Program-made: the position numbers and the translations under genes
Notes under the pieces: model-generated
The model's database searches: none
Told to the model about the DNA's origin: nothing
The model's input: only the letters and a program-made list of their open reading frames with translations
Shown here: piece after piece, positions 1-64,000 of the stretch
Numbering within the stretch: the stretch's first letter is position 1
Layout of the letters: every line of letters starts with the position of its first letter
NCBI GenBank assembly: GCA_028287105.1
Contig: JAQBQH010000073.1
Coordinates: 1,963-65,962 of the forward strand
Source: Myxococcales bacterium
GTDB taxonomy: Bacteria; Myxococcota_A; Polyangia; Palsa-1104
Direction of reading: 5' to 3'
Length of the DNA stretch: 64,000 nt

Positions 1-2
1 TC

Positions 3-287
3 GCGCATCTGTTCAGCCGCTTCTACCATGCGACCGGCGACGCGGGCTTCGCCGAAGTGGCCCGCTTCTGGTATGGGCGTGCGTTGCGGTTCCGAATACC
101 GGGCAGCGGCCTGGCCGGCTTCCTCGCGCGCAACCCAACGCCTGACGGCGCAATGGCGTGGGTGCCGTCGTCTGGCTTCCTGACTGGAGTGGTCGGCATC
201 GGGCTCGGCCTGATCTCTGGCATCGCCCCAATCCTACCGGAATGGGATCGGGTACTGCTCTGCGCAATTCCGGCGCGGTCGTAGAAC
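3..287 (+). CDS. 3' fragment (C-terminus) of a possible LanC-like / lanthionine-synthetase-C-like domain protein; 5' end lies outside the window.
   Basis: The open frame runs from the window edge to a stop at 285-287. Its C-terminal residues (...FYHATGDAGFAEVARFWYGRAL...PSSGFLTGVVGIGLGLISG...) resemble the terminal GxxG-rich repeats of LanC-like alpha-toroid domains. The Zn-ligand Cys/His are absent, as in class III/IV cyclase domains. The call rests only on this weak motif resemblance. Confidence 0.25.
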
Positions 288-295
288 GGTCAGCC

Positions 296-940
296 TCAGA
301 ACAACACGCCGCGCGCCGCCGCCTGCGGTAGAACTCGGTCGCGACATTGTCGTCTCCGAACACGAGCTGCGCGGTGCCTTTGGCGTGCGCGACCGCGGCC
401 GGATCCCGCCACGCGAGTCGCTCCGCAAGAGCGCTGCAGAAGCGCGCGTGCCCGGCGGCGAGGCGCAGAGTCAACTCGGCGTCGATCGCTCCCATCACGC
501 CGAGTGCAGCTGCAAGCCCGATAGATTCCGTCTCGTACGTTCCTGAGATGTGCCTGCGCCTCTCGGCGGCCATCAGCTCGGTGCGTCCTCGGAGTGCCGC
601 GATCGCGAAGCCGTTGCCGAGTGCCTTGCCGACGGTGGTGAGATCGGGCGTGAGACCAGATCCCTCGCGACGTCTACGGCTTTGTTGGCGACTGTCGAGA
701 AAAGTTCAAAAGCGACCCGAAGCTCGGCTCCAGATACGAGCGTCTCGGCGCCTATCTCGACAAGCGTCGATACCTCTGGACGGACGTTCTCTAGCCCGCC
801 GCCATGAGCGCACTGCGCGCTTTCGGTGCGTGAGAACGGCGTTAACAGCGCGGCGGAACTTTCGCCATCGCGGGCGCTCCGCACGACGGCACGGGTGTCA
901 GCGATGGCGACGTCATTCGGCCCTGCTCGCAGGATCATTT
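296..940 (-). pseudogene. Class-III (HemL / GSA-aminotransferase-like) PLP aminotransferase, C-terminal half only, broken by frameshifts and lacking its 5' half.
   Basis: Minus-strand translation of ~666-480 gives EGSGLTPDLTTVGKALGNGFAIAALRGRTELMAAERRRHISGTYETESIGLAAALGVMGAID. This matches the HemL active-site Lys block (TPDLTxxGKxxGGG ... GTxSGNP ... AAG). The reading frame breaks upstream (stop at ~706-708) and near ~340. The N-terminal ~230 aa expected at coordinates above 940 are missing, replaced by repeat copy 1. Confidence 0.5.
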
Positions 941-1068
941 CGAGTGCCGTCGGAAACCGAAGCATGACCAGCGGTTCCGTCGGTCAGGCACTCGAAATGA
1001 TCAATTCTCCCGTCTGAGCTGTCTTCATACGCGTAAGGTTCTCAGTTCGATTCTGAGAGGAGCCACCA
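938..1068 (+). repeat. Copy 1 of a ~130-bp structured repeat ending in a tRNA-like T-arm + acceptor 3' strand + CCA.
   Basis: The 3' part reads CTCAG-TTCGATT-CTGAG (5-bp stem, canonical T-loop) followed by AGGAGCC-A-CCA. The 5' part forms a hairpin: TTTCGAGTGCC (938-948) pairs with GGCACTCGAAA (987-997). The element is ~85-90% identical to copies 2 and 3, with a variable ~18-nt central segment. Positions 1081-1123 carry a degenerate inverted copy of the repeat's first 24 nt. Confidence 0.8.
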
Positions 1069-1192
1069 GTACTCGGTAGATCGGTTTCCGTTCGGCATAC
1101 GAAACGGCACTCGAAATCATCACGGTCCGGCATTGTCACGCAGTCCGAAAAATCTGCGCTCGCCGTCCGGGCACGACGGCATAATCGCCGTC

Positions 1193-3427
1193 ATGCGTTC
1201 TCCAATGGTCGCCTTCACGATCGCGACCTTGTTCTGGCTCGGCTGCTCGCACCACGACATCGAATCGCACGACGCGTCCGACCTGGCCGCCATCCCCGAC
1301 GACGGCGGCGCCGATGTCGATTTCGGCAATGCTGACCTGGCGACGCCTCGCCAGTTGTCGTTCTCGCTGCGCGCAGCGCGCAGCTGGCCGATGGAGGGCA
1401 ACGCGGCCTGCGTTCGCCTCGGTGACCTCGACGGTGACGGGAAGATCGACATCGTCCTCGCGAACTACCAGTCGCGCGTCACGGTGCTGCACAACGAAGG
1501 CGGCGGCAAGTTCGCCAAGCCGGTGCACTACACCGTATCGTCGGGTACGCAAGCGGTCGCGCTCGGCGACTTCAACCACGACGGCAAGCTCGACGTCGTC
1601 GCCTCGGGTTTCGGCGGACCGACCAACCTGGTGAGCGTGCTCCTCAACAAGGGTGACGGCACGCTCGACGCGGCCGTCGACTACGCCATCGGCGACAACG
1701 GCGCCAATCCGTACGCGCTCGTCACCGGCGACCTCGACGGCAACGGCAGCGTCGACATCGCTGTCGCCAACCAGAGCGCCGGCAACCTCGGAATCCTCCT
1801 CAACAAGGGCGACGGCACGTTCGGCACCGCCACCAACGTCGCCGCCGGCGCGAGCCCTTCGGACATCGCGGCCGGTGACGTCGACGGCGACGGCAATATC
1901 GATCTCGCAGTGGCCAACGATGGCGATGGCACTGTCAGCGTCTTCCTCAACAGCGGCGGCGGCTCGTTCGCGCCGGCGGTGAATTACGCCGCAGCCGCCG
2001 GTCCCTCCGGCGTGGCGCTCGCCGACGTCGATGGGGACGGCGCGCTCGATCTCGTCACCGCCAACGACAGCGGCAGCGTCAGCGTCTTGCACAACCAGGG
2101 CAACGGCACCTTCGCCGCCGCGGCGACCCAGATGGTGCCAGGCGGGCACACGGCGCTCGCGGTCGGCAACGTCGTCGGTGACGCGCGCCCAGACGTCGTC
2201 GCCGTCGGGCCAGGCGGCGCCGCCGTGCTCGAGCGAGGCGCCATGGCGTTCGGCGTCGCCCTCGAGGCTGCGGGCGCGTCGCCGCGATCGGTCGCGCTCG
2301 CTGACCTCGACGGAGATGGCAAGCTCGACGCCGCCGTAGCCAACTACGACAGCTCGGACGTGAGCGTCTTCTTGTCCGACGGGCTCCGGCTCGTCGGAGC
2401 GGCCCAGGAGAGCTGGACCATCCCGGCCGGCGGCGCCCCGTTCGGCGTGGCGCTGCTCGACGTCGACGGCGATGGCTACCTCGATCTCGCTGCGCCCGAC
2501 GAAGGCAACGGCGCAGTGCTCGTCATGCACAACAAGGGCGACGGCACGTTCGACACGCCGCAGAGCTTCGCGGTCGGCTCGGCTCCGATCTCGATCACCG
2601 CCGGCGACGTCACCGGCGACGGCAAACCGGATCTGATCGTCGGCAGCGACGCCGCCGTGCGCGCCTACGTCCTCGTCAACGACGGCCACGGAGGCTTCAC
2701 CGCGGCGACCGCCTATCGCGGAGAGGCGTGCGCGATCCGCATCGACGACCTCAACGGCGACAAGCTCAACGACTTCGTCGTCGCCGACTGCCACACCGGC
2801 GGCGTCAGCGTCTACCTCAGCCTCGGTGGCGGCGCGTTCCAACCCGAGCGCTACTACTCGACGGCGAGCTCGCCGCAGACGATGGCCCTCGGCGACGTCG
2901 ACGGCGACGGCAAGCCGGACGTGGTCGTGGCGACGTACGAGCTGCTCGGCGGCCCGAGCCAGGTCGCCGTGCTGCACAACAACGGCGACGGCACGTTCGG
3001 CGCGCCGACTGCCTACGCGACCGGCAAGGATCCAGTCGCGATCGTCGTCGTCGACCTCGACGGCGATGGCTGGCGCGACATCGCGACCGTCGATCTCGTC
3101 AACGGTTACGACGATTCGCTGAGCCTGGTCATGAACAAGGGCGACGGCACGTTCGCGGCGCCGGTCAGCATTTCCGGGCTGGCCTCGCCAAAGGCGCTCG
3201 CGGCGGCGGATTTCGTCGGAGACGGTCGCATCGATCTCGCGGCGACGCGCTCTGGTGGGATCGACATCCTGCTCAACGCGGGCAAGGGAGCGTTCGCGCC
3301 CGCCGTGTCCTATAGCGCGGGCAAGTCGAACGCGATCGCGATCGGGGACGTCGACGGCGACCACCTTGCCGACCTGGTCGCCGCGAACTCTATCAGCGCC
3401 GCTCTGCTCCGCAACACGAGCCACTAG
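1193..3427 (+). CDS. FG-GAP / VCBS (integrin-alpha-like) repeat lipoprotein.
   Basis: More than ten tandem repeats of the D-x-D/N-G-D-G-x-x-D-(I/L) Ca-binding signature (DLDGDGKIDIVLAN, DFNHDGKLDVVAS and others). N-terminal signal with lipobox FWLGC. Strong GC3 bias. The TTG at 1133 is the ORF-track start, but ATG 1193 gives a cleaner signal peptide. The antisense 762-aa ORF is a shadow. Confidence 0.85.
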   Translation: MRSPMVAFTIATLFWLGCSHHDIESHDASDLAAIPDDGGADVDFGNADLATPRQLSFSLRAARSWPMEGNAACVRLGDLDGDGKIDIVLANYQSRVTVLHNEGGGKFAKPVHYTVSSGTQAVALGDFNHDGKLDVVASGFGGPTNLVSVLLNKGDGTLDAAVDYAIGDNGANPYALVTGDLDGNGSVDIAVANQSAGNLGILLNKGDGTFGTATNVAAGASPSDIAAGDVDGDGNIDLAVANDGDGTVSVFLNSGGGSFAPAVNYAAAAGPSGVALADVDGDGALDLVTANDSGSVSVLHNQGNGTFAAAATQMVPGGHTALAVGNVVGDARPDVVAVGPGGAAVLERGAMAFGVALEAAGASPRSVALADLDGDGKLDAAVANYDSSDVSVFLSDGLRLVGAAQESWTIPAGGAPFGVALLDVDGDGYLDLAAPDEGNGAVLVMHNKGDGTFDTPQSFAVGSAPISITAGDVTGDGKPDLIVGSDAAVRAYVLVNDGHGGFTAATAYRGEACAIRIDDLNGDKLNDFVVADCHTGGVSVYLSLGGGAFQPERYYSTASSPQTMALGDVDGDGKPDVVVATYELLGGPSQVAVLHNNGDGTFGAPTAYATGKDPVAIVVVDLDGDGWRDIATVDLVNGYDDSLSLVMNKGDGTFAAPVSISGLASPKALAAADFVGDGRIDLAATRSGGIDILLNAGKGAFAPAVSYSAGKSNAIAIGDVDGDHLADLVAANSISAALLRNTSH

Positions 3428-3459
3428 ACGTCGCGCGGCGCGTGCTACGGTCGTCGACC

Positions 3460-4494
3460 ATGGTGGCCACTAGACGCCTCGACTGCATCGCGCTGACGCT
3501 GCTTGCCCTCGCCGGCCCCGCGGCCGCGGACCCGCCGCAGCGGCCGGACGCGCGCGGCAAGGGCGTGGTCAAGGAGCGGCTCTTTCACTCGGACGCGCTC
3601 GGCGTCGACAAGCGCTATCAGGTCTATCTGCCTGCCGGCTACGATCAATCGAACACGCGATACCCGGTCATCTACCTCTTGCACGGGCTCGGTGGCGACG
3701 AGACGAACTGGGCAAAACAGGGCGCGCTCGCCGAGACCGCCGACGCGATGGCGCTCGCCGCCGTCGTGGTCATGCCCGACGGGGACGACGGCTGGTACGC
3801 GAACTGGGCCTCGCCCAAGATGGATTACGAAACGTGCCTCAAAGGGAGCCGCGGCTTCGGTTTCGAGACGGACATGCACACCTACTGCGTCAAGACGGCA
3901 AACTACGAGGACTACATCGTCAAGGATCTCGTGGCGCACGTCGACGCGACCTATCGAACGGTCCCCGAGCGGCGCGCGCGCGCGATCGGCGGGCTGTCGA
4001 TGGGCGGCTACGGCGCGCTGGCTCTCGGCCTCCGGCATGGCGATCTGTTCGCGGCGGTCTTCTCGCACTCGGGCGTCGATTCGCTGTTCTACAAGGGGCC
4101 GCACCCGTACGACGCGACGAAGGTGGAGATTGTCGACAACGCGTCCGTGCCGGCGCACTGGGGCGAGAACACCGGGGCGATTGGCGCCCTGGTGCGGACG
4201 GTCTTCGGCGCCGACCTCGCGAACTGGGAGGCGCACGATCCGGCGACGCTGGCGGCGAAGCTTCACGACGGCGACGTAGCGCTCTATCTCGACGTCGGCA
4301 CCGAGGACGACTTCGGCCTCGACGCGCAGGCGCATCACCTCGACTCGGTGCTCACCAAGGCCGGCGTGACGCACACGTTCTTCGCCGGCCCGGGACGGCA
4401 CAGCTTCTCGTTCTGGCGCGATCGTCTCGACGACAGCCTCGGCTTCTGCGCGGCGACGTTCAAGGGTGGTGCGCGGTCGCGCGTCAAGCGCTGA
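3460..4494 (+). CDS. Secreted esterase of the esterase D / S-formylglutathione hydrolase family (alpha/beta hydrolase).
   Basis: Signal peptide MVATRRLDCIALTLLALAGPAAA. Motifs YLLHGLGGDETNW and GLSMGGYGAL (GxSxG nucleophile elbow). ATG 3460 is preferred over GTG 3442. Confidence 0.8.
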   Translation: MVATRRLDCIALTLLALAGPAAADPPQRPDARGKGVVKERLFHSDALGVDKRYQVYLPAGYDQSNTRYPVIYLLHGLGGDETNWAKQGALAETADAMALAAVVVMPDGDDGWYANWASPKMDYETCLKGSRGFGFETDMHTYCVKTANYEDYIVKDLVAHVDATYRTVPERRARAIGGLSMGGYGALALGLRHGDLFAAVFSHSGVDSLFYKGPHPYDATKVEIVDNASVPAHWGENTGAIGALVRTVFGADLANWEAHDPATLAAKLHDGDVALYLDVGTEDDFGLDAQAHHLDSVLTKAGVTHTFFAGPGRHSFSFWRDRLDDSLGFCAATFKGGARSRVKR

Positions 4495-4509
4495 GCGTAC
4501 GCGCGGCGA

Positions 4510-6231
4510 CTACTTGAAGCGGTTGACCTGGCCGCTGAAGCCGACCAGCAGCGCCTCGCCATCCTTACCGACCCAGACCCCGACCATCGCCTGATTATTG
4601 GCGATGGGGCGCGAGGTCCAGGTGCCGCTGCCGTCTGAGTGAAGCACCTGGTTGCCGAGCGCGCCGACGGCGTAGAGGTCGAGCGTGGAGCCGCCCGGCA
4701 CGACGCGCCCGGCGACCGCGACCAGGTTGGACGTGACGCCGCCGGCCGTCTCGTGGCCGCAGCTCCAGGCGGTGCCCGTGGCGGTGCAGTGAAAGATGCC
4801 GACCGTGCCGGCGCCGGCATCGCCGACGACCCAGACGTTGTTGGCGTCGGACATCCAGCAGCCGCGGAGCGAGCCGGTGAAGGCGCCGAAGGGGTTGGGC
4901 ACCACGCTCAGCATGGCGCCGGTGGCGTCGGTGGCGAACAGCTGCGCATTGTCGGCCGCCCCGGGGCTGTCGCCACCGACGGCGACGACGCGCATGCCGG
5001 CGCCACAGACGGCGTTGAACGCGTGCGCTGCCGCCGCCGCGAGGACGTTGCTCCAGGTGCCGGCGGCGCTGCGCACGCCGACGGTCTTGCTGCTCAGTGT
5101 GGCGTACACGACGCTGCTGTCGCGCGCCCACAGGCCGGTGACGTTGCCGGTCAACGGCGAGTTGGGCAGCGTCTCCGCGGTCCAGCTCTGGCTGCCGTTG
5201 CTGAACGAGATGATCCCGTTCTGGCCACCGACCCAGATGTGCTGCGCATCGCTGCCGGTGACCGCGTACGTGACGGTGCCGAGCGGGTTGGTGCCCTGGA
5301 CCCATCGCTGCCAGTTGCCGCTGGCGTCGCCACGAAATACGGGGGGCGCGGTAGTGTCGTTGGCGGCGACGTAATAGTCGCCCGTGCCGGTGCCCCACAC
5401 GGCGTTGAGGCTCGGCGGCGGCGTCTGATTCATGTTGATGAACTCGCCCGACCAGGCCGGCATGCCGACGCCGGTGAACCTCAAGCTGGCGGTCTCGCCG
5501 TCGTTGAACTGCGCATCGAGCGTCATCATCAGACTGCCGCTCTTGTCGGGGACGAACTGGAATGAGAGCAAGCAGCTGGCGCCGGCCGCGAGCGAGATCG
5601 TGGCGCCCATTCCGTTGCCGGCGTCGAGGGCGAAGCAGGTGGTCATGCCCTCGAGCTGCCAGGCGTTGCCGTCGCCGGTCGGCATGGGCATGTTGGTGAG
5701 GTTGACGGTCTGCGTGGTGTTGTTGGTCAGCTTGACCGCGTGGATCTGGCCGAGCGAGCCGCGCGCGGTCTGCCCGAAGTCGGTGCTGCTCGGGTAGAAG
5801 CTGACCACGCCGGCGGGCGGCCCGTCGCTGCCGCCGCCGTTGGCCATGTCGAGATCGCCGCCACCAACGATGGCGCTGTCGAGGTGGAAGGTGAAGCTGG
5901 AGTGGCCGCCGCCGGTCAGCGGCACCGACTGCACGCCGCTCGTTGCGCGCACCGCGCCACCGGCGAGCCCGTCGACGGTGATCTGCGCGGGCGAGGTGAT
6001 GCCCTGCGGCAGCGCCAGCGCCACGCGCACCGGCAGGGTGATCGTGCCGCCCGGCGTCGAGCTCATCGGCGCCGGCTGCCCGGCGACGGTGATGCGCAAC
6101 GAGTCGATCCCCGTGACGTTGCCCTCGACGCGGGCGCTGACGCAGGTGCCGCCGACGCCGGCGCAGGGATCGGCCGCGGCGCAGCCGGTCAACACGACGG
6201 CGGCCAGGAGCGTGCCAGCGATGGCGCGCAT
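4510..6231 (-). CDS. Large secreted lipoprotein with Ig-like N-terminal region and BNR / Ycf48-like beta-propeller repeats.
   Basis: 573 aa. Signal and lipobox (LTGCAA). Repeated G-x-x-W-S and W-x-G motifs in the C-terminal half. High GC3. No enzymatic motif recognised. Confidence 0.6.
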   Translation of the reverse strand: MRAIAGTLLAAVVLTGCAAADPCAGVGGTCVSARVEGNVTGIDSLRITVAGQPAPMSSTPGGTITLPVRVALALPQGITSPAQITVDGLAGGAVRATSGVQSVPLTGGGHSSFTFHLDSAIVGGGDLDMANGGGSDGPPAGVVSFYPSSTDFGQTARGSLGQIHAVKLTNNTTQTVNLTNMPMPTGDGNAWQLEGMTTCFALDAGNGMGATISLAAGASCLLSFQFVPDKSGSLMMTLDAQFNDGETASLRFTGVGMPAWSGEFINMNQTPPPSLNAVWGTGTGDYYVAANDTTAPPVFRGDASGNWQRWVQGTNPLGTVTYAVTGSDAQHIWVGGQNGIISFSNGSQSWTAETLPNSPLTGNVTGLWARDSSVVYATLSSKTVGVRSAAGTWSNVLAAAAAHAFNAVCGAGMRVVAVGGDSPGAADNAQLFATDATGAMLSVVPNPFGAFTGSLRGCWMSDANNVWVVGDAGAGTVGIFHCTATGTAWSCGHETAGGVTSNLVAVAGRVVPGGSTLDLYAVGALGNQVLHSDGSGTWTSRPIANNQAMVGVWVGKDGEALLVGFSGQVNRFK

Positions 6232-6995
6232 TAGAAGCGCACCATCGGCAGGGTCTTGGTGGAATCGGCGCTGGTCGCCAGCACCACGCCGACGACGACA
6301 CCGGCGATCACCACCGCGCCGACGCCGCCGATGACGCCCCAGAACCAGCCGCGCCGGGTGATCGGCTTGCGGCTCGGAGCCGAGGCGGTCAGGTCACCGC
6401 GCATGCTGCCGGCGGCCGTGGCCGTGGCCGTGGCACTGGGCGCCGGCGTCGTCGCTGCGGTCGGCGTCGCCGTCGGCGGGTTCGTGGCCGGCGCCGTCGT
6501 TGCCACCGTCGGCGTCGCCGCGGCGGGCGGCGTCGTCACGGCCGGCTTGGGCTCACGCGGCGGCGTCGCGCTGTCGCCGGGTCGCGCGCGGCTGGGGTCG
6601 GCCTCGATGGTGCCGACCGGCGGCTGGCTGGCCGTCTTGGACTGCTGGTCGATCAGCTTGTTGAGCTGCGCGATGTGGCGCTCGACCTCGGCGCGGTTGC
6701 TCGCCTTCGGCTCCATGCGCAGGTACTTTTGGTAGAAGCCGAGCGCCTTCTCCGGCCGCTTCGACTGGCGGTAAGCCTGCGCGATGTTGTAGAGGAACTG
6801 CGGCACCGGCTTGATGAGGAAGCCGGCCTGCCACTCCTCGATCGCCTTGTCCCACTCCTCGAGCTGGAAGTGGGCCATGCCGGTCTCGTAGTGCAGCTTG
6901 GCCTGCTGGGCGCGATCGTCGACGGGGGCCGGCGTTTGCGCCCACGCGGGACTGACCACCAACATGAGGCAGACCAGAGCGGATACACGAGTCAT
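6231..6995 (-). CDS. TPR-repeat periplasmic protein with Pro/Thr/Ala-rich linker and C-terminal membrane anchor.
   Basis: Signal peptide MTRVSALVCLMLVVSPAWA. TPR-like W-x-x-A-x-x-Y helices (WDKAIEEWQAGF, YNIAQAYRQSKRPEKALGFYQKYL). PT-rich low-complexity region and a terminal hydrophobic helix. Its stop overlaps the start of the downstream gene by 1 nt. Confidence 0.7.
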   Translation of the reverse strand: MTRVSALVCLMLVVSPAWAQTPAPVDDRAQQAKLHYETGMAHFQLEEWDKAIEEWQAGFLIKPVPQFLYNIAQAYRQSKRPEKALGFYQKYLRMEPKASNRAEVERHIAQLNKLIDQQSKTASQPPVGTIEADPSRARPGDSATPPREPKPAVTTPPAAATPTVATTAPATNPPTATPTAATTPAPSATATATAAGSMRGDLTASAPSRKPITRRGWFWGVIGGVGAVVIAGVVVGVVLATSADSTKTLPMVRF

Positions 6996-7339
6996 CGTCT
7001 GGCATTTTATGCCACCCTGACGAGCACGTAAAGTGTTTGCGCAGTCGGTGCGCGCCGCCGTCGCTCACGCCAGCCGGCAGGCGTCCACCTCGCGTTCAAC
7101 AGCCCTGAGGGGTCACCGAGCGAGTCTCGAGTCGCCCCAGCGCTCCGATGCCCGCGAAGCCCGAAGGCAGCCCGCACAAGTAGCGGCCTCTAGCGACACT
7201 CGCACCCCGATGATCGACCTTGTCGCTGTTCGCGCCCTGCGCAGCGCACCTCGATGCCCCCCGGAAGCTTCGTCGCTTCGCCGCGCCGCGAACCACAAAG
7301 GCGACTCGATCAATTCTTGCGAGCGGATTCTTTAGATCG

Positions 7340-7469
7340 CTTCGAGTGCCGCCGGAAACTGAAGCATGACCAGCGGTTCCGTCGTTCAGGCACACGAAAC
7401 GATCAATTCCTCGTCGACGGTGCGCTCATACGCGTAAGGTTCTCAGTTCGATTCTGAGAGGAGCCACCA
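7340..7469 (+). repeat. Copy 2 of the tRNA-like-ended structured repeat.
   Basis: CTTCGAGTGCCGCCGGAAACTGAAGCATGACCAGCGGTTCCG...ATACGCGTAAGGTTCTCAGTTCGATTCTGAGAGGAGCCACCA. The variable centre is CTCGTCGACGGTGCGCTC. Confidence 0.8.
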
Positions 7470-7569
7470 GTAGTTACGAGGCTCGAAGTTCCAAAGAACA
7501 AGGAATGGAACAAGGAAATGGCGCCACCTCGGACGGTGATACCGCACCGGCTCGGATGGCGCCGCTCCA

Positions 7570-7836
7570 CTAGCCGGCCGAAGGGGGCGCGTCGCCGCCG
7601 CCTGGGGCCTTGGCTTCCTTGGAGCCGACGACGATAAGGTTCATGCCCACCTGCACCGAAACGTTCTTGCCGTCGACAGTGAGCTGGGCCTTGCCATTGA
7701 CGTACCAGCCGAAGCTGCCGGTAGAGAACTCGCGCGGCTCGGCGACCATGGGAAACCCGCCCACGTCGATCTTGAGCGGCTCCGCCTTGGCGAGGAAGTC
7801 GGCGCGTGAAATGGGACATATCGTCTTGGGCGGCAT
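7570..7836 (-). CDS. Small hypothetical protein (~88 aa).
   Basis: Strong GC3 bias over MPPKTICPISRADFLAKAEPLKIDVGGFPMVAEPREFSTGSFGWYVNGKAQLTVDGKNVSVQVGMNLIVVGSKE. No recognised family and no clear RBS. Confidence 0.4.
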   Translation of the reverse strand: MPPKTICPISRADFLAKAEPLKIDVGGFPMVAEPREFSTGSFGWYVNGKAQLTVDGKNVSVQVGMNLIVVGSKEAKAPGGGDAPPSAG

Positions 7837-8405
7837 ACCCGGCGTATAGCACAAACTGAAGGTGGGACGGACGACGGACCATTGATCTGACAGCCAGCGC
7901 GTAGACGGCGCATATTCGGTCGAAGCACGCTGCGTTGAAGTCCTTGATGTTCAACCTGCGCTTCATCAAATGGGCGTCGTACGTCGGCTTGGTGTTCGGG
8001 CGGTGAATGAGCGGTCAGCCGGTCGAGGAGTCGTGGTCAATACTGCAGGGCGATAAGGCCGGCAGCCCGAGGATGGGAACCACCGCGTCACGGCAGCGCG
8101 TATCCGCGGCGAGAAGACGATCCGAGGGTACGTGCCGATAAAAACGAAGCGCAGCTCGACTCGATGATATCGGACGTGACTGACAGCTGACGATGCTACT
8201 CCGATGTCACCGCGACGAAGAAGCGCGATGAGCGTCGCTTCGAGCTGCGCACCGACGTCAGGCACGACTTCTGCGACTCGAACATCGACACTTGCAAGTC
8301 GCGCAAAGCGGAGCAGAAGCGCCTTGGTGAACATGGACCGCATCGGGCGCGAATCGCCGAGGAAGAGGCGCTCTTGCGGAGCATTGTGAAGCGTCTAGGA
8401 GGATC

Positions 8406-9059
8406 GTGATGGGGCGCGACGCGTCCGAGCCACAGCGCTGTGAGTCGTTGTTCCGTAGCCTGATCGATCACGAGGGTGATGCGGACGCGAACGCCAATGA
8501 TCTGCTGAAGTGTTTCTTTCGCGGGTACCCGCTCGACAACCTCCGCGAGCTTTTGCGAAGCGACGATCCCGAGGTTGCCAAAGCCGGCGTGTGGATCGCT
8601 TCTGAACTGGGAGCGCGCGCGAAGGTGCTGCTCGACGACGTCGTTCCCATTCTGGGCAACCTTCTTCCCTATGCTCGGTTCTTCGCCATCGACGCGATAC
8701 TCGGCGCCAACGGCGACGACGCCGAGGCGGTCGCCAGTGTCATCCGACTCGTTGACGACGCCGACAGCGGCGTTCGCTGGAAGGTCGTCCAGTTCCTGAG
8801 CCGCGCCTCGCGGCAGCAGCTCGAAGCGGCAGCATCGCTCCTCGAAGATCCGCTCGCATCTGCGCTGCGCCGCTTCCTCGACGACAACGAGATCAAGGTG
8901 CTGCTCGAAAGCGAGTCCGGCGCCTTACGAAGGCTGGCGCTTGCCGCTGCGATTCGCGCCGCGCCGACCAACCTCGGCGCGCTGCGCGCGGTGGCGGCGT
9001 CGACGGACGAAGAGGTCAGCGCGTGGGCCGTCGAAGAGCTTGAACAGCGCGGCAATTGA
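8406..9059 (+). CDS. HEAT/ARM-like alpha-helical repeat protein in a lower-GC segment; function unknown.
   Basis: RBS AGGAGG 6 nt upstream of ATG. 217 aa of regular ~35-40-aa helical repeats (DDPEVAKAGVWIASELG..., ADSGVRWKVVQFLSRAS...). GC3 is moderate and clearly lower than in the flanking genes. Confidence 0.5.
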   Translation: MMGRDASEPQRCESLFRSLIDHEGDADANANDLLKCFFRGYPLDNLRELLRSDDPEVAKAGVWIASELGARAKVLLDDVVPILGNLLPYARFFAIDAILGANGDDAEAVASVIRLVDDADSGVRWKVVQFLSRASRQQLEAAASLLEDPLASALRRFLDDNEIKVLLESESGALRRLALAAAIRAAPTNLGALRAVAASTDEEVSAWAVEELEQRGN

Positions 9060-9457
9060 CTCCGACGGTTGTGCCTCGCTCGAGAACAAGGGCGACCACA
9101 AGCCGGCCAAGCCCGAGGGCAAGAATGTCCAGAAGCCAAGCCGAGCCCAAGACGACTTCGGCGAGGTTTTCATGTTCAGCCGCAAGAGCGCGCAGCGCGG
9201 TCGTAGCCGCCCATCTCAGACGTTCGTGAATAACTCATCACTACGCGTAAGGTGGCTGCCGCCGCCCGAAGCGCGCGCTTCCTCTCCAACCAATCGACCT
9301 GTCATCCCGAAAGGGCGCGCCGTCGCGACTCCTGAAAAGTTCAATTTGAAGCGGTCAAAAGAGTTGCAAGCGTATGCCGACGCGATCATCAGTACGATCC
9401 TGGAGCTCGAGTGAACGGTGGCAGCGATTGAGCGAACGCGAGGATTGGGCTGCAAGC

Positions 9458-10114
9458 ATGGCTGGTATTCACCACCGGTGCCGCGGTGGGGCGACTGCGC
9501 GTGTGAAGAGCGTGCTGCGACTGGTCTCCATATGGCTCGCGCTGCTCGCGGCGGACGGTGTGGCGCTGGCCGACGCGTCGACTCCGCAAGGAAGGCCGCA
9601 GCCGATGTCAGTCGAGCTTCACGCGTTGCTGGGTCCGTTTCGCTCTCCCGAAGACTATTTCGGCTGCCAACGGTTCGATTGTTTCTCCGGATGGATCGTG
9701 ACGGTCCGTGCGAATAAGCCGTCGGCGGCAGGCAGACCATACGGCGGCCAATACGTTAGTGTGCAGGCGCCGGCCGGATGGTTCGTTGACGCCAAAGCGA
9801 TCGACACTCATCTTTGCGCGCAGGATGTCGACTTGCCGGCGCGAAAATCGGCGGCGCACCTGTGGACCGTGCAGTTCTACGAATGCGACGTCGATCCGCC
9901 AGATGGCACATTCCTGGGAAAGCTCGCAGGTGTCGTGCTCTGCGATTTGTCATCGACGAAACCGTACTGCAGCGACTTCGTGCCGCTCGGCGGCTGGGAT
10001 GCGCACTTTGCCGACGTCGGATATGCGAAGCGGGCGCCGACGAAACGCATCGGCGACGACATCGTCGTCGTCGGCCAGCGATTTCGACTCGGTCGCCGAC
10101 TGCCCGCGCCGTAG
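9458..10114 (+). CDS. Secreted hypothetical protein (218 aa) with 8 Cys.
   Basis: Internal ATG gives the signal peptide MAGIHHRCRGGATARVKSVLRLVSIWLALLAADGVALA. The upstream part of the longer ORF (9374) is probably not translated. Sits in the lower-GC region. Confidence 0.45.
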   Translation: MAGIHHRCRGGATARVKSVLRLVSIWLALLAADGVALADASTPQGRPQPMSVELHALLGPFRSPEDYFGCQRFDCFSGWIVTVRANKPSAAGRPYGGQYVSVQAPAGWFVDAKAIDTHLCAQDVDLPARKSAAHLWTVQFYECDVDPPDGTFLGKLAGVVLCDLSSTKPYCSDFVPLGGWDAHFADVGYAKRAPTKRIGDDIVVVGQRFRLGRRLPAP

Positions 10115-10646
10115 TCGGCTGCGAGTAGGGATCCTCGACCGCTGCGGCTTCATGGCACGTTCCAACCGTGAGTGAGTTCAGTCGTGGAACGTGATGCCGC
10201 AGCCGGGGCAGTTGATCGGATAAGTCCTGCGCTAGGGGTAGCGATTGCAACGGGGGCAACGCCGCGGGGAGCATGATCGCGATCAGCGGTAGCTGGTGGC
10301 GAAAGCGGACCGTGGTCTCGAGATGGTGTTCGGGACCTGAACCTGCCAACCGGACTACAAAGGAAATTTCGCGATCGGCTCGTCACAGACGCAATCAAGG
10401 ATCGAAGCTCGCTCGACGGAAGATCCCTCGCGGTGGCGCGGCCGTCTTCGAATGTGAGCCGCACGACGGCAACCTCGCGATCCGGCAGGTCTGTCGACGG
10501 TTCGCGAGATGTACGAGCAGGTGCGACGCGCGACAGATTGCCGCAGGCCTCGGGACCGGCGCGTTTCGTACGATCGGCAGAGTTGAACGCTGGTACAGTG
10601 GATCGCGTTTGCTGGTGGGCATCCCGAACAGCACCGGAGGACCTGA

Positions 10647-11156
10647 ATGCGCTGTGCGATCTTGCTGATGGGAGCATGGGGAACCGTAGTTGCGGCCGGC
10701 TGTGGCGGCGCAGAATCAAAGTGCGGTCCAGGAACGGTCCTCGAGGGCAACGAGTGCGTTGTTGTGCCGTCGTGCGGCCCAGGAACGGCCCTCGAGGGCG
10801 ACAAGTGCGTTGTTGTGCCGTCGTGCGGCCCAGGAACGGAACTCGTGAGCGGTGAGTGTGTTGTTTCACAAGATCCGCTGGTGGGCGTCTGGATGGCGTC
10901 GCGCAGCGACGACCCGAGCTCTCAAGCCCAGTGCACCTTCGCGCCCGACCACACATGGGCGTGTACCTTGCTGCAGAACGGGTGGCCGTCGACATGGTCT
11001 CAAATCCAACCCAATAGTTACTTTCTTAACTACTCAAACAATGAAGGGTGTAACGGCAGCACAACCTTCTCCGACGACAACAGCACCGTGTCGATACTCA
11101 TTTCTGGGAACAGTATCTTCTCAGGGATGACGCTCTCAATGAGCCGCGTGCACTAG
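10647..11156 (+). CDS. Cys-repeat lipoprotein.
   Basis: RBS GGAGGA. Lipobox VVAAGC. Three tandem CGPGT-x-LEG-x-x-CVVVPS repeats encoded by three ~57-bp DNA repeats. Confidence 0.55.
   Translation: MRCAILLMGAWGTVVAAGCGGAESKCGPGTVLEGNECVVVPSCGPGTALEGDKCVVVPSCGPGTELVSGECVVSQDPLVGVWMASRSDDPSSQAQCTFAPDHTWACTLLQNGWPSTWSQIQPNSYFLNYSNNEGCNGSTTFSDDNSTVSILISGNSIFSGMTLSMSRVH
10717..10870 (+). repeat. Three tandem ~57-bp coding repeats inside the lipoprotein gene.
   Basis: GTGCGGTCCAGGAACGGTCCTCGAGGGCAACGAGTGCGTTGTTGTGCCGTC and two near-identical units follow head-to-tail. Confidence 0.7.
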
Positions 11157-11232
11157 ACGCAGTCGCCGCGCGGGGGTCCGCCCGCATAAGCAGATGACGA
11201 GGGCGCTTCGAACCGCACGATGCGAGATGTCG

Positions 11233-11362
11233 TTTCGAGTACCGCCGGAAACCGACGCCTGACCAGCGGTTCCGCCGTTCAGGTACTCGAAATGATCAAT
11301 TCTCCGTCGACGGTGCTCTCATACGCGTAAGGTTCTCAGTTCGATTCTGAGAGGAGCCTCCA
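11233..11362 (+). repeat. Copy 3 of the tRNA-like-ended structured repeat; here it ends ...GAGGAGCC-T-CCA.
   Basis: TTTCGAGTACC (11233-11243) pairs with GGTACTCGAAA (11282-11292). T-arm CTCAG-TTCGATT-CTGAG. It overlaps the last ~22 codons and the stop of the minus-strand mobA-like gene. Confidence 0.8.
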
Positions 11363-11943
11363 GGACTTAGCTGCTCGTAGTCGTCGGGGGTGTCGATGTC
11401 GAAGGCACCTTCGGGGAAGGGCAGCAGCACGGTCATGTCCCGGTGGCGCTGGATGATCGCCTTGGCTCCCGAATGCGGTGCCATTGCGCGCAGCTCGGCG
11501 AAGAGCGCGCGCGGGAAGAGCGCGGGCACGCCAACCACGTCGTCGTCGTAGCGCGAGGCAACGAGGCTGCCCGGGTGCTGCCGATGCGCCTCGACCAGCG
11601 CAGCCACGTGCTCGCTCGTCAGGAGCGGCTGATCGCAGACGGCGAGCAGGACCGCGTCAGGAGGTGGCTGCGCCGGCAACGCGCGCATGCCGGCGCCAAT
11701 CGAGCTGCCCATTCCGTGGCGCCAGTCGACGTTCTCCACGAAGTCGACGCCGTCGGCGTTTGCGTGCGCGCGGATCAGCGCGGCGTGCGCGCCGAGGACG
11801 ACGAGCACGCGCCGCACCGGCGCTGCCGAGACGGCGACGATCGCCCGCCCGAGCAGCGTCTGGCCGCGAAACGGAAGCAGTTGCTTGGGACGGCCGAGCC
11901 GCGTCGACGCGCCGGCCGCGAGGATGATCGCGTCCGTAATCAA
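11299..11943 (-). CDS. Molybdenum cofactor nucleotidyltransferase (MobA / MocA-like, NTP_transf_3).
   Basis: LITDAIILAAGASTRLGRPKQLLPFRGQTLLGRAIVAV... matches the MobA/MocA N-terminal nucleotide-binding motif. Probable TTG start at ~11943, forming a TTGA overlap with the xdhC stop. The C-terminal ~22 aa (GGSSQNRTENLTRMRAPSTEN) and the stop are encoded by repeat copy 3. Confidence 0.7.
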
Positions 11944-13067
11944 GGCGCCGCCAGCGCCTGGGGGCGCGGCTGCGTTTCGCCCAACGACGCTCCCGTGCGC
12001 CGCGCCAGCACCGACTGGATCTCGGCCACGATCGAAAGCGCGATCTCGACCGGCCCCTCGGCCCCGAGATCGAGCCCGATCGGACCGTGCAGCCGCGAGA
12101 GCCGCGCCGGCGTGGGCCGCACGCCCGCACGTCCCATGTCGTCGAGCAGCCGGTCGGTCCGCTTGCGTGGACCGAGGATGCCGACGTACGAAGCTGCCGA
12201 CGCGAGCGCACGCTTCAAGACGGCGAGATCGCGATCGTAGTTGTGGCTCATGATGACCACCGCGGTGCGCGCGTCGAGCGGTACACGGTCGAGCTCCGCC
12301 GCGGGGACCACCAGGATCCGATCCGCCGGGCGAAAGCGCTCGCGTGCGGCGAGCGAAGCGCGGCCCTCCACGACGGTCACGTGCCACCCGAGCCGCTTGG
12401 CCAGCTCCACCAGCGGAAGCACGTCGTAGCCGCTGCCGAAGATGACGAGCGGCCGCGCCGGCAGCAGCACCTCGATGAACAGCTCGATCGTCCCCGCCCC
12501 GTAAATGCGATGGCTCGACTGCTCCGCCGCCAGCGCCGCGCGTGCGTCCGCCACCACCGACGCCGCCAGCTCGCGGTCGGTCAGCGTGCAGCCGACGATC
12601 CCGTTCGCGCGCAAGAGCAGGCGTTCGCCGATGCGCGCGCCCGCGTCCGGCGTCGTGCGGATGACGGTCGCCATCACGCCCGCTTCGCGAGCCGCCTGGC
12701 ATCGTCGGACGAACGCGAGCGGGTTGGCGTCGCTCGCCGTCAGCCGCTCGAGCAATACGTCGAGCGTGCCGTTGCAGCCGAGGCCGAAGCCCCAGCGGAC
12801 CTCTTCGTCGTCGTCGGTGGTCGAGTCGTACCGGATCATCGCCGGGTCGCCGCCGGCGGTGCGCCACCAGGCTTTGCGCAAGAGATCGCCTTCGAGGCAG
12901 CCGCCGCTGATGGCGCCGGCGAGCCAGCGATCCTCGGTCATGAGCATGCGCGCGCCCGGCCGCCGATAGGTCGATCCCGAGACCTTGACCAGCGTCGCGA
13001 GCACCGCCTCGCCACCGCTCTCCTCGACGGGCCCCCACGCGCGCACCAGCTGCTGCAGCTCGTTCAT
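11940..13067 (-). CDS. xdhC: XdhC / CoxI / PaoD-family molybdoenzyme maturation chaperone.
   Basis: 375 aa with the two-domain XdhC architecture (MNELQQLVRAWGPVEESGGEAVLATLVKVSGSTYRRPGARM... and the Rossmann-like C-terminal half LVIFGSGYDVLPLVELAKRLGWHVTVVEGR). Confidence 0.8.
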   Translation of the reverse strand: MNELQQLVRAWGPVEESGGEAVLATLVKVSGSTYRRPGARMLMTEDRWLAGAISGGCLEGDLLRKAWWRTAGGDPAMIRYDSTTDDDEEVRWGFGLGCNGTLDVLLERLTASDANPLAFVRRCQAAREAGVMATVIRTTPDAGARIGERLLLRANGIVGCTLTDRELAASVVADARAALAAEQSSHRIYGAGTIELFIEVLLPARPLVIFGSGYDVLPLVELAKRLGWHVTVVEGRASLAARERFRPADRILVVPAAELDRVPLDARTAVVIMSHNYDRDLAVLKRALASAASYVGILGPRKRTDRLLDDMGRAGVRPTPARLSRLHGPIGLDLGAEGPVEIALSIVAEIQSVLARRTGASLGETQPRPQALAAP

Positions 13068-13077
13068 GACGCCTCCT

Positions 13078-15246
13078 TCACAGGAGCTTGTCGAGCGTGA
13101 TGGGCAGATCGCGAATGCGGCGGCCGGTGGCGTGGTAGACGGCGTTGGCGACAGCCGCGGCCATGCCGGTAATCCCGATCTCGCCCACGCCCTTGACTCC
13201 GATCTCGTTGACGTAGGGATCGTCTTCGGGGACGAAGAGGACGTCGATCGCCGGGATGTCCAGATTCACCGGCACGAGATACTCCGAGAGATCGTTGTTC
13301 ATGATTCGACCGAGCTTCGGGTCGTAGACGGTGTTCTCGTGAAGCGCCATGCTGATCCCCCAGATCATGCCGCCCAGCAACTGGCTGCGCGCCGTCTTGG
13401 CGTTCAGGATGCGCCCGGCGGCGAACGCGCCGACCGCGCGGCTGACCCGTACCTCGCCCAGCTCCGGGTCGACGCGCACCTCGACGAACTGGGCGCCGAA
13501 GGCCCGCATGGCGTAGCGGTCGCGCGTCTCCAGCTGCTTGGCGTCGTAACGCGCCTCGATGCGCTTCATACCGTGACGAGCGAGCTGCGCCGCGAACGGC
13601 TCGTCGACGGACGGATCGGCTCCGCCGCCATTGCCAAGCCGCGCCAACTTCTCACGCGCGCCGAGGCACGCCTGATGAACCGCCGATCCCACGCTGGCCG
13701 CGGTGCACGAGCCGCCCGAGGTCGGCGTCTCCGGCATGTCGGTGTCGCCCAGCTCGAAGCGGACCTTCTCGACGGGGAGCCCGAGCGCGTCCGCCGCGAC
13801 CTGGGTCATGACGGTGTACGTGCCGGTGCCGATGTCCTGCGTGCCCGCGCGCACCAGCGCCGTCCCGTCGGCGAACAGCGTCGCGATGGCCGAGGCGGGC
13901 CGCACGTTGGCGGGATAGGTGGCGGTGGCCATGCCCCAGCCGACGAGGAGCTTGCCGTCGACCATCGAGCGCGGCTGCGGTTTCTTGCGCGACCACCCGA
14001 ACTTCTCCGCCGCCGTCTGGTAGCACTGGCGCAGCGACTTGGACGACCACGGTCGCCCCGTCTCCGGATCGGTCTCGGCGTAATTGCGCAGCCGCAGCTC
14101 CAGCGGATCGATGGCGAGCTTGACGGCGAGCTCGTCGAGCGCCGACTCGAGCGCGAAGGTGCCGGTCACTTCGCCGGGCGCGCGCATCTGGCACGGCGTG
14201 GCGATGTCGAGCGACACCACGCGCTCGGTCGTGTCGAGGTTGGGGCACTTGTAGAGCGCGCGCGTCGGCGCGGTGAAGTGCTCGCAGAACTGATCGAACT
14301 GCGATACCGACGAGCGGCCCTCGTGCCGGATGGCCGCGAGCACGCCGTCGCGACCGGCGCCGATGACGACGCGCTGCTCGATCTGCGGCCGCGCACCGAC
14401 GGGCCCGAACATCTGCGGGCGCGACAGCACCAGCTTGACCGGACGTCCGACCTTTTGCGCCGCCATGGCCGCGAGCGGGACGTGCGACCACACCGCGCCC
14501 TTGGTTCCGAAGCCGCCGCCGATGTAATGCGAGATTACGCGCACGTTCTCGCGCGGCAGACCGAGCGACGCGGCCAGCTTGCGCTGATCCTCGAAGACGC
14601 CCTGGGTCGAGTCGTAGACGGTCAGGTGCGTGGGACCGTGCCACACCGCGATGGTGGCGTGCGGCTCCATCGGATTGTGGGTCTCGGCGGGGATCGTGTA
14701 GACCTCCTCGACGCGCACCGCTGCCGCCGCCAGCGCGGCCGCGACGTCGCCGCGCCGCGACTCGACGGGCAGCGTTTGCGCGACGGTCCCATGGTACGGC
14801 GGATGCGGCGCCCGTGCGGCTGTGCGCGTTCGCAGGAGGTCGACGTCGACGGGCGCGGCTTCGTAACGGACCGCGACCAGGTGGGCCGCGTGCTGGGCTC
14901 GTTCGAACGTGTCGGCGACCACGATGGCGATCGGCTGCCGGTTGTACAGAACGTGGTCGTCCTGCAACAGCTGCAGCACGTGATCGCCCTGCGAGGCCCG
15001 GGTCTCGCGCGTCGGCTGCGGCGGCAAGTGCATCGCGTTCTTGTGCGTGATCACGGCGAGCACGCCGGGCGCACGCTCGGCCTTGCCGGTGTCCATGCCG
15101 GTGATGCGCCCGCGCGCGATGGTGCTGAGGACCAGCACGGCGTGGGCGACGCGGGCCACGGGGACCTCCGCCGCGTAGCGCGCGCCGCCGGTGACCTTGA
15201 GCGGTCCGTCGACGCGGTCGACGGGAGGCCCGATCTTTTTCATCAC
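13078..15246 (-). CDS. Molybdopterin-binding large subunit of an aldehyde oxidoreductase / xanthine dehydrogenase-family enzyme (PaoC / CoxL-like).
   Basis: 722 aa. Ald_Xan_dh_C and molybdopterin-binding domain signatures (GGGFGTK, AVGEIGI-type C-terminal motif). Start is GTGATG. The ATG at 15241-15243 overlaps the upstream stop as ATGA. Confidence 0.85.
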   Translation of the reverse strand: MMKKIGPPVDRVDGPLKVTGGARYAAEVPVARVAHAVLVLSTIARGRITGMDTGKAERAPGVLAVITHKNAMHLPPQPTRETRASQGDHVLQLLQDDHVLYNRQPIAIVVADTFERAQHAAHLVAVRYEAAPVDVDLLRTRTAARAPHPPYHGTVAQTLPVESRRGDVAAALAAAAVRVEEVYTIPAETHNPMEPHATIAVWHGPTHLTVYDSTQGVFEDQRKLAASLGLPRENVRVISHYIGGGFGTKGAVWSHVPLAAMAAQKVGRPVKLVLSRPQMFGPVGARPQIEQRVVIGAGRDGVLAAIRHEGRSSVSQFDQFCEHFTAPTRALYKCPNLDTTERVVSLDIATPCQMRAPGEVTGTFALESALDELAVKLAIDPLELRLRNYAETDPETGRPWSSKSLRQCYQTAAEKFGWSRKKPQPRSMVDGKLLVGWGMATATYPANVRPASAIATLFADGTALVRAGTQDIGTGTYTVMTQVAADALGLPVEKVRFELGDTDMPETPTSGGSCTAASVGSAVHQACLGAREKLARLGNGGGADPSVDEPFAAQLARHGMKRIEARYDAKQLETRDRYAMRAFGAQFVEVRVDPELGEVRVSRAVGAFAAGRILNAKTARSQLLGGMIWGISMALHENTVYDPKLGRIMNNDLSEYLVPVNLDIPAIDVLFVPEDDPYVNEIGVKGVGEIGITGMAAAVANAVYHATGRRIRDLPITLDKLL

Positions 15247-16226
15247 GAGGCACCTCGGATCGTCGACAGCGCCCGCACCACCGCGCGTCGGGTCAGCTCC
15301 ACCTTGAACGCGTTGTGCGGCCGCGTCCGCGCCCCGCGAACCGTCTCTGCGGCGGCGAGCGTGAACGTCGCGCGGTTGGCGGGCTTACCGACGAGCGCCT
15401 GTTCGGCTTCGACGGCACGCCAGGGCTTGGTGCCGACGCCGCCCAGCGCGATGCGCGCGCCGCGGATGAGGTTGCCCTCGATGCGCAGCGCCGCGGCGAC
15501 TGCGCTGAGCGCGAAGGCGTAGGACGCCCGGTCGCGGATCTTGAGGTAGCGCGATTGTCGGAGGCCCGTCGGCGGGGGCAACGAGACGGCCGTGATCAGC
15601 TCGCCGTGCTGAAGGACGCTCTCGATCTCGGGGTGATCCCCCGGCAGACGATGGAATTCAGCGAACGGGATGTGCCGCTCGCCCCCCGGACCCTGCGTGT
15701 GCACGACGGCGTCGAGCGCCGCCAGGGCGACGCACATATCGGAGGCGTGCGTCGCGATGCAGTGATCGCTGGTGCCGAGGATCGCGTGGTTGCGGTTGTA
15801 GCCGTCGATGGCGGCGCAGCCGGAGCCGGGGTTGCGCTTGTTGCACGCCGTCGAGGGATCTCGATAGTAGTAGCAGCGCGTTCGCTGCAAGAGGTTGCCG
15901 CCGACGGTGGCCATGTTGCGGATCTGCGGGCTGGCGCCCGAGAGCAGCGCCTCCGACAAGAGCGGATAGCGCGCGGCGATCTCGGGGTGAAGAGCGAGAT
16001 CGCTGTTGCGCACCATCGATCCGATGCGCGCGCCGTCGTTGGATACCTCGATCTTCGTCAGTGGGATCGCGTTGACGTCGACGAGCTGCGCGAAGTTGAG
16101 CACCTCGAGCTTCATGAGATCGAGGAGCGAGGTGCCGCCGGCCAGGTAGGTGGCGTCGGTGTCGGCCTGCAGCGCGCGGATGGCCGGCCCCTCGGCAGCG
16201 ACTGAAAGATAACGGATCTCGCGCAT
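15243..16226 (-). CDS. FAD-binding medium subunit (PaoB / CoxM-like, FAD_binding_5 + CO_deh_flav_C).
   Basis: Real start is MREIRYLSVAAEG... (ATG ~16224-16226). The longer 682-aa ORF is an upstream read-through. Motif AGGTSLLDLMKL. Confidence 0.8.
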   Translation of the reverse strand: MREIRYLSVAAEGPAIRALQADTDATYLAGGTSLLDLMKLEVLNFAQLVDVNAIPLTKIEVSNDGARIGSMVRNSDLALHPEIAARYPLLSEALLSGASPQIRNMATVGGNLLQRTRCYYYRDPSTACNKRNPGSGCAAIDGYNRNHAILGTSDHCIATHASDMCVALAALDAVVHTQGPGGERHIPFAEFHRLPGDHPEIESVLQHGELITAVSLPPPTGLRQSRYLKIRDRASYAFALSAVAAALRIEGNLIRGARIALGGVGTKPWRAVEAEQALVGKPANRATFTLAAAETVRGARTRPHNAFKVELTRRAVVRALSTIRGAS

Positions 16227-16228
16227 GG

Positions 16229-17257
16229 CTACCCCTTCCCCATGACCGACGTGATGGCGGCGACGATGTTCGGATAGGCAGCGCAGCGGCAGAGGTTCCC
16301 GCTCATCTGTTCGCGAACATCGGATTCGGAGCGGACGCGGCCTTCCTCGAGCATCGCCACCGCCGACATGATCTGCCCCGGCGTGCAGTAGCCGCACTGG
16401 AAGGCGTCGTGCGCGACAAAGGCCGCCTGCATCCGATGCAGGCCGTTGCCATTGGCGAGGCCTTCGATGGTCGTGATCGGCTGCGTCTGGTGCATGATCG
16501 CCAGCGTCAAGCACGAGTCGATGCGGCGACCGCCCACCAGCACGGTGCAGGCGCCGCACTGGCCGTGATCGCAGCCCTTCTTCGTTCCGGTGAGGCCGAG
16601 CTGCTCGCGCAGCGCATCGAGCAGGGTCACGCGCGGCTCGACGTCGAGCTTGTGGGTGACCCCGTTGACCTGCAACGTGATGCTCGTCGTGGCGCCGGTG
16701 GGCGCCGGCGGCGCGGGCGAGCGCGCCCACCCGAGCCGTTCCAAGAACACGACCGAGAGCACGCCCGCCAGCGAGGTCACGATCATCTCGCGACGGTTGA
16801 AGAGCGGCTGCGCGGCGCTCGACGCCTCCTGGCGCAGCGTCGCGGCCCGGCGCAGCGCGGCGAGCAGCTCTTCGGTGTCGTCGGTGCCGGCGGAGGTGGC
16901 GATCTGTTGCCAGACGACGGCTTCGTCGCCGTCGACGACGAACAGGCCGAGCGGGTGAGCGCCGTCTGCGCCAGGTTTTACGCCGAAGTGCGCGAAGAGC
17001 GCGTCCGTCCCGCCGTCGCCCACCAGCTCGAGCGTCTCGACGTCGTCGTCGGGCGCCAACAGGGCGATCGTCTCGCGCGTGATGACGATCAGCGCCGCGC
17101 CGAGGCTGCGCAGCTCGCCGCGAAACTGGTCGCGCCGCGCTTCGAGATCGAGCCGGGATGCGAAGGCGATGAGGGTCGGGCGCCCGCGTACGTCGTGCAG
17201 CGAGACGAGACGGCCACGAGCATCGCGGAGCGGGAACGAGCGCACGCTTGAGTCCAC
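16229..17257 (-). CDS. [2Fe-2S] small subunit (PaoA / CoxS-like) carrying an in-frame ~150-aa N-terminal thioredoxin-fold (AhpC/TSA-like, Cys-less) extension and an internal Tat-signal-like segment.
   Basis: C-terminal 160 aa has both 2Fe-2S motifs (GCDHGQCGACTV; CGYCTPGQIMSA). Residues 153-185 (FNRREMIVTSLAGVLSVVFLERLGWARSPAPPAP) parallel the E. coli PaoA (YagT) Tat signal. The upstream 150 aa have strong GC3 and no stop. No alternative start codon lies between residues 140 and 157. Confidence 0.7.
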   Translation of the reverse strand: MDSSVRSFPLRDARGRLVSLHDVRGRPTLIAFASRLDLEARRDQFRGELRSLGAALIVITRETIALLAPDDDVETLELVGDGGTDALFAHFGVKPGADGAHPLGLFVVDGDEAVVWQQIATSAGTDDTEELLAALRRAATLRQEASSAAQPLFNRREMIVTSLAGVLSVVFLERLGWARSPAPPAPTGATTSITLQVNGVTHKLDVEPRVTLLDALREQLGLTGTKKGCDHGQCGACTVLVGGRRIDSCLTLAIMHQTQPITTIEGLANGNGLHRMQAAFVAHDAFQCGYCTPGQIMSAVAMLEEGRVRSESDVREQMSGNLCRCAAYPNIVAAITSVMGKG

Positions 17258-17356
17258 ACCAGCCAGTTATGCGCCGCCACGGTGCGCGCAATCAGGCGCC
17301 GCGAGTACCGCCTCCCGGAATGCGGGTTGCACGAGCTCAATCGAAGGAGGTCCGTG

Positions 17357-17920
17357 ATGAAATCGCGAATCGCGTGCTTGGCGGTAGGGGTGGGGGCGTT
17401 GGCGCTGGCTGGTGCTGCGAGCGCGCAGCAGCAAGAGGAGCAGCCGCAGACACGGCAGCCGTCGAGCCAGCCGGGCAATCTGGCGCCGGCCGATCGACAG
17501 TTCCTCCAACAGGCGTACAGCATCAACCAGGGGGAGGTGAAGCTGGGCGAGGTCGCAAAGCGCAAGGGCACGACGGACGAGGTGAAGAACTACGGTCAGC
17601 TCATGATGTCCGATCACACCCTGGCGCTGAAGGAGCTCCACCAGTTTGCGGACAAGGCGAACGCCAAGGTCCCGAGCCAACTGCTCCCCGAGCAGCAGCG
17701 TGCGTATGAGCAGATGTCGAAGCTCTCCGGCGCGGAATTCGACAAGGCCTATATCGACCACATGGTCACCGGACACGAGGCCGCGATTGGCGCCTTCAGC
17801 AAGGAGGCGCAGTTCGGAAAGAATCCGGTGCTGAAGGATTACGCGCAGAAGACGCTTCCGATGTTGCAGTCGCACGAAGGCATCGCGAAGTTCGATCAGT
17901 CTCACCCGAACGAGCCGTGA
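17357..17920 (+). CDS. DUF4142-family periplasmic protein.
   Basis: RBS GAAGGAGG. Signal peptide MKSRIACLAVGVGALALAGAASA. Paired DUF4142 helical repeats (LGEVAKRKGTTDEVKNYGQLMMSDH...; DKAYIDHMVTGHEAAIGAF). Confidence 0.7.
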   Translation: MKSRIACLAVGVGALALAGAASAQQQEEQPQTRQPSSQPGNLAPADRQFLQQAYSINQGEVKLGEVAKRKGTTDEVKNYGQLMMSDHTLALKELHQFADKANAKVPSQLLPEQQRAYEQMSKLSGAEFDKAYIDHMVTGHEAAIGAFSKEAQFGKNPVLKDYAQKTLPMLQSHEGIAKFDQSHPNEP

Positions 17921-18438
17921 GCCGCTCGGCTCCGACGCACGCGATGGCGGAGCAGCCGTTCGCGCCAGACAAAGAGCAGGATGCAGAGCGGCGGCAACGC
18001 CAGCGGCGGCCACTGCGCCAAGAACGGCGGCGGTGCCGACCCGACCGGCAGCTCACACGAGACCGTCGCGCTATCGCTTTGGTGTCGTACCGCGATGGTG
18101 AGCTGCCATGTGCCGGGGGCGGGCAGCTCGAGGAGCGCGGCCTGCAGGAGGCGGTTGCTTGCGGCGGCGTGGGACGGCGCCAGCATGCGCGTCGTTCCAT
18201 CGGGCGCGCGAACGCGCAGCTCTACCGTCGCGTCGAGCAGCACCGCGGCGGCGGCGCCACGCTCCAGCACCAGCACGCTCACTTCGGCGCTGCCGACGCG
18301 TAGCGGCTCGGGCGCGGTGAACAGGGCGATCACGAACGGGCCGGCCGCCCGCGTCAGGCGCAGCGTTCCGCCGTCGGCGAACGCGGGTGCTTCCGACTGC
18401 AAGAGAAGAGCGGCGAGCAGGATCGCCCGCCACCTCAC
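17902..18438 (-). CDS. Small periplasmic protein with C-terminal membrane anchor; possibly FixH / YtkA-like. Follows the CtaG-CcoG gene with a GTGA overlap.
   Basis: GTG start overlapping the upstream TGA stop. Signal peptide VRWRAILLAALLLQSEAPAFA. Beta-rich periplasmic domain (GTWQLTIAVRHQ), then a hydrophobic C-terminal helix and basic tail. The family assignment is a guess from genomic context. Confidence 0.45.
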   Translation of the reverse strand: MRWRAILLAALLLQSEAPAFADGGTLRLTRAAGPFVIALFTAPEPLRVGSAEVSVLVLERGAAAAVLLDATVELRVRAPDGTTRMLAPSHAAASNRLLQAALLELPAPGTWQLTIAVRHQSDSATVSCELPVGSAPPPFLAQWPPLALPPLCILLFVWRERLLRHRVRRSRAAHGSFG

Positions 18439-20645
18439 GTCGACATCCCGCGCATCTGCATCGGCGAAAGAAGGGTCCACACCCCCACGACCCACAGCGC
18501 GGCGGCGAAGGCTGCGAAGGGTAGATATCGCGGCGGTGTGCGCGCGATCTTCCAGCCGACGTACAGAGAGGCCAAGAGCCCGCCGTCGAGCAACAGCAGC
18601 TCGACGCTGACGAGTCGATCGGGTGCCACGCCCGCGCAGGCGAGCGACCACTGGGGATCGCCGAAGCGGAGCAGCCGTTGGACGACCGGCCATAGTGAGC
18701 GCCAACCCGTGGCCAGGTGAAACGCGAGATGCGCGGCCCACATGCCCATCCCGAGCGGTACCAGCGCCAGCGCGAGCCGGCAGAAGAGCGCGCGGCCGAG
18801 CGCCTTCCGGCCCGCCGCCAACAGCGCCGACGCGATCAGGAGGCCGACGAGGACGAGGCGCGCGGGCTGGGTCGAGCGGACCATGATCGCCGCGGTGCCG
18901 AAGGCGGCGATCACGACGACCAGTGCCAGGAGCGCCACGTCGAGCCGCTGCGACAAGCGGCCGAGGGAGGCGACGCCGTGGTCACGCATGAGGAGGCGGC
19001 CGGGCGCGACGGCTACGAGGCCGATGTTGTCGTGCGGACACGCCTTGACGCAGTCGAGACAGAAGGTGCAGTCGAGGTTGCCCACCTTGCGCGGCAGATA
19101 GAGGTCGAGCTCGCAGCCGCGCTGCCCTGCGTTGCCGCGCAGGCAGTCCTTGGTGTCACAGTCGGCGCAAACGACCGGCAGGCGCACCTTGACCTCGAGC
19201 GGCGAGAGGAGCGAGCCCACGAACTGGAGCTGGCCTACCGGGCAGACGTATTTGCAGAAGCTGGCGCCGCGCACCAACGAGTCGATCGCGAACGCGGCCA
19301 GGAAGTACGCGATCACCAGCATGGCGGTGGCGCGCGGCGAGTCCCACCAGCCGAACCATTCCTGGGCGACGAAGAAGGCGGCCAGGAGCCCGACGGCGAG
19401 CCATTTTCCGCGCAGCGCCCGCGGCCAGGTCCTCGTCGCCTGGCCGAAGCGCCGGCCGAGCTCGCGCGGCAGCGTGAACGGACACGCCATGCAGAAGAAG
19501 TTGCCGGTGGTGAGGAGCGCGACCACGGTGAGCGCGCGCCACCAGATCCACGGCACGATACCCGCCAGGTTCATCGGCGCTGCCCGTGGCCCATGCAGCC
19601 CGTCGACGATCACCAGGATCGCAACGGCCAGGCTCGCGGTCTGCAGCAGGCGACGGCCGTGGCGCGCGCGCAAGAGCCAACCCACCATCGGTGCGCGCAG
19701 AAGGTCGAATTGCTTGGGCGGCATGATCGCAGTCGAAGCCGCGCTCGGGCGCGCTCGGGCGGCCGCGGGCGGTGAGAGCCAGCGAACGCACAGCACGATC
19801 GCCGGCGCGAGAAACACGAGCGAGCCGGGGACCCACATGATCACGCCGGCGGCGATCTGGTCGTCGAGCGCCGCCATGTCGAACAGCCGCGGCACCGTCA
19901 GATACGACGCGTACAGGACGCGATCGGAGAACACGAGCAGCGCCGCGAGCGCGCTGTTCTGCAGGTCCGCCAGCAAGAGGCACGGTAGGATCGCCCAGCG
20001 CGGCTTGCGCGCGCTCATCACGGGCCACCAAAACAGCAGCGCTGCGCCGAAGAAGCTGGCGTGCTCGAGCCGATGCCACGCCGGCGAGCGCAGCGCCAAC
20101 TCGTAGCTCCGCGGCACGTGCCAGGCCCAGGTCGACGCCGAGAGCACGACCAACCCGACGAACGGACGCCGAAGCGCGCGCGCGATCCGGGCGAGCGCCG
20201 GCGACGCGAGAAACGGCCCCAGCAGCTCGCGCGCCAGCGACGGCGGCAGCCCACGCAATGACGCCCGCGCCGGCGCGCCGAGCAACAGTAGCGGCGGCGC
20301 GATGGCGAGCAACAGCAGATGCTGCACCATGTGCGCGCTGAGCAGAAACCGCGCGAGCGCGTCGATGGGAGAAGCCACCGCCAGCGTGAGCGCGCCGAGA
20401 CCAGCGACGAACGCGTAGAGCCGCCACGCCGGCCAACGGAGCCGACGCCAGCCGCGTGTGTAGACGATGGCCGCCGCGACCAGACCACCGGCGAGGCCCG
20501 GCGGAAACGACCAGGACGAAAGCAGCGCGCGCGCGACGCCCGACACGCGCGTCCTAGCGGCCCGGCGAAGCCGCGTTCCGGCCGGGCGAAGCCGCGCTCG
20601 GCGGGAGCGCTGCCTCGGCAGGATTGCGCGCAGGCGAGAGCCCAT
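18435..20645 (-). CDS. Fusion membrane protein: caa3-type cytochrome oxidase assembly factor CtaG / CopD-like N-terminal domain + polyferredoxin CcoG/FixG/NapH-like C-terminal domain.
   Basis: N-terminal ~300 aa carry HMVQHLLLLAIAPPLLLLG (Caa3_CtaG/CopD signature) and multiple TM helices. C-terminal ~430 aa carry CMACPF, CKYVCPVGQ and CTFCLDCVKACP (4Fe-4S ferredoxin motifs within membrane helices, as in CcoG/NapH). The true start is probably an internal GTG/ATG, because the first ~30 codons overlap the cytochrome b gene. Confidence 0.75.
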   Translation of the reverse strand: MGSRLRAILPRQRSRRARLRPAGTRLRRAARTRVSGVARALLSSWSFPPGLAGGLVAAAIVYTRGWRRLRWPAWRLYAFVAGLGALTLAVASPIDALARFLLSAHMVQHLLLLAIAPPLLLLGAPARASLRGLPPSLARELLGPFLASPALARIARALRRPFVGLVVLSASTWAWHVPRSYELALRSPAWHRLEHASFFGAALLFWWPVMSARKPRWAILPCLLLADLQNSALAALLVFSDRVLYASYLTVPRLFDMAALDDQIAAGVIMWVPGSLVFLAPAIVLCVRWLSPPAAARARPSAASTAIMPPKQFDLLRAPMVGWLLRARHGRRLLQTASLAVAILVIVDGLHGPRAAPMNLAGIVPWIWWRALTVVALLTTGNFFCMACPFTLPRELGRRFGQATRTWPRALRGKWLAVGLLAAFFVAQEWFGWWDSPRATAMLVIAYFLAAFAIDSLVRGASFCKYVCPVGQLQFVGSLLSPLEVKVRLPVVCADCDTKDCLRGNAGQRGCELDLYLPRKVGNLDCTFCLDCVKACPHDNIGLVAVAPGRLLMRDHGVASLGRLSQRLDVALLALVVVIAAFGTAAIMVRSTQPARLVLVGLLIASALLAAGRKALGRALFCRLALALVPLGMGMWAAHLAFHLATGWRSLWPVVQRLLRFGDPQWSLACAGVAPDRLVSVELLLLDGGLLASLYVGWKIARTPPRYLPFAAFAAALWVVGVWTLLSPMQMRGMST

Positions 20646-22071
20646 CTCCTCGCAGCGTCTCGAGGAACGACACCAGCGCCGTCACCTCGGGCGGGCTCAA
20701 GTTCTTTCCGTAGGCAGGCATGTTGCCGCCGCCCTGCAGCACCTGGCGGATCAGCTCGTCCACTGTGAGCCGCGACGCCACCTCGTCGAGCGCCGGGCCG
20801 CGCCGCCCCCCCATGCTGTCGAGCGCGTGGCAGTTGCGGCACTGCTTGTTTTGCAGCACCAGCGCGCCCTGTCGCTCGAGCGGCGAGCGCCCCTCGAGGT
20901 AGCGCGCCGGCACCGGGGCGCCGCTCCATGCGTTGGCGACCGGCGACCACGGCGTCGTCTGGCCCAGCCGGGTGAGCGCCGCGAACGAGACGCCGACCAG
21001 GAGCACGGTCAAGACGGCGAGCGGCCGCCGCCGCCAGCTCTTCTCGCCGAAGCCGGAGAGGAGCGGCAAGACGAAGAGGACCCCAATCCCGATCACCGGC
21101 GCCGTCAGGAGCAGCGGCGTCTCCAGGTTGCGCGGCAGCAAGGAGAGCGCGGCGTAGAGCCAGAGGAAGAAGAAGTCGGGCCGCGGCGTCGTTTGGATGA
21201 TCGTCGGATTGGGCGGCCCCGACGGGCCGAACGGTCCGAACAGCGCCGCGCAGCCCAGCACCGCCAGCACCGCCAAACCCGCGGCGACCAGATCGCGCTG
21301 GAAGGCATCGGGCACGAACGGGATGCCGTCCTTCTGCACCAGCTCTTCGTAGTCGTGCAGGTAGCGGTCGCGCGTGACCAGCCGCCCCGGCATGGGCCAC
21401 TCGTTGATGCCGAGCGTGAGCACCATGAGCACGTGCAGCCCGGCGAGCGCGAGCAGCAGACCCGGCACGATGAACACGTGCAGCGAGAAGAAATGCGACA
21501 GCGTGTCGCCGGCGATGATCGGTCCGCCGAGGAGCAGGTGCACCAGGCGCGCCCCGACGAGTGGCACGCGGCCCATGATCGAAGCGCCGATGCCGAGTCC
21601 CCAGTAGGCGTCCTGGTCGAAGCGCAGTACCTGCCCGGTGAACGCCATCCCGAGCGTGAGCAGGAGTAGCAGGACGCCGGTCATCCAGGTCAGCTCGCGC
21701 GGATACTTGAACGCGCCGAAGAGGAAGACCTGCACCATGTGAATGAGGACCAGCGCGACCATGAACGTCGAGCCCCAGCCATGCACCGCGCGCAGGAACC
21801 AGCCGCCGGGCTCGTCGTGGTTGAGCGTCTGCAAGCTGTTCCACGCCTCCGCCGCCGACGGGACGTACGAGAAGGCGAGCACGACGCCGGTGACGATCTG
21901 CAAGAGGAACAGCACGAAGGTGACGCTGCCGAACACGTAGAACCAGCTCGCCGTCGAGCGCGGTACGCGGTGGCGGGCCACCTCACGGATGGTGTCGGCG
22001 AGCTGCAGACGGCGATCGAGCCAGGCACCGAGGGCGCGAATCAGGCGCACGACGACCCCGCAGGGGGACAT
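20554..22071 (-). CDS. Cytochrome b subunit of a bc-type complex (b6 + subunit-IV-like) with a fused C-terminal mono-heme cytochrome c domain.
   Basis: Eight-plus TM helices with conserved His pairs (FMVALVLIHMVQVF; HFFSLHVFIVPG). PEWY-like region. C-terminal CRNCH heme-binding site plus a downstream Met ligand (GGNMPAYG). Confidence 0.8.
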   Translation of the reverse strand: MSPCGVVVRLIRALGAWLDRRLQLADTIREVARHRVPRSTASWFYVFGSVTFVLFLLQIVTGVVLAFSYVPSAAEAWNSLQTLNHDEPGGWFLRAVHGWGSTFMVALVLIHMVQVFLFGAFKYPRELTWMTGVLLLLLTLGMAFTGQVLRFDQDAYWGLGIGASIMGRVPLVGARLVHLLLGGPIIAGDTLSHFFSLHVFIVPGLLLALAGLHVLMVLTLGINEWPMPGRLVTRDRYLHDYEELVQKDGIPFVPDAFQRDLVAAGLAVLAVLGCAALFGPFGPSGPPNPTIIQTTPRPDFFFLWLYAALSLLPRNLETPLLLTAPVIGIGVLFVLPLLSGFGEKSWRRRPLAVLTVLLVGVSFAALTRLGQTTPWSPVANAWSGAPVPARYLEGRSPLERQGALVLQNKQCRNCHALDSMGGRRGPALDEVASRLTVDELIRQVLQGGGNMPAYGKNLSPPEVTALVSFLETLRGDGLSPARNPAEAALPPSAASPGRNAASPGR

Positions 22072-22670
22072 TCGCGACGCGCGGACTCCGACAGCGTCGG
22101 CAACCGGCCGGCGAGGATGACGAGCGCGCCGCGTTCAATCTTGTGGCGGTACTGCCACAGGCCGCGCGGCGGCGGACCGCCTGCGAGCGAGCCGTCCTCG
22201 TAGTAGACCCCACCATGGCAGGGGCACAAGAACAGGGCCGACTGGGCGAACCAGCGCACCGGACAGCCGAGGTGCGCGCAGTTGATCGCGAACACCTGGA
22301 ACTGATTGCCGCGGATGTGCCGCACCCAGCAGGGGATGTCGGCGGTCTCGCCGTCCCATGGGTGCCGGAACGGGTTGGTGAACGTCGCCAACCTCGTCTG
22401 TCCCTCGGGGAACTGCTCGAGCGGCCCGAGCGTGACCCACGCCTGGTCGGAGCGCATCGCTTGCTTGCGCGCGGGCGCGAGGAGGTAGCGCACCACCGGC
22501 GTGAGAAGAAGCGCCGCCGCCGCGCCGTTGATGAGAAGGCCCAGCCGGAGCAGCATGCCACGACGAGATGGGGGCCTTTCGTTCTCAGGTGAACGATCCA
22601 TGGCTCTTCTCCTCAGCGGCTGCGGGCATGGGGCCTCCCCGGAAATTCCTGGCGGTGCGAGATCAGCCAC
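22041..22670 (-). CDS. Rieske [2Fe-2S] iron-sulfur protein.
   Basis: CAHLGCPV ... CPCHGGVY boxes. N-terminal RR-containing TM/Tat-like anchor (SRRGMLLRLGLLINGAAAALLL). Confidence 0.8.
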   Translation of the reverse strand: MADLAPPGISGEAPCPQPLRRRAMDRSPENERPPSRRGMLLRLGLLINGAAAALLLTPVVRYLLAPARKQAMRSDQAWVTLGPLEQFPEGQTRLATFTNPFRHPWDGETADIPCWVRHIRGNQFQVFAINCAHLGCPVRWFAQSALFLCPCHGGVYYEDGSLAGGPPPRGLWQYRHKIERGALVILAGRLPTLSESARRECPPAGSSCA

Positions 22671-23338
22671 GCCACCACGTCGGCGATCTGTTGCGACGCG
22701 AGCGGACGGCCCGGCACGTCGCTGCGCCAGTCGGGTTGGCCGATCTCTGGCCGGCCGACGATCACCAGTGTGCGCAACGATTGAGCGCTCACGAGCGCGA
22801 GATAGGAGCCGTCGACGATGGAGCGCGACTTCGGCCCATCGCTGCCGTCGGAGCCGTGGCAGCTCGCGCAGAAGGTTGCGAACACGCCGGCGCCGCGTCG
22901 CGCCTCGCCGTCCGGACCGACGTAGGGCGGCGGCGTCTCCGAGAGCGTCTCGGCCCGCGCCCAGTGCGTGCGAATCCCGCGGGCGATGACGTCGACCTGA
23001 CGGTCGGTCAGCCCGCCGCCGGCGCTCTGGGCGAACGCCGGCATGCTGGTCCCTGCCACGCCGGTGGCGATGATCCGACGCAGGGTCTGGTCGTCGGCGA
23101 TCGCGAGATACACGACGTTGTCGAGGCCGAGCGCCGCGCCGCCGCGACCGTTCTCGCCGTGGCAGCCGGCGCAGCTCGACGCATAGAGCGCCGCGAAGTC
23201 CTCGACCTTCGACGGCTGTCCCTCGAGACTGACGCCCTTCGGCTGCCCCGGCAGCGTGCAGCCGCCGCCGCCCACAATAACGACGACGACGACGAAGGCG
23301 AGAGCCCCGACGACGACGATGGCCCGGGCGCGCGTCAT
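22613..23338 (-). CDS. Membrane-anchored diheme cytochrome c (QcrC / cytochrome cc-like).
   Basis: Real start is MTRARAIVVVGALAFVVVVVIVGGGGC (TM anchor). Two CxxCH sites (CAGCHG, CASCHG). The ATG overlaps the upstream stop as ATGA. The longer 522-aa ORF is read-through. Confidence 0.8.
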   Translation of the reverse strand: MTRARAIVVVGALAFVVVVVIVGGGGCTLPGQPKGVSLEGQPSKVEDFAALYASSCAGCHGENGRGGAALGLDNVVYLAIADDQTLRRIIATGVAGTSMPAFAQSAGGGLTDRQVDVIARGIRTHWARAETLSETPPPYVGPDGEARRGAGVFATFCASCHGSDGSDGPKSRSIVDGSYLALVSAQSLRTLVIVGRPEIGQPDWRSDVPGRPLASQQIADVVAWLISHRQEFPGRPHARSR

Positions 23339-24165
23339 GGCCGCCGGCCTGTTTCGAGGCCGATGCGCTCGGCGAACGGCTCGCTCTGGCGCGTGTGGAT
23401 GCGCAGGCTGCGCGACACCACCACGCCGGCCGCGAGGCCGAAGCCGATCTGCGAGACGAGGAACCAGCCCCAGTCGATTCGCCGGGCCAACACCGGATTG
23501 ATCATCCCGATGGTCGGATACAAGAGCGCCGACCACGCCAGCGGCGCCACCAGCCCACCGGCCAGCACTGGGCGGCGCGAGAACATCGGCAGCAGCATGC
23601 CGTAGAGCGTGCCGACGAGCAGCGACGTCACGCCGTGGATGAGCGTACCGAACAAGAGCGCCCAGCCGTCGAAGGCGCTCAGCTCCTCGGTGGTGGCCCT
23701 GAGCTCGGGCCTGTAAAACCCCGCGACCAGAATGTTGATCGGATACCAGACGCCATGGTGCGAGATGACGCCGTAGATGGCGGCGGTGAGCGCCATGACC
23801 ACGCCGCCGGCGATTCCGCCCTTGATGCCCGCGGAGACGGGAAAGATCTCGACCGGCAGCCGTGCGCGGTGCTCTCGCTCCGCGATGCGTGGGTGCGTCG
23901 TCGGAGGACGCGGCTCGATGCGCGGCTGCCCCTCGGGCTCGATCGGAATCCGGACGCTGCGCTCGACGGGCAGCACCACGCGGAACCAGCCGACTGCGCC
24001 GGCAACGAGCAGTACCGCGCCGAGCAGGCTCACCTCGCCCGCGGTCACCAGCCCGGCGCCCAGGAGCGTGGCGCCGAAGGCCATGGTGAGCGGCCAGGCC
24101 GTCGGCGCCGGCACCTCGATCTCTTCGGGGCCGCCCGTCGCTTCCGTGCGCTCCGTCGCCTCCAT
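23335..24165 (-). CDS. Hypothetical polytopic membrane protein (276 aa, ~6 TM) embedded in the oxidase/bc operon.
   Basis: Real start is MEATERTEATGG... The remainder of the 463-aa ORF is spurious. Hydrophobic helices (GATLLGAGLVTAGEVSLLGAVLLVAGAVGWF, GGIAGGVVMALTAAIYGVI, WALLFGTLIHGVTSLLVGTLYGMLLPMF and others). Start and stop are coupled to their neighbours by ATGA overlaps. No family recognised. Confidence 0.55.
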   Translation of the reverse strand: MEATERTEATGGPEEIEVPAPTAWPLTMAFGATLLGAGLVTAGEVSLLGAVLLVAGAVGWFRVVLPVERSVRIPIEPEGQPRIEPRPPTTHPRIAEREHRARLPVEIFPVSAGIKGGIAGGVVMALTAAIYGVISHHGVWYPINILVAGFYRPELRATTEELSAFDGWALLFGTLIHGVTSLLVGTLYGMLLPMFSRRPVLAGGLVAPLAWSALLYPTIGMINPVLARRIDWGWFLVSQIGFGLAAGVVVSRSLRIHTRQSEPFAERIGLETGRRP

Positions 24166-24170
24166 CGCCG

Positions 24171-24761
24171 TCACCGTCCAATCACGTAGACGACGCTGAA
24201 CACGACGATCCAGACGCAGTCGACGAAGTGCCAGTAGAGCGCGAGCACCTCGACGTGCTCGGTGTAGCGACGGTGCAGCTTGCCGAAGAGCGTGAGCATC
24301 AACACCGTCGTCAGAAGGACGAGCCCGACGGTCACGTGGAACGCGTGCAGCCCGACGAGCGAGTAGTAGGTCGTGCCGAACAGGTTGGTCGCCGGCGTGA
24401 GCCGCTCGTGGTGGACGAGCCGGGCCCACTCGCGGCCGGTGCCGGCGAGGAAGAGGGCACCCAGCGCCGCCGTGGCGCCCCACGCGACCGCGAACGTAGC
24501 CAGGCGTCCCCGGCGCAGCGCCCGCACGGCCCACGCGATGGTCCCGCTCGACGACAGGAGGCAGATGGTGTTCGCCACCGGCAGCGAGAGCGCCTGCTCG
24601 GGCGTCGGCCCGTAGGGGCTCTTTCCCAGATAGAACAGATACGCGACGACGAAGATGACGAACATCGCGCTCTCGGCGACGATGAAGCACACCATTCCGA
24701 CGCGATTGCGCGAGGGGAGCTCCCACCCGGCCTCGCCGGCGACGACGGCGGCTTGGTTCAT
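24171..24761 (-). CDS. ctaE: Cytochrome c oxidase subunit III.
   Basis: 196 aa from MNQAAVVAGEAGWELPSRNRVGMVCFIVAESAMFVIFVVAYLFYLG. Conserved subunit-III helices (ALYWHFVDCVWIVVFSVVYVIG). The ATG overlaps the ctaD stop (ATGA). The rest of the 729-aa ORF is a shadow. Confidence 0.8.
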   Translation of the reverse strand: MNQAAVVAGEAGWELPSRNRVGMVCFIVAESAMFVIFVVAYLFYLGKSPYGPTPEQALSLPVANTICLLSSSGTIAWAVRALRRGRLATFAVAWGATAALGALFLAGTGREWARLVHHERLTPATNLFGTTYYSLVGLHAFHVTVGLVLLTTVLMLTLFGKLHRRYTEHVEVLALYWHFVDCVWIVVFSVVYVIGR

Positions 24762-26455
24762 TCGTACACCCAGTCGGGATCTTCGGGATGCTTCAGATCC
24801 CACAACGGGCGCCGGCTGCGCACCGTCGGCACGACCGCGAAGTTGTATTCCGGCGGCGGCGACGACGTCGACCACTCGAGCGTCCACGCGTCCCACGGAT
24901 CGGGGCCCGCGAGCTTGCCCTTGTGCAGGCTGCGCACGAGGTTGACGAGGAAGCATGCGACGCCCGCGGCCTGGAAGAAGGCGCCGATGGTGATGACGAG
25001 GTTGAGGGTCTCCCAGCCCCGTCCCGGCTCGTAGGTGTAGATGCGGCGGGGCATGCCGAGCAGCCCCGGGATGTGCATCACGGTGAAGGTGAGATGGAAC
25101 CCGACCAGGAACAGCCAGAAATGCAGCTTGCCCAACTTCTCGTCGAGCATCCGACCCGTCACCTTGGGGAACCAGTAGTAGAAGGCGGCGAAGACGGTAA
25201 AGAGCAGCGACCCCACGAGCATGAAGTGGAAGTGCGCGACCACGAATGTGGAGTCGGTGAGCTGCCAGTTGAAGGGCACGGCCGCGAGCATGATCCCCGT
25301 CAGCCCGGCGATCAGGAACTGGCCGATGAACGCGATGCAAAACAGCATCGGTGTGGCCAGGCGGATCTTGCCGCCCCACATCGTGCCGATCCAGTTGAAG
25401 ATCTTGATCCCCGTCGGGATGCCGACCAGCAGCGTCGCGACCATGAAGAAGGTGTTCGCCGTCATCGACATCCCGACGGCAAACATGTGGTGCGCCCACA
25501 CGCTGAGGGAGACGAAGCCGATGGCGATCACCGCGCCGACGAGGACCGGGTAGCCGAAGATCGCCTTGCGCGAGAAGACCGGGATGATCTCGGAGGCGAA
25601 CGCCCAGCCGGGAATCATGAGGATGTAGACCTCGGGGTGGCCGAAGATCCAGAAGAAGTGCTGCCACAAGACGGCCGAGCCGCCGGCCTGGGTATCGAAG
25701 AAGTGGGCGCCGAGGAAACGATCGGCGAGCAGCATCAGCTGCGCCGCCGCCAGCGGCGGGACCCCAACCAGCACCAGCACCGAGTCGACGACGTAGAACC
25801 AACACAGAAGGGGCAGTTTGCCGAGCGTCATCCCAGGGCAGCGACGGCTGAGGACGGTGGTGATGATGTTGACGGCGGTCCCGATGGAGCCGACGCCGGA
25901 GAGGAAGATGGAGAGGATCCAGTAGTCCGTCGAGTGCCCGCGCGAAAACGCGCGCGAGGTCAGGGGCGCGTAGGCGAACCAGCCCACGTCGGGCGCACTG
26001 CCGGCGCCGTAGAGCCCCTCGGCGCCGAGAAAGCTGAAGTAGAGGAGGAGCCCGGCGAATGCGCTCATCCAGAAGCTGAACGCGTTGAGCCGGGGGAAGG
26101 CCATGTCGCGCGCACCGATCATGAGCGGCACGAGGTAGTTGGCGAAGCCGAAGATCAGCGGCATCCCGACGAAGAACACCATCGTCGTGCCGTGCAGCGT
26201 GAACAGTCGATTGAACGTCTGCGGCGCGAGCAGCGTATTGTGCGGCGCCACGAGCTGAAGCCGGATCAAGAGCGCCTCGCTGCCGCCGATGAGGAGGAAC
26301 AGGAGCGCGTAGAGCACGTACATCACGCCGAGGCGCTTGTGGTCGACGGTAACGATCCATTCGTGAAGCCGCTGCCAGAAGCGCGCCTCGACCTCGCGCG
26401 TCGTGACCGCGGCTTCGCCCGTCATGGCCGTCGTTCGTGGCGCTGGAACGCCCAT
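24758..26455 (-). CDS. ctaD: Cytochrome c oxidase subunit I (heme-copper oxidase catalytic subunit).
   Basis: 565 aa, 12+ TM helices. Ligand-bearing motifs (WFFGHPEVYILMIPGWA; HHMFAVGMS). Confidence 0.9.
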   Translation of the reverse strand: MGVPAPRTTAMTGEAAVTTREVEARFWQRLHEWIVTVDHKRLGVMYVLYALLFLLIGGSEALLIRLQLVAPHNTLLAPQTFNRLFTLHGTTMVFFVGMPLIFGFANYLVPLMIGARDMAFPRLNAFSFWMSAFAGLLLYFSFLGAEGLYGAGSAPDVGWFAYAPLTSRAFSRGHSTDYWILSIFLSGVGSIGTAVNIITTVLSRRCPGMTLGKLPLLCWFYVVDSVLVLVGVPPLAAAQLMLLADRFLGAHFFDTQAGGSAVLWQHFFWIFGHPEVYILMIPGWAFASEIIPVFSRKAIFGYPVLVGAVIAIGFVSLSVWAHHMFAVGMSMTANTFFMVATLLVGIPTGIKIFNWIGTMWGGKIRLATPMLFCIAFIGQFLIAGLTGIMLAAVPFNWQLTDSTFVVAHFHFMLVGSLLFTVFAAFYYWFPKVTGRMLDEKLGKLHFWLFLVGFHLTFTVMHIPGLLGMPRRIYTYEPGRGWETLNLVITIGAFFQAAGVACFLVNLVRSLHKGKLAGPDPWDAWTLEWSTSSPPPEYNFAVVPTVRSRRPLWDLKHPEDPDWVYE

Positions 26456-26474
26456 CGCTGCCTCTCTCTTCGTC

Positions 26475-27443
26475 TCAATGAAGCGTCAGGAGAAACTGGA
26501 CGAGTTGATCGATCTGTTGCTCGGTCAGCTTCATTGCCGGCATGTGCGCGCCCGGCTTGATGCCGTTGGGATCGCGAATCCAGGCACGCAACGTCTCCGG
26601 CGACAGCGGGGCGGCGCCCGCGGCGAGCGTCGCGCGGCTCATGAGGTGCGTGAGGTCCGGCCCGTATCGTCCGTTTCCGACGGTCCCTGCAACCGAGTGG
26701 CAGTTGATGCAGGCGTTGCTTTCGAACACGCGCCTGCCGGCTACCACCGCGTCCAGCTCGGACGGGACCTGCGGGTCGCCCTGCCTCTGCGCCTGCGCCC
26801 ATCGCTCGAACTCGTCGCGCGGGTGCACGTAGACGCGCAAGAGCATCTTGGCGTGCTGGGTGCCGCAGTACTCGGCGCACTGGCCCACGTAGACTCCCGG
26901 CGCGGTCGGCGCGATCCACATGTGATTGACGCGATTGGGAATGAGATCCGTCTTACCGGCGAGGCGCGGCACCCAGAAGCTGTGCGCGACGTCTGCCGAG
27001 AGCAGCGTGAGCCAGGTCGGCGTCGGCGCCAGTGGGTCCGAGACCGGCACGTGGAGCTCGTTGGCGGTCACGATTCCCAGCCCCGGATAGCGGAGCTCCC
27101 ACCACCACTGATGGCCGATCACGATGACGTCGATCGCGTTCGCCGGCCGCGTCACTCCCTGAATCGATTGAATGACTCGCGCCGTGGTGAGCGCGAGCAC
27201 CAGGACGATGAGGACGGGCACCACCGTCCACGCGGTTTCGAGCTGATTCGAGCCGTACACTTGCGGCGGCTCCCGTCCATCATCCGTGTCGCGGCGACGG
27301 AAGCGCACCACCGCAACGATGGTGAGGCCGAAGACGACGAAGAAGATGGCTCCGGTCACCGCGAGGACGAACAGCGATAGCTCGCTCGTCCGGCTCGCCG
27401 GTGCGGAGACTGCGGCGAATATATTGGCTGGCGCGTCCCCCAT
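26475..27443 (-). CDS. ctaC: Cytochrome c oxidase subunit II with fused C-terminal cytochrome c domain (caa3-type).
   Basis: Two N-terminal TM helices. CuA site VYVGQCAEYCGTQHAKM. C-terminal CINCHS (CxxCH) c-type heme domain. Confidence 0.85.
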   Translation of the reverse strand: MGDAPANIFAAVSAPASRTSELSLFVLAVTGAIFFVVFGLTIVAVVRFRRRDTDDGREPPQVYGSNQLETAWTVVPVLIVLVLALTTARVIQSIQGVTRPANAIDVIVIGHQWWWELRYPGLGIVTANELHVPVSDPLAPTPTWLTLLSADVAHSFWVPRLAGKTDLIPNRVNHMWIAPTAPGVYVGQCAEYCGTQHAKMLLRVYVHPRDEFERWAQAQRQGDPQVPSELDAVVAGRRVFESNACINCHSVAGTVGNGRYGPDLTHLMSRATLAAGAAPLSPETLRAWIRDPNGIKPGAHMPAMKLTEQQIDQLVQFLLTLH

Positions 27444-27582
27444 TCGTCCGGCGGAACGTCGGCACGATCGTGCGGCTACCTAGAACGCTCTTTCGTCGAC
27501 GCAGCGCTCGTAAGCGGGGAAAAGCGCAAATTCAGCTGGGTTCCGTCGAGGACTTCACCGACTCCGGACAAGGCGACAGGGG

Positions 27583-28704
27583 TCAGTATGTCGGTGTCGG
27601 TGTCGGCGTCGCTGTCGTCGTCGTCGGTGTCGCTGTCGTCGGTGTCGTCGTCGTCGGTGTTGCTGTTGCTGTCGTCGGTGTTGCTGTCGTCGCTGTCGCC
27701 GGCGTCCCCGCGTCCGCCGGCGTCGCCGTCCCGCCGCCGGACAGCGGCACCGTGAACAGGTCGTCCATCGCCTGCACCGACGCGCCCTGCGGGTTACACG
27801 GCAGCGTGTCGATTCCCAGAATGGTTTGCACCGTCTTCAAGAACGAGCTCGTGTCGTAGACGATCTTCGACTCGTAGCCCGGCTTCGCATTCGGCGAGAT
27901 GACAATGAACGGCGGATCGTCGCCGGTGGTGATACCGGCCGCCTGCCCCTCGTCCCACAAGAGGAAAAGCACGCCGCCCTTGTTGAACGCGTCGGAGCCG
28001 AGGATCTTCGGCACCTCGCGCGCCAGCCACTGATCGCCGGCGGCGATCGAGCCGTCGTGCATGTCGTTCTGCAGGTTCGGCGTGATGAACGCGTACCTGG
28101 GCAGCTTGCCCGCGGCCAGATCGGCGTCGAATTGCGAGTAGTCGACGATGTGGTCGGTGCAACGCTGGGTCACGTTCACCTTGGTGCCGTCCCAGCCGTT
28201 GATGTCGTCGAAATAGACGAATGGGTTGTGCTTGGCCGCGTAGTCGCCGTTCGAGCTCAGGCCGCATCCCGGCCCGAGGCTCTCCTGGTAGCTCTTCCAG
28301 CTCAGCCCGGCCGCCTCGAGCTGATCGGCCAGGTGCGACGCCGTGGCGATGTGGTTGGTCGCGCCCGGATCGTTGTCGTTGAGCACGCCGAAGTTCTCGC
28401 CGGCGACCATCCACAAGTAGTTCGGCTCGCTCGGGTGCACGTAGGAGTCGTGGTATGCCCCCGCCAGCGCGTTCTGCTTGATGAGCTGATTGATGAAGGG
28501 CGCACCGCCGTTGCCGCGAATCTGACCGAGGCCCTTGTTCTCCATGACAATGGTGAACACTGTTCCGCCCCAGTTGGGCGACGGCGACGCCTTGGTCGTG
28601 GTGAGCGCGCTGCAGGTGACCGCGGTGTTGCCGGAGGTGTTCTGACAACCGACGAGCGTGACCGCGAGAGCGATCTGCGGAACGAGGAGGGCGAGCTTCT
28701 TCAT
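27583..28704 (-). CDS. Phosphoesterase-family lipoprotein (phospholipase C / acid phosphatase AcpA-like, PF04185) with C-terminal Thr/Pro-rich tail.
   Basis: Real start is MKKLALLVPQIALAVTLVGC (lipobox). Motifs FTIVMENKG and HPSEPNYLWMVAGENFGV are typical of the family. The tail TPATATTATPTTATATPTTTTP is encoded by an imperfect GTCG/GTTG microsatellite-like tract. The upstream 174 codons of the 547-aa ORF are probably not translated. Confidence 0.7.
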   Translation of the reverse strand: MKKLALLVPQIALAVTLVGCQNTSGNTAVTCSALTTTKASPSPNWGGTVFTIVMENKGLGQIRGNGGAPFINQLIKQNALAGAYHDSYVHPSEPNYLWMVAGENFGVLNDNDPGATNHIATASHLADQLEAAGLSWKSYQESLGPGCGLSSNGDYAAKHNPFVYFDDINGWDGTKVNVTQRCTDHIVDYSQFDADLAAGKLPRYAFITPNLQNDMHDGSIAAGDQWLAREVPKILGSDAFNKGGVLFLLWDEGQAAGITTGDDPPFIVISPNAKPGYESKIVYDTSSFLKTVQTILGIDTLPCNPQGASVQAMDDLFTVPLSGGGTATPADAGTPATATTATPTTATATPTTTTPTTATPTTTTATPTPTPTY

Positions 28705-28902
28705 GCACCAACTGTGACCGGCCGACTGAAGCGCGCAACCCCGGCGTGCCGCCCGCTCGCTGCCATAGCGAGCTCGATGGTGAGCGCGCCCTTCGACGCG
28801 CTTCCGACGGCGCGCGTTGCCTCGCGCGCAATTGTGCGCGCAATCGGGAATTGATCGCCTACCGGTCCGTTGATCGTTCGAGTCACACGCGAAGGAGAAA
28901 TC

Positions 28903-29166
28903 ATGACCGAAGCGCAACTGCTCCGCCGATCGATCGAAAAGGCGCTCGCCGTGGCCAACGCCGCCGCCGACGAGCCGACCATCTATGGCATTCTCGAGGC
29001 CCAGAGCTACGCCGACCAGCTCCTGCCGCAACTCGGTTCGGTGCGCCCTGCGTCCTTCAGCCGCGCCGAAGCCCGCCGCGTGGTCGCCCTCGTCTGGCAG
29101 CTGCGCGCCGTCCTTCAGGCGCTCGATCGCTGGCTGCACCCACAGCCGCTGGCGCTCGCCAGCTGA
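28903..29166 (+). CDS. Small hypothetical protein (87 aa).
   Basis: RBS AAGGAG before ATG 28903. High GC3. Helical sequence MTEAQLLRRSIEKALAVANAAADEPTIYGILEAQSYADQLL... Confidence 0.45.
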   Translation: MTEAQLLRRSIEKALAVANAAADEPTIYGILEAQSYADQLLPQLGSVRPASFSRAEARRVVALVWQLRAVLQALDRWLHPQPLALAS

Positions 29167-29185
29167 GCGTCGCCAGCTCTGCCGC

Positions 29186-29959
29186 TCAGAAGATCGGGCT
29201 CGGCTCGCCGGAGTCCTCGTGGCCACCGACCGGACGGATTGCGTCGAGCGCGACGAGGGCAGTCAACACGACGATGGCCGCGGCGACGCTCTGTCGATGC
29301 CAGTATTCCACGGCGGCAAATCCGAGCGCGGCACCGAAAGCGTAGGCGGTCCACATCGCCGCCATCAGCGCGACGCGCCTCGACGATCGCTGTGACGACA
29401 GGCGGCCAGAGGCGCGGCCGCGCGCGCGATCGATCAACCAGAAGAGCGAGTGCGCCGCCTCGCGTGCCAGCCGCGTCAGGTTGCCGGTGACGTGCGTCGT
29501 GTAGACGCTGGAAGCGCCAACCCGAATCAAGGTCGCGTTCTGCAGCCCCATTGCGACCGCCAGAAGGCCCGTCGCCAGGTAGTAGTGGACACTTGCGGTC
29601 GAGGTAGCCGGCGGCCATGGCAGCGCCAACGCGAATGCCAGGGCGCCCGCTTCGAGGCCCAACGTCCAGCCGGCCCCCGACCGCCGCCCGCGCCGACGCG
29701 CGGCCTCGTACAGGATCTCGCTCGTGAAAACCCCAAGGCCGAAGGTCACGATCGGCCAGAGTCGCGCGGCGGCTTCACCCAGGTCGCGCTGGGCGACCCC
29801 CCTGCCGAGCGCAATCGTATTACCGGACATATTGGCGACGAACACGTGCGAGAGCAGGTCCCATCCGAGCGCATCGACGTACCCGGCGACCGCAGCGAGG
29901 ACCACCGCGAGCGCAGCGAGAGCGCGCTCGCTCAGCGTGCCGTCGCTCGCGTCGACCAT
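29186..29959 (-). CDS. DUF1275 / YoaK-family inner-membrane protein.
   Basis: Hallmark ANMSGNTI and THVTGNLT motifs within TM helices. Start at internal ATG (MVDASDG...). Confidence 0.7.
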   Translation of the reverse strand: MVDASDGTLSERALAALAVVLAAVAGYVDALGWDLLSHVFVANMSGNTIALGRGVAQRDLGEAAARLWPIVTFGLGVFTSEILYEAARRRGRRSGAGWTLGLEAGALAFALALPWPPATSTASVHYYLATGLLAVAMGLQNATLIRVGASSVYTTHVTGNLTRLAREAAHSLFWLIDRARGRASGRLSSQRSSRRVALMAAMWTAYAFGAALGFAAVEYWHRQSVAAAIVVLTALVALDAIRPVGGHEDSGEPSPIF

Positions 29960-30060
29960 CAGTGAACCAGGTCCATGAGCGCGAATATGCGCTTCCGGCT
30001 CGACCACGCCATCGTGGAGCGGATTGGTTGATGCAGGGCTCTGCTTCGAGGAGGAAGGCG

Positions 30061-30801
30061 ATGAGTAGACAGACTCTCGTAATGGCGTGCGGGCTCGCGA
30101 TGGCGGCGTGCGCGCCGAGCTACGTGTATCGGCCGGCCGAAAATGCGACGGCCACGATGAAAGGGCGAGTGGCGGCTGACTACCAGATTCCATCGACGGC
30201 GCCTCAAGGCGACGTGCGGCTCGCGTCGTTTGGGATGAGCAAGATCACGCCGAGCAAGAATCCCGACCAGAGCCAGAAGGCCGTGCACGTGCGGATGATC
30301 GTGAACGACAACAGTCAGGCGGCCTGGACCATGGATACGCGCCAGCAGGTCATCGTGTTACCGGGTGGTCAGCAAGTGGAGCCAGCTCTCGTCACGACGC
30401 GCGAGGGTCTGGCGGGCCTGCCCTCGGTCACGATTCCCGCTGGCGGCAAGCGGACCATCGATCTGTTCTATCCGCTTCCGGCCAATATGCAGTCAGCGGC
30501 GCAGGTCCCTGAGTTCGATGTCGTCTGGCACGTCAATACGCCCGAGCAGCAGGCGACCGAGCGAACGACCTTCGACCGGCTTCGCGTCGACCCGGAGGTC
30601 GCTTATGGCTACGGTCCCGAGTGGGGCGTCGGCGACGGCGGCTGGGGCGGCCCCTGGTACGGCGCCGGTTACCTCGGCTATGGCGGCGACTTTGTCGTCG
30701 GCGCGCCACACTGGGGCGGGTACGAAGAGGGAGGGGGCCACGAAGGACACGGTGGCTTCGGAGGGGGCCACGCCGGCGGCGGCGGACACGGCCCCCGCTG
30801 A
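30061..30801 (+). CDS. Lipoprotein with C-terminal Gly/His-rich tail.
   Basis: RBS GAGGAGGAAGG. Signal and lipobox MSRQTLVMACGLAMAAC. C-terminal GYGGDFVVGAPHWGGYEEGGGHEGHGGFGGGHAGGGGHG. Confidence 0.6.
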   Translation: MSRQTLVMACGLAMAACAPSYVYRPAENATATMKGRVAADYQIPSTAPQGDVRLASFGMSKITPSKNPDQSQKAVHVRMIVNDNSQAAWTMDTRQQVIVLPGGQQVEPALVTTREGLAGLPSVTIPAGGKRTIDLFYPLPANMQSAAQVPEFDVVWHVNTPEQQATERTTFDRLRVDPEVAYGYGPEWGVGDGGWGGPWYGAGYLGYGGDFVVGAPHWGGYEEGGGHEGHGGFGGGHAGGGGHGPR

Positions 30802-30843
30802 TCGGACCGGCGAGCGTTCGCCTGCGCGAGCGCCTCGCCGATG

Positions 30844-31329
30844 TCACTGTGGCGACGGGGTCGCTGTCGGCGCTCCGGACGATCCTTGCGGAGACATGCG
30901 CCCTCGCCTCGTCGCGGGGCGCAGCACCAGCTTGGCAAATTGAGCAGGCGTCAGCTCCTGCTGGAGCTCGGCGAGCTCCTGCGCGTCGACGGCTTCGACC
31001 TGTTGTCGACCGCTCGTCAGCTGGTTGGCCAACTGCGTGAGGCGAGCAGGATCCGGCTGCGCGGCGGCGAGCTCTTGTTGCAGCGCCTGCGCCGTCTGCT
31101 GCTCCGCTTGCCGAACGGGCTCGAGCTGGGCCCGATACTTCGCGAGCGTCTGCGCGACGGCTGACGCCGTCGTCGCGTCGAGGCCCAGGTGATTCGCGAT
31201 CGCGGTGGCCGCGTCGTTCGCAGAGCTCGCCTGGGTCGCCGTCGCCGGGTTGGTCGCTTCCGACGGTGAGGGCTGCGCCAACGCCGTGCTTCCTACCAAT
31301 AACGCCATCAAGGGCAGTGCAGTTTTCAT
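30844..31329 (-). CDS. Periplasmic Spy / CpxP-family (LTxxQ motif) chaperone-like protein.
   Basis: Strong RBS GGAGGTAA. Signal peptide MKTALPLMALLVGSTALA. Q/A-rich helices with LTPAQFAKL (LTxxQ). Confidence 0.65.
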   Translation of the reverse strand: MKTALPLMALLVGSTALAQPSPSEATNPATATQASSANDAATAIANHLGLDATTASAVAQTLAKYRAQLEPVRQAEQQTAQALQQELAAAQPDPARLTQLANQLTSGRQQVEAVDAQELAELQQELTPAQFAKLVLRPATRRGRMSPQGSSGAPTATPSPQ

Positions 31330-31458
31330 CTTGTTACCTCCAAACTGTACAACTCAGCTCCGCCGAGTCTGTTCCCCCAAAATCGATTCGCGAACACTTC
31401 TCGGCAAGCGTCGTGCCGGCAGTCACCACGCGACCAGGATGCGGTAGTGTGATCGCGC

Positions 31459-32811
31459 ATGCGGACCTTGCTCGGTTTCGCGCTCGTCGTCCTCGTCGCT
31501 GCTGCCGGTTGCGGCAAGCCCGTGACGGGCTGGCACGTCAGCGGCGGCTTTCTGCGCGCGCCCGACGGACGCGCGGTCATCTTGCGCGGCGTGAACCTCT
31601 CGGGCGCGCAGAAGAACGCGCCGTACCTCGACGACAAGGTCGCCGCCGACTATGACCGCGTCCGCGCCGAGTGGGGCATGAACGCCGTCCGCTTCGTCAT
31701 GACCTGGGCGGCGGTCGAGCCCGAACAAGGGCGCTACGACGACGCCTACCTCGACCACGTCGCCGCGCGGCTCGCCTGGGCGCAGGCCGCCGGTCTCTGG
31801 GTCGTCCTCGACATGCACGAGGATGTCTACGGCGAAGGCTTCGGCTTCGACGGCGCCCCGCGCTGGACGTGCGAGGCCGCGCGCTACGCCGCGTTCGTTC
31901 CGCAGATGCCGTGGTTCGTCAACACGCTCGACGCCAACGTGGTCGCGTGCGTCGACGGGTTCTACGCGCGCGCCGAGATGCAGCAGCACTTCGTCGACGC
32001 GTGGCGCCACGTCGCCGAACGACTCGCCGCCGAGCCCGCCGTCATCGGCTTCGACGTGCTCAACGAGCCGGAGTGGGGCTCGTACTCGATCTTCGACTTC
32101 GAAGAGGATCGGCTGAAGCCGCTCTACGCCGCCGTCGTCGCGGCGGTGCGCGGCAAGGCACCCGCCTGGGTCGCGTTCCTCGAACCGAGCTCCAGCCGCA
32201 ACGCCGGCATCGCGACGGGCCTGACCGCGTTCGACTTCCGCGACGTGATCTACGCGCCGCACTCGTACGATCAATCGGCCGAAGGCGGCGGCGGCTTCGA
32301 CCCGACGCACCGCCAGCAGATCCTCGACAATGTCGCCAAGCTCGCCGGAGAAGCGCGCGCCCTCGACGCCGGCCTGTGGATCGGCGAGTACGGCGGGATG
32401 GCGTCGGCGCCCGGCATCGTCGAGTACATGAGCGCGCAGTACGACGCCGCGGGGGCGGTCGCCGGCGGCACGATGTATTGGGCGTACGACAAGAGCGACG
32501 GCTACGGGATGCTGGCGCCCGATGGCAGCGAGAAGACCGTGCTCATCGACGCGCTGGTGCGGCCATTTCCCGAGCGCGTGGCCGGCAATCCCATCTCGTA
32601 CGCCTTCGACGCGGCGACCGCCACCTTCACCTTCCAGTACACCGCCGATCAGTCGTCGCCGCTGCCGACGGAGATCGTGGTGCCCGATCGCGCGTACCCG
32701 AACGGTTACACCGTCGACTGCGGCGGCTGCCGCTACGAAAAACGTAGCAACGCTCTGGTGCTCGACACGCCACCGCCGGGCAGCCCGGCGTCGGTCATCG
32801 TCTCGCCTTGA
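31459..32811 (+). CDS. Glycoside hydrolase family 5 lipoprotein.
   Basis: Lipobox VAAAGC. Acid/base box VIGFDVLNEPEWG and nucleophile box LWIGEYGG. Confidence 0.75.
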   Translation: MRTLLGFALVVLVAAAGCGKPVTGWHVSGGFLRAPDGRAVILRGVNLSGAQKNAPYLDDKVAADYDRVRAEWGMNAVRFVMTWAAVEPEQGRYDDAYLDHVAARLAWAQAAGLWVVLDMHEDVYGEGFGFDGAPRWTCEAARYAAFVPQMPWFVNTLDANVVACVDGFYARAEMQQHFVDAWRHVAERLAAEPAVIGFDVLNEPEWGSYSIFDFEEDRLKPLYAAVVAAVRGKAPAWVAFLEPSSSRNAGIATGLTAFDFRDVIYAPHSYDQSAEGGGGFDPTHRQQILDNVAKLAGEARALDAGLWIGEYGGMASAPGIVEYMSAQYDAAGAVAGGTMYWAYDKSDGYGMLAPDGSEKTVLIDALVRPFPERVAGNPISYAFDAATATFTFQYTADQSSPLPTEIVVPDRAYPNGYTVDCGGCRYEKRSNALVLDTPPPGSPASVIVSP

Positions 32812-32854
32812 AGGTCGCTCGCCGACGCGTGCTCGTTCGAGGTACGCTGTCGGG

Positions 32855-33358
32855 ATGCGGATGACTGGTGTTGCCATGGCGACCCTATTGGGGCTGCTGC
32901 TACTCGGAACGGCTGTTGCTCGGGCGTCGGATACGGCTGTCGCGGCAAAGCCCGGCGTCGTGGTCGACGAGGTCTTGCGTCGCGAAAAGGAGTGGGCGGC
33001 CGCGCTCATGACGCCCGAGCGCAGCAAGTTGGAGCAGATGCTGGGCGACGAGTTCACGCTCACGACCGCCGCCGGGACGACGCCGAGGGTCAAGTGGATG
33101 GCCACGGCCGACAAGTGGCAGACCAAAGCCGCCGAGCTGCGCGACGGATGGAGCGTGCAAGTCTATGGAGACGTCGCCATCGCGCGCGGCGTCTTCTTCT
33201 GGCACGTGCTCAAGGACGCGCCGGATCCGCGGACCGGGAGCAAAGAGGTCAAGAGCGACTTCTCGCTTCTCGACGTCTGGGTCAAGCGCGGCGGGCGCTG
33301 GCAGGTGGTGGCGCGCCACTCGATCCTGCTCGCCCCGCCGGCGACGCCCGGTCACTAG
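32855..33358 (+). CDS. Secreted SnoaL-like / NTF2-fold (DUF4440-like) protein.
   Basis: Signal peptide MRMTGVAMATLLGLLLLGTAVARA. ~140-aa cone-shaped NTF2-like pattern (...DVAIARGVFFWHV...GGRWQVVARHSIL). Confidence 0.55.
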   Translation: MRMTGVAMATLLGLLLLGTAVARASDTAVAAKPGVVVDEVLRREKEWAAALMTPERSKLEQMLGDEFTLTTAAGTTPRVKWMATADKWQTKAAELRDGWSVQVYGDVAIARGVFFWHVLKDAPDPRTGSKEVKSDFSLLDVWVKRGGRWQVVARHSILLAPPATPGH

Positions 33359-33366
33359 CGAGGATT

Positions 33367-34878
33367 CTAGCGATCGTCGCTGTCTTCGCTTTGCGACGCG
33401 GGGATGACGGGGAAGCCGGTGACGATGGGGCCGGCCAGCGCCCAGCCGCGCGTCGACGGGGCGAAGCGCGGCGCCAACAGCCCGTCGTTGAGCTCGCGCG
33501 TCACGGCGAAGCGGTTGAAGCTGCGCGGGATGAGATAGATGCAGGTGTTGTCCTTCTGCGGACAATTGGCGTTGGGGGTATCGATGTCGCCCTCCTCGGC
33601 GGAGATGATGCCGTCGTGGTTGGTGTCGACCAGCGCGATGGCGGCCTTGTAGCCATCGACCAGGCGCTGCCCGAGGTTGTGCTGTCCCGGCTCGAACGAG
33701 TGCAGCCGCTGAAAGACGTTGAGGAACACCTCGCGTGCAATCCCGCTCGGCACGAAGCGCTGGCGCGACTCGCGCTGGGTCGCCGGACCCTCGAAGCGAT
33801 CGGTGTCGCGCGGGCGATCGGGGTTGTCACCGAAGCGCACGGTCTCGCCGCGCTCGCGCACCTCGTTGAGCTCCTCGCCCGGGACCACCGACGAGAAGCG
33901 CCCGATCTCGCCGTCGCGATAGGTGTCGGCCGGCTGCGTCGCGGAGCGATCGGGAAAGCCGCCCGCGACGGGCAGCTCGTAGAGTGGATGGATCCAGTTG
34001 GTGGTGTAGTTGAACTCCCAATAGGCGTGCACGTCCGATTGCTGGAGCGCGTTGTACGCCCCCATGCTGAGTTGAATCGGCACCAGATTGCTGACGCGAT
34101 CGGGGAAGTGGTCACTGGGGCTGGGCAGGCGCGGCGCGTTGCCGTCGACGGTGAAGAAGCGTCCGGCGACGGCGTTGTTGCCCTGCCCCATGGCGGCGAG
34201 CAGCTTGGCATCCTCGGCCGTGATCATGCCGAAGGGGGCGCGGCCGCGTGAGCTCTTGGGGCCGACGGAGGCGACGCGCAGATCGTGGATCATCCACCCC
34301 TCGTACCAGCCGCTCTCGTTGTTGATGACGAAGAGGCTGCGGATGTCGGTGAACACGTCGATGAAGGCGCGCGGATCGTCGGGATCGACCGGGAGGCCCG
34401 CCTTGGGCTCGAGCGCCAGGCGCACGGCGCCGATGGTAGAGAGGTTGCAGTTGGCGCCCCATACCGTCTTCTGGGTTTCGGGGTCGTCGTTGAGCCCGGG
34501 GATCTTGGTGGTGAAGACGCTCGGTTGAAACGAGGTCGAGTCGAGGAGGTAGTACTGGAACAGCATGCTCCGTCCGGCGGCGCCCGGCGCCTCGGCGAAG
34601 ATGTTGACCGGCGCGACGCTGTGCGGGCTGCAGTCGAGGGTGACCAGTCGATTCTGCAAATTGGGGAGGGCGGAGAGCGGCGCGATGTCGCCCCGCGCGC
34701 AAAACCCGGGCGTGCACGCGCTCGGGTTGCACATCTTTCCGGTGTCGGGATCGGTCTGCGGCGGCACCGGCGTCGGCCCTCCCGCGCAGGTCTGATCGGC
34801 CGACGCCAGCGACGGCAGTAGCAGCAGCAGTCCCGCCATCCATACGCGCTCTTGAACAGTCTTCCGCTTCACGCCCAT
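33367..34878 (-). CDS. Secreted hypothetical protein (503 aa).
   Basis: RBS GGAGGAGG. Signal peptide MGVKRKTVQERVWMAGLLLLLPSLASA. Cys-containing N-terminal region. No family recognised. Confidence 0.55.
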   Translation of the reverse strand: MGVKRKTVQERVWMAGLLLLLPSLASADQTCAGGPTPVPPQTDPDTGKMCNPSACTPGFCARGDIAPLSALPNLQNRLVTLDCSPHSVAPVNIFAEAPGAAGRSMLFQYYLLDSTSFQPSVFTTKIPGLNDDPETQKTVWGANCNLSTIGAVRLALEPKAGLPVDPDDPRAFIDVFTDIRSLFVINNESGWYEGWMIHDLRVASVGPKSSRGRAPFGMITAEDAKLLAAMGQGNNAVAGRFFTVDGNAPRLPSPSDHFPDRVSNLVPIQLSMGAYNALQQSDVHAYWEFNYTTNWIHPLYELPVAGGFPDRSATQPADTYRDGEIGRFSSVVPGEELNEVRERGETVRFGDNPDRPRDTDRFEGPATQRESRQRFVPSGIAREVFLNVFQRLHSFEPGQHNLGQRLVDGYKAAIALVDTNHDGIISAEEGDIDTPNANCPQKDNTCIYLIPRSFNRFAVTRELNDGLLAPRFAPSTRGWALAGPIVTGFPVIPASQSEDSDDR

Positions 34879-35146
34879 GTCACGCCTCCTCCACGATCGC
34901 GCGATGCGACCGGCCGCATGCTTGTCGGTCGCGTCGAGCCAGGCGCAGTCGAGGCCCGCCCCTAATCTGGGCTCTGTCGAGTGGGGTAGTGGTTGGGGTC
35001 TCGTGAGTAGAACATGTTTCACTTGACAGCCGATGTCGGACTAGAACATGTTCCAGCGCGCACGGATCCCTGAGCGTGTCGTCGTGGCGATCGCAGGGAT
35101 TGCCGCGGACAGCTGGCGGGGAACAACAACGACAAGGGTGGCGAAC

Positions 35147-35635
35147 ATGACCAATCGAGTGGGACGTAGCTTCGCGTTTCTCGTCGGAGTCGCACTGATG
35201 TTCGCAGCGTGCGGTGGGGACAACGGCGGCGGTACGGGTGGCGGCGGCGGCAGCGGCGGAGGGGCCGGTGGTGTCGGCGGCAATGGCGTCGACATGGCGA
35301 CGGCCAGGAGCGGCGCCTGCACCAACGCGAATGACACCGCCATCGGCAAGCCGGCCATGGACTCGGCCGCCTCGGCGTGCGGCCTCGCCTGTTACGCCGA
35401 CAAAGACACGATGCCTCCGAAGTCGTGCGCCGACTGCCTGACGATGAAGATCATGGACGCGACCCAGAAGACGATCACCGCCAACTGCAACACCTGCTGG
35501 ACGACGGTGATCATCTGCGGCATCAACAACTGCTCGGCCCCCTGCCTGCAGAACGGCGCCACCAGTCCCGAGTGTCGCGACTGCACGCAAAAGGCCGGCT
35601 GCGACTCGGCCTTCACCACCTGCTCGGGGCTGTGA
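35147..35635 (+). CDS. Small Cys-rich lipoprotein (14 Cys after the lipobox).
   Basis: MTNRVGRSFAFLVGVALMFAAC lipobox. Gly-rich linker. Cys pattern CADCLTM...CNTCW...CGINNCSAPC...CRDCTQKAGC. Confidence 0.55.
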   Translation: MTNRVGRSFAFLVGVALMFAACGGDNGGGTGGGGGSGGGAGGVGGNGVDMATARSGACTNANDTAIGKPAMDSAASACGLACYADKDTMPPKSCADCLTMKIMDATQKTITANCNTCWTTVIICGINNCSAPCLQNGATSPECRDCTQKAGCDSAFTTCSGL

Positions 35636-35785
35636 GCTAGCCGCGCGCAGGCCCGTTGATTGCGAGCGTCCGTTATGGCGGACGCCGGTGGAGCTGTAAC
35701 CCTCGACGGTAGAATGAAATGTAGTTGACGCGTGGCGTCGTGTGCTGCTATCCGGGATGAATATCCGTTTTAACGGATACCGGAG

Positions 35786-37258
35786 ATGTTCATGCGCCAT
35801 TTCGCTTCCGCCTTGATCGTGCTCGTCTCCGCGGCTGCCGTCGCTCAGGAGCAGACGCCGGCCACCGTTGCCGCCCCCGCCGTTGCGCCCCCCGTTGTGC
35901 CGCCGCCCGAAGCTCCAGCGCTCTCCGCCGCCGAAGCCGGCGCGCTCCTCCGCCGCGTCGACGATCTAGAGCAGCAGCACCGCATCCTCGCCCGTCAGAT
36001 CGAGCGAGCCGCCGAGCAAGCCGCCGCCAAATCCAGGGACGCCGGCAGCGTCAGCTTCGGCGGCAAAGGCTTCATTCTGCGCAGCGCCGACGGCAAGACC
36101 CAGGTCGCCCTGCGCGGCCTCCTCCAGGCCGACGGCCGCGCCTTCTTCGACGATCACAAGTTCGCGCTCGCCGACACCTTCCTCCTGCGCCGCGTCCGCC
36201 CCATCCTCGACGCCACCTTCTTCGACCTGATCGACTTTCGCATCATGCCCGACTTCGGCAACAACCAGGTCATCCTCTACGACGCCTACGCCGAGCTCCG
36301 CCCGTGGCGGTTCTTCCGCATCCGCGCCGGCAAGTTCAAGCCGCCCGTCGGCCTCGAGCGCCTGCAGAGCGCCGGCAACCTGCACTTCAACGAGCGCGCC
36401 TTCCCCACCTCCCTCGTGCCCAACCGCGACGTTGGCGTGACGCTCAACGGCGACGTCGCCGGCGGCGCGCTCTCCTACGCCATCGGCTACTTCAACGGCG
36501 TCGTCGACGGCGCCGCCACGCCCGATCTCGACGTGCACGACGGCAAGGAGCTGGCGGTCCGTCTCTTCGCCCACCCGCTGCGTCCGCTGCGGGACAAGCT
36601 CTTCAACAATCTCGGCGTCGGCTTCGCCGCCACCTACGGCCAGGAGCGCGGCCGCACCGCCGCCCCCAACGTCCCCAGCTTCCGCACGCCCGGCCAGAAC
36701 GTCTTCTTCAGCTACCTCGCCGACCCCACCAAACCGGACGGCGTCACCTTCGCCGACGGCACGCGCTACCGGCTCACGCCGCAGCTCTACTGGTATGCCT
36801 GGCACTTCGGGCTGCTCGCCGAGTACGTCTACTCGTCGCAGGTGGTCACGCGCGGCTTCGACAACACCAGGCCGCTCGCCAACCAGGCCTGGCAGGTGCT
36901 GCTCTCGGTGGTGCTCACACCCGGCGATCGGGCCGCCTTCGACGGTGTCGTGCCGACGCGGCCCATCGACTTCAAGCATCCGCAGATCGGCGCCGTCGAG
37001 CTGGTGGCGCGCTATCACGAGCTGCGCGTCGATCCCGCCGCGTTCCCCGCCTTCGCCGATCCGACGAAGTCGGCCGAGCAGGCGCGCGCCTTTGGCGTCG
37101 GCTTCAACTGGTACCTGACCGCCAACGCCCGCTTCAACCTCGACTACGACCACACCGAGTTCTTCCACGGCGGCGCCCCCGACGGCACCAACGGCGGCGC
37201 GCCCACCAATCGCCCCACCGAGCATGCGCTCATCGGCCGCTTCCAGGTCGCACTGTAA
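35786..37258 (+). CDS. Outer-membrane porin of the phosphate-selective OprO/OprP family (Porin_O_P).
   Basis: Signal peptide. N-terminal coiled coil (LLRRVDDLEQQHRILARQIE). Then beta-strand-alternating sequence with the family block SFGGKGFILRSADG. Confidence 0.65.
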   Translation: MFMRHFASALIVLVSAAAVAQEQTPATVAAPAVAPPVVPPPEAPALSAAEAGALLRRVDDLEQQHRILARQIERAAEQAAAKSRDAGSVSFGGKGFILRSADGKTQVALRGLLQADGRAFFDDHKFALADTFLLRRVRPILDATFFDLIDFRIMPDFGNNQVILYDAYAELRPWRFFRIRAGKFKPPVGLERLQSAGNLHFNERAFPTSLVPNRDVGVTLNGDVAGGALSYAIGYFNGVVDGAATPDLDVHDGKELAVRLFAHPLRPLRDKLFNNLGVGFAATYGQERGRTAAPNVPSFRTPGQNVFFSYLADPTKPDGVTFADGTRYRLTPQLYWYAWHFGLLAEYVYSSQVVTRGFDNTRPLANQAWQVLLSVVLTPGDRAAFDGVVPTRPIDFKHPQIGAVELVARYHELRVDPAAFPAFADPTKSAEQARAFGVGFNWYLTANARFNLDYDHTEFFHGGAPDGTNGGAPTNRPTEHALIGRFQVAL

Positions 37259-37466
37259 GAAGACTCCATGCATCCGACTCGCCGCTACGGCCGTGAGCGT
37301 GGCGACGCCGGTGACGCCATCACCTTCGGCGGCGATGTTCCGCACGGCTACCGCAACCGCGGGCGCGAAGAGGCGGTCAGGTACCGGCTTCTGATCTACG
37401 TCGGAGCGGGCCCTGACGGGTCCTCGCCCGATCGCGCTCGAGCCGCGGGCGCTATCTTTGGCCGTC

Positions 37467-38138
37467 ATGGGAAAGAGACTGAAGGGTGTGCGCGTCGCCG
37501 TCCTCGCCGTGGACGGCGTCGAGCAGGTGGAGGCGACCTTGCCGATGCGGGCGCTGCGTAAGGCGGGCGCCGACGTGCGGCTGATCTCGCTCAGGCCCGG
37601 CAATATTCGCAGCGTCAACTTCATCTGGCGCGGCAAGAAGCTCGCGGTCGACGACACGGTGTTCCAGAGCGATCCCGAGGAATACGCCGCGCTGCTGCTG
37701 CCGGGCGGATTCGTCAATCCGGACCTATTGCGCCAGAGCGAGCGGGTGCTCGATTTCGTAAGCGAGTTCGATCGCGCCAAGAAGCCGATCGCGACGCTGT
37801 GCCACGGACCCGCGGTGCTCATCTCGGCCAACCTCATCGACGGGCGCCGCCTCGCCTCGTGGCCGGGCATCGCCGACGACGTGCGCAACGCGGGCGGCCA
37901 GTGGGAGGACAGCGAGGTCGTCCGCGACGACAACTGGGTGTCGAGCCGGAGCCCGCTCGATCTGCGCGCGTTCACCGCGGCGATGATCGAGCTCTTCGCC
38001 GAGCGGGCGCCGCGCGGGCTGCCGGTCCCGCCGCGTCGGGTACGCTGGGTGGCGACCGTCACGCGCCTCGCCAAGCTGGCCGCCATCGGCGGTGCGATCT
38101 ACGGCGCACGCCGCGCGCTCATCGCCGCCCGCGCCTAG
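37467..38138 (+). CDS. DJ-1 / PfpI-family (class I glutamine amidotransferase-like) protein.
   Basis: VAVLAVDGVEQVE...LLLPGGFVNPD...ATLCHGPAVL. Nucleophile-elbow Cys present. Confidence 0.75.
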   Translation: MGKRLKGVRVAVLAVDGVEQVEATLPMRALRKAGADVRLISLRPGNIRSVNFIWRGKKLAVDDTVFQSDPEEYAALLLPGGFVNPDLLRQSERVLDFVSEFDRAKKPIATLCHGPAVLISANLIDGRRLASWPGIADDVRNAGGQWEDSEVVRDDNWVSSRSPLDLRAFTAAMIELFAERAPRGLPVPPRRVRWVATVTRLAKLAAIGGAIYGARRALIAARA

Positions 38139-38205
38139 CCGCGCGCATCGGGCGTCGACCCTGCGCCTCGACAGGCGTGCCCCCGAGGCCGACTGGAGGT
38201 AAGCT

Positions 38206-40095
38206 ATGCGCGGGGTTGGCATGGGCGGGATCGACAGCGAACAGGCGCTGCGGATTTTAGAGGCGGTGGTCGTGCCGACACTCGTGGTCGGGCCCGACGG
38301 TGAGGTGCGCTGGGCCAACGCCGCGGCGGGGCGGCTGCTTGCCTGGCCGCGGGAGCGGCTGAGCGGCCAGCGACTCACGACGCTGGTGCCGGCTCGTTTT
38401 CACACCTTCGCCGGCGCGCCGCTGCACGTCTATCTCGGTGAGCATGTGCGCCACTCGCCGGAGCGCTCGTTCCGCGTCGCGACCTTGCGCTCCGACGGCG
38501 TCGAGATCGACGTCGATTGCACGCCCTCGCTCTTCGACACCGACGTCCTCATCCTGTCGCTGCACCGTCGGCCCGATACTTTCGCCGACACCGAGATCGA
38601 GGACACCGACACCGCCGAGTCGCGCTACCGCCTGGTGTTCGATCACGCGCCGGTTGGCATCTGGCACTTCGATCACCGCGGCGTCATCACCGCCTGCAAC
38701 GATCAGTTCGTGAGCGTCATGGGCTCGTCGAAGCGCGCCCTCATCGGTCTCAATCAGCTGACGCTCAAAGACACCTTCGTCGTCGAGTGCGTTCGCGAAG
38801 CGCTCGTCGGCGGGCGCGCGCACTTCGAGGGCGATTACCGCTCGGTCACCGCCAACAAGGTGACACCGCTGCGCGCCGACTTCGCCGCCATCCGCGACGA
38901 GGACGGCCGGCTCATCGGCGGCGTCGGCATCCTCGAGGACATCACGGCGCGAAAGCGCGCCGAAGAGGCGCTGCGCGAGAGCAACGCCACCTTGCGCGCC
39001 ATCTTCGAGTCATCGCCGCTGGCGATGTTTTCGATCGGCGCCGACCTCGCGGTCCGCACCTGGAATCCCGCGGCCGAGCAGATGTTCGGCTTCCGTGCCG
39101 CCGAAATCGTCGGTCAACGCTTGCCGATCGTCCCGCCTCACCGGCAGGCCGAGTTCGAGGTCAACGTTCCGCGTGTCTTCAGCGGCGAGTCGTTTCTCAA
39201 CGTCGAGACGACCTGCATGCGCCGCGACGGGACCGAGTTCGACGTCAGCGTCTCCGTGGCGCCGCTCGTGCAGATCGCCGGACAGGTGGCGGGCATCACC
39301 GTCGTGATCGCCGACATCACCGACCGCCTGCGCGCCCAGGCCGAGCGCGCGCAGCTGTTCGAGCAGGAGCACCACGCCCGGCGCGCCGCCGAGGAGGCGC
39401 TGCGCTCGCGCGACGAGTTCTTGTCGGTCGCGTCGCACGAGCTGCGCACGCCGGTGACGTCGCTGCGCCTGGCGATCCAGAATCTCGAGGAGATGGCGCT
39501 CCACGGCACGCTGGCGGAGGCGCCGCCGCAGGTGGTGGCGCGGGCGACCGCGACCGCGGTGCGACAGAGCCGCCATCTCGGTCGTCTCATCGACGCGCTT
39601 CTCGACATCTCGCGCATCCAGGCCGGCCGCTTCGAGCTGGCGCCCGTCGACGGCGTCGATCTCACCGAAGTGGCGCGCGCGACGGTGGCGCGGCTCGAAG
39701 GGGAGCTCGGCGTCGCCGGCTGCCCGGTGACCGTCGACGGCCAGCCGGTGGTGGGCCGCTGGGACGCCCCGCGCCTCGACCAGGTCGTGACGAACCTCCT
39801 CACCAACGCCATGAAGTTCGGCGGCCGTCATCCCATCGAGCTGCGCGTCCGCGGCGGCGCCGACACGGCGACGCTGTCGGTGACCGACCACGGCATCGGC
39901 ATCACGCCCGAGGCTCACGCGCGCATCTTCGAGCGCTTCGAGCGCGGAGTGTCGGCGCAGCACTATGGCGGCCTCGGTCTCGGGCTCTTCATCGTGCGTC
40001 AGATCGTCGACGCCCATGGCGGCACGGTGACCGTCACCTCGATCCCGGGGGAGGGCGCCACCTTCACCGTCGAGCTGCCGCGCCGGGCGAAGTGA
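38206..40095 (+). CDS. Multi-PAS sensor histidine kinase.
   Basis: RBS GGAGGTAAG. Three or four PAS/PAC modules. HisKA H-box SHELRTPVTSL. HATPase N/G boxes (LLTNAMKF; GGLGLGL). Confidence 0.85.
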   Translation: MRGVGMGGIDSEQALRILEAVVVPTLVVGPDGEVRWANAAAGRLLAWPRERLSGQRLTTLVPARFHTFAGAPLHVYLGEHVRHSPERSFRVATLRSDGVEIDVDCTPSLFDTDVLILSLHRRPDTFADTEIEDTDTAESRYRLVFDHAPVGIWHFDHRGVITACNDQFVSVMGSSKRALIGLNQLTLKDTFVVECVREALVGGRAHFEGDYRSVTANKVTPLRADFAAIRDEDGRLIGGVGILEDITARKRAEEALRESNATLRAIFESSPLAMFSIGADLAVRTWNPAAEQMFGFRAAEIVGQRLPIVPPHRQAEFEVNVPRVFSGESFLNVETTCMRRDGTEFDVSVSVAPLVQIAGQVAGITVVIADITDRLRAQAERAQLFEQEHHARRAAEEALRSRDEFLSVASHELRTPVTSLRLAIQNLEEMALHGTLAEAPPQVVARATATAVRQSRHLGRLIDALLDISRIQAGRFELAPVDGVDLTEVARATVARLEGELGVAGCPVTVDGQPVVGRWDAPRLDQVVTNLLTNAMKFGGRHPIELRVRGGADTATLSVTDHGIGITPEAHARIFERFERGVSAQHYGGLGLGLFIVRQIVDAHGGTVTVTSIPGEGATFTVELPRRAK

Positions 40096-40119
40096 TATAG
40101 TGCGCCCAGGACGAAACGC

Positions 40120-40506
40120 GTGAGCGACGAATCACCCTGCGTCATGGTCGTCGACGACGATGCGGACATCCGCGATTCGATCGGCGACATCCTCGAGCTG
40201 CGCGGCTACCGCGTCGCCCGCGTGTCCAATGGTCGCGAGGCGCTCGACCGCCTGCGCGACGGCACGCGCCCGTGCGTCATCCTGCTCGACCTCATGATGC
40301 CGGTCTTGAGCGGATGGGAATTTCGCGCCGAGCAGACCAAGGACGAGGCGCTCAAGGCGCTGCCGGTCGTGATCATCTCCGGCGACGGATCGACCGATCA
40401 GAAGGCCGCCGACGTCGGCGTGTCCGAGTACCTGCGCAAGCCGCTCGAGCTCTCGGCCATCCTCGAGGTCGTGCGCCGCCACTGCGGCGGCCGCGGCCGC
40501 ACCTGA
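40120..40506 (+). CDS. Single-domain response regulator (CheY-like receiver).
   Basis: VMVVDDDADIRDSI...ILLDLMMPVLSGWEF...VVIISG. Confidence 0.75.
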   Translation: MSDESPCVMVVDDDADIRDSIGDILELRGYRVARVSNGREALDRLRDGTRPCVILLDLMMPVLSGWEFRAEQTKDEALKALPVVIISGDGSTDQKAADVGVSEYLRKPLELSAILEVVRRHCGGRGRT

Positions 40507-40513
40507 GCGCGCG

Positions 40514-41431
40514 TTAGCGTCCGCGCAGGCCCTCGTCGTTGTCGACGACGATCTGCATCGGTGCGGCGCTGGGCCGGACGTTGGCGGCCGGGTCCCACGC
40601 CGGGCGGCCGGCCAGCCGCTCGAACTCGGTCGGATCGTGCGAGCAGAAGATCCGCACCTCGCTGCCCTGCTGCATCTTGAGCGCGCGCAGCCGCTTCTGG
40701 TTCCACAAGCGGGCGCCGCGATCCTTCTCCATCATCCATTGATACAGCCGCAGCCCGGGCGTGCAGTACGGGCGCTCGAGATCCATCTCGCGGTGGAAGA
40801 AGTAGGCGTCGCCGGTGAGGAGGATCCATCCGTGATCGCCTTCGATGGCCACGCCCGCATGGCCGAGCGTGTGGCCGATGAGCGGCAGCATCAAGATCTC
40901 CGGCGCCACCCCGTCGAGATCGCGGACGCAATCGAAGCCGAGCCACGGCTCGCCCTCGCCCGCCTGGTAGGCGTGCCAGTTCGCCGCGGTCAGGCCCCAC
41001 TGCTGCGGTCGGTAGCGCATGCGATCGAGCAGGGTGCGCTGCGCCACCGCCGCGTCACGCTCGAGGGCGAGCATGTGCACGGCCGCGTGCGGAAAGTCGT
41101 CGAGGCCGCCGGCGTGATCGAAATCGAGGTGCGTCAGGACGATGTTGCGCACGTCGCGCGGATCGAAGCCGAGTCGCTCGATCTGACGCACCGCGGTCAT
41201 CTCGCGGCGTAGCTCGGGGCTGTTGAGCGCCAGGAAGAAGCGACTCAGCCGCGTCCGCGGCGCTTCGACGTCGCGCAGACCGAAGCCGGTATCGACGAGC
41301 ACCAGCGAGGTCGCCGTCTCGACGAGCAGGCAGTGATTGACCAGGCGGCCGCGCAGGGCGTTGCTGCGATCGTCCATGAGCTTGCCGCCCAGCGGGCAGC
41401 TCGAGATGCAGTTGAGGTGATGAACGCGCAT
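40514..41431 (-). CDS. MBL-fold metallo-hydrolase.
   Basis: LTHLDFDHAGG (HxHxDH). Real start is MRVHHLNCISS (internal ATG). Confidence 0.7.
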   Translation of the reverse strand: MRVHHLNCISSCPLGGKLMDDRSNALRGRLVNHCLLVETATSLVLVDTGFGLRDVEAPRTRLSRFFLALNSPELRREMTAVRQIERLGFDPRDVRNIVLTHLDFDHAGGLDDFPHAAVHMLALERDAAVAQRTLLDRMRYRPQQWGLTAANWHAYQAGEGEPWLGFDCVRDLDGVAPEILMLPLIGHTLGHAGVAIEGDHGWILLTGDAYFFHREMDLERPYCTPGLRLYQWMMEKDRGARLWNQKRLRALKMQQGSEVRIFCSHDPTEFERLAGRPAWDPAANVRPSAAPMQIVVDNDEGLRGR

Positions 41432-41556
41432 GTAGAAATGCGCTGCATCGCACGCGCCACGATCGATGGGTCTGCGCGCTGACGACACGAGTCCCCGCTG
41501 AGGCCTGGCGGTCCACGCGGCGCCCGCGCTTTCGCGCGGTTGCCCCGAGCTGCAAC

Positions 41557-41572
41557 TGGCACATGGGTTGCT
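41557..41572 (+). promoter_or_regulatory. Candidate sigma-54 (RpoN) -24/-12 promoter.
   Basis: TGGCAC-ATGGG-TTGCT is a perfect match to TGGCAC-N5-TTGCW. It lies ~55 nt upstream of the probable start of the secreted-protein / ECF-sigma operon. Confidence 0.55.
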
Positions 41573-41628
41573 GGGTCTGGCCCATCGTGCTTGCGCGGAG
41601 GATCGGAGGCGCGGTAGGGCTGGCGGAA

Positions 41629-42762
41629 GTGTTCCGCGCCGCCGTAATCGCGATCGCGCTGACGTGGGGGGCGCCCGTACGCGCCGAGCTGCCCGCGCGG
41701 CTCGTCGTGGCCGGCGCCTCGGCGTGTCCGACGGCGGCGGCAGTGGCGCGTGCGATGGAGCGGCTCCATCCGCGACTGCGCATCGAGGTCGGCGAAGGCG
41801 CCGGCGAGCGGATCGAGATCGCCGACGACGGCGTCGGCTACGTCGTGCGCGCGGCGGGGCGCGAGCGCATGCTCAGCGACGACGCGCGACGGTGCAGCGA
41901 GCGCGCGACGGCGGCGGCAGTGGCGGCGACGCTGCTTCTGGATCCTCCCGTGGCACCGCCGCGCGACGAGCCGCCTGGACCGCTCGCGCCGCGGCCCACG
42001 ACGCCGAGACCGACGACGCCGGCGCCGACCCCGCCGCCGACGACGAGCGCTGCCGCCGAAACTGCGACATCCGCGTCGCGATCGGGCCCGGCTTCGTCGT
42101 CGGCTTCGTCGCCGGTCGCACTTCCGACGCCCACGACGACGCGCTCCTCCGCGCCAGCGCCAGGACGCGACGATGCGCCGCCGCTCACGGTCGCAACGGT
42201 CCGCCGCCGCTCGAGCCCACACAGCGCGGCGCTCTCGCGCCTGGAGCTGGAGCTGAGCGGTGTCGTCGACGGCGCGCCCGCCGTGGCCGACAGCGGCAGC
42301 ACCGTCACCGGCGGGGCCGCGCTGCGCCTCGCGCTCGGCGGCCGCTACGTCGCCGCCACCGTCGGAGTCGCCGGCCTGGCGCCGTCGAATCAGCGCACCC
42401 CGGGAACCACGGGCGTCGACGTCGGCGTCACGCGCGTCCCGTTCGACGCCGGCGTCCGCCTCGTCCTGCCGCGCGACCGCTTCGAAATCGGCGCCGACGT
42501 CGGCCTCGTCCTCGCCTTCTTGCGCCTCTCCGCCCCGTCGCTGAACAACGCAATCGCCTCGACGCGCCTCGACGTCGGCGCCCGCCTCGCGCCGTGGCTG
42601 CGGGTCTGGGTCCATCCGCGTCTCGCCATCCAGGCCGGCCTGGAGCTCGGCATTCCCTTCGCGGTCTACGACCTGGTCGTCGAGGGAACCGCGGCGGGCA
42701 AGATCGGGTCGAGCCCACGTCTCTGGGTCGGCGGCGCGCTGGGACTGACGGTGCGCCTGTGA
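41629..42762 (+). CDS. Secreted hypothetical protein with Pro/Thr-rich linker and beta-rich C-terminal domain.
   Basis: GTG start chosen downstream of the sigma-54 element. Signal peptide MFRAAVIAIALTWGAPVRA. The ORF-track start at 41563 overlaps the promoter. Confidence 0.5.
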   Translation: MFRAAVIAIALTWGAPVRAELPARLVVAGASACPTAAAVARAMERLHPRLRIEVGEGAGERIEIADDGVGYVVRAAGRERMLSDDARRCSERATAAAVAATLLLDPPVAPPRDEPPGPLAPRPTTPRPTTPAPTPPPTTSAAAETATSASRSGPASSSASSPVALPTPTTTRSSAPAPGRDDAPPLTVATVRRRSSPHSAALSRLELELSGVVDGAPAVADSGSTVTGGAALRLALGGRYVAATVGVAGLAPSNQRTPGTTGVDVGVTRVPFDAGVRLVLPRDRFEIGADVGLVLAFLRLSAPSLNNAIASTRLDVGARLAPWLRVWVHPRLAIQAGLELGIPFAVYDLVVEGTAAGKIGSSPRLWVGGALGLTVRL

Positions 42763-42791
42763 TTCTGACGATCTACAAATTCGTCAAAGCC

Positions 42792-43388
42792 ATGGAAGGT
42801 TCCGCCGACCGGCGCCCATCTACGGCAGTGGATCTACACGCGGCCGCCGAGGGGCTCGCCCAGGATCGGGAGCCGCTCGACTTCACGCGGGTCTACGAGG
42901 CGTGGTTCGAGCCCTGCCTGCGCTGGCTGCGCGCGCTCGGCATCCCCGACGCCGATCTCGAGGACGTCGGACAGGACGTCTTCCTCGTGGTCCGTCGCAA
43001 GCTCGGCGCCTTCGACGGGGAGCGGCTGGCGGCGTGGCTGTATCGCATCGCCTCGCATACGGCGAGCGATCATCGCCGCCGCGCCTGGTTCCGGCGGCTG
43101 TGGACGCGCGGCTCGCGCATCGATTTCGATCACCTGCCTTCCACCGCCGCGGGGCCCGTCGAGCAGCTCGAGCGGCGCGAGGCGCAGCGCCTCCTCGATC
43201 GCGTGCTGCGCACGATGAGCGACAAGCGCCGCGTCGCCTTTGCCCTGTTCGAGATCGAGGGATACTCGGGCGAGGAGATCGCCGCCATCCTCGACGTGCC
43301 GGTGGCGACCGTCTGGACCCGGCTCCATCACGCGCGCAAGGAGTTCCTGGCGCGCGTGGCGGCGCTCGGGGAAGAGGGGCGTCGATGA
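42792..43388 (+). CDS. ECF-subfamily RNA polymerase sigma-70 factor.
   Basis: Region 2 (DVGQDVFLVVRRKLGAFDGERLAAWLYRIASH) and region 4 (RRVAFALFEIEGYSGEEIAAILDVPVATVWTRLHHARKEF). Confidence 0.8.
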   Translation: MEGSADRRPSTAVDLHAAAEGLAQDREPLDFTRVYEAWFEPCLRWLRALGIPDADLEDVGQDVFLVVRRKLGAFDGERLAAWLYRIASHTASDHRRRAWFRRLWTRGSRIDFDHLPSTAAGPVEQLERREAQRLLDRVLRTMSDKRRVAFALFEIEGYSGEEIAAILDVPVATVWTRLHHARKEFLARVAALGEEGRR

Positions 43389-44149
43389 AGCGGCTGCGCG
43401 ATCAGCGAAGCGCCGAGGATGCGACGGTGGCACGCGCCGCCGAGCTGGTGTCGTCGCGTGGGCCGCTGGCCGACGACGTGGCGCGCAAGCAGCGCGTGCG
43501 CGGGCGGCTGCGACGGCGGAGGAGGGCGCCGATCGGCGCGTCGCTGGTGCGCTTCGCGCTGCTCGTCGCGGTCATCTGCAGCGTCGCGGTCGCGAGCGCG
43601 ATGATCGGCCGCGTGGCGCTTTCGATTCGCGCACGCCTCAAAGCGGCGCCGGCGGCGGAGACGCACGCCGCGTCGCATCGTCGCCGCCCGGCTGCGTCGG
43701 GTCGTTCTCCCGAGCCCGCCGCGCCGGCCGCGGAAGCCCCGCCGCCCGTCGCTGCGCCGCCGCCGCCGTCCGTCGTCGCGCCGGTCGCCGCGCCCGCGCG
43801 GTCCATCGTCGCGGCGTCCCCGCTCCATGCCGCGCCCTCGCACGCCGCCACGGCACGCACCGCCGCGTCGACGGCGCCTGCCGCCGTCGAGACTGAAGAG
43901 CAGCGCCTCCTCACCGCCGCCGTGCGCGCCCTTCGCCACGAGCATGACGCCGCGCGCGCCGCCGCGCTGCTCGGTCGCTACCTCGATCGCTACCCCGACG
44001 GCATCGCCGCCGAAGACGCCCTCGCCCTCGGCCTCGAGGCCACGCTCGGCCGCGATCGTCCGCGCGCCGCCGCCTTTGGTGCACGCTACCTCTCGCGCTA
44101 CCCGACCGGCCGCTGGGCGCCCCTGGCGCGCCGCGCGCTCGAGCCATGA
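43385..44149 (+). CDS. Anti-sigma factor (single-pass membrane protein, Pro/Ala-rich periplasmic part).
   Basis: ATGA overlap with the sigma gene. Cytoplasmic N-terminus, TM helix (LVRFALLVAVICSVAVASAMI), TPR-like C-terminal region. Confidence 0.6.
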   Translation: MKRLRDQRSAEDATVARAAELVSSRGPLADDVARKQRVRGRLRRRRRAPIGASLVRFALLVAVICSVAVASAMIGRVALSIRARLKAAPAAETHAASHRRRPAASGRSPEPAAPAAEAPPPVAAPPPPSVVAPVAAPARSIVAASPLHAAPSHAATARTAASTAPAAVETEEQRLLTAAVRALRHEHDAARAAALLGRYLDRYPDGIAAEDALALGLEATLGRDRPRAAAFGARYLSRYPTGRWAPLARRALEP

Positions 44150-44373
44150 AGCGTCTCCTCCTCGCGCTCCTCTTCGTCAGCGCCGGCTGCACGACCACGA
44201 CCGTCGTTCTCGGCACGCTCGCCCTCGACGGCGGCGCCGATCTCGGCGACATGCCCGGCTGCCACGGCTGCGACATGAGCTCGGATCCGACCGACCTCTC
44301 CGACACCGATTTCGGTGACGCCTTCTCGCCGTTCGACGCCTTCTCGCCGTTCGACGCCGCCACCGATCTCTGA
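44146..44373 (+). CDS. Small acidic lipoprotein (75 aa) with a CHGC motif and an FSPFDA x2 repeat.
   Basis: ATGA overlap with the anti-sigma gene. Lipobox LFVSAGC. Confidence 0.55.
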   Translation: MKRLLLALLFVSAGCTTTTVVLGTLALDGGADLGDMPGCHGCDMSSDPTDLSDTDFGDAFSPFDAFSPFDAATDL

Positions 44374-44437
44374 CGCATTCTCGCGCGCGGATGAAAGGTC
44401 CGCCGCCGCTCCGCCCATTGTCGCTCGGAGGTGGACA

Positions 44438-44716
44438 ATGCTTCGAGCAGTGCTGCTGGCGCTCTTTCTGTTCCCGATCGGCTGCGGTGTCACGCCGATC
44501 GATTCGACGAGCCAACGCGAAGGCAACAAGGTCACGCACGACGCCGGCGGTCCCGTCGATGCCGGCGGATGCGGTGGCCCGCACGACGGCTTCCTCGTCG
44601 ACATCGGCGGCCAGCCCTTCGACGGAGGCGGCTATCCGGTCGACATCGGCGGCCAGCCCTTCGACGGTGGACAAAGCCCAACCGACTTCGGGCATACCGA
44701 CCTCGCCCACTTCTGA
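44438..44716 (+). CDS. Small acidic lipoprotein (92 aa) with tandem VDIGGQPFDGG repeats.
   Basis: RBS GGAGGTGG. Lipobox LFPIGCG. Confidence 0.55.
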   Translation: MLRAVLLALFLFPIGCGVTPIDSTSQREGNKVTHDAGGPVDAGGCGGPHDGFLVDIGGQPFDGGGYPVDIGGQPFDGGQSPTDFGHTDLAHF

Positions 44717-44741
44717 GCGCCCGCAGGCGCACGCTCGCGGC

Positions 44742-45950
44742 TTAGCGCGGGCAGCGCGCGTCGGTGAGCGCGGCGCGCCGGCGCTTGAACGCCGCGACCC
44801 AATCGTCGACGGTGACCGCGCGCGGCTTGCCGCCGTCGAACGCGTAGCTCTCCCCGAGCGACTCCACCCGCGCCACCGTGAACAGATCACGCAGCTGCCT
44901 GTCGCCGAGCACCGCCAGCCGCGCCGCCAGGAGCGCGCGTCCCGCTTCACCGATGGTCGGGTTCGCCGGCGACGCGCGCGTCAGCCAGTGCACGCGGCAG
45001 CTGGCCGCGTCCTCCCACATCGGCAGCGACGACCAGGACGCGAAGTGCGGGCGGGCGTCGCGATCGATGATGCCGAACACGCGCGACGCTCCACGCCCGA
45101 AGGTCGATCCGAGGTCCGCTACCAGGAGCCGCGGCGCCGTGCAGTGCCCGGCCGCATCGATGGCGCCGAACGGACAGACCAGCCGCTGATTGGCCGCCTT
45201 GTCGTCGCCGTGCGCGATGAAGGCGGCGAGCAGGCGCAGCGCATCGACCTCCGCCCGCGAAGCGCCACCGACCGACGCGTCGACGATGTCGAGCTCCGCA
45301 AAGGTCCAGCCCTGTTCGTCGCGCGCCGCGACGCAGCGGCCGCCGTCGGCGCGCAGGCACTCCTCGATGGGCACGCCGGGAAAGAGCCGCTGGATGACGG
45401 CGTCCTCGATCATGCGAGTCTTGCGCTCGGTCAGATCGGGCTTCGGATAGTCGCGGTAGGCGAGCCACGGCTCGGCCGGACAGTCGTGGCAGCGCACGCG
45501 CACCGGATAGTTGCGGTCGGTCGCCATCCCGAGCGCCCACAGGAGTCGCGAGCCGAGCACCTCACCAACGGTCTCGGGATTGTCGCTGCCGTACTTGACC
45601 TTGACGTCGGCGCGCCCGCGCTCGCGCTTGAGCGCACAGAAGAACTTCTTGGTCGTGCCGCCGATGGGAACGCGATCTCGACGCGGCTCGATGAAGTGAC
45701 ACGAGACCCGCTCGCCGAAGACGAAGGCGAAGGCGCGGGCGTCGGCGGGCCCCGCCATCAGATCGCGTGGCGCCGTCACCTCGTCGAAGATGCGGGCCCG
45801 CCGTAGATACTCGCTTCGATCGGCGGCGCTCACCGGCGCCAGCGGCTTGTGCGCCTCTTCGGCCAGCGCGCGCGCCGCGTCGAGCGTACCGCGTGAATGG
45901 CCGCACCCCGTCGCCGTCAGCAACGTGGTGACGACGACGACGGCGCGCAT
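44742..45950 (-). CDS. Hypothetical lipoprotein (402 aa).
   Basis: Real start is MRAVVVVTTLLTATGCGH (lipobox). Coding-like GC3. The upstream part of the 472-aa ORF is probably not translated. No family recognised. Confidence 0.55.
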   Translation of the reverse strand: MRAVVVVTTLLTATGCGHSRGTLDAARALAEEAHKPLAPVSAADRSEYLRRARIFDEVTAPRDLMAGPADARAFAFVFGERVSCHFIEPRRDRVPIGGTTKKFFCALKRERGRADVKVKYGSDNPETVGEVLGSRLLWALGMATDRNYPVRVRCHDCPAEPWLAYRDYPKPDLTERKTRMIEDAVIQRLFPGVPIEECLRADGGRCVAARDEQGWTFAELDIVDASVGGASRAEVDALRLLAAFIAHGDDKAANQRLVCPFGAIDAAGHCTAPRLLVADLGSTFGRGASRVFGIIDRDARPHFASWSSLPMWEDAASCRVHWLTRASPANPTIGEAGRALLAARLAVLGDRQLRDLFTVARVESLGESYAFDGGKPRAVTVDDWVAAFKRRRAALTDARCPR

Positions 45951-47647
45951 CAAGCGTCGGCCGGCTTCAGCTCGCGAACGCTCCACACCCGTCCGATGAT
46001 GTTGCCCTCGACGCGCTGCGGAGTCGAGCGCGCCTCCAGTTGGCGGCCGTCGATGAGCCTGAGCATATCGACGCTGCTCTGGTCCGCCGCGAGCGCGCGC
46101 ATCCGCTCCATGAACGGGCGCGGCGCCGCCAGCTGCGACTCGAGCCACCCGAGGAGCCACGCCGAGTCCTGCTTCGCAGTCAGCTCGGCCGGCAGGGCGA
46201 AGAGCGCGACGAAGCGCTCGTTGAACGTCACCACCTGTCCGTTCTCGTCGACCACGAGCAGCCCATCGCTGGTCACCTGCAGCGTCGCTTCGAGCAGCGC
46301 CACCGTGCGCGTGAGCTGCTCGGTCGTGGTGTGCAGCTCGGTCACATCCCAGCAGCTGCCGACCAGCCGCGCCACCTTGTCACCGACGAGAATGGCCTCG
46401 CCGCGCGTGTGCAGCATGCGGATGCTGCCGTCCGGTCGCACGATGCGATGGTCGTAGGCGAAGGGCGTCCCCGCCGCCAGCGCCTGACCGATGACCTGCT
46501 TGGTCTGCTCGCTGTCGTCGCGATGCACGCGCGCGAGGAAGCCTTCGTAGCCCTCGAGCCGGGTGCCGATCGCGACGCCGTAGATGCGATAGAGCTCGTC
46601 CGACCAGAGCACGGAGTTCGCGGCGACGTCCCACTCCCAGCTGCCGACATGGGCCACCCTCTGCGCTTCGATCAGCCGCGCGCGACTCATCTGGAGCGCC
46701 TGCTCTGCGCGCCTGCGTTCGGTGATCTCGGTGAAGAAGACCGAGATCCCCTCCGGCGACGGATAGATGCGGTTCTCGAACCAGCGCCCCCACGGCTCGT
46801 AGCACGCCTCGAGCGTGATCGCGACCTGCTCGCTCATCGCCCGTTCGTACGCGGCGTGAAACGGCTGCCCGACCCCTTCCGGGAACTCGGTCCAGATGTG
46901 CTTGCCGACGAGACCAGCGGGCGTGCGACCGAAAAGCTCGGCGGCGCGCTCGTTGACGTAGATGTAGCTCCAGTTGCGATCGAGCGCGATGAACGCATCG
47001 CCGATCCGCTCGAGTAGTTGGCGCGTTCGACGGTGCGCCTCTTCGACCTCGCGCGTGCGCAGCTCGACGCGCGCCTTGAGATCGTTCTGCGCGGCCAGGA
47101 GCGCTTCGACCGCCTCTTGGCGCAGCGCCTCGGAGCGGCGCAGCTCGAGCAGCTCGCGCCGCGTCTCGAACAGCTCCATCACCTCGTCGCGCATCATCTG
47201 CAGCGTGCGCGCCTGAAGATCGCTCAGCGAGCGCGGCGCGTAGTCGAGGACGCACAGCGTGCCGAGCGCGTGACCGAGCGGCGTGCGCAACGGTGCCCCC
47301 GCGTAGAAGCGCACGCGCGGCCACGCGGCCACCAGCGCCTCGGTGGAGAAGCGGCTGTCGGCGGCCGTGTCCTCGGAGATCAGCAGCGTCGACTGATGGA
47401 GCGCGAGATTGCAGAACGAGCTGTCGATCGGCGACTCGTTCGGATGCTCGGCGGGCAGCCCCCAGCGCGCGACCAGCCGCTGCGAGCGTTCGCCCACGAA
47501 CGTGATCGCTGCCAGCGGGGTCTCGCACAGCCGCGCCGCCAGCTCCACGAGTCGCACGAGCGCGGCGTCTCCCTCGTCGAAGAGCTGGTACCGCCGCAGC
47601 TCATCGAGTCGCTGACTCTCGTCGCCCGTCATCGCGCTCGCGAGCAT
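45950..47647 (-). CDS. GAF + triple-PAS sensor protein without a recognisable output domain.
   Basis: The GAF block (RFSTEALVAAWPRVRFYAGAPLRTPLGHALGTLCVLDYAPR) is followed by three PAS/PAC modules. No HisKA/HATPase, GGDEF or other output domain. Confidence 0.75.
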   Translation of the reverse strand: MLASAMTGDESQRLDELRRYQLFDEGDAALVRLVELAARLCETPLAAITFVGERSQRLVARWGLPAEHPNESPIDSSFCNLALHQSTLLISEDTAADSRFSTEALVAAWPRVRFYAGAPLRTPLGHALGTLCVLDYAPRSLSDLQARTLQMMRDEVMELFETRRELLELRRSEALRQEAVEALLAAQNDLKARVELRTREVEEAHRRTRQLLERIGDAFIALDRNWSYIYVNERAAELFGRTPAGLVGKHIWTEFPEGVGQPFHAAYERAMSEQVAITLEACYEPWGRWFENRIYPSPEGISVFFTEITERRRAEQALQMSRARLIEAQRVAHVGSWEWDVAANSVLWSDELYRIYGVAIGTRLEGYEGFLARVHRDDSEQTKQVIGQALAAGTPFAYDHRIVRPDGSIRMLHTRGEAILVGDKVARLVGSCWDVTELHTTTEQLTRTVALLEATLQVTSDGLLVVDENGQVVTFNERFVALFALPAELTAKQDSAWLLGWLESQLAAPRPFMERMRALAADQSSVDMLRLIDGRQLEARSTPQRVEGNIIGRVWSVRELKPADA

Positions 47648-47709
47648 ATCCGATTCCGCTGGCGCGGGTGCGGGTCGCGAGTTCACAATGCGCCGGTGGA
47701 GGTGGGGGC

Positions 47710-49887
47710 GTGGACGCGCGGCTGAGCGAGCTGTGCGAGGGTTTGCCGATGGGCGTCTTCGTCGTCGACGACGAAGGTGGGCTCGCGTACGGCAACGCTT
47801 CCTGGCGTCGGATGGTCGGCGAGCGCTCGCTCGTCGAGTGGCTCGCCGCGCTTCCGCCCGACAGCAGCGCCGAAGCGACCGCCTGCTGGCAAGCGTGTCG
47901 TCGGGACGGCACCCCGTTCGCGCTGATGATCTCCTTGCCCGGCCCCGCGCCGGTGTGGCTGCGCTGGCGTGGGCTGCGCCTCGCCGACGGACGCATCGGG
48001 GGAACACTCGATGACGTCACCGCGCTACAGCGGTCGGGCGAAGAGGCCGAAGCCGCCAGCCGCGCCAAGAGCGAATTCCTCGCCAACATGAGCCACGAGA
48101 TCCGCACACCGATGAACGCCATCATCGGCATGTCGGATCTCTTGTGGGAGACCGCGCTCGATAGCATGCAGAGGCGGTACGTCGGCATCCTGCGCGACGC
48201 GGGCGAGCACCTCCTCGGGCTCCTCAACGACATCCTCGACCTGTCGAAGATCGAGGCGGGCGAGCTGCGCCTCGAGCGCCACGACCTCAGCGTGCGCGAG
48301 CAGATCGAGAAGGCGACCGAGCTCATCGCCGGTCGCGCGCGCACCAAGGGCATCGAGTTCGCCGCCGACATCGCCGCCGACGTGCCGCCGCGCGTAGTCG
48401 GCGACTCGTTGCGCCTGCGTCAGGTGCTCATGAACCTGTTGTCGAACGCGGTCAAGTTCACCGACAAGGGCGAGATCGCGCTGCGCGTCGCGCGCGGCGC
48501 CGGCCCCGACGTGCTGCGCTTCACCGTGCACGACAGCGGCATCGGCATCGCCGGCGAAAAACAGAAGCGCCTCTTCCACCCGTTCATGCAGCTCGCCGAT
48601 CCGTCGGGACAGCGCGCGCCCGGCACTGGTCTCGGCCTCAGCATCTCGCGCCGCCTCGTCGAGATGATGGGCGGGCGCATCTGGTTCGAGAGCGTCGAGG
48701 GGAGCGGCTCCACTTTCGTGTTCGAGCTGCCGCTGCCCGCACCCGAGGCCGGACAGACGCGACCGAGCGGCATCTCGGTGAACCTGCGCGGCATGCGCGC
48801 GCTCGTGGCGGATGCCAACCCCACCGGTCGGTTGATCCTGCGCGAGATGTTGGGAGGATGGGGCGCCGCCGTCGAGGAGATGAGCGATCCGGACGCGTTG
48901 CGCTCGCGGCTGCCGGCGCCCTTCGACATCCTGGTGCTGGCGCGCAACCTCAACGAGGGCGGCGCGGAGCTGGTGCGCCACGTGCGCGAGCGCTTCGAGC
49001 CGTCGCAGCTGATCATCATCCTCGTCGTGTCCGACGTCGCCCGCGACGACGACGCGGCCCGCAAGGAGCTCGGCATCTCCGCGCTCGTCATGAAGCCGGT
49101 CAAGCGGCGCGACCTCATGGAAGCGCTCTCCAGCGCGCTCTCGGGCGAGTATCGCGCCGACCGCGTGCGCGGGGCCGCGCCCGAGCCCGCGCCGCCACGT
49201 CGGCTGCGCATCCTGCTCGCCGACGACAGCGAGGACAACCGACTCCTGGTGCGCGCCTTCTTGGCGGACAGCGGCCACAACCTCGACGTCGCCGTCGATG
49301 GCCAGCAGGCGGTCGAGCTGGCCGGCAACATCAACTACGATCTCATTCTCATGGACCTCGAGATGCCGGTCATGAGCGGCTTCACGGCCACGCGCGAGAT
49401 CCGCCGTCGCGAGCGCGAGCACAGCCTCTTGCCGACGCCGATCCTGGCGCTGACGGCGCACACGCTGCCCGAGCAGATCGAGCGCAGCCTGGAAGCGGGC
49501 GTCAACGGCCACCTGCACAAGCCGCTGCGCAAGGCGGAGCTGGTCGCAGCCGTCAATGGCGCCGTCGCCGCGCCGGCTGCCTCCGGTCCGCGCCTCCACG
49601 TCGCGGTCACTCCGACGGTGGCGCCGCTGGTTCCGACGTTCCTGGCCAACCGCCGAAAGGACGTCGCCAACGCGCGCGCGGCACTCGAGCGCCGCGACTA
49701 CCACTCGTTGTGGGTGCTGGCCCATACGATGAAGGGCCTCGGCGCCAGCTACGGCTTCGACGGCATCAGCGACATCGGCGTCGAGATGGAGCGCGCCGCG
49801 CTCTCACGCGAACAGGCGGCCCTTTCACGCGCCGTCGATGCGCTCGAGCGCTATCTCGGCCAGGTCGACTTCTCGGTCGCTTCCTAG
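47710..49887 (+). CDS. Hybrid sensor histidine kinase: PAS - HisKA - HATPase - (pseudo)receiver - receiver - Hpt.
   Basis: H-box MSHEIRTPMNAIIGM. G-boxes (GTGLGLSI). Receiver ILLADDSEDNRLL...LILMDLEMPVMSGF. Hpt motif AHTMKGLGASYGF. GTG start with RBS GGAGGTG. Confidence 0.85.
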   Translation: MDARLSELCEGLPMGVFVVDDEGGLAYGNASWRRMVGERSLVEWLAALPPDSSAEATACWQACRRDGTPFALMISLPGPAPVWLRWRGLRLADGRIGGTLDDVTALQRSGEEAEAASRAKSEFLANMSHEIRTPMNAIIGMSDLLWETALDSMQRRYVGILRDAGEHLLGLLNDILDLSKIEAGELRLERHDLSVREQIEKATELIAGRARTKGIEFAADIAADVPPRVVGDSLRLRQVLMNLLSNAVKFTDKGEIALRVARGAGPDVLRFTVHDSGIGIAGEKQKRLFHPFMQLADPSGQRAPGTGLGLSISRRLVEMMGGRIWFESVEGSGSTFVFELPLPAPEAGQTRPSGISVNLRGMRALVADANPTGRLILREMLGGWGAAVEEMSDPDALRSRLPAPFDILVLARNLNEGGAELVRHVRERFEPSQLIIILVVSDVARDDDAARKELGISALVMKPVKRRDLMEALSSALSGEYRADRVRGAAPEPAPPRRLRILLADDSEDNRLLVRAFLADSGHNLDVAVDGQQAVELAGNINYDLILMDLEMPVMSGFTATREIRRREREHSLLPTPILALTAHTLPEQIERSLEAGVNGHLHKPLRKAELVAAVNGAVAAPAASGPRLHVAVTPTVAPLVPTFLANRRKDVANARAALERRDYHSLWVLAHTMKGLGASYGFDGISDIGVEMERAALSREQAALSRAVDALERYLGQVDFSVAS

Positions 49888-49958
49888 CAAAAGGTGGCAG
49901 CGGCGCGGGCCTCCGACTGGGGGGGGATCCGATCGGAAGCCACACGCCGCCGCCATAA

Positions 49959-50396
49959 TCAGTCTTGGTTCCTGGTTCGCGCGTCGTCCCTCATCGCCGC
50001 GAGCAGCTGCGCCGGCTCGAGCGGACCCTGCAGCACCGCATGCGCCGCGTCCTCGGTGATCGGTGCGGCCGCCATCGCCGCGCGTCCGCGTCGCGCATGC
50101 TTGAAGAGGATCCGGCGCACGTGCGGATGCTCGCGCGCCACCATCGCCAACAGCGCGTCGCCGCGATACGGAGGCATCTCGAAGGCCGCGACGATCACGT
50201 CCGGAACGCGCTTGGACACCTCGTGAACCGCTTCGCGCAGACCGACCGCGATGCGTACCAGGTGTCTCTGCCTGAGCACCCGCGCCACCGCGCAAGCGTC
50301 CCCCACGTCATCATCCACCACCAACACGTCGAGCGATTTGAGCACTTCGGATCCCCTGCCGGGCCCATGTGCAGCGTGCGTGCCGATGTGACGCAC
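49959..50396 (-). CDS. Stand-alone response-regulator receiver domain protein.
   Basis: LDVLVVDDDVGD...VIVAAFEMPPYRGDALL. Confidence 0.6.
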   Translation of the reverse strand: MRHIGTHAAHGPGRGSEVLKSLDVLVVDDDVGDACAVARVLRQRHLVRIAVGLREAVHEVSKRVPDVIVAAFEMPPYRGDALLAMVAREHPHVRRILFKHARRGRAAMAAAPITEDAAHAVLQGPLEPAQLLAAMRDDARTRNQD

Positions 50397-50473
50397 GCTC
50401 TCACTGCGCTTACGCGAGGACGACGCGGGGCGAAACGCCCGCGTGTGGCAAAAAGGGGCGCCCTGGGCGCGGG

Positions 50474-51838
<1,365 letters not shown>

Positions 51839-51846
51839 GCGCGCCC

Positions 51847-52395
51847 CTAGGCGGACATGGCCGCGCGAACGCGTGGGCGTGTAAAGAAGGCGATGAGCAG
51901 GATGGGGTAGGGCGAGTAGAAGAAGACCATCATGCCGGCGTAGACCGCGCCGAACAGCGTGCCGACCTGCTTGGCGCCCGCCGCCGCCTCGGGGTTCGTC
52001 TGCGCCAGCGCGCTGAAGAAGGTGCCGCTGCTGAACATCCGCGACATGAGGATCGCCATGACCACCACGCAGCCGAGCGCGACGACACTCCAGCGCACCG
52101 TCCACACGGCGGCCCAAGCGCGGTAGCGCAGCTGGCCGATGCCGAGCGCCAACAGCGTCGACGACATGACGAGCAGGATGGCGCTCATGGCGCCCATCAC
52201 GAGGTACATGTGCGAGAGCATCTCGAGCGCTTGGCGGTCCGCCGCGCGGCCCGGCGGCGCGTGTCGCAGCATGAGTGGCACGAGCAGCCCCAGCACGCCG
52301 AACAGGCTGCCGAAGAGCACGATGCTCGCGAAGATGATCGAGAGGATTCCCAGCGTACGCGGAGCCCGCGTCACACCCACCACCGGCTGCACCAT
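51847..52395 (-). CDS. Hypothetical 4-TM membrane protein.
   Basis: Four hydrophobic helices. Positioned directly after the NtrC-family gene. Confidence 0.5.
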   Translation of the reverse strand: MVQPVVGVTRAPRTLGILSIIFASIVLFGSLFGVLGLLVPLMLRHAPPGRAADRQALEMLSHMYLVMGAMSAILLVMSSTLLALGIGQLRYRAWAAVWTVRWSVVALGCVVVMAILMSRMFSSGTFFSALAQTNPEAAAGAKQVGTLFGAVYAGMMVFFYSPYPILLIAFFTRPRVRAAMSA

Positions 52396-52440
52396 AGAGC
52401 GAATACTACTCCGTTGCGGGGCGGCGTAAAGCCGTGCCGA

Positions 52441-53505
52441 TCAGCCGATCGGGGGGCAGCCGTAGATGGCGGTGACCATCGTGATGACGCCCTTCTGCAG
52501 CGCGTCGCAGGCCATGCCGTAGAAGTTGATCGACAGGTTGTTCGGACCGTAGTCCCACCCGTTCATGTGGGTCTTGTCGCGCGGAATGATCATGCCGTTG
52601 CCGTCGATCTCGACGAGGTCGGGATTGGCGGGCGCCTTCTGCAGGGCGTACGAGCAGGAGACGAGCTGGCCGGTGACCTTGTTGAGCACGTTGACGAGGT
52701 CGGTGCTCGTCGACGCTTCGTAATACGGCTTCTGTCCGGCCGTCATGTTCGGGACGCCGCCGGCGTTGGCCATCGCGGTCAGCGTCGCGTCGGCGCCGGT
52801 ATTGGCGATGCCGACGACGAAGACCTTGATGCCGTTCGACACCGCGTTGGTGATGGCGGCGACGGTGGTGTTCTGGTCGTCGTTGCAGGTCGGCTCGCCG
52901 TCGGTGGCGACGAGGAGGTAGTGGGTGTGACCGTTGGCCAGGCCCTTCAAGTACGTGACGGCGGACTTGATGGCCTCGCCGGTCGGCGTGCCGCCGCCGG
53001 GCATGGCGTTGGTGAGCGCCGTCGAGATGGCGCCGGCGCTGGTCGCCGAAATGGCGACGTCAGGCATGGTCGGGACGGAGCAGGTGTTGAACCCGCCGCC
53101 GTTCGCGTCGGGGAACATGAGCAGGCCCCACTCGACCGTGGAGACCGCGCTGACGACCTGCTTGAGGGCGGTCGTCATCGACGTCCACTTCGACGGCGTC
53201 GTGTTGCCGCCGCTGGCGTCCATCGACATCGAGCCGGAGCGATCCTGGATGAGGAGGAGGTCGGGCGTGCCGCCCTTGGTGAGCATGAAGTCCTGAACGC
53301 CGCAGTTGTTGCCGGTGCCGCCGCCGCCGCCGCCTGAGCCGCCGCCACCGGAGCCGCCCGTGCCGCCGTTGCCGCCGGTTCCCGAGCCACCGCCGCCGCC
53401 GGTTCCGCCGGAGCCGCCCGTGCCGCCGTGGTTGATGTTGGGACTTCCGCAGCCGGCGACGACGGCCGTTGCGAGCGCGAACATAATCGAGGCGAAAGAC
53501 TTCAT
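52441..53505 (-). CDS. von Willebrand factor type A (vWA) domain lipoprotein with N-terminal poly-Gly/Ser/Thr linker.
   Basis: RBS GGAGG. Lipobox VVAGCG. MIDAS motif LIQDRSGSM with downstream T and D residues. Confidence 0.7.
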   Translation of the reverse strand: MKSFASIMFALATAVVAGCGSPNINHGGTGGSGGTGGGGGSGTGGNGGTGGSGGGGSGGGGGGTGNNCGVQDFMLTKGGTPDLLLIQDRSGSMSMDASGGNTTPSKWTSMTTALKQVVSAVSTVEWGLLMFPDANGGGFNTCSVPTMPDVAISATSAGAISTALTNAMPGGGTPTGEAIKSAVTYLKGLANGHTHYLLVATDGEPTCNDDQNTTVAAITNAVSNGIKVFVVGIANTGADATLTAMANAGGVPNMTAGQKPYYEASTSTDLVNVLNKVTGQLVSCSYALQKAPANPDLVEIDGNGMIIPRDKTHMNGWDYGPNNLSINFYGMACDALQKGVITMVTAIYGCPPIG

Positions 53506-53752
53506 GGGAACCTCCGCAGCGTGCACCTAGCAATCCGAGGACCGTGCGATTGGTCGGACCATGAGCCCACGTACGCGTGTGTAGGTGCGAGGCAAATGCG
53601 CGCGAAGGTTCCAGGACTTTCCGCTGCACACGGCGGTGATCAGCGGCGGGGAGAACATGTTCCAGGGCGGAGTGCCGCAGCGACCGTGGGAAAATGGGTC
53701 GCAACTCGCACTGCGCAGATCGGTGCTACTGTTTCCGCCTCTGGAGGTTCGC

Positions 53753-55237
53753 ATGGGCGCGCTCGCCACCGTCGACGCCGACAAACGCGACGTCATCGTC
53801 TCTCGCAATCCGCTCACCGGCGCCGTTCTCGGCGAGCTTCGCGAGTCGACCGCCGTCGAAATTCGCGACGCCGTCTCGCGCGCACGCGGCGCCCAGGGAG
53901 CGTGGGGCAAGCTGAGCGTCAAGGAGCGTTGCAGCCGGGTCGCGCGCTTCCGCGATGCCGTGGTCGCGCGTGCCGAGGAGCTCTGCGACCTCATCTCCGC
54001 CGAGACCGGCAAGACGCCCGCCGAGGCGCTCTCGATGGAGGTGATGGTCATCGCCGATCTGGCGACCTACTTCATCAAGCGCGCGCCCAAGATCCTGGCG
54101 CCCGAATCGATCTCGCTGCACCTCCTGAAAAATCGCGGCAGCTATCTGCATTTTCAACCGCGCGGTGTCGTCGGCATCATCTCGCCGTGGAACTTCCCGT
54201 TCGGCATCGCCACCGGGGAAGTGATCATGGCGCTCCTCGCCGGCAACGGCGTGGTGCTCAAGCCCTCGGAGGTCACGCCGCTCATCGCGCTCAAGACCAA
54301 GGAGCTCTACGACGCCTCGGGCATGCCGACCGAGCTCTTCCAGGTCGTGCCCGGTCGCGGTCCCGCCGGCGCGGCGCTCATCGACAGCGGCATCGACTAC
54401 TGCATCTTCACCGGCTCGACGGCGACGGGAAAAAAGGTCGGCGCCGCCTGCGGCGAGCGGCTCATTCCGGTGGCGCTGGAGCTCGGCGGCAAGGCGCCCG
54501 CGATCGTCTGCGCCGACGCCGATCTCGATCGCACCGCCAAGGCGCTCGTCTGGGGCGCGTTCGCCAACCAGGGACAGGTCTGCGTCTCGGTCGAGCGCGT
54601 CTACGCGCATCAGGCGGTGCACGACGAGCTGGTGCAGAAGATCTGCGCCGAGGTCGACAAGCTCCGGCCCAACGACGACACCGGCTCGATGACCTGGGAG
54701 CGCCAGACCGAGATCGTCGAGGAGCGCATCGCGTCGGCGGTCGCCGCCGGCGCCAAGGTGCGCACCGGCGGCAAGCGGCGCGGCACCGGGCTGGCGTTCG
54801 CGCCGACGGTGCTGACCGAGTGCCGTCAGGACATGGACGTCATGCGCAAGGAGATCTTCGGACCGGTCATGCCGATCATGAAGGTGCGCGACGAGGAAGA
54901 GGCCATGACGCTGGCCAACGACTCGCAGCTCGGGCTCATGGGTTACGTCTTCACGGCGGACCGGCAGAAGGGTAAGCGACTGGCCGAGAAGCTCGAGACC
55001 GGCACCGCCATGGTCAACGATTGTCTGTTGACGTTCGGCGCGCCCGAGACGCCCTGGGGCGGCGTCAAGCAGTCGGGCGTCGGCGTGACGCACTCGGCGC
55101 ACGGCCTCCGCGACCTGTGCCAGTCGCGGCACGTCAATTACGATCGCATCGCCTTGAAAAAGGAATTGTGGTGGTATCCGTACTCGGACAAGGTCTACAA
55201 GCAGACGCTCAAAATGATGCGGTGGATATTCCGATGA
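53753..55237 (+). CDS. NAD(P)-dependent aldehyde dehydrogenase family protein.
   Basis: GSTATG, ELGGKAP and GQVCVSVER catalytic boxes. RBS GGAGG before ATG 53753. Confidence 0.85.
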   Translation: MGALATVDADKRDVIVSRNPLTGAVLGELRESTAVEIRDAVSRARGAQGAWGKLSVKERCSRVARFRDAVVARAEELCDLISAETGKTPAEALSMEVMVIADLATYFIKRAPKILAPESISLHLLKNRGSYLHFQPRGVVGIISPWNFPFGIATGEVIMALLAGNGVVLKPSEVTPLIALKTKELYDASGMPTELFQVVPGRGPAGAALIDSGIDYCIFTGSTATGKKVGAACGERLIPVALELGGKAPAIVCADADLDRTAKALVWGAFANQGQVCVSVERVYAHQAVHDELVQKICAEVDKLRPNDDTGSMTWERQTEIVEERIASAVAAGAKVRTGGKRRGTGLAFAPTVLTECRQDMDVMRKEIFGPVMPIMKVRDEEEAMTLANDSQLGLMGYVFTADRQKGKRLAEKLETGTAMVNDCLLTFGAPETPWGGVKQSGVGVTHSAHGLRDLCQSRHVNYDRIALKKELWWYPYSDKVYKQTLKMMRWIFR

Positions 55238-55596
55238 GCCCGAAGATTGTCGAAAAGCCCTGGGGTAACGAGCTGATTTGGGCGGTGACCGACCGCTACG
55301 TCGGTAAGATCCTGCATATCAAGAAGGGGCACTCGCTGTCGCTCCAGTACCATAACCAGAAAGACGAAACGGTTATGGTTCTGACCGGCAAAATGGAGTT
55401 TGTTCATTATCGCGAAGGCGAGGAGCCGAGCTCCACGGTCCTCTTGCCGCGCCAGCCCTTCCACGTCACGCCGCTCTTGCGCCATCGCATGATCGCGCTC
55501 GAGGACACCGACGTCGTCGAGGTATCGACGACGGAGCTCGATGACGTGGTCCGCCTGGAGGACAAGTACGGCCGCGAGGGAACCTCGAAGGCGTAG
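55234..55596 (+). CDS. Cupin-domain protein (120 aa).
   Basis: ATGA overlap with the aldehyde dehydrogenase stop. Cupin motifs (HSLSLQYHNQKDETVMVLTGKMEF; PLLRHRMIAL). Noticeably lower GC. Confidence 0.6.
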   Translation: MSPKIVEKPWGNELIWAVTDRYVGKILHIKKGHSLSLQYHNQKDETVMVLTGKMEFVHYREGEEPSSTVLLPRQPFHVTPLLRHRMIALEDTDVVEVSTTELDDVVRLEDKYGREGTSKA

Positions 55597-55611
55597 CGCG
55601 CGGTCGCGGCG

Positions 55612-56112
55612 ACTAGGGCTGTCCCTAATCTGTTCGCGGTCTGCCGGCGGTATGTGGTTGTGCCACCGACGGCGGCACGCAGTGGGGCCGCTCCCGCCGT
55701 CGGAATCCGTCGCAGTCGCCGCTTCGCGGCGTGCTCCTCCATCGTTCGGCCTTACGTCGCGCTGCGCGCGACGAGCCTCACTCTACGCCGTCGGGATCGG
55801 CCCCACTGCGTCCCGCCTCTTTGCCGAGGTCAGGCGCCTCGTCGCGGCGAGCACATCAGCTGAGCCACAGCCAGGTGCAGGCGACTTCCACCATGCCCAG
55901 ATCGTTGACTGCCGTTTTGTCATAGCGGCTGGCGACGGCGCGGAAGCGCCAGTCTTCGCGCGGTATAGCACCGCATCGACGAATTCGCGGTCGCCGATCT
56001 TGGATCGCGGACCGAACTTCGGCTTCGGAAGGAACAAACTCTCTCTGCCGCTCGAACGCGCAAACGATCGAAATGATCGCGCTTTCAGAAACGCCCGATT
56101 AGGGACAGCCCG
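55612..56112 (-). mobile_element. Internally deleted IS5-family insertion-sequence remnant (MITE-like, ~500 bp) bounded by 15-bp terminal inverted repeats.
   Basis: TIRs TAGGGCTGTCCCTAATC (55614-55630) and GATTAGGGACAGCCC (56096-56110). The minus-strand translation contains KFGPRSKIGDREFVDAVLYRAKTGA, resembling the N-terminal region of IS5/IS1031-group DDE transposases, followed by frameshift. No DDE core is present. Confidence 0.55.
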
Positions 56113-56140
56113 ACAGCCCCTAAGGCGGTGCGTATCGGCG

Positions 56141-57721
56141 CTACGGCAGCGGACTCGTGCTCGTGCCGTTCGTCGGCGACCAGCCGCCGGCGCTGTACTG
56201 CCACCACAGCTTGCTCGCATTCTCCTGCCAGATCGCGCCGCCGACGTAGGCGAGCGCGATGACGCCGGCGCTGTAGCCCGCGGGCTCGCCGTTGATCGTC
56301 ACGACGCCGCCGCTCGTGACCGCCCAGCCGTTACCGGCGCCATCGCACAGCGTGCTGCCGCCGGGGGTCACGACCGTGGCGCTCGGCGACGCGCTGCAGT
56401 CGGCGCCGGGGAGGGGACGCGTGCTCGTGCCGGCGGTCGGGGTCCAGCTGCCGCCGGACCAGCGCCACCACATGCGGTCCGCATTCTGTTGCCAGAGGGC
56501 GCCGTCGACGGACGCGATCTCGATGACGTTGGCGCTGTAGCCGGCGGCGGCGCCGTTGAGCGTGACGGTGCCGCCGCTGGTGAGCGCCCAGGCGTTGCCG
56601 CTGCCGTCGCACAAGGTCGGCCCGGTCGTGGTCACGACGCTGTGGTTCGGCGATGCGGCGCAGCCGGGAGATGGCTGGACCGGCCCCGAGCCAGCGGCGA
56701 TGAACGCAGCCACCGTCGTTCCGTACGGCGACGTCACGTTGCCGTTGCCGTCGGTGAGGTTGTCTTGCTGCGCGTACGACCAGAAGTGCCACGCGGTCGA
56801 GCCGAAGCCGCTCTGCTCGACACCGTAGACCACCTGCATGCCGTTGGCGTCCAGATCGCTTCCGTTGGTCGAGTTGCCGTATTCGCCGATGAGGATCGGC
56901 ACCGTGCCGTCGGCGCTCGTAATCTGCTGCGTGCTGGCCGCGTGCGCGGCGATGTCATGGTTGACGGTATTCTGGTCGACCGCGAAATTGGTCAACCAGC
57001 CGTAGTAATGCATGTCCCAAACCATATTCACCATTCCCGAATATAACGAGCGCGTATATCCGGCGCCGCAGCTATTCGGGTCGGACCCGCAATTCATTTC
57101 GACCATGACGATATTCTGATTTCCGGTATTTCGAATCGCGTCGTAGGTCTGCTTCTGCCAGGTCGACAGCGCCGCCGCCGACGGATTTTCGGACGGCTCG
57201 TTGTCGGTGCCGAACCAGACATACGGATTGTTCGCGTATGCGCGCGCGATCGCCGAATACCAGTTCAGCTCGTCGGTGAGCAGCTGGCCCGTGTATACCG
57301 TACCGGCGCCGCCGCCCGCATTGCCGCCATTGTTCGTATGGTCCTCGAGCTCCACGACGATGCCGCGCGAGGTCAGCGCGTCGACGAAGCCCTGGTACGC
57401 CGACGGGTCCTGATACGAGAAGCACGCCAGGCGCACCATATTGAGCTTCGGAAACAGCGTCAGAAGCGGCGTGCAGTCGGCGCCGGAGCACACCGACGAC
57501 ATCTGCCCATCGTACAGGTTGAGGCCGCGCGCCTGAAACGAGTTGCCGTCGGGGCCGATGATCTGGCCATTGCGCACGGAGAAGCTGCCACCGATCTGCG
57601 TCGGCGCGACGGTGATGGGCTTGTTGTTCTCGACGCGGCCGCCGCAGCCGCACAAGGCCGCGGCCATGGTGGTCGCCAAGATTAGATGGTCGAGCTTCAC
57701 GGGTCCTCCACGGATCAGCAT
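56141..57721 (-). CDS. Glycoside hydrolase family 5 lipoprotein with two C-terminal ~85-aa tandem repeat domains (possible carbohydrate-binding modules).
   Basis: Lipobox ALCGC. VWFGTDNEPSE acid/base box and ILIGEYG nucleophile box. The repeats C-x-ASP-x-x-VVTT-GPTLCDGSGN-W-A-L-TSGG-V-T-L-NG...WW.W occur twice. Part of the gene is AT-richer. Confidence 0.75.
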   Translation of the reverse strand: MLIRGGPVKLDHLILATTMAAALCGCGGRVENNKPITVAPTQIGGSFSVRNGQIIGPDGNSFQARGLNLYDGQMSSVCSGADCTPLLTLFPKLNMVRLACFSYQDPSAYQGFVDALTSRGIVVELEDHTNNGGNAGGGAGTVYTGQLLTDELNWYSAIARAYANNPYVWFGTDNEPSENPSAAALSTWQKQTYDAIRNTGNQNIVMVEMNCGSDPNSCGAGYTRSLYSGMVNMVWDMHYYGWLTNFAVDQNTVNHDIAAHAASTQQITSADGTVPILIGEYGNSTNGSDLDANGMQVVYGVEQSGFGSTAWHFWSYAQQDNLTDGNGNVTSPYGTTVAAFIAAGSGPVQPSPGCAASPNHSVVTTTGPTLCDGSGNAWALTSGGTVTLNGAAAGYSANVIEIASVDGALWQQNADRMWWRWSGGSWTPTAGTSTRPLPGADCSASPSATVVTPGGSTLCDGAGNGWAVTSGGVVTINGEPAGYSAGVIALAYVGGAIWQENASKLWWQYSAGGWSPTNGTSTSPLP

Positions 57722-57849
57722 GCGGGGGGCATGTTGCAACCGGAGGACCAGCGCGCCGCCCGCGAGGTCCGCGGAGGGCGCGGCCGCTGGACGGCGGCAG
57801 CGTGTTCTCGAGAACACAGATTGGGGACTGGCCGCCCCGCGGCGTTACA

Positions 57850-58257
57850 TCAGTTTGACGTACGGCATCCGTCGCCATCACAGCGGCAGACATGGTTGAC
57901 GCAAGACGCCGTGATAGACGGAGGCGCGCAGGGCCGGCAATCCTGACTGGCGGTTGGACACTCGAGCGCCCACTCCGCGCTCAACCCGTCCAGTTGGAGC
58001 TTCGCCGAACCGCGCACAGCGACGCCGCACGCACCTGCGAGCCCGCACCCGGTGTGGGGATACACGATGCAGTCCGCGTTGACCTCGCATCCCGCCCACG
58101 TCGCGGTCAATTGCGAGATCTGCACGGCGATGGTCGTGCACGCAGGATTGTCGGATCTTCCGCTCGCGCAAGCCATCAGTCCGCACAAGAGGATGCTGGC
58201 GAGCCCCGCGATCCCAAGGTGACTCCAGCGTGCCCAGCGTCGTTGGCCGTTGCTCAT
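57850..58257 (-). CDS. Small Cys-rich lipoprotein.
   Basis: Lipobox LLCGLMAC. About 16 Cys in ~110 mature residues. Confidence 0.5.
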   Translation of the reverse strand: MSNGQRRWARWSHLGIAGLASILLCGLMACASGRSDNPACTTIAVQISQLTATWAGCEVNADCIVYPHTGCGLAGACGVAVRGSAKLQLDGLSAEWALECPTASQDCRPCAPPSITASCVNHVCRCDGDGCRTSN

Positions 58258-58485
58258 CGAGCACCTCGTAGAGCTCCTCTGTCGCATCGGCCCGCGACCA
58301 GAACATAAGGCGTGGCAGGCGCCGTCACTAGTCCGCAGCGATTGGGGACCGATGCGCTAACGACCAGCCGGCGCGCACTTCCGGGCGCGCCACCCGGTGA
58401 TCGACTTCGCGTTTCAAACTAATATGGAGCGATGCTCGCCGATTGCGCTTGCCCGAACCGTGCGTTCTCGACGTTACTTCGGGTG

Positions 58486-59199
58486 ATGAACGCCGCTCGC
58501 TTCGGACGTGTTGCAACCTGCCTGCTGCTCGCCGCCGCGATCGTCGGAGGCGCCACCAACGCCCGCGCCGACGACGGCGACTGGGAGCAGGTGAGCAACA
58601 AGGATGGCATCCTCGTGCAGCGACGCACGGTCAGCGGCTTCAAGCTCAAGGAGTTCCGCGGGCGCGGCATTGTCCAGGCGCCCATCGGCCGCGTGCTCGC
58701 CGTTCTCCTCGACGCCAGCCGCCGCGCTGAGTGGATGCCGAGCTGCGCCGACGAGCATCTCGTCGAGCAGGACCTGGCCGCGCGCACGCAGATCTCCTAC
58801 CACCGCACGAAGGCGCCCTGGCCCGTGTCCGACCGCGACTCGGTCAACCGCGCCTCGATGATCGTCGAGGCCGACAAGCACCGTGTGGTGCTCCCGTTCG
58901 AGGCGATCCCGTTCTCCAAGATCCCGCCGGTCAAGGGCGTCGTCCGCATGCCCTTCATGCGCGGCCATTGGATCCTCATCCCCGTCGACGGTGGGCGCGC
59001 CACCGATACCGACTATCAAGTGTTTGCCGATCCGGGCGGCAGCCTTCCCGACTGGCTGGCGAACCTCGCGTCGAAGACCCTGCCGCGCGAGACCATCGCC
59101 GGGCTGCGCAAACAAGCGAGCAAGGTCGAGTACACCGCCTTCGAGGCCCAGATCGCCGCCGCGCCCGAAACCAAAGCGCTCCTCGAAACCGCGCGCTAG
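58486..59199 (+). CDS. Secreted START / SRPBCC (lipid-binding) domain protein.
   Basis: Signal peptide MNAARFGRVATCLLLAAAIVGGATNARA. START-like ~200-aa helix-grip pattern (WEQVSNKDGILVQRRTV...WMPSCADEHLV...). Confidence 0.6.
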   Translation: MNAARFGRVATCLLLAAAIVGGATNARADDGDWEQVSNKDGILVQRRTVSGFKLKEFRGRGIVQAPIGRVLAVLLDASRRAEWMPSCADEHLVEQDLAARTQISYHRTKAPWPVSDRDSVNRASMIVEADKHRVVLPFEAIPFSKIPPVKGVVRMPFMRGHWILIPVDGGRATDTDYQVFADPGGSLPDWLANLASKTLPRETIAGLRKQASKVEYTAFEAQIAAAPETKALLETAR

Positions 59200-59423
59200 C
59201 TCGCCGTCGCGCCTGCCCGTCGCGCGCGAGGCCTTCGGCTGCTCCGCGGTCGCCCACTGCTCGCTGCAGGACCGTCCTTGCGGCGCGGCGATCCCTCCGA
59301 TAACCTTCACGACCATGGTACGCCCCGGCTTCAGCTGACGCGCGCGCTCGAATCGCGTGTCGATTTCCCACTCTTCCGTCTGTTAGAGCTCCGCGCCCCG
59401 CGCGGGGCGAAAGGAGCTTTCCC

Positions 59424-60599
59424 ATGCCGCATCCGTACGCTCTCGATGACAAATCGGCAGCACTGACCACCAGGACCGCCACGCTCGCCGACGACGTCGT
59501 CGCGCGCCACTCGGCGGAGGTCGATCGCAACGCTCGCTTCCCCGTCGAGAGCGTCGCCGCGCTCGGCTCCGCCGGTCTCCTCGGCCTCTGTGTGCCGTCC
59601 GATCTCGGCGGCCTCGGTCAGGGTCCGCGGGCGTTCTGCGCCGTCGCCGAGGAGCTCGGACGCGCGTGCGCTTCGACGGCGATGGTGTTCGTGATGCACA
59701 CCAGCGCAACCCAGGCGATCATCTCGTCGCAGTCTCTCGGCGATCGCGACGCGCTGCTCGCTGAGATCGCCAAGGGCGCGCACCTGACTACGCTCGCGCT
59801 GTCGGAAAAGGGATCCCGCTCGCAGTTCTGGGCGCCCGTGTCGAAGCTGACCGCCAGGGGCGAAGGCTTCGTCACCAATGCTGCCAAGTCATGGGTGACG
59901 TCAGCCAACCATGCCGACTCCTATGTGACCAGCGCGCAGATGCCCGACGCGAAGTCGCCGCTGGAGTCCACGATCTATCTGGCGCACACCGCGGCCAATG
60001 AGATTCGCCCGCAGCCCGGCTTCGACGGGCTCGGCCTGCGCGGCAACGACTCGGCACCGGTCAGCATCGAGAACCTGACCGTCGCCCGGCGCGATCTCGT
60101 GAGCGAGCTTGGCAAGGGCGCCGACACCATGCTGCAGGTCATCCTGCCCTGGTTCGCCATCGGCACCGCCGCGATGGCGCATGGATTGTGCCGCGCCGCG
60201 GTTGGCGCGACCGCCCATCATCTGTCGTCGACGGGCTTCGAGCACACCGGCACGTCGCTGCGCGATCTGCCGCAGCTGCGGGCGCGGCTGGCGCAGATGA
60301 GCGTGCGCACCGAAGCCTCGCGCGCGCTCCTCGGACGGGCGCTCGCCGAGATCGAAGCGGGCACGCCGGAGGCACCACTGTTCGTGCTCTCGACCCGCAA
60401 GGCGGCGCTGGAAGCGGCCCTGGAGGTGACCGATCTGGCGCTCAAGGCGTGCGGCGGGGCGGCATTCTCGCGTCAGATGCCGAGCGCGCCCATCGAGCGG
60501 CTGTTTCGCGACGCGCGCGCCGGCTGGGTGATGGCGCCCACTGTCGATCATCTGGATGACTTCATCGGCAAGGCCCTCACCGGGCTGCCGCTCTTCTAA
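59424..60599 (+). CDS. Acyl-CoA dehydrogenase-family flavoprotein.
   Basis: RBS AAAGGAG. Three-domain ACAD pattern with a C-terminal helical domain (RLFRDARAGWVMAPTVDHLDDFIGKAL). Confidence 0.75.
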   Translation: MPHPYALDDKSAALTTRTATLADDVVARHSAEVDRNARFPVESVAALGSAGLLGLCVPSDLGGLGQGPRAFCAVAEELGRACASTAMVFVMHTSATQAIISSQSLGDRDALLAEIAKGAHLTTLALSEKGSRSQFWAPVSKLTARGEGFVTNAAKSWVTSANHADSYVTSAQMPDAKSPLESTIYLAHTAANEIRPQPGFDGLGLRGNDSAPVSIENLTVARRDLVSELGKGADTMLQVILPWFAIGTAAMAHGLCRAAVGATAHHLSSTGFEHTGTSLRDLPQLRARLAQMSVRTEASRALLGRALAEIEAGTPEAPLFVLSTRKAALEAALEVTDLALKACGGAAFSRQMPSAPIERLFRDARAGWVMAPTVDHLDDFIGKALTGLPLF

Positions 60600-60610
60600 A
60601 GGAGGCGATC

Positions 60611-61417
60611 ATGTCCGAGTCGATCTTGCTGGGCGCCGTCGCCTACGATCCGAAAGTCGTCACCATCTGGGAAGGTATCCGCGAATATTTTCGTGCCGAA
60701 GGCGTGGACCTCGACTTCGCGCTCTTCTCCAACTACGAGCGGCAGGTCGCCACGCTGCTGGCCGGCCACATCGACATCGCGTGGAACACGCCGCTCGGCC
60801 ACGTGCGCGTGCAGCGCCGTACCGAAGGACGCGCGCGCTCGCTCGGCATGCGCGACACCGATCGCGATTTCCACGCGAAGATCGTCGTCCGCCGCGACGC
60901 CGGCATTCGCACGCTCGCCGATCTGCCGGGCAAGATCTTGGCGGTCGGCAGTCGCGACTCGACGCAGGCACGCATCCTGCCGCTCCACTTCTTGCGCAAA
61001 GAAGGCGTGGCGCTCGACCGCGTTCAGCTCCTGCCGTTCGACACGGATCTCGGCAAACATGGCGACACCGGGGCGAGCGAGCTCGACGTGCTGCGCGCGC
61101 TCGCGGACGGGCGCGCACATGCTGGCGCCGTCGGCGATCTCGTCTGGATCAACGAGCAGTCTGCCGGTCGTATCGACCCGCAGCTCGTCGATGTGCTGTA
61201 TACGACGCCCGGCTTCGATCACTGCATGTTCGACGCGTTGCCCTCGCTGTCGGAAGCGAAGGTCGAGGCGTTCCAGCGCGCGCTGTTCGCGATGCGGTGG
61301 GAGGAGCCGGCGCACCGACGGTTGCTGGAGCTCGAAGGACTGCGCGAATGGATGCCGCCGCGCGAAGAGGGTTACGACAGCCTGCGGCGCGCGCTCGAAG
61401 AGACCGCCGAGTGGTGA
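60611..61417 (+). CDS. PhnD/SsuA-type periplasmic-binding-protein-fold protein lacking any signal peptide (predicted cytoplasmic).
   Basis: RBS AGGAGG. PhnD-family blocks (GHIDIAWNTPLGHV; DLPGKILAVGSRDSTQARILPLHFL; ADGRAHAGAVGD). The N-terminus begins directly with the mature-domain sequence. Confidence 0.65.
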   Translation: MSESILLGAVAYDPKVVTIWEGIREYFRAEGVDLDFALFSNYERQVATLLAGHIDIAWNTPLGHVRVQRRTEGRARSLGMRDTDRDFHAKIVVRRDAGIRTLADLPGKILAVGSRDSTQARILPLHFLRKEGVALDRVQLLPFDTDLGKHGDTGASELDVLRALADGRAHAGAVGDLVWINEQSAGRIDPQLVDVLYTTPGFDHCMFDALPSLSEAKVEAFQRALFAMRWEEPAHRRLLELEGLREWMPPREEGYDSLRRALEETAEW

Positions 61418-62598
61418 GCCGCGCGGGCGCGGTCGCGATCAACGGCGGCGACCTGGCGCTCGGCGGCGGTCTGTTGGCGCTCCTACGGCCGGCATTGGAC
61501 CTACTCGCGCCCGGCGGTGTCGTCGCACTCCGCTCGTCGAGCGCGGGCGTGCGCCACGATCTACCGTCCTGGTGTCGCTTCGAGCGTCACACCTATCTCG
61601 AGTGCGAGCCGCAGTCGGACGGCAGCGACCTGCACCTCGTCGGCCGCGGACGGTTCGCCGTTGCGTACGCGACGGACGCCGCGACCGGCGAGGCCGATCC
61701 GCACACGGGCTTCGCACCTCTCGGCGCGCGAGTCGAGCGTGGTGGGCCTCGCTATCCCTTCACGATCAATCGGCGAGATTCGGCGCCGCCACCACAAACG
61801 ACGCGCCAGCTCTACGACCAGGCGACCCTGGCGCAGTGGGACGCGGCGCGTGACATTCCCTGGGATCGCGTGCAACCGCTCTCCCCCATCGTCGAGCGCG
61901 CCGTCGGCCAGGTGATGACGTTCCTGGCGGAGAACGAGCTGTCTGCGCTCTACGTGCCCTCCAAGTTCGTGGCGCGCTTGCATCCCGCGTACGCGGAGAC
62001 GGCGATGTTCCTGGCCACGCAAATGATGGACGAGGCACGCCACATCGATGTGTTCTTGCGGCGCGCGCGGGCCGGCGGCGGTGCGCTCGGCGTTTCTAGC
62101 GTCACGACGTCGCGTTCGCTCTTGTCCCTACTGGAGCTCGAAGACTTCACGGAGGCCGCGTTTCTATTGTCGGTCCTCGGTGAAGGCACGTTCCTCGATC
62201 TGCTGCGCTACATCGAACGCCATGCGCCCGACGAGGTAACGGCGGAAATCGCTCGGCGCACGCGCGCGGACGAGTCGCGTCATGTTCACTTCGGCGTGAT
62301 GCATGTACGTCAGGCGCTCGGCTGCGACGCCGCGCTGGCGCGACGTCTCGAAGAGACAGTCCGCCAACGCGCCGCGACGCTTCATGGTGTCTCGGGCGTC
62401 CCCGCTCCGATCCAGGATGCGTTGACCATCCTTGCCGCAGGCAGTGACGAGCCTGGAGCTGTGGCACGGGGTCATGAAGCATTCCGCGAGCTGTTGTCGG
62501 ACATGCATGCGGGCCGGCTGAAGCGGCTCGTGCACGCCGGGTTCACACCGGCGCAGGCGCAGTTGCTGTCGGAGCTGCACACCCCGAACTTCATGTAA
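61414..62598 (+). CDS. Fusion of a degenerate TusA-like domain (no CPxP Cys) and a ferritin-like diiron-carboxylate domain (AurF / R2lox / Coq7-like).
   Basis: GTG start overlapping the upstream TGA (GTGA). The N-terminus LLAPGGVVALRSSSAGVRHDLPSWCRFERHTYLECE parallels the TusA core LKPGEVLEVLSTDPGSKRDIPAWCRQTGHELL. The C-terminus carries two E...ExxH boxes (MDEARHIDVF, ADESRHVHFG). Confidence 0.55.
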   Translation: MSRAGAVAINGGDLALGGGLLALLRPALDLLAPGGVVALRSSSAGVRHDLPSWCRFERHTYLECEPQSDGSDLHLVGRGRFAVAYATDAATGEADPHTGFAPLGARVERGGPRYPFTINRRDSAPPPQTTRQLYDQATLAQWDAARDIPWDRVQPLSPIVERAVGQVMTFLAENELSALYVPSKFVARLHPAYAETAMFLATQMMDEARHIDVFLRRARAGGGALGVSSVTTSRSLLSLLELEDFTEAAFLLSVLGEGTFLDLLRYIERHAPDEVTAEIARRTRADESRHVHFGVMHVRQALGCDAALARRLEETVRQRAATLHGVSGVPAPIQDALTILAAGSDEPGAVARGHEAFRELLSDMHAGRLKRLVHAGFTPAQAQLLSELHTPNFM

Positions 62599-62828
62599 CG
62601 AGTCTGCCCGAGAGCGCCGAGATCCTGACGTAGCGGATCGTGCCGGTACACGCCAGTCACGGCGACGAGCTTCTTCACATTCTTGCAGCGCCCGACGACG
62701 AATTACGGGAACCATCCGACTTCGGACAGGGCGCGACGTCCCCATCTACGTCGAGAGGTCGGTCACATGCCGGCCAATGCGGCGAAACATCGGCCGTGAG
62801 CAGGTCAACTGGAGCGGGAGGCGCAAGC

Positions 62829-64000
62829 ATGAAGACGCTGATGCGAACTGTCCGGTGTCATCGACCAACGTTGGTCGCCCTCGTGAAAACGGGGACCGCG
62901 CTCTTGATCCTTGGCCCACTCGGGTGCGGCAACAGCAACACCACGCGGCAGGGTCCCGAGATCCCGCAGCCGACCATGTGCCAGCAGGTGAACATCGGAT
63001 CGATCTTGCCGGGCGGGGCGAACATCGATCCCGACGTGGTGCAAATCAACGCCTCGATAAGTGCCACCGAGGCCGCCGCCCTCGCGCAAGCGACGACCTC
63101 CGCCTCGCTCGACTTCTATCACCAGATCACGCTGCTCGGAAAGATCGAGATCTATGACGTGAATCTCTCGGTGAACAAGAACGTCGCCTGCGCCACTTGC
63201 CATGTTCCTGACGCCGGTTTCACGGGTGGCAGTTCTTTTATCAACCAGACCATCGTTGCGCAGCCCGGCTCGGTTGCCATCACCAATGCGACCGGAATGG
63301 GGCCGAACGCACGCGTTTCCGCGCGGAAACCGCAGACCTATAGCTATGCACCGTTTGCGCCCATCCTTCACTACAATGCGACCCAGCAGGACTTCTACGG
63401 CGGCAACTTCTGGGATATGCGGGCGACGGGAATCCGGCTGGACAACGGAGCCGCCGAGCAGGCCCAGGGACCTCCCGTCAATCCCCTGGAGATGGGACTT
63501 CCTGATACTACGTGTGCGGTTTATCGAGTGTCACAGGGTCCATATAGAGCCTTTTTCGAACAGATCTGGGGTACCCAGTCCTTCGCCATCAACTGGCCTG
63601 CGAATATCGCGCAACTGTGCTCGACGCCGTCTTCGGCAAGCGTGCCCGCCGGTACGACCCTACCGCCACAGAACGGTACGCTTCCGGTTCCGTTGAGCGA
63701 TCTCGACCGGGGACGGTCCAATGACACCTATGACAACATGGTGCTGGCCATCGCTTCGTATGAAGCGGGGCCCGAGGTCAGTCCGTTCTCGTCGAAGTTC
63801 GACTTCTTCCTGGCCGGCGCCGCCCAACTGACCGCACAGGAGCAGAACGGCTGGGCGCTCTTTCACGGCAAGGCACATTGCAATGAATGCCACCTCGATG
63901 GAACCGAGGCCAATGCGCCCGGGAAGGTCACGCCCGCAGACGTCGCGCCGCTGTTCAGCGACTTCACGTCGAACAACATCGGCGTTCCAGCAAATCCCTG
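62829..64000 (+). CDS. Di-heme cytochrome c peroxidase-family lipoprotein (CCP/MauG family); 3' end beyond the window.
   Basis: Lipobox LGCG. CATCHVPDAGFTGG (heme 1). CNECH (heme 2). The frame is open to the window end. AT-richer than its neighbours. Confidence 0.7.
   Translation, partial: MKTLMRTVRCHRPTLVALVKTGTALLILGPLGCGNSNTTRQGPEIPQPTMCQQVNIGSILPGGANIDPDVVQINASISATEAAALAQATTSASLDFYHQITLLGKIEIYDVNLSVNKNVACATCHVPDAGFTGGSSFINQTIVAQPGSVAITNATGMGPNARVSARKPQTYSYAPFAPILHYNATQQDFYGGNFWDMRATGIRLDNGAAEQAQGPPVNPLEMGLPDTTCAVYRVSQGPYRAFFEQIWGTQSFAINWPANIAQLCSTPSSASVPAGTTLPPQNGTLPVPLSDLDRGRSNDTYDNMVLAIASYEAGPEVSPFSSKFDFFLAGAAQLTAQEQNGWALFHGKAHCNECHLDGTEANAPGKVTPADVAPLFSDFTSNNIGVPANP

Follow-up and report, generated by a model that had tools for sequence, protein, structure and literature searches.

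A conserved gene trio in a Myxococcales genome appears to be an oxygen-using counterpart of the mycobacterial Rv1679-Rv1681 cassette

The window analysed here (a 64,000-nucleotide stretch of DNA from a Myxococcales bacterium) raises the question of what an acyl-CoA dehydrogenase (ACAD)-fold flavoprotein, a PhnD-like binding protein (SBP) and a fusion of TusA-like and diiron domains (FUS) do together, and whether they serve transport at all. We favor, with a probability of roughly 0.55, the reading that the region is an operon whose three products form a redox system in the cytoplasm, and that it represents the O2/diiron version of the Rv1679-Rv1680-Rv1681 cassette. The three open reading frames, which a first-pass annotation had described as a coupled three-gene module, were found where it placed them, all on the + strand (59424-62598), with the following features:

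59411-59416, + strand: Shine-Dalgarno sequence AAGGAG of the ACAD gene, 7 nt before its ATG (read from the sequence)
59424-60599, + strand: ACAD gene, ATG start, 391-aa ACAD-fold flavoprotein
60599-60605, + strand: Shine-Dalgarno sequence AAGGAGG of the SBP gene, overlapping the ACAD TAA, 5 nt before the SBP start
60611-61417, + strand: PhnD-like (SBP) gene, 268 aa, PhnD/SsuA fold, signal-less
61411-61417, + strand: GTGGTGA, the FUS start (GTG at 61411 or 61414) overlapping the SBP TGA stop
61414-62598, + strand: FUS gene, 394-aa TusA-like and ferritin-like diiron fusion
61429-61650, + strand: TusA-like domain (FUS residues 6-79), strand-helix-strand-helix-strand-strand in the AF2 model (pLDDT 80-94)
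61693-61761, + strand: conserved inter-domain segment (FUS residues 94-116), A....GFAPxGAxVExGxPxxPF
61765-62595, + strand: ferritin-like four-helix-bundle diiron domain (FUS residues 118-394)

The strong ribosome-binding sites reported earlier were located before the ACAD and SBP genes, and the reported GTGA overlap is real, lying within the string GTGGTGA through which SBP and FUS are translationally coupled. The NCBI model of the identical FUS protein (P0001) has 395 aa, implying a start at GTG 61411. The neighborhood conservation suggested earlier as a check extends well beyond this genome: of 80 related loci, which span at least eight phyla and are without exception from uncultured genomes (Acidobacteriota, Myxococcota, Planctomycetota, Bdellovibrionota, Armatimonadota, Actinomycetota, Sericytochromatia and Gemmataceae), about 60 have the three genes side by side. 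In essentially every locus with enough flanking DNA the genes are adjacent and co-oriented, and three further loci have the order FUS-ACAD-SBP. Because this adjacency is maintained across phyla, the association is above chance. The three genes co-occur strictly one-to-one-to-one, and no conserved fourth gene was found beside them in these loci (the next cluster is present in at most 8 of 80); the trio is thus a self-contained cassette, carried by soil bacteria of many phyla.

The PhnD-like protein belongs to Pfam Phosphonate-bd (PF12974; E 1e-34), matches the Rv1680 family NF049985 (316 bits against a cutoff of 400; E 2e-94), and also matches SsuA and a putative selenate-binding family (E 6e-26); PhnD1 (PDB 7s6g) matches it at 7e-18. 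In the residue-by-residue alignment with PhnD1, SBP residue 1 falls near the beginning of the mature periplasmic protein. A mis-called start was considered and rejected, since an in-frame stop precedes 60611 with no other start codon between them. The genuine PhnD in one related locus (L088) begins with a lipoprotein signal, unlike the SBP of the window. ABC partners were found neither in the 64-kb window nor in the related loci, so that both the signal-less character of the protein and the earlier 'not transport' reading hold, neither an upstream in-frame start nor ABC permease or ATPase genes having turned up. We predict that the PhnD-like protein is cytoplasmic and not part of a transporter; THI5 and MqnA, cytoplasmic enzymes with a PhnD/SsuA-type fold, are a precedent. 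Residues Y42, D116, S117, H150, D152, S156, E157 and H204-C205 (the pair encoded at 61220-61225) of its pocket are invariant in 63 sequences. The ligand residues of PhnD1 (PMC10284923) are partly kept: STS becomes STQ, H156 is replaced by S and D203-Y204 by H-C. The oxyanion pocket is, on this comparison, remodelled around the invariant His-Cys pair.

The first protein was correctly placed in the ACAD family (Pfam assigns its N, M and C domains), and it matches the Rv1679/FadE16 family NF049984 (394 bits against a cutoff of 600; E 6e-118) and, in the PDB, short-chain ACADs (1e-34). Its catalytic Glu is replaced, with M370-A-P-T373 (60531-60542) standing where ACADs have Y-E-G-T, and the alternative base position (T255 of MCAD) is W243; the VMAPT motif is invariant across 51 homologues, members of radical-SAM cassettes included. 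Having lost the glutamate base, the protein cannot be a conventional alpha,beta-dehydrogenase. We infer from its motifs only that flavin binding is retained. Distant matches include 3-sulfinopropanoyl-CoA desulfinase, SfnB and DszC.

The third protein joins two domains. Its N-terminal domain aligns to a set of TusA proteins (hhalign probability 98.7%, E 3e-16), but the position of the TusA catalytic Cys is Leu16 (61459-61461), so the domain cannot carry persulfide sulfur in the manner of TusA. The earlier description of this domain as Cys-less is right for the catalytic Cys but not for Cys54 of the conserved WCR motif (61573-61575), the second, non-catalytic TusA Cys, which is retained. The inter-domain segment, modelled at low confidence (pLDDT 43-54), may be a partner contact or a lid. 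In the C-terminal domain, the fusion with two ExxH motifs proposed earlier proved to have six ligands, E175 (61936-61938), E207 (62032-62034), H210 (62041-62043), E257 (62182-62184), E287 (62272-62274) and H290 (62281-62283), and all 79 homologues compared share both ExxH motifs (E207-x-x-H210 and E287-x-x-H290) together with E175 and E257. Foldseek returned R2lox, VlmB and ADO at probability 1.0 (TM, normalised to target length, reaching 0.64 for R2lox/VlmB and, for ADO, 0.80); the family profile matched a VlmB homologue best in the PDB (6d9f/8wvr, E 9e-11) and R2lox at 3e-7, and similarity to AurF by Pfam is weak, with one stand-alone relative passing the AurF cutoff. The diiron domain is complete and predicted to activate O2.

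A second version of this cassette links the trio to Mycobacteriales. On a M. vanbaalenii plasmid, ACAD and SBP homologues above the NF049984 and NF049985 cutoffs stand beside an Rv1678-family membrane protein and are followed by an Rv1681-family radical-SAM protein; a R. opacus plasmid carries an Rv1678-like gene, ACAD and SBP, the locus ending before the third gene. In neighbor-joining trees, the plasmid ACADs and SBPs adjoin those of an Actinomycetota MAG that has FUS (locus L075). Thiol-redox genes adjoin the actinobacterial cassette, and an Rv1681-like gene was found neither in the window nor in any of the 80 FUS loci. Over its first approximately 60 residues, the Rv1681 family aligns with the TusA-like domain of FUS (hhalign probability 92.5%, E 5e-7) and, at 85% and E 6e-6, with true TusA; all reversed, shuffled and unrelated controls gave P of at least 0.07, and the AF2 model of this stretch (helix-strand-helix-strand-strand, pLDDT about 90) has the TusA order minus the first strand. 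The Rv1681 N-terminus is therefore a truncated TusA-like domain, so that in the third slot a TusA-like adaptor is joined to a catalytic domain of either the diiron or the radical-SAM kind, which is predicted to initiate radical or oxidative chemistry. The ACAD-fold and PhnD-fold core pair always occurs together, and it is the third position that varies between diiron and radical-SAM proteins. Neither the homology to the Rv1679/Rv1680 families nor the radical-SAM alternative in the third slot had been part of the first-pass annotation.

By sequence, then, the trio appears to be an oxygen-using counterpart of the Rv1679-Rv1681 cassette. In such a system a small anionic substrate, or an intermediate bound to Cys, would sit in the pocket of the PhnD-fold protein, and docking of the catalytic domain onto the ACAD/SBP pair would fall to the degenerate TusA-like domain. 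The diiron center would activate O2 for hydrogen abstraction from, or oxygenation of, the substrate, and the ACAD-fold flavoprotein would perform or relay the accompanying redox step. Because Mycobacteriales are aerobes, the cassette type of each lineage is not accounted for by a split between aerobes and anaerobes. The steps catalyzed by a radical-SAM enzyme and by a diiron oxygenase may also differ.

As to the substrate, the only functional context found for the FUS family is the sulfur relay. In seven loci a paralogous FUS stands in a TusA-DsrE-FUS cassette and keeps the TusA cysteine in a DLDCG motif (7/7), and FUS proteins associated with ACAD and SBP have a hydrophobic residue at this position in all loci except L067. 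Because the Cys-retaining paralogues sit in TusA-DsrE cassettes, a sulfur compound (persulfide, sulfinate or thiosulfonate), or possibly a selenium analogue, is the likeliest candidate, a choice we make tentatively. The distant ACAD matches to 3-sulfinopropanoyl-CoA desulfinase, SfnB and DszC, the SsuA and selenate-binding matches of SBP and the thiol-redox genes beside the actinobacterial cassette point the same way. Against sulfur, this link stems from the paralogous cassette, the trio's own TusA-like domain being without the cysteine; one genome (GCA_046292385.1) carries both cassette types, indicating that they are not interchangeable; VlmB, the closest solved diiron relative, oxidises an N-N bond; and the closest solved SBP relative binds phosphate, phosphite and methylphosphonate.

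Foremost among the alternatives, although unlikely, is protein maturation, in which the third protein (diiron or radical-SAM) would dock through its TusA-like domain and modify a residue of a core protein, for example turning Cys205 or His204 of SBP into a cofactor or active site. Formylglycine is made by both the radical-SAM anSME and the O2-dependent FGE, R2lox-type proteins carry out protein-residue chemistry, the invariant His-Cys pair occupies SBP positions that contact ligand in PhnD1, and the strict co-occurrence of the three proteins fits as well. The nearest Rv1681 relatives modify peptides or proteins (sactisynthases, PqqE, MftC, SuiB and SkfB), but the likeness is confined to the generic core, and no recognisable modification motif is present.

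Second in rank, and improbable in our estimate, is the reading of the first-pass annotation, a small biosynthetic pathway for N- or C-oxygenation. In such a pathway the ACAD-fold protein would be a flavin N-hydroxylase like VlmH or nitrososynthase, the diiron protein would act like AurF or VlmB, and the PhnD-like protein would bind an amine or hydrazine metabolite. The VlmB homologue as best PDB match, the AurF similarities, the pairing of an ACAD-fold N-hydroxylase with VlmB in valanimycin biosynthesis and the absent dehydrogenase base all speak for it. However, the ACAD protein is much nearer to true acyl-CoA dehydrogenases (1e-34) than to the ACAD-fold N-oxygenases at which the annotation hinted (nitrososynthase, 2e-12); no biosynthetic genes, such as those for amino-acid activation, a decarboxylase or a flavin reductase, are conserved nearby, only the TusA-DsrE context having been found, and this the pathway leaves unaccounted for; and 60-75% identity across phyla suggests a conserved shared function and not a lineage-specific natural product. 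Of 'oxygenation, not transport', the second half and the O2-activating relatives therefore stand, whereas N-/C-oxygenation in biosynthesis is not established.

More doubtful still is the idea that a phosphonate or other organo-oxyanion (of P, As or Se) is processed in the cytoplasm, with SBP binding the phosphonate-like group and the diiron or radical-SAM domain cleaving or hydroxylating the adjacent C-X bond, much as C-P bonds are cleaved by both PhnZ (diiron) and PhnJ (radical-SAM type). The Pfam family of SBP, the ligands of its best PDB match and the selenate-binding family match are consistent with this, as are several neighborhoods: actinobacterial cassette neighbors resemble arsenosugar-pathway glycosyltransferases, ArsM-like methyltransferases and TrsS, and include families that are often selenoproteins; in L093 the TusA-DsrE-FUS cassette has SelB beside it, and L071 has a homologous GTPase gene whose N-terminal sequence is SelB-like; and one lineage carries, 3-7 kb upstream, a PhnCDE transporter together with a class-V aminotransferase. 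Each such link is, however, seen in single lineages only, the surroundings of the trio show no conserved phn, pho or ars genes, and SBP retains just part of the PhnD1 ligand residues. Finally, the generic Pfam names would also suit ordinary unrelated genes adjacent by chance (a fatty-acid acyl-CoA dehydrogenase, a mis-called transporter binding protein and a hypothetical), a highly improbable reading that is already contradicted by the synteny across phyla, the impossibility of an upstream in-frame SBP start, the lack of a signal peptide and of ABC genes in the window, the catalytic Glu missing from every ACAD member and the overlap of the SBP stop with the FUS start.

Returning to the three-protein redox system, we compared its parts with known systems. 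With the ABC binding proteins PhnD, PtxB and SsuA, SBP has in common its Pfam family and its type II binding-protein fold, together with Y42 and some of the anion-binding loop (G113-S114...S117), but it differs in having neither signal peptide nor ABC partner, in its altered His-Cys pocket and in being encoded between two redox enzymes. The non-dehydrogenase ACAD-fold enzymes (desulfinase, SfnB, DszC-type and nitrososynthase) share the fold without the canonical Glu base and give distant NCBIfam and PDB hits, yet the ACAD of the window is far under their family cutoffs (118/600, 75/431 and 45/850 bits) and nearest by sequence to short-chain acyl-CoA dehydrogenases. VlmB and R2lox (ferritin-like diiron or Mn/Fe oxidases) share the four-helix bundle and the E / ExxH / E / ExxH ligand set of FUS, but at only about 18-22% identity, without the N-terminal TusA-like domain and conserved linker, and in another genomic context (no VlmO, VlmH or VlmA is near FUS); FUS is under the Pfam AurF and NCBIfam R2lox cutoffs. 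The TusA/DsrE relay proteins share the TusA fold and the WC(R) motif, and paralogues of FUS bearing the catalytic Cys directly follow TusA and DsrE genes, whereas this Cys is Leu in the FUS of the window and hydrophobic in nearly all trio-associated FUS proteins.

The remaining comparison is with the Rv1678-Rv1681 cassette of Mycobacterium tuberculosis and other Mycobacteriales, named from genome annotation (NF049986, NF049984, NF049985 and NF049973). Its ACAD and SBP-like genes look orthologous to those of the window and stand in the same order, both cassette types sharing VMAPT (the Glu loss), a C-terminal PLF and the pocket His-Cys, and its third gene likewise directly adjoins or overlaps that for SBP and encodes an N-terminal TusA-like domain, which is full length in FUS but is without the first strand and Cys loop in Rv1681. 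The ACAD and SBP of the window fall below the curated NCBIfam cutoffs for the Rv1679 and Rv1680 families, and the Rv1678-family membrane protein of the mycobacterial cassette has no counterpart adjoining the window trio; the catalytic domain of the third protein is radical SAM in Rv1681 and ferritin-like diiron in FUS.

Three ORFs on the forward strand of the window, in DNA of about 68% GC, make up the set of genes considered here (the trio):

59424-60599, plus strand: ACAD, the gene for an ACAD-fold flavoprotein (ORF, 391 aa)
60611-61417, plus strand: SBP, the gene for a signal-less PhnD-fold protein (ORF, 268 aa)
61414 (GTG), or the adjacent in-frame GTG at 61411, to 62598, plus strand: FUS, the gene for a fusion of a TusA-like domain with a ferritin-like diiron domain (ORF, 394 or 395 aa)

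The first-pass annotation described these genes as coupled, correctly: AAGGAG stands 7 nt upstream of the ACAD ATG, AAGGAGG overlaps the ACAD stop codon (TAA) and stands 5 nt upstream of the SBP ATG, and the FUS start overlaps the SBP stop (TGA) in the string GTGGTGA. A hypothetical protein from a Myxococcales metagenome-assembled genome (MAG) matches the FUS protein at 100% identity. The surrounding genes are unrelated to the trio, which is preceded by genes for a START-domain protein, a GH5 glycosidase, a cupin and an aldehyde dehydrogenase and followed by one for a di-haem cytochrome c peroxidase. The peroxidase gene (62829-64000, plus strand) runs past the window end with no stop codon inside; its product is of the lipoprotein type (CCP_MauG, E = 6e-20) with haem motifs CATCH and CNECH, and the gene is not kept beside the trio in other loci. 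The GH5 glycoside hydrolase (56141-57817, minus strand) carries a tandemly duplicated C-terminal segment of about 75 residues (the motif LCDGxGNxWAxTSGGxVTxNGxxAGYSAxVIExAxVxGAxWQxNAxxxWWxxSxGxWxPTxGTSTxPLP is present twice) and adjoins a gene for a small Cys-rich secreted protein (57850-58287, minus strand). A scan of 59.0-63.2 kb, which carries little weight in a 68% GC genome, gave no promoter-like sites, and terminator-like sites at chance level; a tRNA scan found nothing. The only Rfam match at 58-64 kb, to the L31-Firmicutes leader over the ACAD ribosome-binding site (59389-59416, plus strand), is almost certainly a chance one (24.3 bits against a gathering score of 33.3, E = 0.08). Elsewhere, plus-strand AT skew is 0.13 to 0.30 (2-kb windows) at 18001-26000, against about -0.10 to +0.10 in the rest of the window.

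The three genes form an obligatory unit. Among 185,579 species, each represented by one genome, a scan recovered 129 relatives of FUS; the best 80 of these all come from MAGs, belonging to Acidobacteriota, Myxococcota, Planctomycetota, Bdellovibrionota, Armatimonadota, Chloroflexia, Actinomycetota, Sericytochromatia and other groups. In tblastn searches with the window proteins, ACAD, SBP and FUS were adjacent in that order at essentially every locus with sufficient upstream DNA (protein identities of 43-83%), which bears out the conservation of the trio as a neighbourhood; at three loci the order is FUS-ACAD-SBP. When the neighbouring ORFs at the 80 loci were clustered all against all, no fourth conserved gene emerged (after the trio families and their antisense shadow ORFs, the next ORF cluster occurs at no more than 8 of 80 loci), the annotated neighbourhoods from other assemblies are heterogeneous, and tblastn found no FUS homologue on plasmids. 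One Thermoanaerobaculia MAG (assembly DASPMO01) has two copies of the cassette, at loci L011 and L034; in the L034 copy ACAD and FUS are separated by only some 500 nt, which leaves no room for a complete SBP gene, and this copy may be decayed.

SBP belongs to the phosphonate-binding family (PF12974, 120.3 bits against a cutoff of 27, E = 1e-34), and its best solved relative is PhnD1 of Synechococcus (PDB 7s6g, E = 7e-18), with distant affinities to SsuA and to a putative selenate binder. Position 60611 is the earliest possible start codon downstream of an in-frame stop, there is no signal peptide, and the N-terminus coincides with the start of mature PhnD1, unlike that of a genuine PhnD at another locus (L088), which opens with a lipoprotein signal. 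No homologue of PhnC or PhnE was found in the 64-kb window and none is conserved at related loci. The earlier description of SBP as signal-less and without ABC partners thus holds, and a reading of the trio as a transporter is out, there being neither an export signal nor adjoining ABC permease or ATPase genes. The residues with which PhnD1 binds phosphate (PMC10284923), placed on SBP through the alignment of the two proteins, are not retained as a set:

Y44 of PhnD1: Y42 in SBP, kept
S124-T125-S126: S117-T118-Q119
H156: S156
D203-Y204 (the capping pair): H204-C205

H204 and C205, together with H150, D152, D116, S117, S156 and E157, are at least 97% conserved among 63 homologues, including three from actinobacterial plasmids. 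With its invariant His-Cys pair, the remodelled pocket looks suited to catalysis, covalent carriage or metal binding more than to simple transport, and SBP gives the PhnD binding-protein fold a cytoplasmic and probably catalytic member. Such a member matters for annotation, because Rv1680, its counterpart in the Rv1678-Rv1681 cassette of Mycobacterium tuberculosis, was labelled a 'putative phosphonate transporter component' in a structure-based re-annotation (PMC8562490). The present data argue against that label.

The ACAD product matches all three domains of its fold above cutoff (PF02771, 65.9 bits; PF02770, 35.0; PF00441, 62.2), and among solved structures it comes closest to short-chain acyl-CoA dehydrogenases (E = 1e-34); more distant affinities are to a desulfinase, SfnB and DszC. 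In ACADs the catalytic glutamate lies within a Y-E-G-T motif, and isovaleryl-CoA and long-chain dehydrogenases use an alternative base position. With positions assigned to what we take to be the equivalent numbering of MCAD (E376, T255) and IVD (E254, helix G), residues 370-373 read M-A-P-T where Y-E-G-T is expected, leaving the catalytic glutamate absent (HMMER alignments to solved ACADs end just short of this motif), and the alternative base position, equivalent to MCAD T255, is occupied by W243 and not by a glutamate. VMAPT is invariant in 51 homologues. With M-A-P-T in place of Y-E-G-T and Trp243 at the alternative position, the protein, to judge by its sequence, keeps the ACAD fold and is unlikely to be a classical dehydrogenase.

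The third product matches Pfam and NCBIfam entries weakly (DUF455, AurF, TusA and R2lox), below the curated cutoff for the diiron families (AurF PF11583, 17.0 against 29.6; DUF455 PF04305, 17.8 against 34.3; R2lox, 33.7 against 194). Its AlphaFold2 model (mean pLDDT 83.9, 41 homologues) runs from an N-terminal strand-helix-strand-helix-strand-strand domain (residues 6-79) through a conserved, poorly modelled linker (about 83-119) to a helical bundle. Foldseek searches of the PDB returned R2-like ligand-binding oxidases, the azoxy synthase VlmB (6d9f, 8wvr) and aldehyde-deformylating oxygenases, each with a probability of 1.0, and a family profile from 36 diverse representatives matched a VlmB homologue at E = 9e-11 and R2lox at 3e-7. 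The bundle is of four helices, with the E, ExxH, E, ExxH ligand set of ferritin-like diiron oxidases and oxygenases, and 79 of 79 homologues share all six ligands (E175, E207, H210, E257, E287 and H290); FUS carries a complete predicted O2-activating dimetal site. In a library clustered at 50% identity the family extends to 989 clusters at E of 0.001 or less (108 at 1e-30 or less), among them stand-alone ferritin-like relatives of about 300-360 aa. Pfam and NCBIfam hold no curated model for the TusA-like/diiron fusion, and our literature searches on TusA with ferritin-like and DsrE, and on DUF455, found nothing with this architecture.

The N-terminal domain of FUS matches a TusA set clearly in profile comparison (hhalign, probability 98.7%, E = 3e-16), although its Pfam score is below cutoff (PF01206, 17.4 against 28.6). 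At the position of the TusA catalytic cysteine (Cys19 in Escherichia coli) it has Leu16; of the 120 closest parseable homologues, 115 have a hydrophobic residue there and none has a cysteine. The domain had been described as Cys-less; that is true of the active site alone, for Cys54, in a conserved WCR motif, is retained.

A related domain appears to stand at the head of the radical-SAM enzyme Rv1681. By BLASTP, the first approximately 60 residues of the Rv1681-family protein of Mycolicibacterium vanbaalenii align to the FUS TusA-like domain at 30% identity, WC motif included. Profile-profile comparison (hhalign) of 115 Rv1681-family N-termini gave probabilities of 92.5% (E = 4.9e-7) against the more diverse FUS N-terminal profile, 85% (E = 6e-6) against a small set of genuine TusA proteins and 13% (E = 0.002) against a low-diversity profile of the window's own clade; controls (reversed, column-shuffled and unrelated alignments) gave P of at least 0.07. 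In the AlphaFold2 model of the Rv1681-family protein (mean pLDDT 79.5, about 90 in the N-terminal domain) the order H2-12, E18-23, H26-39, E42-48, E54-59 is that of TusA minus the first strand and the Cys loop, and corresponds to H16-29, E36-41, H44-56, E60-66, E72-77 of FUS; Foldseek with the whole model matched radical-SAM cores only. From these alignments and models we read both proteins, with moderate confidence, as a degenerate TusA-like domain joined to a catalytic domain. The catalytic cysteine being absent from both, the TusA-like domain is most likely a docking module.

The first two genes of the trio also lead to this mycobacterial locus. The best NCBIfam matches of ACAD and SBP are the families of Rv1679 (FadE16; NF049984, 394.2 bits, E = 6e-118, below the curated cutoff of 600) and Rv1680 (NF049985, 316.3 bits, E = 2e-94, below the cutoff of 400); by sequence score the window proteins are thus related to these curated families and placed outside them. 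As in the Rv1680 family, SBP is encoded directly downstream of an Rv1679-type ACAD. A tblastn search of plasmids with SBP found matches of 42-46% identity in M. vanbaalenii, Rhodococcus opacus and Miltoncostaea oceani. The annotated order in M. vanbaalenii is an Rv1678-family membrane protein, ACAD (631 bits), an SBP-like protein (495) and an Rv1681-family radical-SAM protein (536), followed by CcdA and a thiol-disulfide oxidoreductase. In R. opacus the locus has the membrane protein, ACAD and the SBP-like gene, and ends ahead of the third gene. In Miltoncostaea a DUF2515 protein and a radical-SAM/SPASM protein accompany the pair, and there is a separate Rv1681-like radical-SAM gene nearby. 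This last locus (L083, 744-8844) is a third arrangement around the ACAD/SBP core pair; its short Rv1681-like protein is without the TusA-like N-terminus, and it also encodes a GT2 glycosyltransferase and a fusion of TIGR04282-like (arsenosugar-type glycosyltransferase) and NudE-like parts. The flanks of the M. vanbaalenii cassette (L081, 336-2306 and 9488-11856) encode an AhpD-like peroxidase-related protein, a deiodinase-like thioredoxin-fold protein, a mycoredoxin, a TrsS/Tes-like radical-SAM protein (335 bits) and a DVU_1556/ArsM-type methyltransferase; several of these redox and metalloid-type families are selenoproteins in other lineages.

In neighbour-joining trees the Mycobacteriales ACAD and SBP adjoin those of an Actinomycetota MAG (L075) in which FUS is the third gene; VMAPT, a C-terminal G-x-P-L-F and the SBP His-Cys pair are common to the FUS and radical-SAM cassettes; and tblastn found no Rv1681-like gene in the window or at the 80 FUS loci. 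On these three grounds ACAD and SBP form a core that stays the same while the third gene can be exchanged, a radical-SAM enzyme replacing FUS in Mycobacteriales. Rv1678-like genes were not found in the window by tblastn, and among the 80 loci only a weak match about 6 kb away was found, at two of them (L007 and L013). A division of the diiron and radical-SAM cassettes between aerobes and anaerobes is unsupported, the Mycobacteriales being aerobes.

The remaining context comes from paralogues. At four loci (L069, L070, L071 and L078) a FUS paralogue of 43-46% identity is preceded by a DsrE-family gene and not by ACAD and SBP, and two of these loci, L070 and L078, have an upstream TusA gene as well. 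Starting another protein search from L070 and looking up the context of the matches added three contigs with the order TusA-DsrE-FUS. All seven DsrE-associated FUS proteins have the motif DLDCG(S/T)G, and so the TusA catalytic cysteine. The ACAD/SBP-associated FUS proteins examined have L, I, V, F, A or P at this position, with a Sericytochromatia protein (L067) as the sole exception. This shows a clean evolutionary correlation, the cysteine being retained with DsrE/TusA partners and lost with ACAD/SBP partners. An Armatimonadota genome (GCA_046292385.1; L091 and L096) has both TusA-DsrE-FUS with the cysteine and ACAD-SBP-FUS without it, which marks the two cassettes as paralogous and presumably different in role; the 64-kb window holds no second TusA or DsrE. 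At a Planctomycetota locus (L033) the trio is accompanied, about 4 kb upstream, by a TusA-containing protein, a DsrE-like protein, a fusion of TusA (with the cysteine) to an OsmC-like domain, and then a MetE-like gene; this cluster (563-2288, minus strand) parallels TusA-DsrE-FUS, with OsmC replacing the diiron domain.

A gene for SelB (TIGR00475, 365 bits) lies directly upstream of TusA-DsrE-FUS in a Chloroflexia locus (L093, 4075-6021, minus strand), and a homologous GTPase gene, SelB-like by its N-terminal sequence, is found in the same lineage (L071, 1213-3153, minus strand); this may hint at selenium or be coincidence. A presumed occurrence of CysNC near three loci was withdrawn, the ORF cluster concerned (cluster 10) having mixed true CysNC (L063) with SelB (L071 and L093). 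The TusA-DsrE cassette is the only functional context that we found for the fusion family and would tie the diiron domain to carrier-bound sulfur, possibly selenium; we infer that the same sulfur context may carry over from the paralogue to the window trio.

The first-pass annotation had proposed a small cytoplasmic oxygenation pathway rather than transport; of this, a cytoplasmic redox system in place of transport is supported, and N- or C-oxygenation stays unproven. In the mechanism that we propose, ACAD, SBP and FUS would form a complex in which the SBP-fold protein would hold either a small anion as substrate or an intermediate bound to a Cys, the TusA-like domain would dock the catalytic domain, the diiron/O2 centre (in the mycobacterial version, the 5'-deoxyadenosyl radical) would initiate oxidation, and the flavoprotein would perform or relay the accompanying redox step. 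We favour a sulfur substrate tentatively, at clearly less than even odds, on the basis of the TusA/DsrE paralogues, the distant affinities of ACAD and SBP and the thiol-redox genes beside the actinobacterial cassette. Against sulfur, VlmB, the relative of the diiron domain, oxidises an N-N bond, PhnD1, the relative of SBP, binds phosphorus oxyanions, and both FUS cassette types occur within one genome. The rivals are N-oxygenation, the idea of the first-pass annotation; protein maturation, with the ACAD/SBP core pair itself being matured; and processing of a phosphonate, arsenic or selenium oxyanion. To a bolder reading we assign a probability of roughly one in four: the trio would be a three-component enzyme of a new kind, whose His-Cys binding-protein-fold subunit presents a sulfur (or selenium) species, to which the TusA-derived domain brings an O2-activating diiron centre, the chemical step being the same as that of the M. 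tuberculosis radical-SAM enzyme Rv1681.

That diiron/O2 and radical SAM occur on a common TusA-like domain narrows the choice to reactions which either of the two could initiate, typically hydrogen-atom abstraction from a bound substrate. The diiron version should reconstitute more easily in air than the radical-SAM enzyme, which offers a practical route to function. If the bolder reading is true, a single experiment on a soil cassette would assign a function to the Rv1678-Rv1681 locus and would delimit a new class of diiron enzymes that act on sulfur bound to a carrier. Conservation of the ACAD/SBP-like pair reaches from Rv1679/Rv1680 of M. tuberculosis to uncultured Acidobacteriota, Myxococcota and Planctomycetota. 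The cassette is widespread and tightly conserved and has a link to an M. tuberculosis locus; the diiron/radical-SAM swap on a common adaptor brings its function within reach of experiment.

By score, the trio does not fall in the curated Rv1679, Rv1680, AurF, R2lox or DUF455 families; SBP is not a PhnD transporter protein and FUS is not a functional TusA. What literature searches brought up on Rv1679/Rv1680, Rv1681/MoeX and fadE16 was confined to omics lists, biomarker reviews and unrelated papers. Compared with the Rv1678-Rv1681 cassette, the window trio is without the Rv1681 third gene and the upstream Rv1678 membrane protein; that cassette, which exists only as NCBIfam names and scattered omics mentions, is the nearest known entity.
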